A stretch of 64,000 nucleotides of DNA from Lepidodermella squamata (Eukaryota > Animalia > Gastrotricha). The stretch covers positions 1,178,001 through 1,242,000 of the forward strand of contig JBLDXI010000033.1 in assembly GCA_047495785.1 (NCBI GenBank), given 5' to 3'. Below the pieces are notes generated by a model. That model saw only the letters and a list, made by a program, of their open reading frames with translations, had not been told where the DNA came from and searched no databases. This document shows positions 1 through 64,000 of this stretch, one piece after another. The first letter of the stretch is position 1; the number at the start of each line of letters is the position of its first letter. A program made the position numbers and the translations under genes.

Positions 1-72
1 TTAATTAAAATAAATTAAAAATTGAAAAATGTTGAAAAAATTTCAAAATTTAAGAAATTGTTTAATAATCAC

Positions 73-3000
73 GTGAGATCCGGCGTCGTCGTTGGCGATG
101 TTGAGTTCGGCGCTGAGCCATTGCGCACCCTGTTGGCCGCATCGCTCCCACAGCAGCCGTTCGTCCTGGTTAGCCTTGGCGTGATAGACGCGAAGGCAGC
201 CCATCTGCGAGCCGTACATGAAGTACCAAAATTGGAAGCAATAACTCGCAGAATTCTTCATGAGCGCCTTTAAAATTCGCGCCTTGTCGCCCTTCTTCTG
301 CGGCGAGGAGCCTTCGATGAAGGCGTAGGTGCCTAAAATTTATAAAAAAATCGTTAATTATCGGAAAATTAGGGCATGAAAAATTACGTGCAAATTAATG
401 TGAACTCAACGATTAAAATTATAAAAATAAATTCGTGCAGTTTTAATTGATTAAAATCAACGAAAAATCACAACGAAAATGAGTTGAAAGTGTCAAAACC
501 AAAACGCAAAGTGATTAAAATTGACGGTTAAAAAAATTCTGGAATTGTTACTGTACCTATCATGAGTGGATTGACCCCGAAATAGTAACTGAGTGAGACC
601 CACTTTGAAAGGACTGGCGTGTGATAAGGTTTGATATGTTTTTAAATGGGCCGCGCATGCAGATGAGGCACAAGTTGACAAAAATAATATTAATTATAAG
701 CACCGTGAATATAGGTTAAAGTTAGTATCATTTAAAATTGTGACTTTTTTCAAATTATTAAATTTTAAAAAATGCAAGGAAAATACCTTTCGCTTCACCA
801 GACCCGGCGTAGGTGTGGTCGAAAGACGGCCCAGTGCCGTAGGACGGGGTTGGTCCACGGTTCATCTGCCAGTCGAAAATGTCGCCGAAAGAATTCTTCC
901 ACGCGCAAAAGTTGTTCGCCTCGAAATCGCAGAAATCATCGTCCGCATCGGTCGGGCCCAACTGGCACGTTTTCGGCGAGTACGAAACTTGGACGTCGTC
1001 CAACGAAATGGTGCCGCCAAACGTCGGCTGCCCGGCCTCGGCTTCGAACGCAATCTGGAAGAACGGGCCCTTTGGAATAATCGGCGCTTGGCCGCTGAGC
1101 CACGCGTCGCCAAAGTTACCCCGCGCCTCCCAGATAACGTCCTCCTCGAGGCCTGGGTTGATGACAACCATGCGCAACACCCCGGCATCGACGCCGTTAA
1201 CGCCGAAGAAAAATGTGATGCAGTTGACGTCGTAGCTGAAGTAGCGGCTTAGTAGTCTAGCTTTCTGGCCTCGCTTCTGAGGCTGGCCGGTCATTGTGTA
1301 GGCGTAATGGCCGTTTGTGTCACCCCGGCTGTGATCGACCGCCGGCATGGTTGGGTGGCGCTGGCGCACGCTGTTCGGCGAGTATGGCCCGTAAATGTCC
1401 CATGAAAAGTCGCTGTTCGGATCACTGCCCCAGCCACACCACGTTTGCTCAAACGAACAAGTCGCTGTAAAAACATATTGTGAAGTTTTACGAGCTGTAC
1501 AGTGACCACAAATGAAACATCAATTAGTATCGAGGGTAGAAACATTATTCGAGATTAAAAAAGGGAAAAAAACAGGGGCGAAATTCTTAGAAATAGGCAA
1601 GCTATAGGCGTTTTCATCACCTCCAACAAAAAAATGCCATTAAGCTGGTCGAAAAAAATAAGTCAAGGCGGGATAGGTTTTTTTTGTTACCTTTGATTAG
1701 CATGTTCAAGTCTGCGTTAGTGTGGTTAAAATCTTAATTAGCATGTGCCATGCACGAATATATAAAAGGCGCGATCATTTTTTTAGAATGATAATAATAA
1801 TAATATCTGTGGTGTGATTATATGCGAGGTTCAGCGGCGTGTTTTTTACCTGACGTAATGTTCGTGCTACCATCAACAGGTGTGGCCCCGGCACCTCCAA
1901 CAAGGTTTACATTGACAGGCCCACCTTTTGCTGATGACGTTGCGCCGACAATGGGCAGCAACACGGATGCTGGTGTCGCGGTATTGCCGCCTTTTATTAT
2001 TTCATCATTATTCATTCATTAATAATTGAAAACAATTAGTAAAGCGCTAAAAGTCGCACTTTAAATTTTCTACTAAAAATTCCACCTTAATTAATACCTA
2101 GTAATTTTTCCCGATTAATTTTAAACAACTGCCTTCACCACACATTCACCGTTCACCAGAGTGCTATTTTAGGTGTGAAATTAATTGACCTGAGAAACGC
2201 CCTGGTTTTCGCAGTTCAGTGAATAAAATGTGCGTAAAAAAGGATTTTTCAAAAATTTTGAAAAATCCGAACTCCAATGAAAATGATTCATCGCAAAAAG
2301 TGTTGCCGAAAAGCGTCGCATAACTTTACAAATTAGAGGTATTTTCTTGGGTGTTCGATAGCTTAGGTATTAGATGGCTAGCAAATACCCGAAACAGCAA
2401 ACGCGACAAAACAGCAAATTTATTAACTTGCGACATAACAGCAGAAAATCGATGCATCTTTTGAATAGTAAGTTTTTGCTGTTTTGTCGCAAAATATAAA
2501 ATTTGCTGTTTTGTCGTAATTGCTGTTCTGCGAAGTTGCTGTTTTGTCGCCGTACCAAATTGGCACGCAATAAAAATCGGAAACACGCGATAAATTCGGA
2601 TTTTTCTGAAAATTTCATGTCCCAACGATTCCGCGTTTTGATAATTCAAGATCAGTCTCAAAGGCTTCCCGTCAAATATTTCAAAACTTTTCAAAAAAAT
2701 TTCAATTTGAGCGATTTTAAATCCACTTCTCGGTAAAAATGTCACACGGTTAGAAAATTATGCGAAAAGCCGAGAAAAAGTTTGCTCTAGTAAAAAAGAT
2801 CTGAATCTCTAAAAAAAAGTTCAGGGGCTGAAACTATGGGATCTGACCCAATTTCTAAGCAAATTAATAATCCACTAGTTCAATTATTTTTCCACAAATC
2901 TCGCATTTAAATCTTACCGACTACGAGTCTTGGCATCGACCCGCTGACAGGATACAAGAACGGCGACGATTTGCCAGCCGATCTTGGCTGATTCTCAAAC

Positions 3001-6000
3001 GAGATCAACATTTCCGAAGTCGTCGCTAGCTGCGTTGTAGTCGTAGGCCTCGTCGTTGTTGTCGTTGTTGTCGTCGTTGTTGGTGCAGTTGTCGTTGTCG
3101 TAGTCGTCGTCGTGCTAGTCGTCGTACTCGTCGAAGCTGTCTTCTGTTGGTAAGGGTAAAGACCGAGGTTATTGGACACCCCGAGATACGAAGGAATGGA
3201 AAGGCCTACGGATCGAACAACCGGTGACATCGGCAGTAGGACAGGTTGTTGAGCAGGGCCTTCGACACTCAGCTTATTCGAAGGCGGAGCTGGCACAGAG
3301 GGTGGTTGTAAGGACCTAGCGACATTGACGTAAGAAATCGAAGCCACCCTAGGCTGGGTCGACATTGTTTCAACAGGCGTTGTGCCGTAGCCGTGGTCGT
3401 AACTCAACGCGCATTTGTACAACCTGTTGATTTCACGCACGTCCCAATTTGACAGGCCGTTTCGCTGGCCGATCGTTGTTCCGTCTTTCCGCGGCGCGAT
3501 TGTGATGAGATTAGGCGCTTTTGAGAAGTCGCTCGCACCGTAATGCATGACTGATTCGTAGTCGTAGGGCGTGCCCGAGTCGGTGGCGAACTTCGGGTCG
3601 AGCTTTTTGAAGTTCTCCCGCGCGTACCATAGAATATTGTCCCAGATAATGTTGACGTAGCTGTCGCGGTCGGGCCGGTTCTGCTCGTGCCAGAAGCCGA
3701 TGGCGTGCATCAACTCGTGGACGATGGTTCCGTAACGCCAGAAACAGCCAGAGTTAAGGCGGACTAATTGCATGCCTAATTGGCGACCGGCACTTGACGA
3801 ACATCTGTTATTCAAAAAAAAAGTTAATTAGCTGTTGTTGTTGTTGTTGTTCTGATGAGCTGGGAAATATGGGAATTTAATTTATTTTTATTCAAATAAT
3901 TTAGTTTCATATTTCTAATTGAAAAAAGGATGAAGATGCAAATTCAGCGAAAAATCCTAAAACTCATGGAAATGTTGACAAATTTCACTTAAGAAATTTC
4001 GTTCGCGTGGTAAATTTGGTTTCATCCAAGTTACAAAAAAAAGTTGGTGATAAAAATGTGAAGTTCAGCTTCAAATCTCTAATAATTAAAAAATAAATTG
4101 AAAAAGCGGGAAAAAAATCCTGAAACTTTTAGCAAAAATATTGAAAAATGGCATTCACATAATGTTTTTCGACTTGGCCGCCATATTTTAAAATTATTCA
4201 AAATTTAGGTCATTCGTAAAATAAATTCAGACAAAAATATTGGCAAAAATTGAAGTTCGGAATCGGTCACAAAAGAATTCAACAATTCAGATTTTTCAAA
4301 TTTCAAATTTTTAAATTATTCTGGATTTGAAAAAATTGAAACAAATTCCGTTCGTTTGCTGATGGCAATGGAAATGTTTGCAAACCCCACGTGACAATCA
4401 AATTTCTACTGGGTTAGATTTTGGGGCTCGCCACTCACATAGACCGAGAAAAAGCCCTGGATTTGTTCAGAGCCGTACGGTTCCGCCTGTACAACGCCCT
4501 TATTTTCAATAATAAACAGGTTTTTCAAGATCAAGCCCATTTTTAAATTAGCGAATTTCAAAAACAAAAATCACGACTTACAATGCATCCTGAACTTTTT
4601 TGATGTAGATGTAGTCGGTTTCATCGACACGTCGCTGGAACCTGATACACGTCCTCTGGCCGTAGTCTTCGAACGCCCTCAGCAGCATATTCCGCTCCGA
4701 ATCCGCGAAATCGCCATCGATGATGTACGGAATAACGCCATTCGGCCACAGATAGTCGTCATTAGCTATCGCGGCATTGAGTACGTTTTCAGCGCCGGGG
4801 ACGTTCGCCATCGACGACACAAGGATGTCGCCCTCGACAACGTCGTAGCAGTCACCCTCGCTGAGAGCGACGTGCGACAGCGCGACGTCGCGCGAGTTGC
4901 CACCGGTTGTGCCGTCGAAGATGAGCCGGAAGTTGTACGTCGCGTTCAGCTTGACTAGCGCCGTCAGCCACGTCGAGTGCGAGTCGTCCTGTGACGTCCA
5001 CGCGACGTATTCCGCCCGCGATTCATTACGCACGATAACCTTGAGCGACGACAGGCCCTCCGGGTTGAACAGGTAGTACAAAAATCGCAGGCAAAAGCCG
5101 CTATGCATGGCTGAATTCGTCGCCGGCACCCACTCGGAGACGAGCCTAGCATGCTTGCCAAACGACTCCGCCTGCGTTTCCACGTAGATGAAATAGTCGG
5201 ACGTGTTCTGCGGGCCGGCTTGCAGCATTTGCTGGTCGAGCGCGTTGTTGGGCGCGGCGAGGCGCGCGAATGCGGTTATATTGCTGGCCAAGGTCGGCGG
5301 CGCGGTGTTGGTGCGCGAAAATTGCGCCCAGTCGAGGTCGTCGAGTTGTGATTGCGTCCAATAGCATAAGCTGTTGCGGAACTCGCAGTCAATCAGATTG
5401 GTAGCACCAGCGACTGGCTTAATTCCACCTTTAAAATATTAAAAAAAATCCTCCTTAATTATTTTTCATTATTTTTTCATTTTATTTTCATCCGATTTTT
5501 GAATTATATTAGGGAGTCACTCGTTTTTTGTTTTGTTTTGAAGAAGTTGAGAAAGACATGTTTTGCTTCTTTTTGCGTTCAAAATAGCATTTACTGCGGT
5601 TAATGACTATTTACGAAGTGTCCCCGTTTCCCAGACTTCACTACACCCTACAACGGCTTTTACTTGCCTGTTTGCCCTAGTATATTTTGGCGACTCGCGC
5701 CACTCAAATAACCGCTGTATTTTTGTCAAAAGAGCAAGCGCCGGCTATATGCCTAAAACAACCCGGGGCAATAAAACTGTCTGCAGCTATCATTTTATGG
5801 GGCTCACAAAAAGCACAACAGGCGCGCGCAATAGCATTGTCTGTGTTGAAGACAAAATTTTCACCGCACGACAAAAGTGCGGTCATCTAATAATAAGTAT
5901 CTGCTTTTTCATCTCTGCCTTTTCATGAAATAACTGCGTATATCATTACAACCCATCTTTATGGCCCCGTAGGTGGGCGAAACAACGTACAATGAAACGT

Positions 6001-6600
6001 GAAAATACACATCGTAAAAACCCACAGGACATTTATTGGCCCGCCGCTGTGGTGGTGGTGATGATGATTGTTTCAACAAAACACGCGAATGTTCGCAAAA
6101 ACTCGTCAATAAAACGGAACACGAACAGCAGCAGGCATTGTTGTCCCATTTTTGTTGAATGCAAGCAAATAAATAAACAATACCCCTAAGCAAACACCAA
6201 GACAGCCCTAAATAAAACCGATTTTTCCCCCACTGGGTAAATTAGTTATAAATAACCCAAAGAATAAACTCGATTTCGACGCATAAATACAATTGATTAT
6301 AGGAAAAAATGTACCTGGCAAGAGCTGAGCGATTGTTAGCGCAAAGAAAATGCCCGTTGACAGCCATCTCCTCGGCGTGGATTTGAGTAGTGACGAGGCG
6401 GGTAGGTTGTGCCTCGATGAGGCGATCGTTTGGCACCGTTGGGATCGCGATGAAAACGAGGCAGCGTGACTGCGGTGGTCATGGCACAAATTTGATGACG
6501 ATGACGACGATGGTGATGAAGGTTGAGCCGCGTGGCGGCGGTTAAATTGCGTTAAAAAACTATTAGGCTCAGCGGCAACGTCGAGAATTCGCTCCGACAT
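73..6600 (-). CDS. Astacin (M12A) metalloprotease with MAM domains: signal anchor - MAM - astacin - Thr/Pro linker - MAM - MAM; 3'-truncated by the window edge
   Basis: Exons 6600-6315, 5428-4582, 3804-2918, 1990-1850 (weaker acceptor), 1464-787, 332-73, all GT-AG and in frame. Zinc motif HELMHAIGFWHEQNRPDRD, Met-turn SVMHY, propeptide motif VVEGDIL, WPNGVIPY. MAM starts IDCEFRNSLCYW, TCSFEQTWCGW and FCDFEANNFCAW. Confidence 0.92.
2392..2551. repeat. Intronic short direct and inverted repeats (TTGCTGTTTTGTCG), probable degenerate MITE/foldback remnant
   Basis: TTGCTGTTTTGTCG at ~2476, ~2503 and ~2536; reverse complement CGACAAAACAGCAA at ~2404. Confidence 0.45.
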
Positions 6601-9600
6601 TGTATTGAAGAGTAGCGGATTGTTGATTGTTCTAATAACAGGAACTGGAATAACCTATGGACGGGTTACTAGAAGACCGAAGTTGAATTTTCCGCTCCGG
6701 CAGGCCGATACAGCTCATAATTAGAAGTCACCAAAATTAATCAACTATTTTAGGCCTTAATCAGTAAATAACGGATAATAAAATAGACCTAGATGAGGAA
6801 ATGAGGAAAAAGTTGTTAATAAATGAAAGGCGGAGGTCTAGCACCTTTGAAGGCGCGAGAAAAAAGGCGCTCGAGATAGTGCTTGGAGCGCGTGTTTACG
6901 TTTCATTGCGAGGCAGGACGCGTAAATTGCGCCTCTACCAACATTGTTGTTTAGCGCGGGTTTATGGCCGCGACTGGTAAGTAATATTATAGTATTATTG
7001 TCATTACTGCTACTAGAGGTAACTGGCTTAAGGAGGCGCTGTCCCCCTGCGCCGAAAGAGGTGCCTATTAATAATAGCGTGGCGAGATGTGTCCCTCTCT
7101 GCCTTTGAGAGGCCATCGGCCCGAGTTGCCTACTTCACGCAGCTCGTCATCATAAAATCTCAAGAAGCTAGTATTGAAAATTGAAAGAAACACGTTGAGA
7201 CGCGCTATTATTATTATTATTGTTATTACAAGGCGTTAAATTCGCGAGCGCAGACAAGCCGCTTCGAGCTTGAGCGATTTGCCTGAATGCGCCGGCTGGT
7301 TGCCTATCTAAGATCAAATAACCGGAAAAAATTGCGAATAAAGGCGAACAGCGTCACCGGCGCAACAGCCTTTTGTCAATTGCGTGTTCGGCAAAACGTT
7401 TAAAGGGCGGGGTCGGGCCGAAATTAATTTCCAAGCGGCTATTAAGATGCGACAACTGACAGCAAGTCCGCCTTAATTATACGCTAGATTTTTATTGCTA
7501 AAGCATGACCGACTCTCGCGGTTTTTATTACCTAGCGTAAACAATAGGAAGTTTTGAATGGGGAGTCGATATGCTACTTATTACAGCAATACCTACTACG
7601 CACCCTGTTGGTTTATTGCGCTCGCTGAAATTTTTAAATATTAAGGCGGTGGTGATTGTTGTTTTGTTTGGTTAGCGTAGTAGCTTTTATTGCGCAAATA
7701 TTAATTATTTACAGGTAAGATTTGGTTGGTAATAATAATAATAGGAAATCGCCCGCTCTCGCGCTCAATTGTCGCAATTTTAGCCCGATTTTATTGCGTG
7801 TTTCCCGAAATGGCCAACGCAATTTCTCGATAATAAAGAATTTCTAAAAACTATAGTTGCTGGCTATTACCTGAGTTCTGAGCCATGTAAATATCGCCCG
7901 CTAAATAATAATAACAATAATAATAATAGTAATAAACAAAAATTCGATAGAAGAAGTTACAGCGCGCAAGAAACTGAAAAACCCGCCCACATAAATTTTT
8001 ATTGTTTGAGAGACCGCTGCGTTATAGGAGATGAATGCGCTATTGACAGCACTGCCCATCAGGGTAAAATGTTTCATATTTTAAGGGCTCTAAACGTCGC
8101 GGTCATTGAAATAATCCAAGACGGCCGTTTATTATCGACACGCAAAATTGTTTTTCGCCCGTGGTTTTTGGTAAATTTCAATTATATATTGTTCAAAATG
8201 CCTAAAATGAAACGTAGGAGAAATTTCTGAATCGCAGAACAGAACGTTTTGTAGCGAAAATATTTGCGTAAAAACCGTGCGTTAATTTCTCGCATGGCTC
8301 AGCAGAAAAAGTAGACGGTGACAAAAGATAAGAAAGATGAGACAAACATGAGGTGTCGGGAAAAAAATGTTTGAATAGGTTAATTAAAAAATATTGAGAT
8401 GACTGTTTCGTGATACAATGATACCTGCCATAAAAATTATTGTTATTTTTAGGAATAATTAAAACGCAACTTTTTAACGCCGCAACAATTAATTAATAAA
8501 AACGGTGGCCGAATTTTCTGCGGAACGTTTTTCGGTATCACCACTAACAATCGTGTCGCATGTCGCCGCGCGCTTTTGTTTCGCTCGTTTTATGACATTC
8601 GCGCGCCTCGTGCGCGGTGGCAAAAAGTTTTGTTGTGTATTTAAGCGCAGCAACAGCAGAAAATTGGCAGTTGACCATCGAGGCAGGTCTAAAATATATG
8701 CCGGCGGCGGAAGTTGCCATCATGCAGAGCAGCTAATGCACAGAAGTATCATCCTAGTGCGATAACGTAACTTGCTATAATTTAACTGTAAATGTTGGTT
8801 TATTTTTGCGCGCGATGAAGCGAGCCTGAATAAACGATAGATTTTTATGGCAACACAACGAAACACAATTGGCGACACAATAGCGGGTGGTAAAAAGGCA
8901 GACAAGTGCGGCTGCTAGGTAAATGAACATCGCCGCCATTATATCTTTGATGAAACTATAAAAATAATAGATGAACAGCAAATAAAAATAACAATAAAAA
9001 GTTATATGTTTTGTCCAGCCATCTCTCTCTCTCTCTCTGCTGAGTAAATATCACAAAAGTTGCGCATAATGTGATAGCCGTGAAAAATATTAAGGTGGGC
9101 GCGAAAATTCGTAATGACGAGCGCGCATCACCTTTAATGAGCGCGCGCTATTGTTTCCGCGCGTTTTTTCCGCGCGCAACAAAATTTGCGAAAGCGCCCC
9201 GCGTTTTATCGCACTGTAAATAAAACCGCTACGGCGCCGCTTTCGAATACTATACAGGTAGGTATATTGCTGTAAGTAAATTGTAATTTGCAAAAATAAA
9301 CAGTGTTCACGACCGGGTTGAATGACTAATGAACTATAGTGAAGGCGCTTGTCTTAAGGCGGCTGGCGAATTAGACACCTTGTGGAAATCGGCCCCATTA
9401 TTGTTATTATTTATGGTGGCGGCGAGAGTTATAGGAACTGTAAGGACATGAGGGAGTAGAGCGCTTAACACTATGTTTGATTATACTTCACGTAATGCAA
9501 TAATTCAGTCACTCAGTCACCTCAAAGAGGTCAGTCACCCTGTGCGTGCGTGTTTGATGAACAGCAAACAGCCGCGTTTTGTTGTTATTGTCGTTAGGCA

Positions 9601-12600
9601 GTATTGTTGTGCCGGCGAAAGGCGACACGGGAGACACAGCGAGGCCTTAACAAATAGTAGGTAAGTCGTCGTCGGCAGTTGTGTATTGAGAGTTATAGGG
9701 GGTAATATAATGATTTATTATTAGCAAGAGGCAAGGCGCGGCTGATGCGTGTAATAAAAATGACGGCGGCGTGCGCGCGTTTAGCCCCACGCACGCGCAT
9801 GTCAGGACCCAGAACGCACTCAGAACAACAAGTCAAAACACCGATGACTGCCTGCGCCTTGTGACACCTTGTTCGCAGAACAAACGCTCGTGTTTATCCT
9901 CTCTTAGGTATTATTATTATTGTTGTATTACGTATACCTATTACTATTCGACGAACCCGGCTGACAAACAACTCGAATACTGACCTACAGATAGCCTTCA
10001 AGTTTTTTGGCACGAGATAGTTAAGTCAGATTAACGTCAGATTAAGTAGAACGGTAAGAGTGAGGTGACCTAATTCGGTGGGGGTTATTCATAACAATCA
10101 ACATACCTGCATGTATTTTTTACGGGTATGAGCTTGTCTTATTTAGGGCAAATTATTAGAATGGGGGAGGAGGCAACAGCGGGCGGTGCTCCGCGAAGCG
10201 TGCTGTCGCTTAATTGAGGTGGATAAAAATGCGTCAACAATTTTTGTTGTTGTTGTGGAGCATTTGGGAAAACGCCACTGGTAGAACTTCGACATTAATT
10301 TTTTTAATTTCACGTGATGAAAGATGAGAGAGAGCGTGTTAATAGTTTGTCGAGGGCACCGGGTGCAAATTAATCCAATGCCGCTGAGGAAAAAGTCAAA
10401 AGAAATTAATGATGCGACACTATAACAAGAATCTATGCGGCAAAAATCCTGGTTTGCGTACAACACCTATTGCGATAATTTTTAAAATAAATTTCAGCTA
10501 GGCACAGGTAGGTAATAAAAAACTGCGCAATAATTACTGTGATGATGTTAAAAGACAACGTAAAAGAGGTGGTAAAAGCGATAACATTGTTGGAGGTAGG
10601 AAAAACACTCGATTCGCAACACATGAAGCAGTGAGGTTTTTTCGGACCATTTGCCTGCCCGTGCCGGGCTGTGGGCATTTAATAGACACGCATAGCGCGT
10701 AAAAAACACAAGAGATACAACATAATAACAGACAGAAAGAGTTACTTGTTTATCGAGGCGAAATAAATTATAATAGTAATAATTTTTCTCTCAAACTTTA
10801 ATTCACCTGAGTATAGAAATTCGTTCGATAGTTCGGGTCATTCTAAAACGGGATGACCTCTCTTTCATTGCCTTTAGAAGTGATGCCGGGCAATAAGTAA
10901 AATTTATTGTTACTGCGCATTTCGGTTATAATTAACTTGACCTATAGCGGCCCCTGGTCCTTATAAAACGATGAATTGAATAAAAGTCCTCGAAAGCCCT
11001 CAATAGCCCTCAAAAGCAGTCCTGGTTACTTCATTATCTGTTCTCACCTGACGGGGGAAATTGCGAAAAAAACGGCGCAGGTTTTTATTCACTCGTTTTT
11101 TTATCTACTGATGTAATGAATGGGAGTCTTGGAGAGAAGAAAATTGCCTAAACGATGTGGGCGCAATAATAAGACGCAGGCATGAAGCGGCTCATCGACT
11201 TGAATTATACACACGATCCGGCACGAGAGATGCTCACTCGAGTGTGAAATTGTGTTGTAGATAGTAGTAGGTGTCGTATAAAAACTATACTATAAACAAC
11301 AAAATCGCATTTTTTCATCTCTCACTCTAATCTCACCGCAAGTAATTTTGACACAGGTATTATTAAGATTAGGTTAACAATTCACGTTATGATTCAATAC
11401 TCTTTTGTTCTGAGATTGAACAATTGTAAAAACAGGAAAGTTCGGACATTTGACCATTGAGCATAAAATTAATCAAAAGAACGGAATTAAAAAAAGGAAA
11501 AATAATTATTTTAACTGAAAATAACAAAAATTAAGGTGGAGCCTACTATTCCGCAGTTCAGGCTTGTTTAGGGACGCTTAGAGGGTGTGGGGAAGGCTAG
11601 GCATTTCGTATGCCAAGTGGTGACAGATCGCAACCGGTTAGAACACGCTGCGCCTCGCGCCTTGTTTACTTGCAATTACATGTATATTCAGGCCGTTTTT
11701 GTTTGCCGGAATTTTTTCCTACCAGCGCCTAATATATTATTATTTAATTGCGGCAATATTTTTACAGCCCAGTTCCGCGCGTCGATTAAAATGTGTTCAA
11801 TTGATGCAAGTATTATTCGCAATTCATCATACCATAGCGCTGTGTATTGATACCTGCCCGGCCTACAGCGATTTTGTCGAAACAACATGTGTTCAGAGGT
11901 AAATAACAACCCTCAAACACATCTATTTTCGCCGAAAATGGACTACATTATAACACAGGAATAGGCGATGGAAGAAAAATACACCATTTTAGCGCAATAA
12001 GATTGCAGATATGAACTTTGAATCAAGTAATTTCTAACGCCTGATAACTCGATCAGGTGTGATAATATGAGCTGCCTCTGAAATATGAATATAAAAATTT
12101 GCCTAGGTAGAAGGATAATGGCTAAAAACGAGGCGAGAAATTGCGCCGCCGCACACGCCGCGCGCGTTTTTGTTGTTAACTTTGCGGTTGAAAACACAAT
12201 AATGCTAACGCAAAATTGAATATGTTGCAGTCGGCTTAGCCCCTGAGCGCGCATGGCGGAGATAAAAAAGAGCTCGCAGCGCGCAAAAAGTAGCGCGAGG
12301 AGGCTTCAAGTAGCGCGCTCAACGGGCTGTAATATTCGCGTCTCCGTAAACACCTGACTTCTAATAACAGCGTTAAAAGCCCGGCTGACAAAACGTTGGG
12401 GCAAAATATTAGCGAAACAAACGTCTCACGGGGCAGGAAAACATATCGTTACATGCATCAACCCGCGTCTCATTATGGTGAATAGGGTGTTCTATATACT
12501 AAAAGCATACTCGGCTGGCGATTCTGTGCCAAGTATCATTTGTTTCAATAACACGGCTATTATTGTTGCGTGACAATGAACTGAAAGGTAACATCCCGTT

Positions 12601-15600
12601 TCGATGGAGCCGGGCATATTTTGAGCGCGCTGCTTATGGGGTGTGATAATAATAAAAATTTGTATTATTAAGGCGGCGCCGCGGCGGAAACGAAGCAGCG
12701 CCAGTTTGGAACTTGATTATTGCCTAGGTATAGATTTAGCGCGCGAGTTTCGCACCAAGCTGCTCGCGGACTATTAAATATTGTTCGCAAATAGGGAAGA
12801 GCGCGACATTGACAAAATCACAGAGTGTCCTGGCGCCGTCGTGACCTTTTTATGGGCGTCAAAGAGTGCGCGCGCGGGTTTTATTGCAAGCGCGTGTTAA
12901 ACGCAAATTTGTCGCACCCTAGCGCCAGAAATAACGCGAACAACAATAGGAGGAATACTTAATCCTATATCTCGCGAAAATCCACACGGTAATCAATTAC
13001 TACAAACAAAACGCGAAACTGTGTTGTATAGACACCCAACTATATCGCGACAGGTGTGGTTCTTGTTTATTTTTAAATATTACAACCGCGCCGCGATATA
13101 AACGTTTTTCCTTAAAATCCGTGTTTGAATAATGAATATTAAATATTAAGCAATAAACAAGAGTCATCGACTAAACGACAACAACGCGCGTGTAATTAAT
13201 AATAAAGCAGGTGAGGGGTTACGTATTACTATAACTAACCTATTATATTGCTGTATTTCTTCATTTTATGGGCGCGGTTGATTTTTATATTATACCTATT
13301 GTTGTAAAATGCACGATGATTGGGCGCACGAGCGTCAAGTGCGCGTCATCACGCGCGATTTAATAGCCTCAAGGTGGCTGGTTATTAGCACTTGTTGACA
13401 AGTTTTGACTTGATGGCAGCCTCTTTAATTTCTTAAATTTAGCCAATTTAACATAGAAACGGTGGTATAGATAAAGTGAATATAAACTCGGAAGCTATCT
13501 TATTTAAACTTACAACTAATAACATGTTTATTTACTAGAAAGAGTAGGATAAAAAAGCACCGAAGTTAAAGAGTTAAAGAATTGAGGTATTTTTCTAAAA
13601 ATTATTGCTGCGTATCATCTGCAAGGGACCAGCCTCTCGAAAAACACTACCTGCAAGTTGAAAAAACACATCACCGTGTAAATGATTATCTTAGCCAACT
13701 GCTGATGGTCATTTATGAGATACCACGCTAGTTGGCACCTGCGCAGGCGCCGCTCATGTGGAGGGAAAAAAAACGACTGATGGGGTCAAAGGTTCAGGCT
13801 TTGAATAATAATAATATTTCCACCAATGTTATTAAATTAGCATTTTTTCTTGTTTTCACCTGAAACACCTTTTATCAGGAAAGTGTGAAAAACTAGGGAA
13901 TTACGTATAATAATGAAGTTGTTTTATTATCTTTACTCAATAACAATCATTTCATTCAATTTTCAGTCAGGGAAGGAAGATTTTGTAAAAAATGCACGGT
14001 GTGACACCAGTTTTATTTGCCATGCGTAGAAGCACGCTGATCGTTAATATTCTTGACTTCGTCATGTCTTTACTTTTTTGAGGAGTTAGAACAATAACAC
14101 GACAGGAGTCACGCGTCAGAAGGTGGTAAAGCCGCCTTTATGACCTGGTGCACTAGAATGCACTCGATAATGGCTTTTTTGATATGTGAATCACACTTTT
14201 ATATTATTATTTGTTACAGCAGGACACCTGGAAAGCAAGTAAAATGACCGTTACAGTTTACTGAAATGACGTCACACAACATAAAATTGAAAATATTAAA
14301 AAAAATATTTAACAATAATGATGCAAAAAGTGAATCATGATACTAGCGTCGAAGGTCGATTGGAAATCTAGTTTTGATCTAGCTATTTTTGGGTGCTTTC
14401 ACCGCATTTCAAAAACACCATTTCGTTAGCCCAAATGTCCTTTATAAATTTAGCGCAATTTTTAGCGCAATTGTCTGCGCAAATTTCGGTTTTTTATTCA
14501 ATTCGGCGCAGTTGTCGTTAGCGCAAATGTCGTCACGCAAATCACGCCAAAAAGCTAAAATTTTGCTGAATTTTCTGGATTTTGAGACTGAAATATTTAC
14601 AGTTCCGAGAGTTTCGTCGTATTGATTGCCGAGTTGTTTTCCAAGGTCTGAAATTGTTTACGCAATATTTTAATATATTTGAATAAGTATAGCATAGGCG
14701 CATTGTCTAAACGCACTGGCGCTGAAATGTCTTCCATTCTTTGATAACAAAACTTATTTGCAGGTGTTAAAACCTCACGTGCGCATCGTTAGCGATGCAG
14801 AATTTCTATTTGTTTTTTAATATTAAGATCATTGTAGCACGTGAGTAGGAAGAGATGTACGTGCACATACGAAAAATGTATGCCTTTATAAAATATATAT
14901 TAAACATGAATGCGCATATTAATTTAACGGTTATAAAAATTATGTTTTAGAATTTAAAAGGCGAGAAAACGATGCGAGAAAAAGACAAATACCGTAGTTA
15001 CCGAAATAGAAGCCTAGGCGGCAACCCTTTGTCGGCACTTTGATGTTCTTTGTAGTGCCGCCCAGGCTTGTATTTCGGTAACTACGGTATGAAAAATATG
15101 GAAAGAAATTCCTCAAAAAACCACACGTCGCGGTGACCGACCGGTTTCGACTTTTATTTTCACGTAATAATTCAGGGCCAAGCAACAAATTAGGTGTAGC
15201 AAATAGAAAGGTTGTATTCTGAGGACGGGGTTCATACCGTGATTGAAGCGGAACACTTCTTCAAAGCCAAAAGAGCCCAACCGAAAGGTAATCTTCTGCA
15301 CCAACAGGAGAGCAAGTGAGAACCAATGACGGCGCTGGCTTTTAGCGTCATCTTTGAATCTAATCAATAACTTTGACAAAAAATGTGCGTGAATTTCGCA
15401 GTTTCTTACCAAGGGCTATATATTACTCTACCATCTTAGCTTCCGTTCACTTTTACGCTAACTCAGTTTAGTTTTCTCACTTCTACCTCTAAGCTGTTAT
15501 TAATTGCTCATTATTATAACAAACTCTTGTTTGATTGCACCGTGGGATGTTTTATTCTATGACAATACGGCGTCATCTATGTAATACGTGAATGCAGCTG

Positions 15601-15784
15601 TTCAATCCAACGGCCGCCGATATGATGTCGAAACTTTTGACGCAAATTACCGCCAACTATCGATCCTATAATTTACACGCCGGTTCAATAGTATAATGCG
15701 TTACGGTTAGTTGTTGTGATAAACGAAGCATGACGACACATTCGTGAAATTTACCAAGTGCTATTGTATTATAAAATACTACAG

Positions 15785-16960
15785 ACAAAACTGAAGCAAT
15801 TGAACTTTGCAATTCGCAACGGCTCCAAAACGGCTAGTGACCAAGTCAGTTACTCGGATTTACGCTTCGGCTTCTTCGCCCTAGCAGTTTCGGCTTTCTT
15901 CAACTGCGTCAACCGCGTTCTAACAAAAATACTAACTTCGGAAAGGTCCGAGGAACCTCTCCCAGTTATGCACATTTTGATGATCCGCCACGTTACACTG
16001 CTGATATACGCAATACCCTTCGCAAAGCTGACTGAAGCTCCATTCTTCACCTTCAGCCGACGCGACTGGGTTTTCTTGCTATCAAGATCGGTACTCGCCC
16101 TTGGATCGGCAACAACCAACAATCTGGCAATCATCCTTATCAGCTTACCCGATCTCGCTACTATCACATCAATCACCCCTCTGGTCACCTCATTCGTTAG
16201 CTGGCCGATTTTAGGCGAAAGGCCGAAGTTATCAGACTTCCCGATTTTCTTCATCATGCTCTTTGGTAAAACGGAAATTAGCTCTAAAATATCGGAATAA
16301 TCATTCATGAATCTTAGGAATTATTTTCGTCGTTCAACCAAAGTTCATTTTCGCTGGTTCTGAAAACTACTCACCACCAAATCCAATCGGGGTGGCTCTC
16401 GGCGTGTTCTCTATAATTGCAAGGGTGAGCTAGAACGTAATAATTAAAATTTTAACACCCTCATTCAAATTATTCAGTGCATCACTCATACAAGTGTTCG
16501 AGGTCTTCGCCAGGTTCATACTGCGAGTGTTAATTTCATCTATGGCGTGGTTTCGACCATCCTTCTACTCGCAATCAACTTGATATTTTTCCCCCGGTGG
16601 CCGCCCTGCTCGAAATTTATTCGCTTCGAAACGCTGATGGGTGGAATTCTGATTTCAATCGACATAGCCATGTCAAAACTGGCTGGCCGTAATTTACCAG
16701 CTGCTTTCCTTTCCCTCGGAGCCGGCATGGAAATCATCATCCAGCTAAGCTTCCAAATCATGTTTTTCAATGCAGTTCCCAAGGTGTTCAACCTGATAGG
16801 AGCTCTCATCGTTATAATGGCTTTCGTATTCATCGGTTTGAGAAGCATGCTGGTGCGGAATATGGAATTGAAGGTGAAAGAGAAAATCGACAGTGGCGAT
16901 ATTCCAACTTTGCGAGAACGGCAAGATATCAGTTGCTTTATGAAATTTCTGACTCTTTAA
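15785..16960 (+). CDS. EamA/DMT (SLC35G-like) transporter, copy 1; true start codon not resolved
   Basis: Exons ~15785-16265, 16318-16424, 16478-16960. About 10 hydrophobic helices; motifs LLSRS, SLPDLATITSITPLVT, WPILGERP, FNLIGALIV. Confidence 0.85.
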
Positions 16961-17349
16961 TCTCATCAGTCGGTGAACTAATGAAATGTGATGCCGTAAA
17001 TCTTCAGCTATTATTCACTCGAAAATTCGCATGGAATGGAATTTCGAGAATTTTTCTAAAATTTGAATTATTTAATTCATAGGTAGTTTATAACAGCACT
17101 AAATTTTAAGAGAGCTAGTTCGACTGGTTTCACATAACTATAAATTACGGTCACGTAAATTTTAAAATCTGTCCGATTGATTACTCGAATTGAGAGTGGT
17201 CAAATGCTGGAAAAAAATTCGCAAAATTGAAATTTCACGATTTTTTTCCTCGTGAATAGCTATTAGGAAAACATATAGCACGTTTCATTAGTCCAACGAC
17301 AGTTCTCGAAATTCAACCACAATTCTTTGCGAAGTAAAACACAATTAAA

Positions 17350-19125
17350 ATGACTTATGTAAATAGCTATTTATTTCTTAAAATCGGCTTATTAGCTCAC
17401 CAGTGAATCGATTTTTGCTCGAGATTGCGATGAATAATTGTTAGAAAAGGTGGAAGTCAGATTTCAAACCAAACCAGGCCTCCTGGCCGCAGGGCAGAGT
17501 ATTTTCAGGAGGAAGGCAGGGAAAGTCTTGTATTAAATAGGAAAACCTCCCAGCATGAGAGCGGTGAAGTTGAAAAACATCTTTGTTTGATCAATACGAG
17601 AGCACATCATCATAGATGATATGCAAAATTTTCATATAACATACGTCTGAATATAAGTTGGGCTCGTATTACTGAAGCTGACAAAGAGGAAGAAATAATG
17701 CACCACATCTTAGGCTATGGATTATCTGTCCTTGCAACATCATCACTGTTCAAATGCTTCAACAGAATTCTGATGAAATCACTGACAACAGATAGAGCCG
17801 ACGACCGACAGCCCGTCATTTATGTTCTTCTGATGTGCCATCTCACGCTGGCAATGGTGTCTGTTCCCTACGTTAAGCTGAGCTCGGCTCCTTTTTTCAA
17901 CTTCTCCCTGCGAGAATGGTTTCTGTTGATAACAAGATCTGTTCTATCATTCGGCGTTGCAGCTTCAAATAACTATGCCATCACTGTTATATCTCTGGCA
18001 GATCTCGCGACAATCACCTCAGTCACCCCACTGGTTACTTCATTTTGGAGCTGGCTGATACTTGGCGAGAAGCCAAAGATATCTGACTTCCCAATATTTT
18101 TTATAATGCTCACAGGTAATTTCCTAATTTTATTAAGATATTTCTCTAAAAAGTTTAAGCAGGGGTGATTTTCATTATTCAACCACAATTTATTTTTGGT
18201 GGATCCGAGAATTATGCTCCACCCAACACTTATGGGGTAATGCTTGCAATTGCAACAATCTGCGGGAGGGTAAAACCGAAGTACCACTTTCTAACCTTTT
18301 AATTCAAATGATATTTCCAGTGCCTCGTTCATACAAGCATCAGAGGGCTCCGCAAAACCCCTACTCCCAGCGTGAATTTCATTTACGGTGTTGTTTCTTC
18401 CATAATTTGTCTTGGGATCAACTTCTACGCATCTCCCATCTTGCCACCTTGTTCGGAATTGCTCCGATTCGAGCTGTTGAGCACAGGCCTCATCATGTCC
18501 CTTGACTTCGCAATGTTCAAATTGGCTGGTCATACCCTTCCCGCATATTTCCTGTCCCTTGGAACGGGCCTAGAGCTGGTTTTCCAACTCGTGCTTCAAA
18601 TCGTCGTCTATGGCGCTGTGCCCAAGCTTTTCAACCTGATTGGAGCGTTAATAGTGGGCGGCGCATTCGGCCTCATAGCAGTGAGAAATATGTTACTGCG
18701 TAAAATAGAGCTCAAAAAGCTGAGGGTCCAGACAACTGGCGAAATTGAAACTTTAAAGGAGAAGGAAAATATTAGTTGTTTCACCAAATTTTTAACTCTC
18801 TGAACGATGGCTCATTTCTGAAAGGAGTTTTTCAGGCTTCCATGTGATTTTATCTCTTCTACTCAAGTGCTTAGGTGAATAAAACATGCACGCCAGCCTT
18901 TATCCTAACCTTCAAGTTATGAATCATGTAACAGACAGAAATGCAAACCGGAAGTAGAGCGCGGGTTGATCACACAAGACGCAATGTTTACAAGAAAATT
19001 CAAATGATCATAACGGACTTGAGTATTCCCAAGTAATATTTGGATGCTCGCCTTTAGTGAGGGCTTACAAGTAATTTCGCCTGATATGTTAGCACTACTG
19101 CAACCAATCATTCAGAGAAAAATCA
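17350..19125 (+). repeat. Segmental duplication unit A1 (EamA gene plus flanks), paralogous to 21709-23870
   Basis: Shared non-coding anchors: GTAAATAGCTAT, GAGATTGYGATGAATAA, AAAAACATCTTTGTTTGATCAATAC, TTATCTCTTCTACTCAAGTGCT, TTCAAATGATCATAAC, TATTTGGATGCTCGCCT. Confidence 0.9.
17698..18803 (+). CDS. EamA/DMT (SLC35G-like) transporter, copy 2
   Basis: Exons 17698-18115, 18163-18269, 18321-18803; same intron positions and phases as the other copies; WLILGEKP motif. Confidence 0.88.
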
Positions 19126-19706
19126 GAAACTTGAAGCTTATCGGAATGACAGAATTTTCAGACTAAAGTTGTATTTAGATCATTTGAAACTTCAACAGCA
19201 TTTCAAGGTATTCTCGGACTATCAAATTCAATGCTCCTCCAATTTTATTCTCGGAATTTTACAAAAATGAAATGAGCTACTAAGTTTTTCAACGACCGAT
19301 GTTATCCTAAATGATGAACAAAACAAAGGCATATACGACGTGCTTGTTTATTCCGGCAGTTGGCAGAGGGCGACTTTCAATCTAATAATCGATCTTTTGG
19401 TTGAGCGAATCAGGCCACATTTTTCCATCCAGAGGTGATTCATGATTCATATAATTCAAACAGTTAAATGTTTAAACTCGAAAATATGTCTATGAATGAA
19501 AATTCTGACCCGGAACGCGACCGTTTTGAAACTTGTGCCATGTTTTTGTTATGTTTTTTTTTAGAATAGCCGAAAATAGCAACAGCGTACACGTGATTGC
19601 TGAATGAACTTTGGTTTTTCGGAGCAATCACTGATGTGAAAGCTGATGTTTGCACCCCTGATTAAATTTCCCGCGGCGCCAGCCAGCTAACACTGCCAAG
19701 GTAGGC

Positions 19707-19713
19707 TATAAAA
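19707..19713 (+). promoter_or_regulatory. TATA box of sHSP gene 1
   Basis: TATAAAA ~115 nt upstream of the ATG; the paralog has TATAAG at an equivalent position (32790). Confidence 0.55.
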
Positions 19714-19822
19714 AAGCCGAGTTTCATGTCTTATCCATCATCAATCAATAGTTATTTCTCAGCTTTCAAGCTTTCATAATTTTCTAATATTTTTCCGCTC
19801 GTTAGTAATCGTATCCTTAAAA

Positions 19823-21248
19823 ATGGCCTGCTCTTTCGCTAACAACGCTTCATCCGTCCTGTCGGCTGGTTTCGACGGTCTTGCTGCCAAGCTTGGCCAA
19901 TACAACCAATCTGGTCTCGCTGGCATCAACGCTGCCACTAGCAACGGCGCCAATAGCTGCAACGTTTCTGCTGCCCAAATCAACGCCAACAACATCGCTG
20001 CCCAGATCGGCGCAAAGATCGGCCAGGAGTACGGCGCTCAGCTGGGTGCTACTATCGCCGGCCAGCTGAACGCCACCTTCGGGGCCCAGTGGGCCGCCCA
20101 GCTGGGAGCTGCCTACGGCGCCGAGGTCGTCGCCGAGTTGGGTGCCCAACTGGCCGTCTTCGCCGCCGCCACCGGTTTCGGCGCCCAGTCGACCGCCCAA
20201 CAGGGTGCTCAGTGGGGTGCTCAGGCTGGCGCCCAGTTGGCCGCTATTCTGGCTGCCAAGCTCGGCGGACAACCTGCTGGTATCTTCGCCAACAACCAGG
20301 CCGTCGCCCAGATCGGCGCCGCGATCATCTCGCAGGCTGGTGCCAAGTTGGGTGCTTGCGTCGCTGCCCAAATCAACGGCGGCGCCTTTGGTGCTGGTGC
20401 CAACAGCAGCAACATCGCTGGCAACTTCGGCGGCGTCAACGCCATCAACAACGGCCTGTTCGGTGACCTGAACGGCTACAACGCTGGGCTTCTCGGTGCC
20501 AACTTCGGCGCTTTCGGTGCTAATGTCGACAAATTGGCTGGCGCCAACAGCAACTACGCCAACTTCTCTGGTAACTTCGGTGCCAACACTTTCGGTGGCG
20601 GAAACCTCGCCAACCAGGCTGGTCTCTTTGGCGGAAACATCAACGGCCTCGCCAACTCGCAGGCTGCCGCCGACCATCTATACAACATCGCCTTCCGCCC
20701 GTCCAGCCAGGCCGAGCTCTACACCCTGACCAACCCGGTGCAGTACGTCGACAACCAGGGCAACCGCCAGCTGTTCCTCGCCTTCGAGCTCAAGGGCTTT
20801 AAGCCTGAGGAAGTCACCGTCACCCTGAACAAGGCCGAGCGCGCCGTCGTCGTCGAGGCCGCCCACGACATCAAGGAGGGCAAGGAGCACCAGATCTCCC
20901 GCAAGTACTCGCGCAAGTTCGTCCTGCCCGAGGTGAGTAAAATCATAGAATATCTCAATCAACTCTAAACTAATGCTTTCCTTTATCTTTCAGACCCTTG
21001 CCAAGATCGACCTGGCCAAGGTTGAGCTCAAGTCGCATCTGAACGCGAATGGCTTCCTGACCATCGAGGCCGAGCTGCCGAAGCTGAGCGCCGAGGAGAT
21101 CGCCAAGCTGCCGGTTTCTTCGTCTCAGCTGCTTAACGCCGCTGCCCTGAACAGCAGCAACGTCTTCGGTGGCAACAACCAGTACGACAACAACGTCTAC
21201 GGCAACATCGCCAACGCCGTCAAGCCCGTCACCGTCAAAACTGCCTAA
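19823..21248 (+). CDS. Giant small heat-shock/alpha-crystallin-domain protein 1 (454 aa) with Gly/Ala helical-repeat and N/G/F-rich N-terminal extension
   Basis: Exons 19823-20932 and 20994-21248. Crystallin-domain motifs FELKGFKPEEVTV, ISRKYSRKFVLPE, SHLNANGFLTIEA; C-terminal IXI-like VKPVTV; AATAAA at 21351. Confidence 0.9.
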
Positions 21249-22041
21249 ATATGGAATCTGTAAGCTTTGGAGCATAGAAAAACTCGAAGTGAAAAAACCA
21301 TTGAAATCAATGTGATTAAACAAGTGCGATCGAATTGTATTCTGATATGCAATAAATCAGAACTTTTCTCTGAATTTCGTATTTTCGTGGTGTCGGTTTT
21401 ATTAGTTCCAATCATCATTCTTTGCTCGCTTATGATATAGGTCATTGACACGCAAGCAATAACAAAAAGACCGAACTGAGATAAAATCAATTTGATCTTT
21501 ACAACGATTGAATACCAATTGCTAAATGCAATGTCTTCTCATCCTGTACAGTGGGCCACATTAAAAATCGATCATTATAGGGCGATTTAGGTGACTAAGG
21601 GTGAAGTCCACCTACTTTTTCCTTGTCGTCATCGCTTGGTCGCTTGGTCGCGTAGCTCCAAAGACGGTCGACTATTATCTATTTTCTGAAAATTAAAACA
21701 AGTAGAATATAACTTACGTAAATAGCTATGATGAGATTACCGCGATGCGAATTTTTTCATATCGGATCATCGCCCCCAACTGGATTCTCGCATGAGATTG
21801 TGATGAATAAGCTTAAAAAAGTTTTCTTAAAAAAGTCAGACTGAAACCAAACAAGGTGGTAGGGCAGAGTATTTGTAGCAGGAAGTTGAGCAGAAAGCAG
21901 GAAGTGAAGTCCTTTATCATTATGAGAAAAGCTTCTACCATAAGAGCTGTGAAGTTAAAAAACATCTTTGTTTGATCAATACCACCATAGATGGTGTATA
22001 CGCAATTCTCACATAGTCTGAGAATTGTAAGTTAAACTCGA

Positions 22042-23587
22042 ATGACTGAGGCTGACAAAAAGGAAGAAATAATCCAACACAGCTTAGCCTATGGATTCTC
22101 TGCTCTTGTAACATCGTCGCTGTTCAAATGCTTCAACAGAATTTTGACGAAATCACTGACAACGGACAGAGCCGACGACCAACAGCCCGTCATTTACGTT
22201 CTATTGATGTGCCATCTCACACTGGCAATGGTTTCCGTGCCCTACGTTAAGCTGAGCGAGGCTCCTTTTTTCAATTTTTCCCTGCGAGAATGGTTTCTGC
22301 TGATCACAAGATCAATTCTGTCGCTTGGGGCCGTAGCTTCAAATAACTACGCAATCACTGTTATATCTCTGCCAGATCTTGCGGCAATCACTTCAGTCAT
22401 CCCTCTGGTTACTTCATTTTGGAGCTGGCTGATACTCGGCGAGAGGCCAAAGATATCTGACATTCCGATTTTTATTATAATGCTCACAGGTAATTTCATA
22501 ATTTTATTAAGACATTTCTCTAAACACATTAAACAGGAGTGATTTTCATTATTCAACCTCAATTTATTTTTGGTGGATCCGAGAATTATGCTCCACCCAA
22601 CACTTATGGGGTGATGCTTGCAATTGCAACCATCTGCACGCTGGTAAAACGGAAATACCACTTTCATATGACATAGATCGGACTCCGAACTCAGATCACT
22701 TGGCTGACAAAAGGACGTGCTCATTTGTTGGCTCATGAATATTCTAAATATTTTGCAGCCTAAAAAATGGCGGGGTTTTATTCGAATCCGTTCATTAAAA
22801 TATAAACATTTGAAATTGATTATTTCAAGTTCTGAAGATGGCAAAAGTAGTGGTTTGGCGCTGTTTGACGCTACCAAGAAGAGATGCATCTTTAAAGCTT
22901 CTCCTGATGAGAGAGCAGCAACTGCTCGAAATTAGATCTAAAGTAAACAGAAATAGCACAAGAAATATTGGGGTGGAAAATTATGACATGATTGATCTCA
23001 TCAATTTGATACAATGAACTTGGTCTGACTTCAGTTTTTTGTTTACGGCGTCCTATCTATGTCACATACATTGTCTAACCTTTTAATTTGAACGATATTC
23101 CCAGTGTTTGGTTCATACAAGCATCAGAGGGCTCCGCAATACCCCGACTCCCAGCGTGAATTTCATCTACGGCGTTGTTTCATCCATAATTTGTCTAGGG
23201 ATCAATTTCTACGTATCTCCCATCTTGCCTCCATGTTCGGAATTGATTCGATTCGAGCTCCTGAGCACAGGCCTAATCATGTCCGTTGACTTTTCCATGT
23301 TCAAATTGGCCGGCCATACCCTCCCTGCGTATTTCTTATCGCTTGGATCGGGCCTGGAGCTGGTTTTCCAACTTGCTCTGCAAATCGTTGTCTACGGCGC
23401 TGTGCCCAAGCTGTTCAACCTGATTGGAGCGTCAATTGTTGTCGGCGCATTTGGCCTTATAGCTGTAAGAAATCAGTTACTGCGTAAAATGGAGCTGAAA
23501 AAGCTAAGAGCCACGTCAACCGGCGAAATTGAAACTCTAAAGGAGAAGGAAAATGTTAGTTGCTTCACCAAATGTTTAACTATCTGA
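22042..23587 (+). CDS. EamA/DMT (SLC35G-like) transporter, copy 3
   Basis: Exons 22042-22489, 22537-22643, 23105-23587; protein highly similar to copy 2. Confidence 0.88.
22669..23064. mobile_element. 396-bp non-autonomous insertion with TG...CA ends, ~15-bp TIR and 4-bp TSD (CATA)
   Basis: Left end TGACATAGATCGGAC; right end reverse complement TGACATAGATAGGAC; CATA at 22665-22668 and 23065-23068. Absent from the paralogous intron of copy 2 (51 nt vs 461 nt). Confidence 0.85.
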
Positions 23588-24182
23588 ACTCTACTGGCAC
23601 ATTTTTTAACAGAGATTTCCAGGCTTCCGAGTTATTTTATCTCTTCTACTCAAGTGCTTTGGTAATAAAGCATGTATGCCAGTCTCTATTATTCAAATGA
23701 CTAAAATTAAGAATCCTGCAACAACATACCGGAAGTAGGACGGTTTGATGACTCAAGATAATTCAAATGATCATAAACCAAGTGATATCTGATATTTGGA
23801 TGCTCGCCTCTTTTGAGAGCTTACATTTTTTCGCCTGATGCTGGAACCGCTGAAACCACCAGAAAATCCATAAAAAAACCTCAATTAAATATCCCTCCGA
23901 ACGCATTTTATTTGTCGGACTTTCCTTTGGAAATCTTTCAACGCTAACGGCTAAAGTTATCAAATACACCAGGTCACAGTTATATTGCCCATCGGCTGTA
24001 ACAATGAGATGCCACGTCTAGCTATAGGGTGGAAGTGCGCAAATGGGGCACACGTCTGGAAATGTGCGCACCCTTGAAGAAGTAATCAAACGGTTATACA
24101 GTGGCGGTTAAGAATACAGTTAGACATTAACGTGGAATTTGAAGATGTTTGTTTTATGCTTCTCAGATAATTTTAACTGGCT

Positions 24183-24752
24183 ATGAAATACTCAGAACTT
24201 GTCGAATCTATTCATCGATTGATCGGGGCAATAGATGCCGTCGATAAGGAGAAGCGCGACCTGAAGGAAGCTCAATTAGAATTGAAGGTTAAGTTGTCGT
24301 CAGTCCGCCGCTCGAGGCTGCGATGGGTCGAGCTGGCCCACCGCCGTTTTCATCGCAATTGGCTGCTCAGGAAGGAGCTGAGAGTCCGCAGCCAACAGTT
24401 GGCGAAGAGCGACAAGCAACTGGCTGAGCTTCACGATCAAGTCAAGAAGCTTGTGGAGGCAATTGATAAGGAAAGGGCTGAATCTAACGGCAAGGTCAAC
24501 TTCTTAAGCCGAGCTTTAGATGGGGCTAAGGAGAAAGCGGCTGGCGACGAGGAAAAACTTACATCGCTCCGTCGTCGAATTAAAAAGCTTGAAGAACAGA
24601 ATCGCTCGCTTACTCGTGAAGCCGAGCAGATGCCTCAGGCTGTTCGAAATTTATCTGACCTTCAAAACACACCGTTTCTATCGGAATACGATGACCCTTA
24701 TGAGAACATGACCAGAACATCGCTCAACTGGTGGAATCCCTACGGCTTTTAG
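24183..24752 (+). CDS. Hypothetical coiled-coil protein (189 aa, apparently intronless)
   Basis: Open 570-nt frame with heptad Leu/Glu/Lys/Arg periodicity; no family recognised. Confidence 0.6.
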   Translation: MKYSELVESIHRLIGAIDAVDKEKRDLKEAQLELKVKLSSVRRSRLRWVELAHRRFHRNWLLRKELRVRSQQLAKSDKQLAELHDQVKKLVEAIDKERAESNGKVNFLSRALDGAKEKAAGDEEKLTSLRRRIKKLEEQNRSLTREAEQMPQAVRNLSDLQNTPFLSEYDDPYENMTRTSLNWWNPYGF

Positions 24753-25731
24753 CAATGAAACACTGGATTTCAAGAATCCCAGGAGTCATCGGCGGAATCT
24801 TTCGATATTTAAATGAATAATGTTCACATGGTGATTAAATTTGATAATAAGCTCAATAATATGGTTGCCTAATGAGATGATAATCGAAATTTCTTTGTTT
24901 CAATAGGCACGATTATTTTACTGATTTGAACGCTAGAACTGCCTCTCGTGGGTATTGGTGAAAGGAGGCGATAACGGAGGACGGGTTAAATTATTGGATT
25001 AATCAAAAATCCTTTCTGTTGATGAAGATCCATATCGAGTGGCATCGAGTGGAGCCATATTGATGCATGTTATTTTCAGGCTTTGAAGACCCCAATTTTT
25101 TTATCGTTTCAATCCCGCTCAGATCAACTGTCTACATGACTCTACTCGGATAAATATCCCCTAATCGAGGGGCTTTACTGTCCTTATTTGCGGTGATTTT
25201 TCTGGTGTACTGAAAAGTTGCGACCAACTGTAATCTCATGATGAGCTGCATTGACGCTCTATATTACCATATGGAATATTCGGACCGGTTTTTATTGTAA
25301 GAACTTTTGCTTTATCATATCCTATTGGAGTGTTTTTGCGAGGAAAAAGTCACGATGTGTGATGAGACAGTGCAAACACCGAGATAGAAAGCTGAAAAGA
25401 AGGCGTGTATTTATGAGAAACGGCCTCTCAGCAGATGACGATCGCGAAAGGCAGGATCCATTCACATATGGCAACTGTGCGTAATACAGCAGAAAGTAGA
25501 GAGAGAGAATAGTAACATACATATATACATATATAAAAAGTGACACAAAACAGATAAATGCCGCGCGGCCTCCGTACTTATCGAAATTGGCGCCGGCTTG
25601 ATAACGGCCATATACGATGATCTATTATGATGATTTTATCGTCAGTTTTTTTAGAAATTTCATGTATAAATAAAATTATGCGGCTTTTTATATACAACGG
25701 CGAATAAAAGCTAGTGCGGTTACGAGGGAAG

Positions 25732-28700
25732 ATGAAGCGGATGTCGATTTTCACCATTTTTCCAGTAAGCTAAAGCTTTTGAGCTGGGTTTTTTGTACAA
25801 CTCAGTAATCAAATGACCAATAAATAATGTCTGCTCATCGTTTGCCTCTTTTACAGGCACAGTCGGCATTATCTTCGAAGTGGATAGAGGATTCCTTTCA
25901 CCGGAGCGAATGCAGACAATTCATCCAAGACATCAACAATCGGGATAGGTAACAAACTCCTCAATATTCTCCAGGTAGCCTACGGAAACTGTATTCCTAT
26001 TAGGTGTGGATGCGGACGCGATAGAGCGTCCCATGGGTCAGGGATATCAGACACCCCGCCAATCGGCTATTGGTCCTCGAAACGTCATACCGACAGTTCG
26101 CCAACTGACGCCTATGGCACTGTTGAGTTTACAACAGGAGTGCACTCTCACTACATAAGGATGAGCCCATTATCTCGTCCGAATGACGTGATCCGCCTGT
26201 TAACTGAGCAATGGGGTGTCGACCCTCCGAAACTTGTCGTCACCATTCATGGTGGAATGAACAATTTCGATCTACCCCCTCATGTCAAGCGTGATTTCCG
26301 CCGAAGTCTGCAACGCATGGCTGCTGTTCCGGGTTGCTGGATCATAACGACAGGCCTCAACACCGGGATAGCGAAACATGTCGGAGATGCGATAACTGCA
26401 GGATTGTTGCGGCGAAACCGCGCTGTTGTTATTGGAATCGCTCCTTGGGGTGTTGTAGCCGGCAGAAATCGCCTGGCTGTCCGGAATGCCAATGTCCACT
26501 ACTACCCTCCCGCGAATGCCTCTGGGGCAAATGTCCTCAACCCGAACCATTCGATTTTCCTGCTTATCGACGACGGAACGGTTGGCAAATACGGGCATGA
26601 GGTATGGAACCCAATTCAACTGAAATGCCCTGATTAACCTGATATCTTAGGTAAAATGGCAGCAAGATTTCGAACGGAGCCTTTCTGTGCCGTTAATCGC
26701 TGTTTTAGTGGAAGGTGGAGCTCACTGCATAAGAAGGTCAGCTGATTATCTTGCTGCAGCAAAACCTTTGGTAGTCATGAGCGAAACTGGCCGGGCTGCT
26801 GACGTTCTCACGCTGTCTCTCAAACTCGGCTCAAGCAGCTTTGAAGAGTCAGATTTGAATATCATTTCTGCACAAATTGAACAGGCCTTCGGATCTTCAA
26901 GCTTTGCTCACAGGAACAAGGCTATTATTAACGATTTGACAGCGTGTCTTAAGCGTAGGAAGTTTATAACTGTATGGTCTGGCGGGGTAAGCAACTCGGA
27001 GCTCGACGTTTGCATACTTACTGCATTGCTACGATCTCAAGAACGGACTCCAATTGAGCAATGGCGACTCGCTCTGGCTTGGAACCGAGTTGATTTGGTT
27101 AGCAACGAGAAGCTACCTAGCTCTCTAGCGGCTAGAAACAGCTCATCGCCTCTTGATGAATCTCTCAACGAGGTTCTGCTAGAAGCCGTAGCAATGGACC
27201 GGATAGATTTCGTGAAACTACTGCTGAAACAGGGTATTAACCCTGGAGAGGCGCTCAATCACAAACGCTTAGAACGGTTGTACAACTTACGAAGCACAGA
27301 CAGCTGGGTCATTCGAGATTTGATCCGCCTGGTTCTTAAACGCCAAGTTGTTGGGCGAATTACTTTGCTCGACATTGGCTACATCCTCGAGACATTGATG
27401 GGGTATGGCTTCAGGTCGAGTTACTTGACGATGAAACCAGCAAAGAAATCGAAAACTGCCGTGTTGGATCAACAATTTCGCTATCCTTTCTCGGACCTTT
27501 TGGTATGGGCTATTTTGATGCAACGTCATGAAATGGCTCGTCTGATGTGCACGAAAGGCGAGGAAACTCTAGCCAAGTCCATTGTGGCTTGCCGTCTCTA
27601 TAGATCTATAGGAAAAATTTTGGCGGCAGACGTCACTTCTGAGATAATTTCTGAGTTCAGGAGGCTGGAAAAAGAATTTGCGAACCTTGGAGTTGATCTG
27701 TTGACAAAATGCCACAAACAAGATGACCTGCTTGCCCAGCATCTTTTGACCAATGAGTTGAGCTACTTCTCCAACAAAACCTGTCTAAGCCTTGCAGTAT
27801 CAGCGAGTCATAAACATTTGGTCGCCCATCCTTGCAGTCAAGGTTTACTAGACGCTCTATGGACGGGCGGGTTGAGGCAGAGATCAACCAGACCTTGGAA
27901 AATTCTTCTTGGACTCCTCTGTCCACCGTTTGCAGTTCTAGGTTTGAGGTACTTGAGTGAAGAAGAACTGAGTCTCCAACCTCAAACCGAAGCTGAAATC
28001 GAGGAGCAACGCCTCGAGCAATCTCATGAGTTGGAGAACATGGAGAATCCTGATGTTCAAATACCCACGCTTCAAGTCCCGGCTATAAGTCTTAGCCATG
28101 CCGAAAGCAGGCAATCACTTGGGTTAAGTAGACAGATTTCTCGCTTTTACAGCTACCAAGCAGGTGGTGGAAGCTTTCGAGCCAACCGTCAGGCGGCCCG
28201 TGAATCCGTGTTTGAATTTGCTTTCAAAGAGGAGGAACTTCATGATAAATCATCGGCTTCATTGCCAGCAACTCCGAACGGAAATAACGATCAATTCATC
28301 TCCGGGCACAGGGCATCTCTTCAAGACGAAATTGGTGAGCAATTGAGTCGCGGAACCCCCCTAAGCGCTGCAAAGCGAATTTACGAATTCTACAACGCTC
28401 CCGTCACGAAATTCTGGCTTCACTCGGTGAGATTTATCAATTGTTTTGCTTCTCTTCAATATTGCTGAATATCATAGATTGGATACGTTGTTTTCATTCT
28501 GTGCTTTTGCTACACCATTTTAACGGAATCTTACATGTCATACGCTCAATGGCCCGAGATCTATATATGCTGTTACGTCGTGACAGAATTCTTGGACAAA
28601 ATTCGCGAAATTGCTTTCATCAACGCGCGTTCTATTCCGGCGAAATTGAGGATTTACTTCCTCGATGGATGGAATATGTTTGACGCAGCTGGTGTATTTT

Positions 28701-29874
28701 TGTTTCTCATTGGCCTTGCGATGCGATGGTCCAATGAGTCCTTCGAAGCTGGCCGAGCTTTCTGGATTGTTTCAATCGTTTGCTTCATGATTCACATCTT
28801 CGACATTTTTCAAGTAAACGACGACCTTGCTACTTATATTATGATTTTACAGGTATGTTAAAAATTAAGGTGGATTGCAATGTTTTATCTCAAGTTCTAT
28901 TACAGAAAATGATGAAACAAATGATCAGTTTTCTGATAATTCTCGGCGTTGTCGTAGTCATGTACGGAATCGTTCTTCAAGCAGCCAGATTTCCCTACAG
29001 AATCCCTGAATGGGACATTCTGAAGGATGTATGGGTTGAGCCGTATCATAATCTGTATGGTGAAGTGTACCATGAGTACGTCGATGTTCGAGCTTGCGAT
29101 TCAGACTATCGTAACTCGACAAGTCGCGACAAGCCTCCTTGTTGGTGCTGCACCTGGTTGGCACCTGTCGGCCAGGCCATCTATCTCATCGTGGCGAATG
29201 TCCTCATGTTGAACCTTCTAGTCGCCGTTTTCAACTCAGTGTTCGAAAAGGTCAGTCGGATCTCGAAGGCACTTGTTCGTTTCCAGCGATACCGGTTGAT
29301 AGTAGACTACCAACTCCTGCCAATTCTTCCTCCGCCTTTCATTGTCTTTAACTACATTTATTTTATTGGGAAAGCTGTTTTTCGAGCTGTTAAAGGTCGC
29401 AAGTCACGAGCTCGGGACCCTGGCCTCCTCAAGATTATTTTGACGCCGCAAGATTTGGCGGCCTTACATGACTTCGAGGAGCAGGCTCGCGACGAAATGG
29501 AGGAACAACTTCTTGCTAGTGAAGTCACCCGTTTTCACCGCGAAGATGATCACTTGGCCAAATCTGCGGCGGAAAAGCTTGAAGCAATCCAAACTTCACT
29601 TGAGATGATGATGCAAAAGCAAGCGGCAATTTTGGCAATGTTGCAGTCCAAGAATTCGCAACTAGAAGAAAACGCCTCACTGCCTCCTAGTATGACGAAT
29701 GAAGCTGGCCAAATGCCAATTGATAACGATATACCAAAGAGGCAACGATTTCTCAGGCTACATGGCGTATCTGAGTCTGCGCTTGAAGATGACGCTGCTG
29801 AGACAACAGAAGAGGGTGACATCGACCGACAACTATCATCGATTGCATTCGAGACGAACCAAGATTTTTCATAA
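25732..29874 (+). CDS. TRPM-family cation channel (~1280 aa), with no C-terminal kinase or NUDT9-H domain
   Basis: Exons 25732-25764 (alternative in-frame ATG at 25827), 25857-25948, 26004-26601, 26651-28426, 28478-28852, 28906-29874. Motifs WIEDSFHRSEC, CGCGR, TDAYGTVEF, VVIGIAPWG, LNPNHSIFLLIDDGTVGKYG, LALAWNRVD, FYNAPVTKFW, pore PYHNLYGEVY, NLLVAVFN, LPPPF. Confidence 0.93.
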
Positions 29875-30109
29875 AATTTTTATATGATCATGAAAGAAAC
29901 CTCAAGTAAAACTGATAATCAACCAACGAAAACCAGGTTGTGAAGGACGTGTTTGAATTTCTTTTAAGATTTCGTATTGTACCTGTGAGCCATTGAATGA
30001 TATGCTGCCATAGGTAACTCTTCTTTTCAACACGTACCTACTACGACTCTCGCGTTGAATGGATGCATTTTTTACGTCCTATAAATTTTTTTTGGTGCAA
30101 ACCTTAATA

Positions 30110-30663
30110 ATGTCTTCGCAGACAACAACTTCAACAACAACTTCTTCTTACGATTATCTAGTTTATGGAACAGGTAATATTTTCCGATTTTTCCCTTAAA
30201 CTTGATTCGATCGAATTCTTCGATAGTTGACAATCCTATTCTATGGTCGCTGGTCGTAGTCGCGGTGTTGCTGTTCGTAACTTTTTTCGTTATCCTCTGT
30301 GTCTGCCTTTTACCGGCTCATTGGAACGAACGAAAAGCTCGAGCATGGCAAGCTTATTATTCCCAACCTCGCGCGATCGTTTCGACCCCAATTCCAACTG
30401 TTGTGCAAGAAGTTCAGCCTCCAGTCGAGCCGGTAATCGAGCACCCGAGTGTTGTACCAACGCCGGCTCCAAGGTCGCCCAAGCTCAAAAAGGTCAAGCC
30501 GCAACACCCGGCCTTACCACCAGCCCCAGCCCCACCGCCCTATTCAACTTCAACACCTGCACCTCCGCCCAGGGAAAGGTTCTTCGAGAGAACCCCGGCT
30601 TACTCCAGCCTAAGACATGCGCCTCTTGTGTATATTGTCCATAACGGTGGCAGTTCTGATTGA
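30110..30663 (+). CDS. Single-pass membrane protein (166 aa) with juxtamembrane Cys and a Pro-rich PPxY tail (WBP1/Shisa-like layout)
   Basis: Exons 30110-30173 and 30227-30663; Thr/Ser-rich N-terminus, TM ILWSLVVVAVLLFVTFFVIL, CVC, PAPPPY. Confidence 0.75.
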
Positions 30664-30724
30664 TTTTTATTTTTTTAATATTTCCAAGTCATTTCATCAG
30701 CAGTAAAACTTCTTCTTGTGGGTT

Positions 30725-31496
30725 TCATCCATCGCTGGTCAGGTAGTAATGCTTGATAGGCAATAAAGTCATAGGGTCCAGATCGTAAACTAACGGGATT
30801 CCAGTTGGAATCTCCTGCTTTACGATGTCGTCACCGCTTAAATCTTCCAAACACTTGATGATAGCCCGAATAGTGCTGCCATGGGCGCAAACAATGACAC
30901 GTTTGCCTGATATTATTTCCGGAATTATCACACCAGCCCAGAACGGCCAGACGCGGAGAACTGTGTCTCTCAGGCTCTCACATGCTGGCAGAAACTCCCT
31001 ACTCAGATTCTGGGAATCACATAAATTTTTCTGAGTATCTTTTCCTAACATTAATTGAAAGACTTACCTCGTATTTTTGATCTTTTATCGCCGAGTAAGG
31101 GCTGTTATCATCGATAGGAGGAGGTCGGGTGTTATAAGAGCGACTCCAGATTTTCACCTGATCCTCGCCGTGAATCGCAGCGGCTTGTCTCTTATTCAAG
31201 CCTTGAAGAGCGCCGTAATGCCGCTCGTTTAACCGCCACGTTTTAACAACAGGAATCCAATGAAGGTTCAGCTCGTCTTGAATGTGGAACAGCGTGTTGT
31301 TCGCGCGCTTCAAATAGCTGGTAAAAGCGACATCGAAATGCTCGAAACCGCGTTCCTTCAGCACCTTACCTGCTGCCCTCGCCTCTGCAACACCCGTTTC
31401 GGTCAGATCAACGTCAACCCAGCCGCAGAATCGGTTATCTTTCGTCCACTCGCTTTCACCATGCCGGATGAAAAAAATTTGACGGGGTATCGGCAT
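30725..31496 (-). CDS. Cofactor-dependent phosphoglycerate mutase (dPGM/PGAM-like, histidine phosphatase family), 237 aa
   Basis: Exons 31496-31068 and 31009-30725; motifs [48 protein letters not shown]. Confidence 0.92.
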
Positions 31497-31771
31497 TTTG
31501 TGTTTTCTTGTACAATAATATTCATTAAATGTAAAATAAAACCCAACTAGGCAAATATTTAAATATTTTCCCAACTTCACGTGGTGAACTCAGCTTTAGG
31601 CAGCGTCCACTGAAATTCGTTTATTCAGTTGCACAAGTAATATACCTTTTTGAATTGTCAAAAAGACTGTAATACCGAGGGAATTTGAACCTAACGGAGT
31701 AGAACAATAATTTAGACAAACGCACGGTTCTCTCATTTTTTCCAATTATCATGGGATAGGAATGGGGCTTC

Positions 31772-32380
31772 ATGGCCCTATCGACTGCAGCCCTGCTGAA
31801 ATGCGTCAACCTACCAAACCTTCTGCTGTTGAAATCTCTAGTATCTCCTAGATCTGATGAGCAATTAACTGTTATGTTTCCTCCCATTTCTCGTGATTTT
31901 TATCATTCAATCGCATTTTATTTTCGCCGGATCGGAAAACTACGCGCCTCCAAATTTGATGGGCATTTTTCGATTATTAGGTTCGGCTACGACTATTTTA
32001 AACTTTCAATCAAGTTTTTATGTAACAATTTTCAGTGCTTGTTTCAGCCTGCGTGCGGGCTTCTTCGGAAAGTCCCAACAGCCAGTCTCAATTTCATTAA
32101 TGGTGCGGTTTCTTGGATCATTTGCATATCTATCGATATGGCATTCGACCTAAAATTTCCAGCGTCGTTCCTATTTCTTGGCGCGGGGCTTGAACTCGTC
32201 TTTGAACTGCTGATTCAGCTGATATTTCTCGATATCGAGGCGAAATTTTTCAACATGATTGGAGCTCTTATTGTGATATCTGCGTTTGGTCTCATTGCTG
32301 ACAGGCATTTTTTGGTACAAAGAACTGCCGATGAATACGGTCGAATTGGGAAATGCTTTGTTCAATTTCCGACTATTTGA
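31772..32380 (+). pseudogene. Degenerate EamA/SLC35G-like paralog
   Basis: Fragments of all three exons are recognisable (LLKCVN..SPRSDEQ; VIFIIQSHFIFAGSENYAPPN in another frame; ASLNFINGAVS..LGAGLELVF..FNMIGALIV), but most of exon 1 and part of exon 3 are deleted. Confidence 0.8.
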
Positions 32381-32902
32381 GGCACAAACCGAAATTATCC
32401 GAGAAGCGTTGAAAATTCTTGATTAGTGAATAATGACGATGAAATTGGTGAAAATAAAAGAAAATAAAAGGAATAAGCAGGTAGGTAGCAGGTCTGCAGG
32501 CTGCAGGGGCGGACGAAGGCCGGAATAACGGGTTTCATCGATATCCTGCGATACGGCTAATATACAGCTGCTCCTACTTCGTAGCAGAACAACAAATAAT
32601 AACAAAGCGCCACGAAAATTCATCTTCCACGAAAAACAAGTAGCATGATCGCGTGCAAAGACACGTGCGCTCGATCACATGCTGAAAAAAAGTTGCTGAC
32701 AGGGCAAGGTGACTGGCAGGTTGATTGTTGTAGGCCACGCGGGCCTATTTTTGGAGCCAGGCTAGCACGCGATTCGCGTCTAAAACGCCTATAAGAAGAG
32801 GGTGTGGCTTCATCGAAATATTCATCATCTGCTCATTCGCAATTTGCATTTAGCAATCTAAAGTCTTTTCAGTTTTTCGTAGCCTTCAAATCTTCAAATA
32901 AA

Positions 32903-34336
32903 ATGGCCTGCTCATACACCTCGATGCCCTCGACCTTCGGCGCCGCCGCCGGCTACACCAGCCCGATCAGCGTTGAGAACATGCTCCGCAACAAGGTCGA
33001 CCTCTACTCGGCCCTGCCCGTCGAGCGCAGCCTCATCAACGCCAGCCCGATCGTCGGCAACACCTTCGCCTCGGCCGCTCCCTTCGGCGGTGCCTTCGAG
33101 ACCGAACAGGCCCTCCGCTTCGGTGGTGCTGGCTCCGTCGTCGAGTTCGGCGCCCACACCGGCCGCGTCTTCGGTGCCGACTGCGGCGCCCAGCTCGCCT
33201 CGATCGTCGCCGCCCGCCTCAACACCTTCCTCGGCCACGAGGTCGCCGTCCGCATCGGCGCCCAGTGGGGAGCTGAGGTGTGCGCCAAGCTGGGTGCCGA
33301 GCTCGCCGTCAAGCTCGCCAACGGCTGGCCCGTCGAGCAGTGCGCCCGCTGGTGCTACACCTTCGGAGCCGAGCACGGCGCCGAACTGGGTGCCGTCATC
33401 GCCCAGCGCCTGGGTGCCATCTACACCGCCGAGCACGCCGCCCGCGTCTCGTCGATGCTCTTCGCCGAGCTGAGCCAGCAGCTGTGCTACGTCATCGCCG
33501 CCCGCCTCGGCGAGTCCCGCTTCGGCGCCTCCTTCGGCCGCTTCAACAACTGGACCGGCTCGTACCCGACCACCTACGGATCGTACGCTGGCAACTACGG
33601 CTACCCGACCACCTTCGGCTCGTTCGAGCGCTTCGGTGGCCTGTTCGGCGGTCGCCCTGAGCTCTTCAACAACACCAACACCTTCGGCTCATACCCGACC
33701 ACCTTCGGCTCCTTCGGTGCCAACACCTGGGCCAACACCCCCAACACCTGGTTCAACACCATGTCTGGTGACAACAAGCTGTACAACATCGCCTTCCGCC
33801 CGTCGTCGGAGCTCGAGATGTACACCCTGACCAACCCGATCCGCATGATCGACGTCGAGGGCAACCGCCAGCTGTACCTGTGCTTCGAGCTCAAGGGCTT
33901 CAAGCCTGAGGAGGTCTGTGTCACCCTGAACAAGGCCGAGCGCGCCGTCGTCGTCGAGGCCGCCCACGACATCAAGGAGGGCAAGGAGCACCAGATCTCC
34001 CGCAAGTACTCGCGCAAGTTCGTCCTGCCCGAGGTGAGTAAAATCAAATTTCAATCAACTCTAACTTCATGCTGTTCTTTGTCTTTCTAGACCCTTGCCA
34101 AGATCGACCTGACCAAGGTTGAGCTCAAGTCGTGCCTGACCCAGGAGGGCTACCTCGTCGTCGAGTGCCAGCTGCCGAAGATGACCACCGAGGAGATCGC
34201 CAAGTCGCCGATCATGTCCGAGCTGTACAACAAGATGCCGTTCGGTGGCTACAACGCCGTCCACAACTTCGGTGGCATGCCCTCGATCAGCAGCCACTAC
34301 AACAACGTCAAGCCCGTCACCGTCAAGACTGCCTAA
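32903..34336 (+). CDS. Giant small heat-shock/alpha-crystallin-domain protein 2 (458 aa)
   Basis: Exons 32903-34033 and 34091-34336; same MACS start, same intron position, same crystallin domain and VKPVTVKTA end as gene 1; TATAAG at 32790; AATAAA at 34448. Confidence 0.9.
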
Positions 34337-34851
34337 GCGATGAATTATCTGCTAAATTGCGCAAAATTGAAAGAACTTGATGCCGTTAGAAAGACTCGTG
34401 TGTGATACTGTGATAAACCTGACCCAATATCGGTCTTGATCAAGTATAATAAACGGAAATTTCGCGTGCTCATATCAGTCAAAAGCCAGACTCTTTCATT
34501 TCATTTCTTTAATTTCTTCAGATCATACAAGAGTTCAATTATTACGATATCATAGCGTTCAAAAAGTTGATTCAGTTTACTCGTCGCTGATTACATATAC
34601 ACACATTAGATCATAATCATGGAAATAACGGGTCTAAAAATACACGATGATTCATGACAGAAACCAGTTCTCTCTCTAGCCGGAAAATAAACTTCCATCT
34701 AATGTTCACACAAGAGAAAGATAGTTGAAGTAGAGATTGTTGTATTTTATGGTAAAAATCGGATCGTATACTAATAAACAACACAATTTTGTGTAAATAA
34801 CCGTGTAAAGAAGGGGGAATTTTGTGGAAAATTCAAAACTTGCGGCGGCAG

Positions 34852-36978
34852 TTATACTTCAGTGGCATCCGATTCGAGGATAACATCAATGAGGTGATTT
34901 TTGCATCGAAAGCACGGCCTGCGCCAGTTATTATTGTTATTATTAGTTGAGCATTGCGGACAGGCTGGCTTAGGGTTACTGCTAACTGTAGAAGACTTGC
35001 TGGCATTGGCTGTTTTGTTGTTGTTGTTATTATTGTTATTATTGTCATTCTCGCGGTTCTTCTTATCATGCTTATTACTGCTTCGGAATGGCTTTTTCAA
35101 GAATTCGTCGATAGGATCGTCCGATGAATTGCCGTCAGTGCCGGATTTCGGCTCGATTGTATCGTCGTGCCGGCTGAAACGAGTTCGCAAAAAGTTGGCT
35201 ATTGACGACAGATTTATGTCGGAATGCCGCCGGCGCAGAGACGTTCGAATCGCCGACGGCGTTGGACACGCACTCGACGGCTGCGGACACGGCACACTAA
35301 CGATCGACTCATCCGGAGCAGCGGAATTCTACAAAAAATTGAATAAAATTTAAAAAAAACCAAGTTTGACAGAACTAAAATTTTAACACATGAAATTTTT
35401 CGAAAAGCATGCAGGCAAATTATTTCTGAAAATAACTAAAATTAAGCTAATTTATACTAAGCTCTCGCTTTCAGGGTTATATAATACAGCGTGTCCAAGA
35501 AGATGCGCAACTATTTTTTAATTTGGCAACTTTTTGTAGGAAACTCCTCTAATTTTTTTGCAATTAAACTTGCCGAGAGAATATTCCATCTTTTATCCGC
35601 GATTTAATCGAAGAAATAAAAAATTTACCGGAGATAACCCGGAAAACCCCGATGGTAACTGGTTCGGTAATTTTCGGTAATTTACCCGGTTGGACAGAAT
35701 TTCTCCGGACAAACCCAGACCCAGACCTAAACCCAAAAAGTGACATATTCTCAGGATTTTTTCAATTTTTCTAAAAATTTTGTGGCCAGGAGATGTGGCT
35801 TCGTCTCTCATTTTGGAGTTTCTGAGCCCTTTTGTCCATTACTTACTATAAAGGACACGCTGTATCTAATATCTAAAGGTCTTCAGTAAATTTTTCGAAT
35901 TATTATTAGTAACCTGTATAACTTCCGTTTGCGGTTCTTCAATCTTCAACATGAAATTAGTAAATAAATAAAATATTATAATTCGAACCACATTGCACGG
36001 AAAATTTCCGAGAAAAATTCTGTAATAATTTAGGTCAAACTAAAAAATCGTCTAAAATTTTGTTTTTTTTTGCATGCGTCTGAAAATTTAATTTTATACC
36101 TTGTCATTGAGGCACAACATTGACCGAGCGTAGGCAGGAACTTTGCTAGCCGGCGCATTTCTCTTGCCATTCGCATCCATCTGCTTCAAATATCGATAAG
36201 TCACCGAGGCGTATTCCAAGCTTTCATCAGCCGTGCCGCCATTTTGCGGCGCCGGCGGTTTCGGAGGCGGCGGTTTCGCCTGCTGCTGGTTGTTTTGCTG
36301 CTGATGCGAAATCAACGAGGTAAAGCATGTTGTTGTCGTCTCCACAACTCGGGCCCCGTTATTGCCAGGTTGCCCGTTGCCGTTCGTTGCCATGCTTTCG
36401 TGGCGCGTCACCGATTGAAAACCCTGTTCTTTACTGGTTAAAATCGCCTTGGTTGACGTGGCGTTTAGAGAAGACCGCGCCGCGCTATTACGAGCCGATG
36501 GGTTGTAGGCGGAAAAAGCGCTGACACGACTGCTCGAGGACGAAATACTGTTAATATGACTTGTTTTATTGGCCGTCTGAGAATAATTGACAAGAGCGGC
36601 GGCGGTCTGGTGACGTGTTGACGGCTGCTCGATCGAAGTAATAGTGGTCGTATTACTTGAATTGTTAATCATAACCGGATTAGTACTCGGCTGGCCTGAT
36701 TTATGCGTGCTGCTCAGTGTCATGAAAGCGGCCGATCGCGAGCGGTGTTGATGGCTGCTGCTGTGATGGCTCGACGCGGCCGGCGAAATGGCGAGCGACG
36801 TCGGACGGCGCGGTGATGGCTTCAAAATATTATTGCCGCCATTAGCGTTATGATGATGATGGTGGTGGTGATGACTGCTATTTGTTCGATCGGCGGCGAT
36901 TACTTCGCCGTCGAAATCGTCTGGGGAAAGACCGTCGTCCGGCTCGGCCGTTGCCAGCGTCGCAGTCGCAACCATCAT
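34852..36978 (-). CDS. Low-complexity Ser/Asn/His-rich protein (~451 aa) with a C-terminal CxxC..CxxC knuckle and PDZ-binding end (-TEV); upstream exons possible
   Basis: Exons 36978-36100 and 35328-34852 join in phase 0 via GT-AG; poly-H, poly-N and PPPP tracts; ends CPQC-x12-CFRC...ESDATEV*. Confidence 0.7.
35487..35862. mobile_element. TA-flanked MITE (Tc1/mariner-superfamily type) in an intron
   Basis: TA|CAGCGTGTCC ... GGACACGCTG|TA: perfect 10-bp TIR, 376 bp long. Confidence 0.7.
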
Positions 36979-39431
36979 TTATTATTGTGTTTTTATTATA
37001 GTATTATCACACAACGATATTTTAGTAATTAATTTCTCGGCGCCGAAAAGATTTCTGCGCTTTTTTTCCCGGCGGCGAGAAAAATTTACAACATCGTGTT
37101 GTAATCAATTTTTAACAACCTATATAAATGCAATAAAATTTTGCAAATTTTTAGGCCGAATTACATGTATATAAATTTCCAATACGGCCGCAATCGTGCC
37201 AAAACACACATTGATTCGAATACACAGGTGTATTAAAATATTGGCAAAAAGTCACCTGCATGAATTTTATTTCGCTATACACACACACATTTATTAGCCA
37301 AGCTATTTAATAATGTAGGCGCGCGTTCCGTCGACGGGGCTGAAAAACCTCTATTAATAAAATTGCGGATATCGAGCACACAAAGTAATATAATAAGCGC
37401 AACATTTGCATCGCTAAAATCAGAGTAAATTTGAGCACATCGTCGCGCTACCTATATGAAAAAATCGTTATTTTAGAAGAGCGGGGAAAATTCTCAATAA
37501 TTAATGCAAGCCCGCTCTCAGATTACATTTTATTGATTCCCGAAAACTCGGCGTGTGACATGCCCCGCTTTTTTGCATTTCCGACTAGAAAATTTAGGCA
37601 TATTTTTGTTGTTTTTTCTACGCTGCGTTTTGCGTGTTTTTGTTGTTAAAACGCAAGGAAATGAAACTGTAATACCAGTGATATAAATAATGAAGTTTGA
37701 AGCAGGAATAACAGTGGGAAAGTGGCCTTTTATGAGCTGGCACGAAACTCAGTTTGGCTGCGTCGAAAGCTGGGCCAATATTTATTCGCGCAGGTTTCGT
37801 TTCTCGCGCGCGATGTTTGCGCGGCAATAATGCTATAAATATTGCAATCTAATACTTGCCGCAAGGTAGCTAGGCTGTAGGTGTGTAGGGTACAGGTCGC
37901 CTGCACGCCTATCATCACACTCCGCTAACTGCTTACAAGAGCGCGCGCGTTACAGACTGCAAACTTGAGCCGCCTTAAAAGGCGACGAGTGTTTGTTGTT
38001 TGACGCTTGGCGGCCCACTTTTCCGATACATATATGCAGCAATAATAATAATAAATATCGACCACAATAATAATAAAATTATTCCGCATGAGACATGATG
38101 TCGCCTACAGTGGCAATAATGTTGACGCCTCGCCTATAGTTTTGCCGTCGTCGCTTATTATAAGTGTATAAAACGATGTTTGTCTCTTACACCCTGCACA
38201 GCTCGATATCTATCATCTATCCATCTTTATTGCTTTACTATACAACGAGCCAGGGGACAACAAGACGACTCATTTCGCCAGGGGAGAGTCTGCTATATTA
38301 CTCGATGTAGTCGTTTTCTCACAGAAAATAATGCAATATATTGTGAGTAATGTAATAATAGTATAATAAAAGCAGAGCAGCAGGCGCGAACCAGGATGAT
38401 GAAGAAAAGTGACGAGAGACCAAACGAGCTAACAACAAAGCACGCAGATGACGGCGATGATAGCATACACGGCGGGTTTGCGCGAAAAACCAGCCATCGA
38501 TTCGGCTCACTGCCGGTAATCGAGCTGCCCGTTTCTCTCGCTCGTGTTCTATGGACACAGCCGTCAGTAAATTAACTCACGCACTCACACACAAACGCTG
38601 TCGTTTTCATTAGTATTTGTAAAATACGCATTCATATAATAGTACAAATAAAGTATTATTACAATACGTTTTTACTATCAGTTTAATATCGAATCGTGTC
38701 TTTTTCGTTCCCATCGACAATAGGGAAGGAGGGAGGGGGCCTCGTTTGAAGTATTGTAATAACAAGATGAAGAGGAAAAAAAATCGCTGTCCTCGTATTC
38801 CCCAGACGGAGAAAATCGGGGGAAAAAACTACAAAGAGTGCGCACAGATTTTTGCGTAATAACAAAATGATACGCGAAATGTACGAAAATGAGTTGAATG
38901 AATTTCGCGTGCAGTTCTGCCAAAAATATATAAGAGTGCGAGGGTGTTAAAAATAAATATTTATGGCACAGCTCGCGAAAATATATAGGTCACCAATTGA
39001 TATGACCCTAATTGTTCGAATCGGTTTAACCGTGTGTGAAACGGCATCAAGAGCAGAAAATAAACGACTACTTGAAACCTCTAGGGATACGGCAAAAAAC
39101 CTCATAAAATATCATTTCCCTAGGGCAACTGCGTTATAACAATGGTCTAATAGCCTGAAAAAATCCGAAAAATAATAAAAAAGGTAAATTATGAAAAATC
39201 CTCCTTAACCATAATTTTAGCAAGATAATGACAATTTTTGAGATGAAAGAGTTGTAATAATCAAAAGGTACTAAATTAGCCAAACTATGTGCTCGAAATG
39301 AAACGCCATCTCTTGAGTCATTTGTCGAGCTTATTGATGAAGAAATTGCTTACAAAATACGCTGATGAGGCGAGTGAGAGAGAAGCATGAAAAATGCTAC
39401 TTCATCAGTTATACACTTGCTACTTTGTAAA

Positions 39432-39479
39432 ACGAGCGGTGAGCTAAAAAGCGGTGAGCTAAACGAGCGGTGAGTTAAA
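39432..39479 (+). repeat. Short tandem repeat AGCGGTGAGCTAAA x3
   Basis: Three near-identical units visible directly. Confidence 0.7.
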
Positions 39480-41473
39480 TGGCCCGTCTCGACTCGATAA
39501 ATTGTCGAGAGTGTGCATTGAGTCAGCAGTTTTGCAAAAATATAAAAGCGCGCAGCTAATAATAAATGGACCTTATAGTTGGTTGTTGTATACTTGTTAT
39601 TATCTTATTCTCGTAGACGCAAGATGAGCAGAAATTCATGCGCACGTAGCGATGATGATAAAACAGCCATCAAACTACGCCATCTTCTTACACAATTGGC
39701 CGTATGTTCATCGTGTCGAGGGTGTGGTCAAAATCAAAAAGAAAAATTCGGCAGCTGTGTTCGAAATATAACAATAATAACATTACAATAATCTTGTTTG
39801 TTGATGGGCTGCTGGCACAATAAAATGCTATATAATTGATATATCATAATAAAACAGATTCCGGCGCATGGGCGATGCGCGTACGCCGTTCGCCTCAATT
39901 GATGGGCCATGATTGGGGCAGTGGGCCGCGCGCGCGCGCATATTATTGCGATCATCTGAACAGTGCGCGTTCACGTGGCCGACAGCGTGTAATCGTTCCG
40001 CCCCGCAGCGATGCGCGTGGCAACGTCAGTAAATCAGCATATCATCATAGCGGATAGGCTACTCGAGGCCGGCAAAGATAGACATATATATTGCCGGAAA
40101 TCTTACGATATTTATATACAAACTCAACTTCACATTTCACATTATTATTATCATAAATTGAAAAATAAAAAAAACTCATCCAGACGCGGACTTGAATTAC
40201 AGATCGGCGTACGGAAAATAACAATATTTTTGTTTTTCTCGCAATATATTCACATCCGCTGTACCGATATTGCGCTAGAAATTAGCGAAAATTTATTATA
40301 ACGAGTTCGAAGATCTCGACGATGATGGATAGACGAGATATTCGTAAAAAGGTAATGCAAAATAACAAATTAATTAAAGAGAAAACTGACCGGGGGAAAG
40401 CCCTTATATTTAATGGCCACTAATTAATTTTTAATATATAAGCGGTGCGAGCTTTTATGCGGATTGACCGCTAATAATTACGTGCGAATAAATCTACATT
40501 TTTCCGCCGCTCTGAAAGAAAAATGCCAGCAGAACGTCGTCGCGATTCGCGTTTCCAGGAGCGAATCCCTAAAAAAAACGCGATCGCTTAAAATAATAAT
40601 AAACAATGTAATGTTCACACCTTTGCTTTTTCTAAGCATTGCGAAAGTTTTTTTTACTGCCACGTGTTGATAGAAAGAAAAAAGAATTAGACCCAGCAAT
40701 ATAAAATCATCATCACGCTTTCGCACATCTTTTCTGCATATAAGAACAGCAGTGGCGCCCCAAGTGCAATCAAACGTAAAGCTAAGTAGCGCAATCGATC
40801 GTATAAGAAAAAATTAGCTTAAAAGGCGTTAAATAGCCGAGTGTCAGGTGAGCGTATTGAGCCGTGAAAAGGCCAATCAATTTATAACGCTTTGACAGCG
40901 GCCGAGCACGAGTGAAAAAACGGCTCAATAAAATAAACTTTATTGCCGGTCTTTCTCGCGCGCGCGCGCTACTTATTTGTCTCCGCGAGAGAAGAAGTCG
41001 TGTAAGAAACCGCCAGGGCCGCTTTGTTCAGAACGGCAATTAAGTGCACATCACAATAGAGCGGCGCCGAGAATAAAAAAGGCGAGCGCAATTACGCGCG
41101 AGACGACGGCGCGCCACTTTCAAAATGACACATTTTCGTTTTCATCGAAAAATAGAGCCGATTTTTGAGCTGGCGAGGCGACATGTAAATTTTCACGATT
41201 GTGTAAATCCGCTTTTGTTTGGCCCTCCCATAGCATGCCAGTTTTACAACTTCTGATTTTGACAAGGATGATGGTTTGCCGTTGAGATTAATTGTGTACT
41301 GACAGGAATTTTCAGGGCAAATCAATTCATCGATACTCCGTCACAATTTGACAACTGATAACAGGGCTTTTTATTCAATTTTTACCCTGGGCTAAAAATA
41401 TTTGACAGCTTTTCTTCTTCAAAACTCACAATGACTAAAATTTGCAGTAAAAAAGCACTTCAATTTTTTTTCA

Positions 41474-43094
41474 TTAAAAATCGACTGATTTCAACTTGTC
41501 AAAATTAGTGTTAACATAAAGCGGCGACAAGGGTGGTGTGATAAGTTCTGTCGTGCTTTCAGTTGTTTTCCGAACTCTTCTCGGCATCGGTTTTTCATCT
41601 TCAGCAGGCGGTAGACGTTTATTTGATTGGCAACGTTGTGCCTGATTCGCGAGGAATGATCGCAGGGTTAAATAGACAAAAGCCGCCGTTACGAGTGACG
41701 CGCCGATAACGCTCGACTGAGTAATGCCGTGATTTCCGGCTGGTACCAGGGTTATTTGAAGCAGGAATTGAAAGACCAACTCAGCCGGTTGAGCCAGGCT
41801 GAGAATTTTAGCTTCTAAACGCTGCGAGGCGACGATTTGCAGTAGAACACCAGCAGCAGCCGTAAAACCGACGGAGCAGCTGAGAATTCGAAATGAGAAA
41901 TCACACGGCGGCAGTCGAGCGTGACCGGTCGCGAAAGTGATGATGAACATAATTGGTGTAGTTACAAGGCCGAAGATAAATGTCACCGATGAAAAAGGCG
42001 CGGATTTCAATTTTCGAAAGACTATAAAAAGACCAGTCTGGAAAAAAATGTGATCGTTTTTGTGAATAAATTATGTACCGACTTTACCTGTAGAGCAACA
42101 ACACCCAAAGCCATGAGATAACCCATCAGATCTGTATCTCCATTTGAACTATTAGAGACTCGAGGATCGGGTTTGATTATGTAGAGCACACCTGAATAGG
42201 AAAATTCAAGGGTAACAATTTTTGATAAAAAACTAATTTAAAATTAAAATTAAACTAAAATCAACCGGTGGTTATATTTGACTAGTTAAATTCACCTTCT
42301 AGCGCTCAACTAAAGATAGTATAACAATTCTCATAGCTTAGAATGCCAGCTTTCCGGCTGTAACAAATACAAAGCATTTTGAAATTCAAAAGATTTTTTA
42401 CCAAATTGGATAAATCGAAGCGTCAATATCTGAAAACGTATTTTTGGAACCCAAAATTCCTGACCCTCATGTAAAAAATATTTTAATGCTGAAATCTCCA
42501 ATTTTTGGGAAGCGATCGAGAATTAATCCTGAAACTTCCCAAAATTTCTGATTATTTTCTGATTTTCAACGCTCTAATAACATGGTTTTTAACCCCCATT
42601 GTTACGCTACGATCAAATAACTCTTTTAATTTTGAATTACCTGTCACACAGGCCAATATTGCAGGTACATCGGTGATTTTGAGCCGTTCACCTAACAGCG
42701 GCCAGGCCGCTACAGAAGTCACAACAGGTGTGATAGCGAGAATCGTGGAGAAATCAGTCAAGCTAATGCTTTGAATAGCCATTTGAGCCAGAACAACAGC
42801 ACCAAGTCCGAGGACGGCTCGTAAAATGAGATAGACCCAAGTTCGGAGCGAAAATGAGAAATAGGGCGAGCGGCTAGCCGCAACTTGCGGCGTTGCTATT
42901 AGCAACGTAGCGACTTGCCGAAGAGTTGCGATCCATAGCGGATGAAAAGGCACGTCATCCTCGCACGTGGATAGCATGAGGTGTTTACTGGCGAAAAAGT
43001 AGATTGCGCTCAGGAAGGCCGCGCCAAGTGACGCTGAGAGGCCGAACGCCCATGACGTGCGGAATGTAACGAGACACGGGGCTTCAACAGTCAT
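41474..43094 (-). CDS. EamA/DMT (SLC35G-like) transporter, copy 4 (divergent)
   Basis: Exons 43094-42641, 42191-42088, 42037-41474; motifs LILRA, SLTDFSTILAITP, WPLLGERL; same intron phases (1, 0). Confidence 0.88.
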
Positions 43095-44063
43095 ATTTTG
43101 AGACTAGCTTGTGAAATCATTCGCCTGCGAATAAACCATTCGCTACCGAATGTCTCAGATTTGCCGTAAAGTCATCTAAAAAAATTGATGAAAAATTGCA
43201 CTCTAATAAGGCGGGAATTATCTTATTTACACCGGTGTGTATAGTTTTCCAAATTTTTATCAGAAGTAAGAAATGCACCCAGGATAACCTTTTAGAACTG
43301 CAGTAAAATGCGTCTTTCTAGGCAAGTTAGATAACTAAAAAATAAGAACAATGATAGTGTGATAGATAGTAACGGTAAAATGTCCTCGATTTCACGAAAA
43401 GAACTGTATGATCTTTCAGGTCATGGCTATTAGCGAATTTCTAAGCATCCTAAATTCTGTGAATGAAACGTAAAAAAAACTACACACGTGCTCGAATCCA
43501 ATCAAATCGTCGCGTTGATTTGCATCTTGATTCCTTATTAGGTAACAATTATTGGTATAACTATAGGAATTATTGCGTGAGTGTGGTATAAAGCAGTAAC
43601 ATGTTGTCCTTAGCAATTTTTTTTAAAACGTAGATAGGAAAATTTTAGGTCGTATATTGTTAATAATTAATTTTTTGAATTTTTAATACTTCCGTATGGG
43701 TGGAATTTCTCATTGCTTATTCATAAGCAGCTGCTCAATTAAAGCCAGCAAAAAATTATCGAGCTAATAGCTGCGTTTTAGCTGTTGGACTTATTACAAA
43801 CTTCCCCATGAGCTGAATGCTTGGTTTATGTGAAGAAGTGTAAAACGTGAGCGATCCTTAGAGGACCCCGCCCTAATTTCGGCCACTTCCTAAATTCGGC
43901 CGCTGCGTCCTAACTTCGGCCACCGGCCGAAATTTGGACACGAAGTGCTGTGCAGCAGTTTTATTTGCACGCAATTCAAGAACTTTGCATTGTTGGGCCC
44001 ATCTGTTTCATGATTTTTCAAGCACGTGATCGCAAAAAAATAATTCTAAATGCGAGCGAGCGG

Positions 44064-44529
44064 CAGAGACTTTGATTTGATTTGATTTGATTGTGATTTG
44101 ATTTGATTTAGGCCATTTTTTGATGATTTGATTTAAAAAATTTCAAGATGATTTGATTTGCAAATGATTTAGCCCCCTTGATTCACTGATGATTTAGAAA
44201 ATTCAAAACTCTCGGAACTCCCCCTGTTGCTAAACATGACAACTCATATTTGACTCGAAAACATCTGGTTTCCAATGTCTGGAGCAATTTAACTACTTTT
44301 AGACTCATTCTGCTATAACCAACCTTGAAATGTGAAAGAATCTCTTGAAAATACCCTAATACTCATATTTCGCTGGGCGAAAGATTTGATTTGATTTGAT
44401 TTAGACTGGTCTGATGATTTGATTTGATTGATTTACCATGGATTTTTGAATGATTTGATTTTAAATGATTGATTTAACAAGACCTGTGATTTACTGAAGA
44501 AATCAAATCAAGTCAAATCAAAGTCACTG
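44064..44529. mobile_element. hAT-type MITE with (GATTT)n subterminal repeats
   Basis: TIR CAG(A/T)GACTTTGATTTGA; exact 8-bp TSD GCGAGCGG at 44056-44063 and 44530-44537. Confidence 0.9.
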
Positions 44530-44547
44530 GCGAGCGGGCTTATGTCG

Positions 44548-45352
44548 AATTGTAGTTACATGCGCCCAGTTTTTTGCGCCCAGCGTTTTTGCGCCCACAA
44601 AAATGCGCCCTGACTTTTGCGCCCCGACATTTGCGCCCAGATTCAAGCGCCTTGACATTTGCGCCCGGACTTTTGCGCCCCGTATTTTAATGCCCTGACA
44701 ATTGCGCCCTGACACTTGCGCCCCGAGATTTCTTTGTTGGAAGATAACTTTGTTCTCCTAATTATATACCTTAGATCCTAATATGAACTGGCTGGTCCCC
44801 AAATACCTGCGATCTGTGATTAAAGTAGATATACCTGAACATTTTGAATTAGACTTTTCAGATATTAATAAAAAACCACCCAGGTGAAGAGATCGAGAGA
44901 GGTGATTTTAGGGTTATCGAAGGTTCGATTCCAAAAAATCAGCAGTCAATAATAAAATCGAATCCTGGAAAACAAAATCGATACCCTTATTCTACAGGAG
45001 CCAATATATTTTTTAGATATTTTTCCAGAATTTTAGGAAGTCAACCGCAGGTCTAGTGGAAAAAGTTATCAAACTTTTACCTTTCAAAATTGTACTCCTC
45101 CTGGGTAACATGAAATTAACTAACGAAGATATGAAATCATGAAATAGTTGCCATTGGCAAAGCGGAAAGAACACTGGGCGCAAATGTCGGGGCGCAAATG
45201 TCAGGGCGCATACTGGATGTGCGCAAAAGTCGGGGCGCAATTGTCAAGGCGTAAATTTATGGGCGCAGTAGTCAGGGCGCAAAAGTCAGGGCGCATTTTT
45301 GTGGGCGCAAGCACGCTGGGCGCAAAATTCTGGGCGCATGTCACCATCTACC
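44548..45352. mobile_element. Mutator/Foldback-like element with ~175-bp inverted arms built of ~14-bp TTTGCGCCC repeats
   Basis: Arms at ~44555-44730 and ~45170-45345 are reverse complements; 9-bp direct repeat CTTATGTCG at 44539-44547 and 45353-45361. Confidence 0.82.
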
Positions 45353-46761
45353 CTTATGTCGCTTCTCGAGTGCTCAGTTACCGCTACTTTGCAGGTATAA
45401 TTTACCTGAAACTGGCTCTTTAGAATTTACTGCTTTCACCTCAATAATTACCAGCTTCATTTTGGTATAAAGCATTCTATCTAAAACCACCCAGGTGAAG
45501 AGATCCAGAGGGCCAATTTTAGGGTTTTTGAGGGTTTGATTCCAAAAATTAGCAGTCAATAGGGGAATTGAATTCGGGAAAACAAAATCAATACTCTCAT
45601 TCTACAGAAGGCAAGGGATTTTTTAGATAATTTTCCAGAATTTTAGAAAGTCAACCGCAGTTAGGCTATTAGGTAGAAAACAAGTTATCAAACTTGTACC
45701 TATCAAAACAAGTTTGAGTTTCAGGCATCACGTCGTCGAGGAAAAGCTCACAGGTGAAGCAACAAAGGCAGTTTTTATAGTCAGCTTTTTGAGACAAATC
45801 TAACGATACCAAACTTATGGTATTAGTGTACCTGGATGAGGTGGCCGAAATTAGGGCACCCCGCTCCCTAATTCCGGCCGGGTGTCTGGGTGACTAAAAA
45901 ATTAGCCATAAATCAAGGTAAAATCGTCCGGACTTGCGGAAAGCGGCATTCGATAGCCTAATAACGCCTCTTTAATTCTGCTTATGCCGAATATTTTCTG
46001 AAAATTTACCTGGCTGGCAAAGTCGGAAAAACCTGAAAAGCGGCCGAAATTAGGGCGGGGTCCTCTAATTTGATCGAGAGAAAGCTATCAATGGCCTACG
46101 TCATAGAATAGGAATTAACTTTAACTCGCATGTGACCATCAGGCCATGAATTAAATTTTGCTGTCTATGATCATAGCGGTCTATAATGAGTGCTGAAAAA
46201 ACATTGCGGCAATAATGGATGAGTGGATTGAGGAAAAAAAATACTACCTAGGTATCACAAGTTATACAGGTGCGATTAAATTTAACGCGTTTTATACCTA
46301 GGTATGTAAAAAAAGTCGACAGAAGGGCAATAAATTGTGAAATAACAGCGGTCGCGACTATCTTGAGTTATTATTCTTTTCAGCATCGAGCAAATAGTTT
46401 TCTCGGCTTCCCTATGAATAGAAGTTGCATCGCTTTGCCCATAATGCATTCTGGCCAGCTACTTTGCGTGCCTTTCTCGCTAAATAATTGATTTTTTGTC
46501 TGTAGTAATAATCTCTATGCACCTGGTTCAGTACACATCAGATATAGGAAAAATCAAAACAAAACGAAGAATATGCGATATTACAGCAGAGTTTTAATCT
46601 GAGCTAGTCTCGAAATAATCACTAATAAAACGATGAGTCGCAACAAAAATCAGTAAGGAAAAATTGGAGGTAAAAAACCTCTTTATCAGCATGACATCAA
46701 TTTACACGCGAAAAAAATGATAAAGAGGAGTCATTAATGCAAATAATTTCTGTCAATGATT

Positions 46762-48576
46762 TCAGGCAACTGCGAAGGCCAGGCACTTTCGGCTGAACTG
46801 CGCGTGGTGGTACTCTTCCTTGTTGTTTTCGAGCTTTTTGATGAAATACGACCTGATGGCGAGGAAGGTCATCGCCGAGACGATGCAGAGTGCACCGATG
46901 CCGCTGAGAATGTGCGGTGCCGAGCGGAAAACGATCATCTGGAAAATGAACTGGAACACGAGTTCAACGGGCCGTGACAGGCTGAGGAGGCCGGCTGGTA
47001 AGCTTTTAGCCGCCAGGGTTTGCAGCAGATGGCCAGCTGATGAAGCAAGGCCAACGATGATGGTCAGCGCTTTTTCTTCGAACGTGCAAGGTGGCATGTG
47101 GAAGACGTCGAGAGCGAGGGTCAGCAAGAAAAATGGGCCGATAGTCAGGGCGGCGTACATGAAGGTCACGGTGGCAAAGGGGACCTTCTTGACCTTTCGC
47201 AGGGTGATGAACATCAAGCTCTAAAAATATATTGGAATATTTAAATCAATTAAAAATCATTAAAAATCAATTAAATTAAATGAAGTTTTATGCATATTTT
47301 TTCATTTTATTCGAGCTAGGAAAAATTAAAGAAAATGCTAAATGACAAGTTTTCGAGTTTCAAAACGGGTTTTCGATAACGTAGCCAATTTTTTCCGCTC
47401 AAGAATGGCATTTTGGTGAAGGGCAAGGTCCCTAAAATCTAAAATCGAACTCGACCTAACCCTAACCCCAACCTGAACCCTAACCAAGTCCTAAACCTAA
47501 ACCGCATCCATGAATCCTAAGCCCAACTCCTAATCATCGTTTCGCTGAAAACGATTGTTGAAAATATGCTCGAAAGGTTAATTGAATTCAAGAATATTTC
47601 GATATTTTACTTGATTAAGAGAAAATTCAAACCTGGAAGAAAGCAGCAGTGAAAGCGTACAGACAGCCGAAGAAAAAGTCGGTCTCTTCAGTCACGTGAC
47701 CTGAGGCGCCGAACATGAAACTCGGACGCATGATCAGAAGGACACCTGTGATGGGTTCATTAAATTGTAAAAAAATCTTCCTTAATTATTTTAAAGACTG
47801 TTTTTCATTACCAAGTTATTATTTTTTCATAATTTCCAGGCACTTTTAAAATTGAAATTTAATTTAATTTTAAAAAGTTTGAATTTAAAGTGTAAAAGTT
47901 GAATTTTTAGTTGTACATCCAATTTAATTCAATTTGTTAGTACATTATCCAGGTAATTTTGATAATTAAACTCATTGGTTAATATAAATAAATAAATTTT
48001 TATTGACATTTTTCCGTGTTAATTTTATCCTAGAAAATGAAAGTTACCAATAGCGCTTGCGATGAAAATCGGAATATCCGTCAGGCGCAGTTTCTCGCCG
48101 AGAATGGGCCAGCTGAGAAGCAGGGTCAATGCCGGCATCGTCGCAAAAATCGTCGCAAAATCGGCGAGAGACAGGCGTTGTAAGGCCATCTGAGTGCATA
48201 GCAAGTTGATGCCACCACAGGCTGATCTCAGGATGAGAAATGGCAGCTCATTGCGCTTCGTGCTGAAATAAGATCGTTTGGTGTAGGCGACCTGAGGCCC
48301 GGTTGACAGCAGGACAACAATTTGGCGGAAGCAGACCAGCCACAGCGGGTGAAGCGGGTCGATCGCCTGAGGTGACGTGAGCAGCTTTGAGAACAAGTGG
48401 TTGATTGCCAGGCTCAGGGCGGCGCCGACAACGCAAAGTAATCCGCAGCCCCAGAACGAGCTGATTTTAGCGAGGACGACGCTTTTTGGCTCTGACGTGT
48501 GCTGGTGGCCATTCGTGGCGTTGGTGCTGATCTCGTTGGTTTGTAGGCCGTTGCCGTTCGCAGTATCTTGTGTCAT
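46762..48576 (-). CDS. EamA/DMT (SLC35G-like) transporter, copy 5 (divergent)
   Basis: Exons 48576-48048, 47745-47633, 47220-46762; motifs LILRSACG, SLADFATIFATMP, WPILGEKL. Confidence 0.9.
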
Positions 48577-49394
48577 ATAACTGAATCTGATTATTTAAGG
48601 TGGTTTCGATAGGTAGTAGCGCAAATCGCAACAAAAAAGGCGGTGGAGTTCGGCCGTTTGTTATGTGCTTTATCCGCCTGGTTACAGAATACACTGTGTT
48701 GTAAATAAAGTGATGATGTAAATTTTATAGAAAAGTGAGTTATAGACACGCACGCGAGTTGTGTGAAGAGGTGTGGAGAGGGAGGCCACCCGAGGCGAGG
48801 CAGCGTAATCGGCGTCACCTGTGCTAGGCGCGCACAGCCATTTCCGGTCCGCTGAAAGACACGTGAACTGCTTAAAACAGATTAAAACAATAGAGAAGAG
48901 GCGGTCTTTCTTCATCAAACTCAGCTACATTTCTGATTTCTTCGCGGTGTAATAAGACAAATGGCGTTGGAAAGATTTTCACCTCAGAATGGATCTTTTC
49001 ATAAAAAAAACATCTCTCGCTCCTGCCACTCACTCATTCTAGGCTTTGAACCACCGATTTGAAGAGAAACTGTAGCGGCACTGATCATTCGAAAACGGTC
49101 CTATAATAAACAAATAATGAATCTAATAATCAAACAAAATCCAAGGTTCAACAATAGTTGTGAGCTGTGATACTAGCTGGAATGACCGTTGTAGTGACGT
49201 AATAATTTTTGTTTATCCTGGTCTATCATCAACAAGAAAATTAAATGTGTTCTCAAAGTCCTCAAATTCACATTGGATCTTTATTTGGAGCTTTCCGAAT
49301 TAATTATGAAAAATCAGATTAATTCAACTATAACTATAACTAAAACAAGATTATTAATAACAATTATTGTCATATTCCTTGAATTCATGAAGAT

Positions 49395-50501
49395 TCAATT
49401 GAACTGAATGAGAACCTTCTCGTTCGCGAAGCCAGTAACAGAATGCTTGATAGCTTCTTTCCACTGGGCGACAGGAAATTTGCGAAATTTCGGCAGCTGC
49501 AGTCTTCCGCTCACGAATAGACCAATAATATCCGTGAGAACTTCATTAAACTCATTGCGCTTGTTGGCGATCCAACTAAAAATAATGTTCATTGATTGTG
49601 TTAGAAAAATTGAAACCAAACTAACGGATGTAGGCTGAAGCCGACTACGCGGATGTCGCGGAAAATTAGGTCTCCCTGGGACAGATAAACAGGCTGGCCG
49701 CTCAAGAAGCCGTAGTTGACCAGAGTTCCGCCATTAGCTAAAGCTGAAGCTAGGTGCAGGCTAGCTTCGCCACCAACACATTCAAAAGCTAACTTGGGCG
49801 CTGGGAGGCCGAGATTCAGCTTTGAAATGCCACCCTTCAACTGTTCGTCAGTGATGACAGCATCGGCCCCGAGTTCCTTCAATTCATCGACAAGCTCTTG
49901 CAAATTCGGCCGTTGTCGGACGACGTTTATAGTTTTGTAACCAGAGGCTCTGGCTAATTGGATGACGATTTTTCCAAGACCCGAATTAGCGCCGTTTTGA
50001 ATGATCACATCTCCGGCGTTCAGTGGGAAACAGTGCTTAACCATTCTTAAAAATTAAAAATTCTCAATTGAATCGCAAAATCCCACTCGATATTTCTTAC
50101 ACATAGGCAGTACACGGGTTAGCGATTAGAGTGGCAGCAGCTTCGGCCGGCAGATCTTTCGGCAACCTCAGGAGGTCTTTTTCTTGCGCGATTCCAGCCT
50201 GGCGCCAATTGCCCCACATCGGGGTTTGAACGATGGCCCGATCACCCGGTTGAAAGGCTCCGCTGGGTGACTGGACCACTTCGACTACGCCTTCAATACC
50301 AGGCGTTGCTGGCAGTTTTAACTTGCGCAGGAATCCACCAGACAACAGCATAGTGTCACCAGCATTGATTGGGGAGTACAAGACTTTGACTAGCGCCTCG
50401 CCAGCCTTCGGTTCCGACAGCGTTTCTTCTTCCAAGGACAGACCAGCGGTTAGATCTTTCGACGTACTGGATAGGACGAGTTTCTTCGTAACAGTTGACA
50501 T
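49395..50501 (-). CDS. Zn-independent MDR oxidoreductase, MECR/trans-2-enoyl-thioester reductase-like
   Basis: Exons 50501-50101, 50045-49626, 49575-49395; motifs SPIN, PATPGIEGV, AATLIANPCTAY, IIQNGANSGLG, KLAFECVGG, GTLVNYG, LIFRDI..GF. Confidence 0.88.
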
Positions 50502-52103
50502 GGCAAATGTGAAGTGTAAATTATTTGATAATTTCAATAGGATCCTAATATGTGAAATATTTCAAATTAACAATTTTACCATCAACCGTATTTTTAAATG
50601 CGGGCGATGGAGCTCTCAAGTGCTTTTTTTTTTATCATAAAAACCAGAAGTTCAGACATCACGTCGTCAAGGAAAAGCTCACAGGTAAAGCAACAAAGCC
50701 GATTCCTTCGGTACTTTTACGGTACTTTTATATTTCAAATCCCGAAATAAAAAACTCAGACCAAATTGGAGTTGTACCCAGGGAAACAAAATAATTTTTT
50801 GAAACGAGTCGACAATAAGGGAATACTCTATGGTTAGCCATAGGGTAATCAAATTCCCACATGCCCACAATCCTAAGCCACTTTTTGGGGTGTGAAAGGA
50901 TCTTACCCCAGTGAAAATAGCATGAAAAATTGAAATAAAAAGTCCACCTTAATCGTTTGCCATAGAAAAACATGTATGCAAAATTTACCCATGGGCATGT
51001 GGAAATAGTCTCTATTCCTCCAAGGGGAATAATGATAGCCCGATTGATACTCTACAAGGTATCAGCGACTCGTGTCCCAAAGATAGGCGCCGCTCATACA
51101 AAAATCATGCCTTGAAACCCCTATTTTGACGTAGTCATGACTGGGAGTCATGTAGTGTTATAATAATAATATAATATAGCATGAGTGCTAATCAGGACGA
51201 AAATGTCGAGGATAAGTTGCGGTGGTTCTTGCTGTTTTCCCTGTTAAAACCTCCGTCCTAACGTCTTCTTCTATTTGACTACAAAAAGCTATGGCGCAAA
51301 CATGGATTTTTCGAGATAAGAGCGACTGAAAACCCCAAATTTTCACTTTTTCCTCGATTTGCAAGCCGGGAGGGAAACGACTGATAAGCCGTGGATAACC
51401 ATGTTTTTTATTTTTTATATTTTTTATATTTTTTCTGATTGTTGCTTGAAACATTTTAGAGAAACCGGTGAATTTTCGATAAATTTATCAATTTTCCGCA
51501 CGGTATAGAAATAGGGATCTAATTAAACCGGCAGGTGAAATGAAATTAATAAATTGAGAATTGAGAATTCGATACTCAGAACTCATCACCAAATTGTAAC
51601 TGTGCTGAATTGACCGAATTAAAGCAAGTTTATTTTCCGTCCACCTTTGGCGTAAATCAAATGATAGTGATTGAATATAACGAGGCTGATTTCGTTTTTA
51701 AGTCATAATTATGATATCGCTCTACCATCAAATCCTACGACTAAAAATAGAGACTGATTTCTTTTATTTAATATGATTTTTTTGAATTAAAGAGAATTCA
51801 GCTCCGTTAACCTATTGACGTAGGAGAGCAGCAGCTCCAGGGCAATGAGCTCAAACCTGAATTTCCCGGGATTTTTTTTGAGACAATTGCAAACTCTTCT
51901 ATATATATCTATATTTCTATCATCAAACTTAGCAACATTATATGCAGTGTTATAAGACGAGTGCTGTTGAAAAGATTTCAAAAACATAATTTTTTTGCAA
52001 TTTATTTTACAAAAATAATAGAGAAACCGGTGAATTTTTGATATTATTGCTCAGGTTGATAGTGTTGCGGCAAACTGCGTCAGATTAAATACATTTCATA
52101 ATA

Positions 52104-52781
52104 CCTTGGTGTGGGGTAACTTGGCCGGAAATATGGTTTTTTGAACCTCTTACGTCTCCGGTAACTTGTTTCGCTTGAACTTTTATACCGAAAAAATCTC
52201 CGTTCAATTCTCAATCGATTGGTCAAGACCCGGTCGACGGCCGATAAAATCAATCGATTCTGTGGAGGTTGAAGTGATCTTGACCAAGTGAGGTAATTTG
52301 GCCGGAGCGTGGGGTAACCTGGCCGCATGGCTATTTCACTTGGCGATGAACCATCTGGCAGAAACTAGGGCGATGATTCATCACGCCCTCTCATGTCTAG
52401 GCCAAATTGTAGTGCGCATTTCGCACGTTAAAAATCGGCCAAGTTACCCCATAAAATTCAGGTAATTACCGCTCGCGATTGCGACATCAGAGTTTTCTGA
52501 GTTCAAGGTGTCATTTGAAAGATATCACCGAGAGGAATCGTTCTGGGAAATCGGCGTCTTCCTCCGATCCCAGAATTCCTTGTTATAAATGATCAAAATC
52601 TCAGCGCTTGAAATGAACAAGTTGGTACTGACCTTCCTAGTCATTTAAAAACCGATTTTCGAATTCGGTAAAAAGGGAGTTGTAGCTCAGGTGGCAAGGA
52701 ATGTTCCTATGAAAGAAAATTCGTGAAAAAGGTTTTTCTCGATGTGTTATCGTTTTACGGCCAAGTTACCCCGCGCCACGG
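52104..52781. mobile_element. TA-flanked MITE (Tc1/mariner-pogo type), 678 bp
   Basis: TA|CCTTGGTGTGGGGTAACTTGGCCG ... CGGCCAAGTTACCCCGCGCCACGG|TA; internal copies of GGTAAYYTGGCCG at ~52292, ~52313 and ~52436 (inverted). Confidence 0.85.
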
Positions 52782-53366
52782 TAATTTCAATTTTGAATTG
52801 AGGATCCGACAATCATTCGCAGAAGAATATACCTAACAGAACTTGTCACCAATTTATTTTACGTCCACCTTTTCGGCGCAAATCAAATGGTGCAAATAAT
52901 GAGCGCAAATCTGATTTTTAAATTTCCCGAGGATTTTTCTGGGACCTTTTTGAACTCTATATGCCAAGGAATGCCTCGTGATAAAGGTTTTATTTTTATT
53001 TTTTTGACGGCTGAATCATATTTTTTATCTAGCCGTGATTCATTTATCCGGAAAAATTAAACAATCGAACTTTTGGCTCTGAACTTTGGCCTGATTTTCT
53101 GAACAGCAGTGATAGCAAAATCTGAAATGACCCCTCAACAAGGTCAAATAAACTAATTTTTGCTTATCGAGTTGACGAGACCGCGCTGCTGACTTACCCA
53201 ACACAAATAAAAACAAGCGATAAGGCGGCCATAAAAATTTTCACTTTATCAGCAATTAACTTAAATTACACGTGAACGTCGGCATATATAAAAATGTCTC
53301 AAAGGGCAAACAATTTGCTAAACAAAATTCATAATAAAACAGCCTAATCTTTAACCTTGAAGAGAA

Positions 53367-56300
53367 ATGACGCAATATTCAACTGCAGGCAGTGAATCCA
53401 ACGTCAAACCTTCTATCTTCATCAGCTATCGATGGAACGAAGCAAAGACAGATGTTTGGAAATTTGCGGACGATTTGAAATCTTCAGATCGATTCTTGAT
53501 TTGGCTCGATAAGGAGGAGATGTACGCAAATAAATTGGAAAGAATGGAAGAGGTAATAAAAATGTGACAATTACCGGATAATTAGCTCAAATCTGCTTAT
53601 AATTTATAGGGTATCCGAGCGGCATGTGTTGTCATTATTTTCTTCAACGACGATTATCAGAAATCAATCGATTGCAGGACCGAGGCTGAAGCGGCGTATC
53701 GGCACAACAAAAAGAAATTATTCGTGAAAATGCAAAAAGCCCCACTTGGAAAGTTTCAAAACTGGTTCGCACCGATCATCGGCAACAACATATACATCGA
53801 TTATTACGCCCTTGAAAATCCATTCGAAGAAATTCTAAAGCACATCGATAAATTACGGCAAGAAGATTCGACTCATTCTAACGAGGAACGGGTTGAAAGG
53901 TTCGGCGATGTTCCATCGGTTGGGAATTATACCGAGAGGCCTGATGTTGAACTTGAACTTCAAGATTCAGTAGCTAATTTGTGTCAGTCGAGAGACCCGG
54001 GTGCTGTTTTGGTAATAGGCGAAGGTGGTATTGGAAAAACGACAATGGTCGCTAAAGCCGTAGCGGCAAATGACGAATTTCTGCGCGAAAACGGCGTCGG
54101 AGTCGTAATTTGGGTCAATGTCTATCAATTATCGCATTCGATTCAAACTTCGGAGAGTCGAAGTTTTGATGTTAATAAAATTTTCTACTCATCAATCGCC
54201 GAGCGGCTAAATGTCAAACACAGCTCCGACGACGCGTTATTTCGACTTCAGGACCATTTAAAGGTCATAAATAATAAGCAGAAATTAGTGCTTATTGTCC
54301 TCGACGATTTGTTCCACGAGAAAATTTTCCAGAGCGCGTTTCGACTCGGCGATTTTGTGCGATGTATAGCTATTTCACGATTTCGAAACGTCATCGACGC
54401 CAGCAGTGATCGATTCATCAGCAATGTCGTCCAGGTTGAAAAATTGCCGTGTGACAGCATTATTGCAATGTTCAATTCTTGCCGACAAACGTTGGACGAT
54501 GAAAAAATTTCGCGACTTGCTACCCTATGCGCCGGGTTGCCGCTAATGGCTTGCGTGTTACGGGCTAAATTACGCCGCTGTTCGACAAAACGGCAAGCTG
54601 AGGCTGTTTTAAACAAGATTTTCGCGACTTCATACTGCACGTTGGCGAGTGAGAAGTGGGGCGATGAAGATAAGAATCAGGACACGATTTCCGAGCTACT
54701 TTTAAGTGGCTTCGAGAGCGAACCTGATCATGTAAGAAAACGTTATTATTCCTTCTTGGTATTCGACGAAGGTACGGCGGTTGAGCTAGAGGATTTAGCC
54801 ATTTTATGGCGATGTGATTTGGACGAAGCGATTGAATTGGCGCAGGAATTTTGCAATTTATCCCTCGTTCGGGCGAATAGTATCAGCGGCTCTGAAAACG
54901 AAACCTACACTGTCCATGCCTATCTTTACGCTGCAGCTTACGATTTCGCTGTGAATAAGGACCATTTAGCTGAGGACAAGGTGAAACTTCGCGAAATATT
55001 GCTCCAAGAAGCGGAAAATGAGGACTGCGAAAATGTCTTACATCTAGCAGTAAGAGGGCACCGAAACGCCCTGGCCGAGGCTATTATGAAGAGTTTCAAA
55101 TCAAATCAAGATTTTATGTTCAAAATCAGCTCCCAGCAGACGATTTCTTCCGGCGAGACTCCCTTGCATTACCTGTTTGACGAAGAATGGCTCCGATGTG
55201 GCGGTAGTGAGCATGAAACAAGCTACTGCCTCGACATAGCCTGCGAGATACTCGACAGGCTGATTCTTGCCAATAAAGAAATCGGAGCTATTTTGAATCT
55301 GCTGATCGAAAAATCTATGCAGCCAGATACGAAATGGTACAACAACCCTTTTTTGACAACGGTTGTCAACGAGAATTTCGCTGCCATGAATTTGCTGCTT
55401 GACAACGGCGTCGATGTGAACATAGCCGATGATTTAGGAAATACAGCCCTAATCAGGGCTGCCATACAATGGCGATGGATGTCGATTGGGCAACTTAGCA
55501 AACGGCCGAATATCGTCGATTTTCCGAACAAAAAAGGCCAGACTGCATTGATGGTTGCTGCTCGAAGTGGCGAGGATGACATAGTTAAAATGTTGCTCGA
55601 AGATTACCCGCCAGAGTCTATTGACATCAACGCGGTTGACAATGACGGCAACACGGCTTTGATCCTCGCGTCGAAGCACAATCACAACAATATTCTTAAA
55701 ACGCTGATCGAAAAGGGCGCTGATGTTTCGGTTCGGAACAAACACGACGAAAGTGCGTTATGTCAGGCTATTTTTCATGGAAACATTGAAGGAGCGAAGT
55801 TACTGCGAGATGGTGGTGGCATTTTGGACTACGGCGAGAAGCAAGCACTGACAGTAATGGCTCGATTCCGAAAGCGAACGATTATGGAAGAGTTTTTAAC
55901 TCAAGAGTTGTCTCGGAACTCTATTGATTACGATCGGGGTTGTTTCTTTACCCTATTCCGATCAATCGGCATTTGGACGAGTGAAGATATCGACTGTGCT
56001 GAAATGGCCGGCGATCGCCATGAATTCCTTACGGCAATCTACAACCATTCGGACGACGAATCAGCAAAGTTTATATCTCGGATCAGAAACGGAGAAATCG
56101 ACTTCTCGCCGTACGACCTATGGCTTGCTTTAGTTTTGGCAGCATTCACTGGCTCTTACGACGTTGTTGAAGGTCTAATGGGCACGAAAGTTGACGTAAA
56201 TGCAAGGAGCACTCGCGGCAAATGGACGGCTACAATGTACGCTTGTTGTAATGCACACATTTCAATAGCGAAACTGTTGATTGAAAACGGAGCCGACGTC

Positions 56301-57072
56301 ACGTTGGCGTCGATTCCCGACAGCTGGACTGCCATGCATTGCGCGGCTAAAAATGGCATTGAAGAAGTGGTTGAATTCTTACTCAGCACTGAATCCGCTG
56401 AGGCTTTAATGAAAATGCGAACTTCTAATGACGAAACGCCTTTATACATTGCGTCTGAATGCGGTCATTCAAAGGTTGTTAAACTTCTGGCTGATAATAA
56501 GGCCGATGTTAACGCTAAACGGCGAGATGGCTGGACTTCCCTTTGCGTAGCGGCGATGAATGGACATGATGAAGTTGCGAAGATTCTCCTGGAAGCTGGA
56601 GCTGAGGTCGATGTGAAACAAAAAGATAACGCGACTCCCTTAATGTTTGCGGCAAACCAGGTAGGAAAAACTGTCTGACCCGTCTACTTGCTTTTAATCT
56701 TTCACTTTATAGGGCCATCTTGAAATCGTGAGTTTACTTCTCGAAGCTGGTGCTAATGTCAACGAAGTTCAACGCGACCAATTTTCGGCCTTAATGCTAG
56801 CCTGCCGAAGCGGCCATGATAGTGTTGCGAAGTTACTTATCAGCCATAACGCTGACGTCAACATCCGGAACAAAACGGATGGCACGGCTTTGCACATGGC
56901 TGCGTATCACGGCTTTCCCAATCTTGTTAGGATTCTTCTCGCTGCTAAAGCCGACGCTTCGATTCGAAATAAAACAGGCGACACTGCGATGGATATCGCT
57001 AGGTCGAAGGGATACGATGATGTTGTGAAAATTTTGAAAAATGTTAGAATGCCGTCGTTGACTACGCAATAA
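53367..57072 (+). CDS. TIR - NB-ARC (STAND NTPase) - ankyrin-repeat NLR-like protein (1198 aa)
   Basis: Exons 53367-53552, 53610-56660, 56713-57072. TIR: IFISYRW, IWLDKEEM, GIRAACVVIIFFNDDYQKSIDCRTE. NB-ARC: Walker A GEGGIGKT, Walker B LIVLDD, CAGLPL, ILW, TVHA. About 16 ankyrin repeats (e.g. GNTALILAS, DETPLYIAS, GWTSLCVAA). Confidence 0.92.
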
Positions 57073-57544
57073 ATTTCGAGATTTGGCCTTTTCATGTTGT
57101 TTTTTTAACCCAAATTTTAGTTTTATGGCTTTACTCCACGTTATGCTAATTGTGTTAAGATGTTATGCTTAATGTCATACGGCTTATTTTCTCCAGGTAT
57201 AGCTTAAGAAAAGGATAAGCTGAAGAAATTCAGGTTTGTGGTTGCACTTTCTGAAAAACACTGAGGAACGTGAACCACAGTGATGCTTAATCTCCAAGCC
57301 TGAAAAACTGCTTCCCACAATGCGATATTTACTTACGTTTACTCATCATGTGATGCACGCATCATGAATCACCTGGCGTAGTTAATCCTTCTTGTTAATG
57401 ACTATCATCTAGGCGTAGGTGGACGATTCGCGTAGTTTGGTGGGCTGACACCCGTGAAAAAAACGCTTGCACCGAGGCGTCTCATTAACTATCACTTGCC
57501 AAACAATTAACTCGCGTATTTTGCTTTTTTGTTTCTCTGTAAGA

Positions 57545-58662
57545 ATGTTGACTCAGATTTTCGTTACCGCTTTAACTGTTGCATTGTGCTTCGCTAATCC
57601 GAAAGAGGACATTGATGATGCTATGAGAGATGAGAGCTTGTTTTATGAGGATGTAAGTTGGAAATTCGCGGATATGACTGAATTTATCAAATTCTAATTA
57701 GGCCACTACAACAACGACAACTAGACGACCTGCGAGTTGGAATTTTCTGGAGCTGAACGATGGCTGTTTCCTACCAGAAGCTTCCCAGCCAGGAGACAAA
57801 CAATGCCTTCCTAATGCGAAATGCGTGCTTGCTTCTTCCGCTTGTAAAAATGACGAATTCAACTCTTTGGGTGGAATCATCGGCTATGGCAAATGCGTTT
57901 GTAACGATGGATATACTGAAGATTCGAAAGGAGACTGCAAAATTGGTTAGAAAAATGCCACGAAATTGCCAGGATTACTTCATTTTAACATTTCATAGGC
58001 GTCAAATTGGGACAATCTTGCGCCTCACCTAACAGCACCTGCATTACTGATAAAGCAAGCTGTCGGGGCGGGGTTTGTACCTGCAATCAAGGTTACAAAA
58101 CTGGCCCGAGTGATGGTATTAAGCGTATTTTAATATTTTAATCATCAATCCATAATTTAATTTTTCAGATTGCATTCTGACGATTGAAACGGCAGACTAC
58201 AACGAATTTTGCTACCATTCGGACCAGTGCTACTACGGCATGATATGCAACAATCGGAAATGTAGCTGCCCACCTGGTTACATTGTGGGCAATAATTCGA
58301 AATGCATCGAAAGTGAGTCCTCTCCTTCGACTTTCAATATGTCAATTTCATGATGTTTTTCTTCAGAGAAACTCGGAGATTACTGCAGAAATGACGCGGA
58401 TTGTTCAACTGTAGCAAACACTAGATGCTCCTCCAGCCGCTGTCAATGTGCCCAAGGCTTCCGAATGGAGAGCATAGTCGCAGATTTGAGCGGTAGTCTA
58501 AAACAAGTTTGCATTTCTCAAACTGATAAACTACTCGGATCGGGTGCACCCTGTGACCCTACTTCAGCTATCGGCACCAAAGGTACAAAGCTGTGTGCTG
58601 CCCCTTTGGTTTGCACCAGTTGCAGTTCTGATATATCTGTGTGCACCATAAAGAACCAGTGA
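57545..58662 (+). CDS. Secreted cysteine-rich protein with EB/EGF-like modules
   Basis: Exons 57545-57652, 57702-57945, 57999-58116, 58169-58312, 58367-58662; signal peptide MLTQIFVTALTVALCFA; repeated CxCxxG(Y/F) (CVCNDGY, CTCNQGY, CSCPPGY, CQCAQGF). Confidence 0.82.
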
Positions 58663-58906
58663 AATTTTCCTTTAAAAAAATAATCTATGCCTAGAAATTC
58701 ATGAGTTGTAACTCAACTTTCTCAAACCGAGTGATATTGGAGAAAATGAACAGATTTTTTTAAAATTAAATTCCGGAAATTAGAAACTTGGCGTTACATC
58801 CTTTTGACATGAATCTATACTTGAGTTATCTAAAAGCGATAGCGAAGATTTATTTCCAGAATTATCAGAAAGCGCATAATTGTGCCTAAGAAGCGTCATC
58901 AGAGTA

Positions 58907-59303
58907 TCAGAGGTAGTCTTTTCTCCCAGCGTTGAAGTAAGCTGTGCTTCCAAACATCAAAACGGCGTTGCAAAAGAATGGGCTTTCGACGTCGCTGCAT
59001 TGCTTCGATGGGGCCGTGGCGGATTTGAGACATTTACAGAATATTTGATCACACTTTTCCTTTCCCGCTTGCCTTGCGTAGCAGTCGTCATGCTCGATGC
59101 AGCAAGCATTTATTGGACCTTGAATGGACCCCATAACAACAGTTTTAAGGTAAGTTTGGAGGTTTACCTTTTAATTTGGGGCAGTCTTTATCTACCATCT
59201 GTTCAGCAGTTTTACGCGTCATGTCATCGGAACCACACTCGAACCGGCAATTAACAGCGGGTAAAAGAAAAACAGAACATATTACGATGAATCGACAAAA
59301 CAT
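58907..59303 (-). CDS. Secreted phospholipase A2-like protein, copy A
   Basis: Exons 59303-59168 and 59118-58907; signal peptide, FECGS, CCIEHDDCY, CDQIFCKCL. Confidence 0.85.
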
Positions 59304-59605
59304 CGTGCATAAAACTCCAAGCGATGATTCTCGAAACTACATTAAAGCATCAGGATCGATATGTCGCTTGCGCTTACTGCAGCACGAAGGTGGTTTTTTA
59401 TGCTTTTACACACATCTCATGCGATGACGTGTCTAAAATCGATAAAAGGGAAGTTTCATATTAAAATATTTTAAGGCGGATCTTTTATTTTTTATGCAAC
59501 TCATCAGCTGGGAGCTTTTTATTTCAAGCAGACTCTGAACGATAGAATGATATAATTTCATACATTATGCGTCATGTTGGAAATAATGGACCCGATAACG
59601 ACCAG

Positions 59606-60080
59606 TTATTCTTCCTCTGTGGCATCTTCGTCACTGGCTTCGAAAGAAGGAGTGGAAATCGAAGTGCCATTGCTTGATTTCTTTGCCTCCTTTCCAGCGT
59701 CTTTGTAGGCCGAGCCGCCGAAAGTTTTCACCGCCTTGCACATGAAAGGAGAGTCGACGCTGTGGCACCAATCGGCCTTCTTCGTCGCAGTTTTGAGACA
59801 TTTGCAAAAAGTCTTATCGCAGTTGCTCTTGCCTTCCTGGTTGTCGTAGCACTCGTCGTGAGCTATGCAACACTTGTTTATCCTGTCTAATACAAAAAAG
59901 GGATGATTCATGGATGATAAATAAGAAATCTGCACTAATCCGGTTACCTTTCCTGCCCGAGCAGTGACTTTCGATCATAGCTCCAGCGAAAAATTCTTGG
60001 AATCGGCCACTACCGCACTTAAATTTGGCGTCACCCATATGCAAAGCCAGAACAACGCATAGAACGACTAAGGTCTTCAT
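59606..60080 (-). CDS. Secreted phospholipase A2-like protein, copy B
   Basis: Exons 60080-59948 and 59886-59606; MKTLVVLCVVLAL, FKCGSG, CCIAHDECY, acidic tail. Confidence 0.88.
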
Positions 60081-60435
60081 TTTAATTGAAAATTCAAATG
60101 GAAATGAAATGATGCAATGTTATAAACCAAGGCGTTTTACGGTATATGGGATTTGACGATGAGTTCACAAACTGTTTATTCAGGTGCCATAAAAGGAGGA
60201 AAACCAACTAAATATCAACACGTTATTAACATGGATTGGCAACTCTGTTCTCTAGGTGGGAAATTCGGATTTTTTTATGTAGCTCATTAATTATTATAGT
60301 GGGAGCTTTTATTTTGAATAGGGAACTGTGAAGGATAAAATGATAAAATGATATTCTTATTTCGACAATAAATAACACGATAAGGATAACAATTCATCTT
60401 CAAAGGATCATCGCCATTTCGGCATCAGCAGAAAT

Positions 60436-60847
60436 CTATCTGCTTGATTTCTTGGCATTCTTTCCAGCCTTTGCGTAGGCCGAGCCACCGAAAGTTTTCA
60501 CAGCCTTGCACATGAGAGGAGAGTCGACTATGTGGCACAAGTCCGCCTTCTTTGTGGCTGCGCTGAGACAGTCGCAGAAAGTGTCATCGCACTTGCTCTT
60601 GCCTCCCTGGTTGTCGTAGCAAGCATCGTGAGCTATGCAACAATTGTTTACGCTGTCTGATGCAAAAATTGATCTGTTATGGATAATCAGAAATGCCTCG
60701 GCACAAACGATTACCTTTCTTGCTCGAGCAGTGTTTTTCGATCAAAGCCCCGGCAAAGATTTCTTGGTAGCGGCCACTGCCGCACATGAATTTTGCGTCA
60801 ACGATGTGCATAGCCAAAACAACGCATAGAACGGCCAAGGTCTTCAT
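60436..60847 (-). CDS. Secreted phospholipase A2-like protein, copy C (no tail)
   Basis: Exons 60847-60715 and 60656-60436; exon 2 is absent from the ORF track and reads DSVNNCCIAHDACY...KKSSR*. Confidence 0.85.
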
Positions 60848-61198
60848 TTTAATTAAAAATTTCAAGGAGAATGAGCTGATAAAATGATAAGGCTCCATTA
60901 TGGGTTTTCACGAAGGGTTCCTAAGTGTATTCAGGTGCCCATGAATGGAAAGACGGCAATAACAAGCGGAATATTAACTTAATGTCAATATGGGCTGGGC
61001 AAAGGATTTTCTATACGGTTATTATCATTTATTCTTTAATTTTCACACGGGTGAAGGGTTGATCGTTTTATACTTGGCACTCCTGTTCTCTACTTTCTTC
61101 AAATTGGCTATTTTCTAGTCGACAGCTTGTTGAAAAAAGAAATTGGTCCCAATTCCACGAATTATTAATTAGTGGTCGCTTTTATTGGCCAAAATCCA

Positions 61199-61664
61199 TT
61201 AATTTTCGTCAGTGTCATCGTCATCAGTGACCTCGATAGCAGCAGCGGAAATCGAAGTACCGTTGGTTGACTTCTTGGCATTCTTTCCAGCACTTTCGTA
61301 AGCAGGGCCGCCAAATGTTTTCACGGCCTTGCACATGAAAGGCGAGTCGATCTTGTGGCAGAAGTCCGCTTTCTTTGTGGCTGCGCTGAGACAGTCGCAG
61401 AAAGTGTCATCGCACTTGCTCTTGCCTTCCTGGTTGTCGTAGCACGCATCGTGAGCAATGCAACATTTATTCACTCTGTCTGAAAGAAAAATCGAGATGA
61501 CATATGAAAAATGAAGGAAGTGAAACTGTACCTTTCCTACCAGAGCAATGATCCTCGATTGCTGCCCCAGCAAAGTATTCTTGGTAGCGGCCGCTGCCGC
61601 ACTTGAATTTCGCTTCAATGGCGTGCATAGCCAAAACAACGCATAGAACAGCTAAGGTCTTCAT
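61199..61664 (-). CDS. Secreted phospholipase A2-like protein, copy D
   Basis: Exons 61664-61532 and 61479-61199; CCIAHDACY, acidic tail DDDDTDEN. Confidence 0.88.
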
Positions 61665-62339
61665 TTTGATTGAATGATAATTCGAACGGAAATGAAATGA
61701 TGAAATGATAAAGATCCGCAGTTATGATAGGATTTCGGCGATAAGTTCATTGGCTGTGTATCCAGATGCCCACGAATGTAGGAACACCTGCAGAATATAT
61801 CATGAAAACATGTTATGAAATCTACGCCATCGTTTTATCAAATAACACCTAGATATTAGAAACCACTGCTATCGAATCTGTTCCGGCTGAGATGTGAGAC
61901 TTGATAACTGGGGGCATTTGTACAGCTGCCCTATGCTTACGTCAATCAGAAACCAACTTTGTTTTATACTCAATTATGATGATTATTGCCTTATACATAC
62001 ATACCCTTGATCTCCAAACTCCAAATCAAAAGAATCCGAAAAGTGGATTTTTGTGTTACCGATATCAGCGATCTCAAAGAATCGCAAAGCCTCGAACCAG
62101 GAGCATTTTTCATTGGCGACCTCTCAAAGAAATGTGATAACCTATCTTTTATTCGAAACTAAGAAGCAAATGAGAAGTTGTGATAAAATGGTCAAAACCG
62201 GGTAACGTAAAGTCTTACTACGAAAGATTAGAATTACGGCAATTTGCTAGCGATTTTTTCAAACTCTTATTCAATCAATGTTAATTGAGAGTGAACCAAT
62301 GTACATTACCAATGTATTTGGATCGTGCATGCTTCTCGG

Positions 62340-62897
62340 TCAAATCAGTAAAGATGATAAAATTAATATCAAAACAGAACTAATCAAAATAAGATCCGTT
62401 GCAGTTCGCTGAGATGCGGACGAGTCCAGACCTCTTTTCACTATGATCTTTGAAGTCTTATTGCTCGATAGATCAGTGATCTCGACGGTGCCAACAGATG
62501 CAGCTGCGATCCCGGCATTTTTATACGCTTTGTCACCAAGCAGTTTGACAGCTCGGCACATAAATTTGGCGTCGATAGCGCGGCACAGCGTTGCATTCTC
62601 ACTTGCCTTGTCCAAGCAACTGCAAAAGGTATTGTCGCAATTTTCTTTACCACCTTGAATGTCATAGCAGGTATCGTGAGCTCTACAGCACCTATTCATC
62701 TTCCCTGAGAAAAAGAAATTTATTTCGGCAAATGGGTAAAACAAAAGGGAAATACATTTGACGTTCGAACATTGCAAGCTCAAGACGGTTTTTGCTAGAT
62801 TGTTCTGGCGTTCCGTTGTGCCGCATTCAAACTTAGAATCGACGATTGCTATGAGTTGGCATGCCACAAAGATAAGAGCAACGAGCATGAACTTCAT
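62340..62897 (-). CDS. Phospholipase A2-like protein, copy E, with probable GPI-anchor signal
   Basis: Exons 62897-62756 and 62704-62340 (the 51-nt intron is read through in the ORF track); CCRAHDTCY; ends DSSASQRTATDLILISSVLILILSSLLI*. Confidence 0.85.
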   Translation of the reverse strand: MKFMLVALIFVACQLIAIVDSKFECGTTERQNNLAKTVLSLQCSNVKCISLLFYPFAEINFFFSGKMNRCCRAHDTCYDIQGGKENCDNTFCSCLDKASENATLCRAIDAKFMCRAVKLLGDKAYKNAGIAAASVGTVEITDLSSNKTSKIIVKRGLDSSASQRTATDLILISSVLILILSSLLI

Positions 62898-63686
62898 GCT
62901 TTATTAAAATTAATTTAATATTAATTCAATTTATATAAAGTATTCCCATCTTTTGTGAGGCAGCGTTAGGGCGGACCCATATTATTTGCCATCCAGTGTC
63001 GCGGCTCTATGTGAGAACACCTGCCGAAACACTACGCCAACAGCGCCCATGTGCGCGAAACAAAGAAGCAAGCATTAATATTCTTCTACTGCCATATAGT
63101 ATTCACAGAAAAAAAAAGAAATGCTCTTAAGAACTTGGGCAAATTTTTGTACCATTCTCCATTGATTAATTGGAAATTTCTCAACTGATTCAGTGTAATG
63201 GATTATAAGCTGACAATGCGCACCAATCAAGTGTATGCGAGTGACGATTTGAAGTTTTCTAACTGTCAACATAAATTGACAGCACTCCTAATGAAAAAGT
63301 TTGTTCTATGACTTGAGAGCACGCGATTTAACCGGTAAGATTTAAGACAATTTGAGTTGAATTAGCCACCCAGAATCACTTGTCACTTGCTTTGATTTGA
63401 CCGCACTCTGTATGAAGTTATAAGTCATGCGAGATAGCAAAAACTCTTGATGAATCATTTCGGCATTTCGGTACTACAGCAGAGTCAGATCTCTCTGTGT
63501 TATTTTCCATGACTGCTCTCAAATCGGTTGCTATTATTGCGGTGCTCTTAAATCGCGTGCTAATAAGTCATAGAACCAAAAATATCCGATAAATAAATGA
63601 GTTAAATCTGTCAAAAAATTGGCACCACTGAAGTGCCCAGAAAAATCTATAACTTTCGCACTAATACGATACGCGTATTATACAAT

Positions 63687-63972
63687 ATGAGTAATGAATT
63701 TTACATGCTTTTAATAATTTCGATCATACCAATAATGGAGATAATCTCCGCCCAGGTACCCGAGCCGCTGCCAATCGAGTGCAGAAATGTTACAGGTAGT
63801 AAGGTTATTCTGATCTTAACTCAGTTACCGAGCCTGAAACACAGTTAGCGAAGCCGATGTTGGCGCATATATATTCAAGAAATACCGCGATGCCTGGCAA
63901 AGACCGAGACTGAACGCCAGAGATTCGTTAACAGTGAATATCGCACTCAGTGTTTCATCAATTAACGACGTA
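63687..63972 (+). CDS. 5' part of a Cys-loop ligand-gated ion channel subunit (continues beyond the window)
   Basis: Exon 63687-63795 encodes a signal peptide. Exon 63845-~63972 reads VSEADVGAYIFKKYRDAWQRPRLNARDSLTVNIALSVSSINDV, matching the pLGIC N-terminal helix-Y..RP..V.i.l.v.si.dv pattern. Confidence 0.7.
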
Positions 63973-64000
63973 GTAGGTCACTATCCAACAATCTGTAACT

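Follow-up and report, generated by a model that had tools for sequence, protein, structure and literature searches.

The 64,000-nucleotide window, the whole stretch of DNA that was analysed, carries on its forward strand two genes for oversized small heat-shock proteins (sHSPs), each interrupted by a single intron. The open reading frames and the sequence assign exons 19823-20932 and 20994-21248 to gene 1, which encodes 454 amino acids, and exons 32903-34033 and 34091-34336 to gene 2, which encodes 458. These lengths bear out the initial annotation, which had put both proteins at about 455 residues. The introns, 61 nt in gene 1 (20933-20993) and 57 nt in gene 2 (34034-34090), follow the pattern GTGAGT..(C/T)AG, preserve the reading frame and fall in both genes within the Hsp20/alpha-crystallin domain (ACD). 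Their GC content is 0.30 and 0.32, respectively; the coding GC3 set against the former is 0.6-0.94. A joint skipping the intron of gene 1 (20930>20992, GT..AG) is present in nine contigs of the RNA-like run X1 but absent from the contigs of run X2; the joint in X1 may derive from paralogues, because exon borders are conserved. A TATA box lies upstream of each gene, TATAAAA at 19707-19713 with the ATG 116 nt downstream, and TATAAGA at 32790-32796 with the ATG 113 nt downstream. Polyadenylation signals AATAAA follow at 21351-21356 and 34447-34452, and X1 depth over gene 1 stops in the 21309-21375 bin.

The two proteins share one order of regions: a lead predicted to be disordered, a block predicted to form four helices, a linker rich in FG and GLFG motifs, the intron-split ACD and a C-terminal P-V-T-V motif. 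The lead of gene 1, which starts with MAC, comprises residues 1-55 (19823-19987) and is presumed to be disordered by analogy with gene 2, where the lead, residues 1-80 (32903-33142), is predicted to be disordered at an AF2 pLDDT of 22-35. The block of Gly/Ala tetrad repeats occupies residues 56-190 in gene 1 (19988-20392) and 81-210 in gene 2 (33143-33532). It is followed by a low-complexity linker, dominated by Gly, Asn, Ala and Phe in gene 1 (residues 191-283, 20393-20671) and by Gly, Thr, Phe, Asn and Tyr in gene 2, where it has seven-residue repeats (residues 211-292, 33533-33778). The first half of the ACD closes exon 1 in both genes (residues 284-370, 20672-20932, and residues 293-377, 33779-34033), and exon 2 encodes its second half, a C-terminal extension ending in VKPVTVKTA, and the stop codon. 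The block thus shares an exon and an open frame with the first half of the ACD; in gene 1, no contig links block and ACD. The conserved ACD is covered in X1 by contigs of very high k-mer depth, and depth over the N-terminal region proper to gene 1 is low and patchy (1-56). It is the ACD common to the paralogues that accounts for the very high depth, and expression is poorly gauged by the depth of contigs. Runs filed under at least 10 organism labels contain k-mers of gene 2, as do freshwater metatranscriptomes of the poly-A type.

The end of exon 1 matches the Pfam HSP20 profile (PF00011) at 25.5 bits in gene 1 (residues 319-370, E 1.5e-5) and 25 bits in gene 2 (E 2.1e-5), above the curated cut-off of 20.8 bits. 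For the intron-less relatives P0001, L041 and L042 the scores are 30-33 bits, and the matches extend over positions 11-90 of the 102 in the profile. Exon 2 alone has no match in Pfam, but its product aligns by BLASTP to residues 176-245 of P0001, in the second ACD half of that relative (47% identity, E 1e-17). The nearest solved ACD is that of HSPB1. The C-terminal ending, PVTV followed by K-T/S-A, recurs in 34 of 35 gene models, the exception being L020 with PVAV, and this P-V-T-V motif is the putative equivalent of the I-x-I anchoring motif of sHSPs. A domain score above threshold, a second half made complete by splicing and the V-x-V motif assign both genes, at the level of sequence, to the small heat-shock proteins (Hsp20/alpha-crystallin). 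The two ACD regions are 86.7% identical at the DNA level (20678-21107 in gene 1). In a tree of ACDs the family forms a clade apart from canonical sHSPs (support 89/86); the tree cannot order gain and loss of the block, since the ACDs are homogenised and its inner forks lack resolution.

The two genes are spliced members of an amplified family of oversized sHSPs, at least 39 of which bear the block. The family crystallin domain is found at no fewer than 44 loci of the 121-Mb genome and the helical block in 39, every one of which coincides with exon 1 of an sHSP. The ACD is kept, but the block is missing, in L020 and L040 of the family and in three relatives outside it. The source is a small freshwater animal, probably a rotifer; the Atlas clusters nearest to the TRPM2-like gene are rotifer ones, domains of nematode cuticle collagen and arthropod R&R chitin-binding domains were looked for and not found, and the named sequence matches are to insects and a nematode. 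Coding sequences of the family display GC3 of 0.77-0.94, high along their entire length, against 0.46-0.48 in neighbouring genes. Many paralogues have a TATA-like box at -102 to -116, and a conserved CATCATCAATCA-like start region about 30 nt after it. The perfect trimeric heat-shock element nGAAnnTTCnnGAAn does not occur in the 400 nt upstream of any of the 35 family genes, and sites with one mismatch number nine; in six canonical 208-aa sHSP genes of the same genome, perfect elements number 3-5 per gene and one-mismatch sites add up to 33. By this promoter test the family appears to stand outside the HSF/HSE regulon, and the absence of the elements is compatible with other stress regulation.

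The block of about 130 residues consists of four repeats of about 32 residues, in which tetrads (hydrophobic, Gly/Ala, Ala, polar) follow one another in strict period 4. All eight repeat peptides cited previously are present in the two translations, and the description of the block as a conserved N-terminal array of four Gly/Ala repeats with GxxxG spacing proved accurate: the periodicity exceeds chance, and the block is conserved in three subfamilies. The repeat anchors of gene 2 lie at residues 89, 121, 153 and 185, exactly 32 apart, and its repeats resemble each other above the level of shuffled sequences (z 9.6 for the first and third, 8.3 for the second and third). Autocorrelation of small residues at lag 4 reaches +0.47 in gene 1 and +0.44 in gene 2. 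GxxxG occurs nine times in gene 1 and seven times in gene 2, against 3.6 and 1.8 in shuffles, counts equalled by 2 and 1 of 2000 shuffles, respectively. The motif GA..[GAC]A.[LIV], found seven times in gene 1 and five times in gene 2, is reached at these counts by none of 2000 shuffles. Between the three subfamilies the block is only 25-39% identical, with 17 invariant columns, mainly Gly, Ala and Leu (alignment A1). The block is under purifying selection: within subfamily 1 its omega of 0.12-0.18 is the lowest of any region, against 0.30-0.59 in the linker. The ratios of 0.6-1.3 obtained between subfamilies were set aside as unreliable, because extreme codon bias and conversion lower dS. There is no tandem repeat at the DNA level within the block, and a recent microsatellite-like expansion can therefore be discounted.

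The proposal that the block is helical was sustained by two separate AF2 models, which place four helices of about 30 residues in it at moderate confidence. The model of the gene 1 block, built on A1, has helices at domain positions 2-31, 37-66, 70-95 and 103-134 (pLDDT 74.6, pTM 0.68). That of gene 2 has them at residues 76-105, 112-139, 144-170 and 176-206 (pLDDT 50-68), and pLDDT falls below 35 in the lead (residues 1-81) and in the linker. The alignment behind the models consists of paralogues only, and Ala/Leu-rich sequences are readily modelled as helices. A period of 4.0 departs from the 3.6 residues of an alpha-helical turn, and the whole-helix moment is consequently low and the tertiary packing uncertain. 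Prediction of a block homodimer gave a score of 0.02, with the fold of the partner uncertain, and weighs neither for nor against such pairing.

No described family was found to match the block in Pfam, the PDB, the ESM Atlas, or in profile and fold searches, consistent with its earlier designation as unrecognised; the libraries searched apparently lack records of this genome and of very near ones. Pfam returned nothing significant. The only Pfam family touched by several members was the deca-GX3 family Yae1_N (PF09811), touched by 9 of 25 members at a best E of 0.043; this is sub-threshold, and the likeness is therefore one of composition and periodicity only. Yae1/Lto1 proteins share with the block a long run of GxxxG in strict period 4, in an unrelated protein context. 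The best E values were 0.37 in a profile search of the PDB and 0.82 in a Foldseek search of the block model against the PDB. VIA-align retrieved generic helical bundles at a best Z of 6.7, below the noise level of the tool for helical proteins. In the ESM Atlas, the shape search reached a TM of at most 0.55, and feature searches were without a usable match for either block. When 1.84 billion proteins were searched by profile, only unrelated proteins with simple tetrapeptide repeats were recovered. These (GAQV)n-type arrays, mostly found with DUF6745 (P0003, P0007, P0008 and others), display the same period-4 pattern of Gly/Ala, any residue and a hydrophobic residue, but are near-perfect tandem repeats without an ACD, whereas the block is diverged and segmented into four 32-residue units; we judge them to be analogues, not homologues.

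A word-indexed protein search, in which low-complexity words saturate the candidate list, recovered a single relative, P0001, with exon 1 as the query and none with the ACD region taken alone. A metagenome scan yielded at least two relatives, both without the block among the matches listed. The EtAHS proteins of the tardigrade Echiniscus testudo were considered and rejected: they are described as fully disordered, and their source paper makes no mention of HSP20 or crystallin. The searched literature contains no description of an sHSP with the helical-block architecture. By these searches the block is an undescribed Gly/Ala repeat domain, predicted to consist of four helices.

The linker of gene 1 contains seven FG and two GLFG motifs, and three charged residues among 93. 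Across family members the linkers hold 7-18 FG and 1-9 GLFG motifs (nine in paralogue L003), are nearly uncharged, and differ widely in length. In gene 2, 21-nt repeats were detected by TRF at 33556-33623 and 33720-33760. An uncharged composition rich in Gly, Asn, Phe and Leu, with FG and GLFG motifs, is also characteristic of the GLFG-type domains of FG nucleoporins; the likeness is in composition only, and the family has no nucleoporin domain or homology.

The lack of heat-shock elements, TATA promoters, extreme codon bias and concerted evolution suggest that these are constitutive or developmental bulk proteins, and by such traits the family looks like one of bulk assembly-formers, unlike ordinary stress chaperones. 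A role in structure, storage or stress tolerance would fit the amplification, the codon bias and the absence of heat-shock elements. The reading we favour, with somewhat better than even confidence, is that the proteins form sHSP oligomers in which the helical block and a cohesive linker help to build a bulk matrix or structural material, being neither heat-induced nor membrane proteins. The ACD and the V-x-V motif would give rise to dimers and oligomers of the usual sHSP kind; the small-residue faces of the block would serve its packing inside a chain and perhaps from one chain to another; and weak cohesive contacts would come from the FG-like linker. Assemblies of very large size, condensates or a gel might result. 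Such polymerisation or gel formation is plausible for the block-bearing sHSPs. Made in bulk, constitutively or in development, the proteins would serve as a holdase or sequestrase matrix, or as structural material. A more specific picture, which we put forward with low confidence, is that of an as yet unrecognised class of bulk intracellular material with sHSP oligomer cores cross-linked by the tetrad domain and the nucleoporin-like FG linkers, forming a gel or lamina with a protective or stiffening effect on the cells of a rotifer-like animal. Such a material, if real, would match in function the CAHS gels of tardigrades or the skeletal lamina of syndermatans, and would be built from a chaperone fold.

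The proteins could instead be structural material, forming a hardened part of the cell or egg such as the skeletal lamina in the syncytial skin of a rotifer, an egg envelope or a sperm structure, with the ACD core as the assembly unit and cysteines as cross-links, an arrangement comparable to that of ODF1/HSPB10 in the mammalian sperm tail. Dozens of tandem copies, their concerted evolution and codon bias, and promoters free of heat-shock elements would all suit such a role, as would linkers rich in Gly, Tyr and Phe like those of many structural proteins. Cysteine-rich members exist (10 cysteines in gene 2, 13 in L021), Cys3 is retained in subfamilies 1 and 2, and some cysteines align by eye between subfamilies 2 and 3. 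Rotifer lorica proteins are reportedly about 39 and 47 kDa and disulfide-bonded, near the predicted sizes of the family. However, the subfamily of gene 1 has merely three cysteines, and no sHSP is tied to the rotifer integument in the searched literature. The family proteins have no signal peptide, and any such structure must therefore be intracellular. We consider this account rather unlikely.

An association with lipids or membranes, as proposed in the initial annotation, appears less probable still. Under this account an amphipathic four-helix bundle would open onto membranes or lipid droplets in the manner of exchangeable apolipoproteins, bringing holdase activity there under stress. GxxxG and other small-xxx-small motifs are significantly enriched in the block, the weak top Foldseek matches include membrane proteins with four helices, among them complex I subunits and subunit c of the V-ATPase (TM 0.28-0.42, E >0.8), and some sHSPs, such as HSPB6, are known to bind lipids (PMC11402235). 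Yet these structural matches are insignificant, a signal or anchor sequence is absent, and Gln, Glu, Arg or Lys stands at each fourth position. No segment attains transmembrane hydrophobicity: the top Kyte-Doolittle means in a 19-residue window are 1.46 in gene 1 and 1.19 in gene 2, below the usual threshold of 1.6, and whole-helix hydrophobic moments at 100 degrees are just 0.08-0.20. Membrane insertion or pore formation is not supported by these values. The block was also compared with glycine-zipper transmembrane helices; it contains strict GxxxGxxxG-type motifs, three in each gene, but has a polar residue in each tetrad and no membrane-spanning hydrophobicity.

That block and linker are neutral, tolerated low-complexity growth of a disordered N-terminus, with only the usual role in substrate binding and oligomer tuning, is very improbable: the N-terminal regions of sHSPs are typically variable, several relatives keep the ACD without the block, and the sole database matches to the block are simple tetrapeptide repeats, but the block is the most constrained region in subfamily 1, keeps its exact spacing and invariant columns despite low identity between subfamilies, and has no repeat at the DNA level.

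The family has partial parallels in known systems. Canonical sHSPs, such as HSPB1, alphaB-crystallin and the 208-aa sHSPs encoded on contig C24 of the same genome, share with the family the HSP20 ACD and a C-terminal [IV]-T-V, which reads PVTV in the family and PITV (PITVNRI) in the canonical paralogues. The family proteins are about twice as long, their ACD is interrupted by an intron, and their genes lack the heat-shock elements of the canonical ones. The N-terminal region of an sHSP is as a rule short and disordered, and governs how oligomers assemble and how clients bind; in the family the short disordered arm gives way to the four-helix repeat domain and the FG-like linker. Yeast Hsp42 is a single-copy sHSP of 375 aa, in which a long N-terminal extension, containing a prion-like domain, drives the sequestration of misfolded proteins. 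Hsp42 and the family are both oversized, with an aromatic, Asn- and Gly-rich low-complexity region before the ACD, and either could plausibly act as a sequestrase or through condensates; to our knowledge, a helical domain of Gly/Ala tetrads is absent from Hsp42, which has no sequence kinship to the family beyond the ACD. ODF1/HSPB10 is an sHSP-derived structural protein of the outer dense fibres of the sperm tail, with C-terminal Cys-Gly-Pro repeats. Like the family, it joins an ACD to a repetitive, cysteine-containing extension, and it serves as structural material, although without a Gly/Ala helical block as far as we know.

The Artemia protein p26 is an sHSP of ordinary size and low copy number. 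It is described as abundant in encysted embryos and specific to diapause (PMC3428274). This sets a precedent for sHSPs as bulk protectants, though p26 has no helical repeat domain. Dictyostelium HSP48 is a large protein that its authors regard as a chaperone, induced developmentally and not only by heat, and forming condensates through an added region (PMC6584373). In HSP48 that region is a disordered C-terminal tail stabilised by polyphosphate, whereas in the family it is N-terminal and includes a predicted helical domain.

An amplified family thus seems to have exchanged the N-terminal arm of sHSPs for a helical repeat domain, conserved and probably folded, and an FG-like linker; it appears to have lost heat-shock control and gained traits usually tied to very high expression. 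The strict period-4 Gly/Ala helix would in itself be an unusual packing motif. If the proteins form a matrix, they would represent a new route by which animals turn a chaperone fold into bulk material, and a candidate protectant in dormancy or desiccation in an animal group where such proteins are poorly known.

The two giant small heat-shock protein (sHSP) genes of Lepidodermella squamata have an identical layout on the forward strand, a long first exon followed by a second one, at 19823–20932 and 20994–21248 in gene 1 and at 32903–34033 and 34091–34336 in gene 2 (ORF lists and raw sequence). Their introns of 61 and 57 nt run from GTGAGT to CAG or TAG, and in-frame joining of the exons yields 454 and 458 residues. 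The spliced translations contain all eight repeat peptides quoted in the initial annotation. Both genes carry a TATA box about 115 nt upstream of the ATG and AATAAA downstream of the stop codon; third-position GC (GC3) is 0.60–0.98 across the full coding sequences, and GC of the intron and flanks is 0.30–0.43. In each gene the end of exon 1 scores above the curated Pfam cut-off for Hsp20/alpha-crystallin, and exon 2 matches the second half of the alpha-crystallin domain (ACD) of P0001, an intron-less relative outside the genome (47% identity, E 1e-17). Judged from the ACD, its completion and the C-terminal motif, the two genes belong to the sHSP family. The joint 20930>20992, without intron and with GT..AG ends, is present in contigs of sequencing run X1 and was not found in those of run X2, so that X1 resembles RNA data and X2 DNA data; exon borders are conserved, and the X1 joint may thus derive from paralogues.

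N-terminal to the ACD, beyond a low-complexity linker, lies a block of Gly/Ala tetrads. The four repeats with GxxxG periodicity ascribed to it are non-random: small-residue autocorrelation at lag 4 reaches +0.47 in gene 1 and +0.44 in gene 2, hydrophobic residues also follow period 4, Fourier power peaks at 4.0–4.1 residues, and GxxxG and GA..[GAC]A.[LIV] motifs are far above shuffled controls. The four repeat anchors of gene 2 are spaced exactly 32 residues (eight tetrads) apart, with inter-repeat similarity well over shuffles (z 9.6 for R1–R3, 8.3 for R2–R3); indels have altered the spacing in gene 1 to 28, 33 and 39. Tandem Repeats Finder found no DNA-level repeat within the block and DNA repeats in the gene 2 linker only, so the block repeats are old and diverged rather than recently expanded. 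AlphaFold2 on A1, an alignment of the block across three subfamilies, predicts helices at domain positions 2–31, 37–66, 70–95 and 103–134 (mean pLDDT 74.6, pTM 0.68). A second model, of gene 2 residues 1–291, places them at 76–105, 112–139, 144–170 and 176–206 (pLDDT 50–68), between disorder-like flanks with pLDDT below 35. With four helices predicted in both models, the block does not appear fully disordered. Its hydrophobic moment at 90 degrees exceeds that at 100, meaning that on an ideal alpha-helix the hydrophobic residues would form a winding stripe.

The proposal that the block matches no described family is borne out by sequence and fold searches. No Pfam family matches it; the sole recurrent touch, Yae1_N (deca-GX3 motif), was rejected at E 0.043. 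A PDB sequence profile search gave E 0.37, Foldseek with the block model nothing specific (best E 0.82) and an Atlas shape search TM ≤0.55, and the best VIA-align Z of 6.7 (catenin, talin and sensor-type bundles) falls short of what the tool itself rates as noise among helical proteins. A block profile run against 1.84 billion representative proteins returned 22 weak matches. The ten examined were all simple tandem repeats of four to ten residues, (GAQV)n among them; DUF6745 is present in six of ten scanned. Matches of the (GAQV)n type are analogues of the block's periodicity, not relatives, and the library negatives on block homologues apply outside the near lineage of this genome.

Within the 121-Mb genome, a six-frame search gave 103 matches; 40 loci were retrieved, yielding 35 intact two-exon models of 277–579 residues. 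The models start with Met-Ala, share an identical intron position in all 35 and end in PVTV followed by K-T/S-A in 34, paralogue L020 having PVAV. The block is common to three subfamilies, at 25–39% identity to gene 1, and A1 has 17 invariant columns, mainly Gly, Ala and Leu. All 39 block loci detected by the A1 profile coincide with sHSP exon-1 loci, and no stand-alone copy occurs among them. Two in-genome members, L020 and L040, lack the block; their repeats are of the FPSTWTGS type only.

Outside the genome, a word-indexed protein search found one relative, P0001, and a metagenome scan at least two, L041 and L042. These proteins of 253–284 residues have a Pfam-significant ACD and an aromatic/Gly low-complexity N-terminus, with FPSTFGG-type repeats in L041 and L042; the helical block is absent from all three. 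An ACD tree, without resolution of its inner forks, groups them with the giant family, apart from the genome's ordinary sHSPs (support 89/86). Sequencing runs labelled with at least ten organisms contain gene 2 k-mers, as do poly-A freshwater metatranscriptomes. On contig C55, an sHSP-like open frame (L054:2914–3471, +) starts with MASCPTGSCGTSC, has FGGNFGG repeats 5' of the ACD and is cut short, probably by an intron. It may stand between the canonical and giant forms as an intermediate.

Synonymous divergence in the ACD is unusually low (dS 0.08–0.15, the pair of gene 1 and gene 2 included), which, on sequence comparison, points to gene conversion, codon-bias constraint, or both. ACD DNA plus intron is 86.7% identical between 20678–21107 in gene 1 and 33779–34204 in gene 2 (dS about 0.15), whereas dS in the N-terminal parts is 0.6–2, a mosaic which suggests that gene conversion acted on the ACD alone. 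Giant-family GC3 is 0.77–0.94, against 0.46–0.48 in neighbouring genes. X1 contains very deep contigs over the ACD common to paralogues, and the unique part of gene 1 is thinly covered; high GC3 and deep ACD contigs agree with heavy expression, contig depth being a poor measure.

A perfect trimeric heat-shock element (HSE) within 400 nt upstream is lacking in all 35 family promoters, which together hold nine one-mismatch sites. The positive control was the genome's ordinary intron-less sHSP genes on contig C24, a cluster of near-identical canonical genes (L046–L049, L055–L057; 208–213 aa). Each of the seven has 3–5 perfect trimeric HSEs 5' of the ATG, at a distance of 150–280 nt in six of them, and six of the promoters hold 33 one-mismatch sites in total. 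The organism thus uses classical HSEs, the giant family lacks them, and membership of that family in the heat-shock regulon is rejected.

Gene 1 lies between tandem EamA-like transporter copies (16547–18903 and 21926–23689; about 86% identity between 17541–18903 and 21926–23689; Pfam EamA on 22042–22539, E 2.7e-10). A similar multi-pass ORF occupies 31772–32380, directly upstream of gene 2, and sHSP and transporter genes may thus have duplicated together. The window also contains a gene for an astacin metalloprotease of meprin-like architecture that includes a MAM domain (2907–5291, reverse strand), and two further genes on the forward strand. One, at 26687–29871, is a TRPM2-like channel gene whose exons are very long and which encodes SLOG, TRPM2 and ion-transport domains; it is matched best by unnamed proteins from ENA metagenomes (42–46% identity), and its nearest Atlas clusters are rotifer. 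The other, an NB-ARC-ankyrin gene (53724–56675), has a 984-residue frame in which NB-ARC (E 2.1e-12) is accompanied by numerous ankyrin repeats and a winged helix of APAF-1 type. These three genes mark the organism as an animal, and its genome has neither the cuticle-collagen domains of nematodes nor the R&R domains of arthropods. A 450–520-nt unit is present in three tandem copies (77–82% identity) at 59602–61711, and inverted and direct repeats form a nest at 44558–45767; the 64-kb window has no Rfam gathering-score matches or tRNA genes.

Alongside the architecture, conservation, amplification, splicing and missing HSEs observed in the giant family, we propose that the ACD and V-x-V motif would build sHSP oligomers, that the helical block would pack via its Gly/Ala faces within the chain and perhaps between chains, and that the uncharged FG/GLFG-rich linker (7 FG in gene 1; 18 FG and 9 GLFG in paralogue L003) would contribute cohesive contacts. 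Large assemblies, condensates or a gel of giant sHSPs could result, serving as a protective or structural matrix. A rival explanation takes them for cross-linked structural material. Another has them bind lipid; membrane insertion of the block found no support, as it is not transmembrane-like (maximum hydropathy 1.46 in gene 1, 1.19 in gene 2), and a transmembrane glycine-zipper identity was rejected. A third regards block and linker as neutral elaboration; in subfamily 1 omega is lowest in the block, at 0.12–0.18 versus 0.30–0.59 in the linker, which marks the block as the region under strongest constraint.

A literature search found no published sHSP with a folded Gly/Ala tetrad-repeat domain. 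Yeast Hsp42 is an oversized sHSP with an added low-complexity region. Dictyostelium HSP48 is described as an oversized sHSP-type chaperone with such an addition (PMC6584373), and Artemia p26 as an abundant dormancy sHSP (PMC3428274). Compared by these descriptions, the tetrad-repeat domain is a feature of the giant family and not of HSP48, Hsp42 or p26. Oversized sHSPs with low-complexity additions and abundant dormancy sHSPs are already known; what the giant family adds is the tetrad-repeat domain.

Follow-up and report, generated by a model that had tools for sequence, protein, structure and literature searches.

NAD+-consuming receptors that carry a TIR domain on a STAND switch are established in plants and bacteria. 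The locus described here raises the question of whether an animal gene encodes a receptor of this kind, and what its TIR domain would do once activated. Reading the window (the whole 64-kb stretch of DNA that was analysed), we find a three-exon gene on the + strand at 53367-57072 (Table 1). The spliced coding sequence of 3597 nt has no internal stops and gives a protein of 1198 aa. Along the protein, a TIR domain is followed by an NB-ARC/Apaf-1-type switch and then by 15-16 ankyrin repeats arranged in two blocks. The ORF list contains no ORF of at least 60 aa in the 900 nt upstream of the gene, and an AATAAA at 57068-57073 overlaps the stop codon. Searching the 64-kb window, we found no paralog of the gene by tblastn and no RNA family by Rfam scan. 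The neighbouring genes are animal genes, encoding TRPM, astacin/MAM, and sHSP proteins; the best named matches of the TRPM gene are nematode and insect proteins at no more than 51% identity.

Table 1. Coordinates of the gene and its features, numbered from the first letter of the window.
Feature	Position	Strand	Remarks
TATA-like box TATATAAAA	53285..53293	+	read from the sequence; about 75 nt before the ATG; putative promoter element
Exon 1	53367..53552	+	ATG at 53367; 62 codons; aa 1-62; GT donor at 53553
Intron 1	53553..53609	+	57 nt; GT..AG; phase 0; in-frame TGA
Exon 2	53610..56660	+	1017 codons
C-terminal TIR half (strand C to helix E)	53610..53843	+	opens exon 2; aa 63-140
Glu87 codon GAG	53682..53684	+	aligned with the catalytic Glu of enzymatic TIRs
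NB-ARC module (nucleotide-binding domain, helical domain 1, winged helix)	53973..54923	+	Pfam, fold model, family alignment
Low-confidence helical linker, then ankyrin repeats	55026..56660	+	Ank_2, repeat HMM, AlphaFold
Intron 2	56661..56712	+	52 nt; GT..AG; phase 0; skipped in RNA-like run X1
Exon 3	56713..57072	+	119 codons and TAA; final three and a half ankyrin repeats and a short tail

The gene is intact, transcribed, and under purifying selection. An RNA-like public run (X1) covers the exons only and extends from 53378 to 57022, where the last X1 piece shown stops. Its depth covers exon 1 and is absent both from the upstream flank at 53100-53240 and from every bin from 57048 on. At intron 2, the X1 contig omits exactly 52 nt with GT..AG ends, and a DNA-like run (X2) retains them. 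The sole X1 contig that reaches the donor of intron 1 has 39 nt in common with the gene and then enters a paralog-like exon-2 start (GIKRA vs GIRAA). We predict the removal of intron 1 from comparison with relatives only; were the intron kept, its TGA would end the protein after 66 residues, 62 from exon 1 and 4 from the intron. One such relative (P0022, L001) reads as one uninterrupted ORF through the point equivalent to intron 1, and its one-ORF protein is colinear with the whole gene product (aa 15-1189); the called ORFs of several other relatives begin just past this position. Among the 40 allelic differences listed, 36 are synonymous and 4 are non-synonymous, and for this reason we regard the gene as being under purifying selection.

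The earlier note on this DNA, made from the sequence, had claimed a complete TIR_2-type domain after splicing, and our searches bear this out. Exon 1 encodes the N-terminal half, from strand A ('IFISYRW') to helix B, and matches positions 1-34 of Pfam TIR_2 with 16 bits. The start of exon 2 matches positions 47-92 with 15.1 bits. The two halves are colinear, each alone falling below the 28-bit cut-off. Once spliced, the domain (aa 8-132) aligns as one piece to complete, uninterrupted TIRs of other animals and shows the make-up of the TIR family (TIR_2 / STIR clan; flavodoxin-like fold, strands A-E). The AlphaFold TIR model comprises the exon 2 part, from residue 63 on (strands C-E and helices C-E); this part exhibits strand-helix alternation with block pLDDT values mostly of 78-92 (72 and 69 in two blocks).

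We then compared the TIR with solved structures and with other proteins. Performing phmmer with each short TIR half against the solved structures, we obtained no matches. The TIR family profile matched Cat1 (3.7e-12), RPS4 (1.8e-8), and Roq1 (4e-6) best, all of which are enzymatic TIRs; SARM1 (3e-4), MyD88 (7e-4), and TLRs including TLR1/2/6 were among the lower-scoring matches. A single-sequence TIR search matched animal TIRs and otherwise gave weak matches to two proteins (P0057 and P0106); it did not match the TIRs of bacterial TIR-NB-ARC STAND proteins. The nearest TIR relatives are annelid, amphioxus, mollusc, and echinoderm proteins, which belong to an uncharacterised animal TIR type.

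The motif YQKSIDCRTE, whose glutamate the earlier note had singled out, is present, and its last residue is E87. In the profile search against solved structures, E87 shares its column, at the start of helix C, with the catalytic Glu residues that RPS4 ('CVRELE') and Cat1 ('CWDELE') have, and it is invariant in 10/10 aligned relatives. A conserved Trp was reported to be required for ADPR cyclisation (2026 preprint, 10.64898/2026.05.20.726525). Four residues before the Glu (E-4), the same alignment column holds Asp83 in this protein, Asn in the family consensus, and Trp in RPS4 and Cat1, so the protein does not carry the WxxxE-type Trp of enzymatic TIRs. We take the E-4 position aligned here to be that of the cyclisation Trp in the preprint. 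Because this Trp is replaced by Asp, plain NAD+ hydrolysis would be likelier than cyclic-ADPR synthesis.

The NB-ARC domain, also claimed earlier, scores above its Pfam cut-off (47.2 bits vs 23.5; E 2.3e-12). NACHT reached 14 bits, under its own cut-off, and an APAF-1-like winged-helix match stayed sub-threshold (22.2 bits vs 27; E 1.7e-4). No LRR, CARD, or WD40 was found in the Pfam search of the protein. All nucleotide-binding motifs are intact and conserved in the family alignments (A3/A4): the P-loop GEGGIGKTT (K205, codon 54036-54038), the Walker B LIVLDD (D294/D295), the sensor Arg319, GLPL at aa 371-374, and an MHD-like VHA with the winged-helix H498. Human Apaf-1 matches the domain at E 9e-7. 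The AlphaFold model, made as a monomer (pLDDT 88, pTM 0.80), has closed ADP-bound Apaf-1 (3sfz/1z6t) and resting NRC2 as its best fold matches, the Apaf-1 match having an E of 1.5e-14 and a TM of 0.57; RPP1, Roq1, and WRR4A are matched as well.

The count of about 16 ankyrin repeats given earlier agrees with what we find. Ank_2 reaches 201.5 bits in exon 2 (E 2.4e-60) and 81.5 bits in exon 3 (Ank E 1.4e-25). An HMM built from the protein itself counts 14 repeats, and the AlphaFold model together with exon 3 gives 15-16 helix pairs. Block A spans aa ~640-806, a disordered insert lies at aa ~832-862, and block B starts from aa ~864. The linker/ankyrin model (mfc70b32e6f29) has a pLDDT of 77 overall and >85 in the repeats.

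Where does this protein belong? In the phylogeny, its NB-ARC falls in a distinct NB-ARC-ankyrin clade (SH-aLRT 99), from which animal Apaf-1 and the TIR-NB-ARC-WD40 proteins of bacteria are separate. Outside this genome, the clade is known from eukaryote-like metagenome contigs only, and its members are 20-27% identical to this protein. Among 1.84 billion representative proteins, only a dozen metagenome proteins are relatives at E <1e-10; the nearest relatives, also metagenome proteins, reach no more than 39% identity. Bacterial TIR-NB-ARC-WD40 proteins are distant matches (~1e-7), and bacterial TIR_2/NB-ARC clusters are on top of the language-model look-alikes in the ESM Atlas. A word-indexed homolog search with the whole exon 2 returned ankyrin proteins only, and the same search with the TIR/NB-ARC part returned no matches. 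No relatives were found in the JGI metagenomes searched with the single protein. In PADLOC, the NB-ARC had no match and exon 1 had weak TIR-like matches only.

Plant TNLs (RPS4, Roq1, RPP1, WRR4A) share the layout of this protein: an N-terminal TIR whose Glu is at the catalytic position, then an NB-ARC that has the P-loop, Walker B, GLPL, and MHD-type His, and finally a sensor made of repeats at the C-terminus. Unlike the LRR and C-JID sensor of TNLs, the sensor here consists of ankyrin repeats only; moreover, the TIR has no Trp at E-4, the NB-ARC belongs to a separate clade, and the host is an animal. We know of no EDS1 pathway in animals. Apaf-1, CED-4, and Dark share the animal host and provide the closest solved structures and the closest named NB-ARC relatives, but they combine CARD and WD40, whereas the present protein combines TIR and ankyrin repeats and is placed by the tree outside the Apaf-1 group. 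Vertebrate-type NLRs are NACHT proteins with LRRs; here the switch is NB-ARC and LRRs are absent. Bacterial TIR-NB-ARC-WD40/TPR STAND proteins have the same order of TIR_2 and then NB-ARC, but theirs is a WD40 protein without introns, in contrast to the ankyrin repeats, two introns, and separate clade found here. SARM1, too, is an animal protein whose TIR bears a catalytic Glu; it is matched by the family profile as given above and presumably has the strand-A motif 'ISYR' in common with this TIR. It differs as an ARM-SAM-TIR protein without STAND ATPase and, as we assume, retains the E-4 Trp.

Closer to the host, the expanded NACHT/NB-ARC repertoires of invertebrates (amphioxus, sea urchin, corals, and placozoans) likewise consist of animal STAND proteins in which effector and repeat domains have been shuffled. 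Amphioxus TIR-NB-ARC was reported in 2007 (PMC2246300), coral NACHT/NB-ARC proteins bear ankyrin repeats (PMC4083563), and NB-ARC proteins have undergone a lineage-specific expansion in placozoans (PMC6321704). NADase activity was reported for animal TeTIR-NACHT-WD40/TPR proteins, human TEP1 among them; for TEP1 and homologs from diverse eukaryotes, experiments showed it to depend on the Glu and expression to cause cell death (bioRxiv 10.64898/2026.09.21.753143). TeTIR-NACHT proteins (TEP1, NWD1, and others) are similar in that they are STAND proteins of animals and carry a TIR-like domain at the N-terminus; they differ in having an extended remote TIR-like fold and NACHT, against a canonical TIR_2-type domain and NB-ARC here. 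The earlier note had called effector-NB-ARC-ankyrin layouts typical of fungi and bacteria. We did not find the three-part TIR-NB-ARC-ankyrin combination described for an animal in the literature searched, but the layout is less foreign to animals than the earlier note implies, given the amphioxus, coral, and TeTIR-NACHT precedents. Animal TIR-NB-ARC proteins, NB-ARC/NACHT-ankyrin proteins, and TeTIR-NACHT NADases are known already, and this gene belongs to an unannotated receptor branch.

The above observations leave several readings to be weighed. The bacterial look-alikes in the ESM Atlas and the bacterial TIR-NB-ARC-WD40 proteins among the distant matches would suit a recently transferred bacterial gene or a contaminant contig. 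We rejected this reading as highly improbable, on the two spliceosomal introns, the animal neighbours, the nearest TIR relatives being animal, and the closest NB-ARC relatives lying on eukaryote-like contigs in a clade of their own; the failure of PADLOC to match the NB-ARC also speaks against it. An expressed but decaying pseudogene is hardly credible and was likewise rejected: nothing specific favours it, apart from the comparative basis of intron 1 removal, and it is contradicted by the intact 1198-codon frame, the 36:4 ratio of synonymous to non-synonymous differences, and the intact set of ATPase motifs. As Apaf-1 proteins are both the nearest named relatives of the NB-ARC and its best structural matches, the gene might encode a substitute for Apaf-1 that regulates cell death in housekeeping or development, instead of an immune sensor. 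We find this improbable, since the protein is without CARD and WD40, its clade is separate from the Apaf-1 group, and a clade identity of only 20-27% is typical of receptor families as opposed to a single conserved regulator.

The remaining rival keeps the same receptor and changes what its TIR does. In a Toll/MyD88-like manner, the oligomers would nucleate TIR-TIR assemblies that recruit adaptor TIRs and kinases without NAD+ cleavage, the TIR being a non-enzymatic scaffold. The matches of the family profile to MyD88 and TLR1/2/6 TIRs, the missing E-4 Trp, and the description of most animal TIRs as scaffolds (10.64898/2026.05.20.726525) agree with this. However, every aligned relative has the Glu and the best profile matches are enzymatic TIRs, so we consider a pure scaffold rather unlikely.

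The architecture and the Glu are confirmed and the gene is transcribed and constrained, so it can soundly be read as encoding a STAND-type sensor with a TIR effector. This part of the receptor proposed in the earlier note holds; its cyclic-ADPR output is less likely, with Asp83 at E-4. The NADase and immune reading of the gene is plausible but unproven. If the protein works like Apaf-1, plant TNLs, and bacterial TIR-STAND proteins, its ankyrin repeats would keep the NB-ARC closed and ADP-bound. Binding of a foreign or danger-derived ligand would lead to nucleotide exchange and oligomerisation, which would gather the TIR heads and activate them. The most likely output would be NAD+ hydrolysis and, through it, cell-autonomous death or arrest; with Asp in place of the E-4 Trp, a cyclic-ADPR second messenger is less likely. 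We see an even chance that a functional receptor of the STAND type, cytoplasmic and 1198 aa long, is encoded here by a single-copy gene and that its TIR most likely hydrolyses NAD+. More tentatively, the gene may belong to an animal 'TNL-like' immune system that has expanded in this lineage, in which canonical TIRs sit on NB-ARC switches, variable ankyrin sensors recognise pathogens, and NAD+ hydrolysis kills or arrests the infected cell.

Animal TIR-on-STAND NAD+ signalling was shown only lately, the proteins concerned being the remote TeTIR-NACHT ones; an animal receptor that joins a canonical TIR to NB-ARC and ankyrin repeats would be a closer structural counterpart of plant TNLs. As the family is unannotated and its relatives at E <1e-10 are only a dozen metagenome proteins, even a basic activity assay would be new information. 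The change from Trp to Asp/Asn before the catalytic-position Glu offers a natural test of hydrolase versus cyclase output. A receptor of this build would also make it tractable to test whether eukaryotes in general use induced-proximity TIR NADase signalling in immunity. If the TNL-like reading is true, a small invertebrate without a described NLR system would use a receptor logic that is convergent with, or anciently shared with, that of plants and bacteria.

Removing a 57-nt and a 52-nt intron from the receptor gene, we obtained a coding sequence of 3597 nt (1198 codons) without internal stops. This spliced sequence, its Pfam matches and its colinearity with the metagenome protein P0022 bear out the combination of TIR, NB-ARC and ankyrin regions proposed in the earlier note. 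Read-through of intron 1 is precluded by its in-frame TGA. We found no ORF of at least 60 aa in the 900 nt upstream of the gene, and an AATAAA motif overlaps its stop codon.

Exons, introns and promoter element of the receptor gene (window positions)
Feature	Position	Strand	Basis or remark
TATA-like box	~75 nt 5' of the ATG	+	sequence reading
Exon 1	ORF 53367-53567, ends at GT donor 53553	+	ORF and splice-site reading
Intron 1	57 nt, GT donor 53553 to AG acceptor 53608-53609	+	carries an in-frame TGA
Exon 2	start 53610; ORF 53724-56678 extended 5' in frame to AG acceptor 53608-53609	+	
Intron 2	52 nt, GT 56661 to AG 56711-56712	+	links the long ORF to the ORF ending at 57072

Two public sequencing runs, X1 and X2, hold the gene stretch. 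X2 covers the flanks and the introns, carries two haplotypes and behaves as a DNA run. X1 carries no label beyond a guess that it is RNA. It has no depth at 53100-53240 or in the bins from 57048 on, its last displayed piece ends at 57022, and it covers exon 1 from ~53378. One X1 contig omits exactly 56661-56712, with GT..AG ends. The exon-limited depth and this exact skip show that X1 behaves as RNA and that intron 2 is spliced.

The sole X1 contig reaching the intron 1 donor matches exon 1 over 39 nt and continues with 14 nt that encode G-I-K-R-A, where the receptor has G-I-R-A-A. We read this contig as a paralog's mRNA with the same junction, which would lend intron 1 splicing indirect support. 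Over aa 15-1189, the spliced protein is colinear with P0022, a single uninterrupted metagenome ORF (23% identity), which reads '...EGIRRAS...' across the equivalent of the exon 1/2 junction, compared with '...EE|GIRAAC...' in the receptor. The called ORFs of three other relatives (P0015, P0020 and P0024) start exactly at the equivalent of the exon-2 start, suggesting that they share the position of intron 1. At 53515-53553 and 56264-56296, some contigs match the receptor for a few dozen bases before running into related but different sequence; these are probably transcripts or DNA of paralogs elsewhere in the genome. Within the window itself, tblastn found no receptor paralog.

The TIR domain is divided by intron 1. 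Pfam TIR_2 profile positions 1-34 fall on exon 1 (16 bits), and positions 47-92 match the 42 residues that open exon 2 (15.1 bits); each half is under the 28-bit cut-off, yet the two are colinear and combined would reach ~31 bits. The spliced N-terminus (aa 8-132) aligns in one stretch to uninterrupted TIR domains of annelid, amphioxus, bivalve, sea urchin and snail. Searching solved structures with a family profile built from the TIR alignment, we obtained Cat1 (3.7e-12) and RPS4 (1.8e-8), then a bacterial SEFIR protein, Roq1 and RPP1, and also SARM1 (3e-4), MyD88 (7e-4) and TLRs. The family motif 'S-a-n-C-r-t-E-a-e' lies over 'S-V-W-C-V-R-E-L-E' of RPS4 and 'S-D-W-C-W-D-E-L-E' of Cat1, which places E87 at the position of the catalytic Glu (E88 in RPS4, E642 in SARM1). 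The codon at 53682-53684, singled out earlier for its glutamate, encodes this residue, and the Glu is invariant in 10/10 aligned relatives.

At the E-4 position, RPS4 and Cat1 have Trp, the family consensus has Asn, and the window protein has Asp83. We assume that this position, as in WxxxE-type motifs, is that of the cyclisation Trp described in a 2026 preprint. There, the conserved Trp is needed for ADPR cyclisation, and a Trp-less bacterial TIR still kills plant cells (10.64898/2026.05.20.726525). The earlier note had offered NAD+ cleavage or cyclic-ADPR signalling as the output; with Asp83 in place of the Trp, we would rank NAD+ hydrolysis above cyclic-ADPR signalling.

The NB-ARC domain scores 47.2 bits in Pfam against a cut-off of 23.5, followed by a sub-threshold APAF-1-like winged-helix match (22.2 bits, cut-off 27, E 1.7e-4). 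Among solved structures, the first phmmer match is human Apaf-1 (E 9e-7), spanning NBD, HD1 and WHD. The P-loop GEGGIGKTT (K205), Walker B LIVLDD, Arg319, GLPL and the winged-helix His498 in 'VHA' all remain conserved when relatives are aligned. For exon-2 residues 1-475, AlphaFold gives a confident model (pLDDT 88, pTM 0.80). Its top Foldseek matches are closed, ADP-bound Apaf-1 structures (3sfz, 1z6t; E ~1e-14, TM 0.57), with resting plant NRC2 about equal in TM and the oligomer chains of active NRC, ZAR1, RPP1, Roq1 and CED-4 lower (TM 0.33-0.41).

The C-terminal part gave Ank_2 scores of 201.5 and 81.5 bits, and 14 ankyrin repeats are picked up by a repeat HMM derived from the protein itself. 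In an AlphaFold model of aa 532-1079, a low-confidence helical linker (aa 532-600) precedes two well-folded ankyrin blocks with a disordered insert at ~aa 832-862 between them. Counting exon 3, there are 15-16 ankyrin helix pairs, in agreement with the ~16 repeats first estimated.

With the TIR-C/NB-ARC part as query, we searched 1.84 billion representative proteins exhaustively with HMMER and obtained 96 hits at E <=1e-3, 12 at <=1e-10 and none at <=1e-30. The ten best are all ENA metagenome proteins. Top hits of sufficient length have NB-ARC and ankyrin repeats, and P0022 and P0028 also have a TIR_2 domain; among the eukaryotic genes on the contigs of P0022 and P0121 are those for kinesin, DPPIV, a 7TM receptor and a protein kinase. 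After these, the nearest proteins with a name are Apaf-1 homologs of two animals, Trichinella and Sycon. Bacterial TIR_2-NB-ARC-WD40 proteins lie at a similar distance and are also language-model look-alikes in the ESM Atlas. ENA sample ERZ23486764 contains at least two divergent full-length NB-ARC-ankyrin family members, at 10001-14371 of contig L001 and 453-5063 of contig L002. These contigs carry animal-type genes and few introns, the TIR of P0022 has no interrupting intron, and an uncultured small eukaryote in this sample has the NB-ARC-ankyrin family too.

In a maximum-likelihood tree of 73 NB-ARC regions, which is unrooted and so silent on ancestry, the window NB-ARC and 15 representatives form one clade (SH-aLRT 99), to which neither the Apaf-1 group nor the bacterial group belongs. 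By repeat HMM, 11 clade members have ankyrin repeats; most of the remaining five are short fragments. The tree has long internal branches, and identity to the window reaches 27% at most. The closest TIR relatives are animal TIRs, not those of the bacterial TIR-NB-ARC-WD40 proteins examined. Given these animal TIR relatives, the spliceosomal introns and the animal neighbours (TRPM, astacin/MAM, two sHSP genes and EamA transporters), we favour an origin by domain shuffling within animals, rather than a recent transfer from bacteria, as the probable history of the gene.

Several neighbours are described here in their own right. Directly 3' of the receptor, 57467-58662 (+) contains several short ORFs that are rich in cysteine and weakly similar to EGF/EB modules (E 2e-4 for the EB module, under the cut-off); they are probably exons of a separate gene for a secreted EGF-like protein. 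A TRPM-type channel gene at 26687-29874 (+) has SLOG, TRPM2-like and ion-transport domains; metagenome proteins are its best relatives (42-46% identity), and its named matches are from nematodes and insects (<=51%), which shows that the source organism is poorly represented in databases. The long ORFs at 19823-20968 (381 aa) and 32804-34090 (428 aa), both on the + strand, have a partial C-terminal HSP20/alpha-crystallin match as their sole match. An astacin metalloprotease with a MAM domain (meprin-like) is spread over at least two ORFs at 2907-5291 (-).

The TIR/NB-ARC half is clearly under purifying selection. Where the window and the runs differ, the 40 differences with the best support comprise 36 synonymous and 4 non-synonymous ones, and 31 of the 40 lie at third codon positions. 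Across 53793-57022, divergence from X1 and X2 is mosaic: X1 contigs differ by ~4% across the NB-ARC (57/1448 nt) and at 0/713 nt in 55923-56636, while the two X2 haplotypes show 0 and 10-13 differences per 184-188 nt. This pattern suggests high heterozygosity, with alleles or paralogs exchanging sequence by recombination or gene conversion.

Several known systems were compared with the receptor. Having neither CARD nor WD40, it is not an Apaf-1 ortholog, and the lack of LRR rules out a plant-type TNL; a NACHT-LRR NLR was likewise ruled out. An animal TIR-NB-ARC was noted in amphioxus in 2007 and likened to plant R genes (PMC2246300). In corals, ankyrin, TPR, WD40 and LRR repeats all occur in the NACHT/NB-ARC repertoires (PMC4083563), and the placozoan NB-ARC expansion has WD40 or TPR repeats only (PMC6321704). 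According to a 2026 atlas of eukaryotic TIRs, several TIR clades that are confined to eukaryotes and uncharacterised are common in non-model animals (10.64898/2026.04.30.722052). The TIR-like 'TeTIR' domains form a family that occurs on NACHT-WD40/TPR proteins; a 2026 preprint shows that those of human TEP1 and its homologs in diverse eukaryotes kill cells and have NADase activity that depends on the Glu (10.64898/2026.09.21.753143). Our literature search found no paper on the TIR-NB-ARC-ankyrin combination in an animal, and none on rotifers with TIR/NB-ARC/ankyrin domains.

In summary, this is a real gene, intact, expressed and under constraint. The receptor is a new domain combination in a distinct NB-ARC clade, inside the known class of TIR-effector STAND receptors. 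The resistosome-like immune sensor of the earlier note is supported in part: a STAND sensor with a TIR effector is the best reading of the protein, for which we infer an enzymatic output, a ligand and an immune role.
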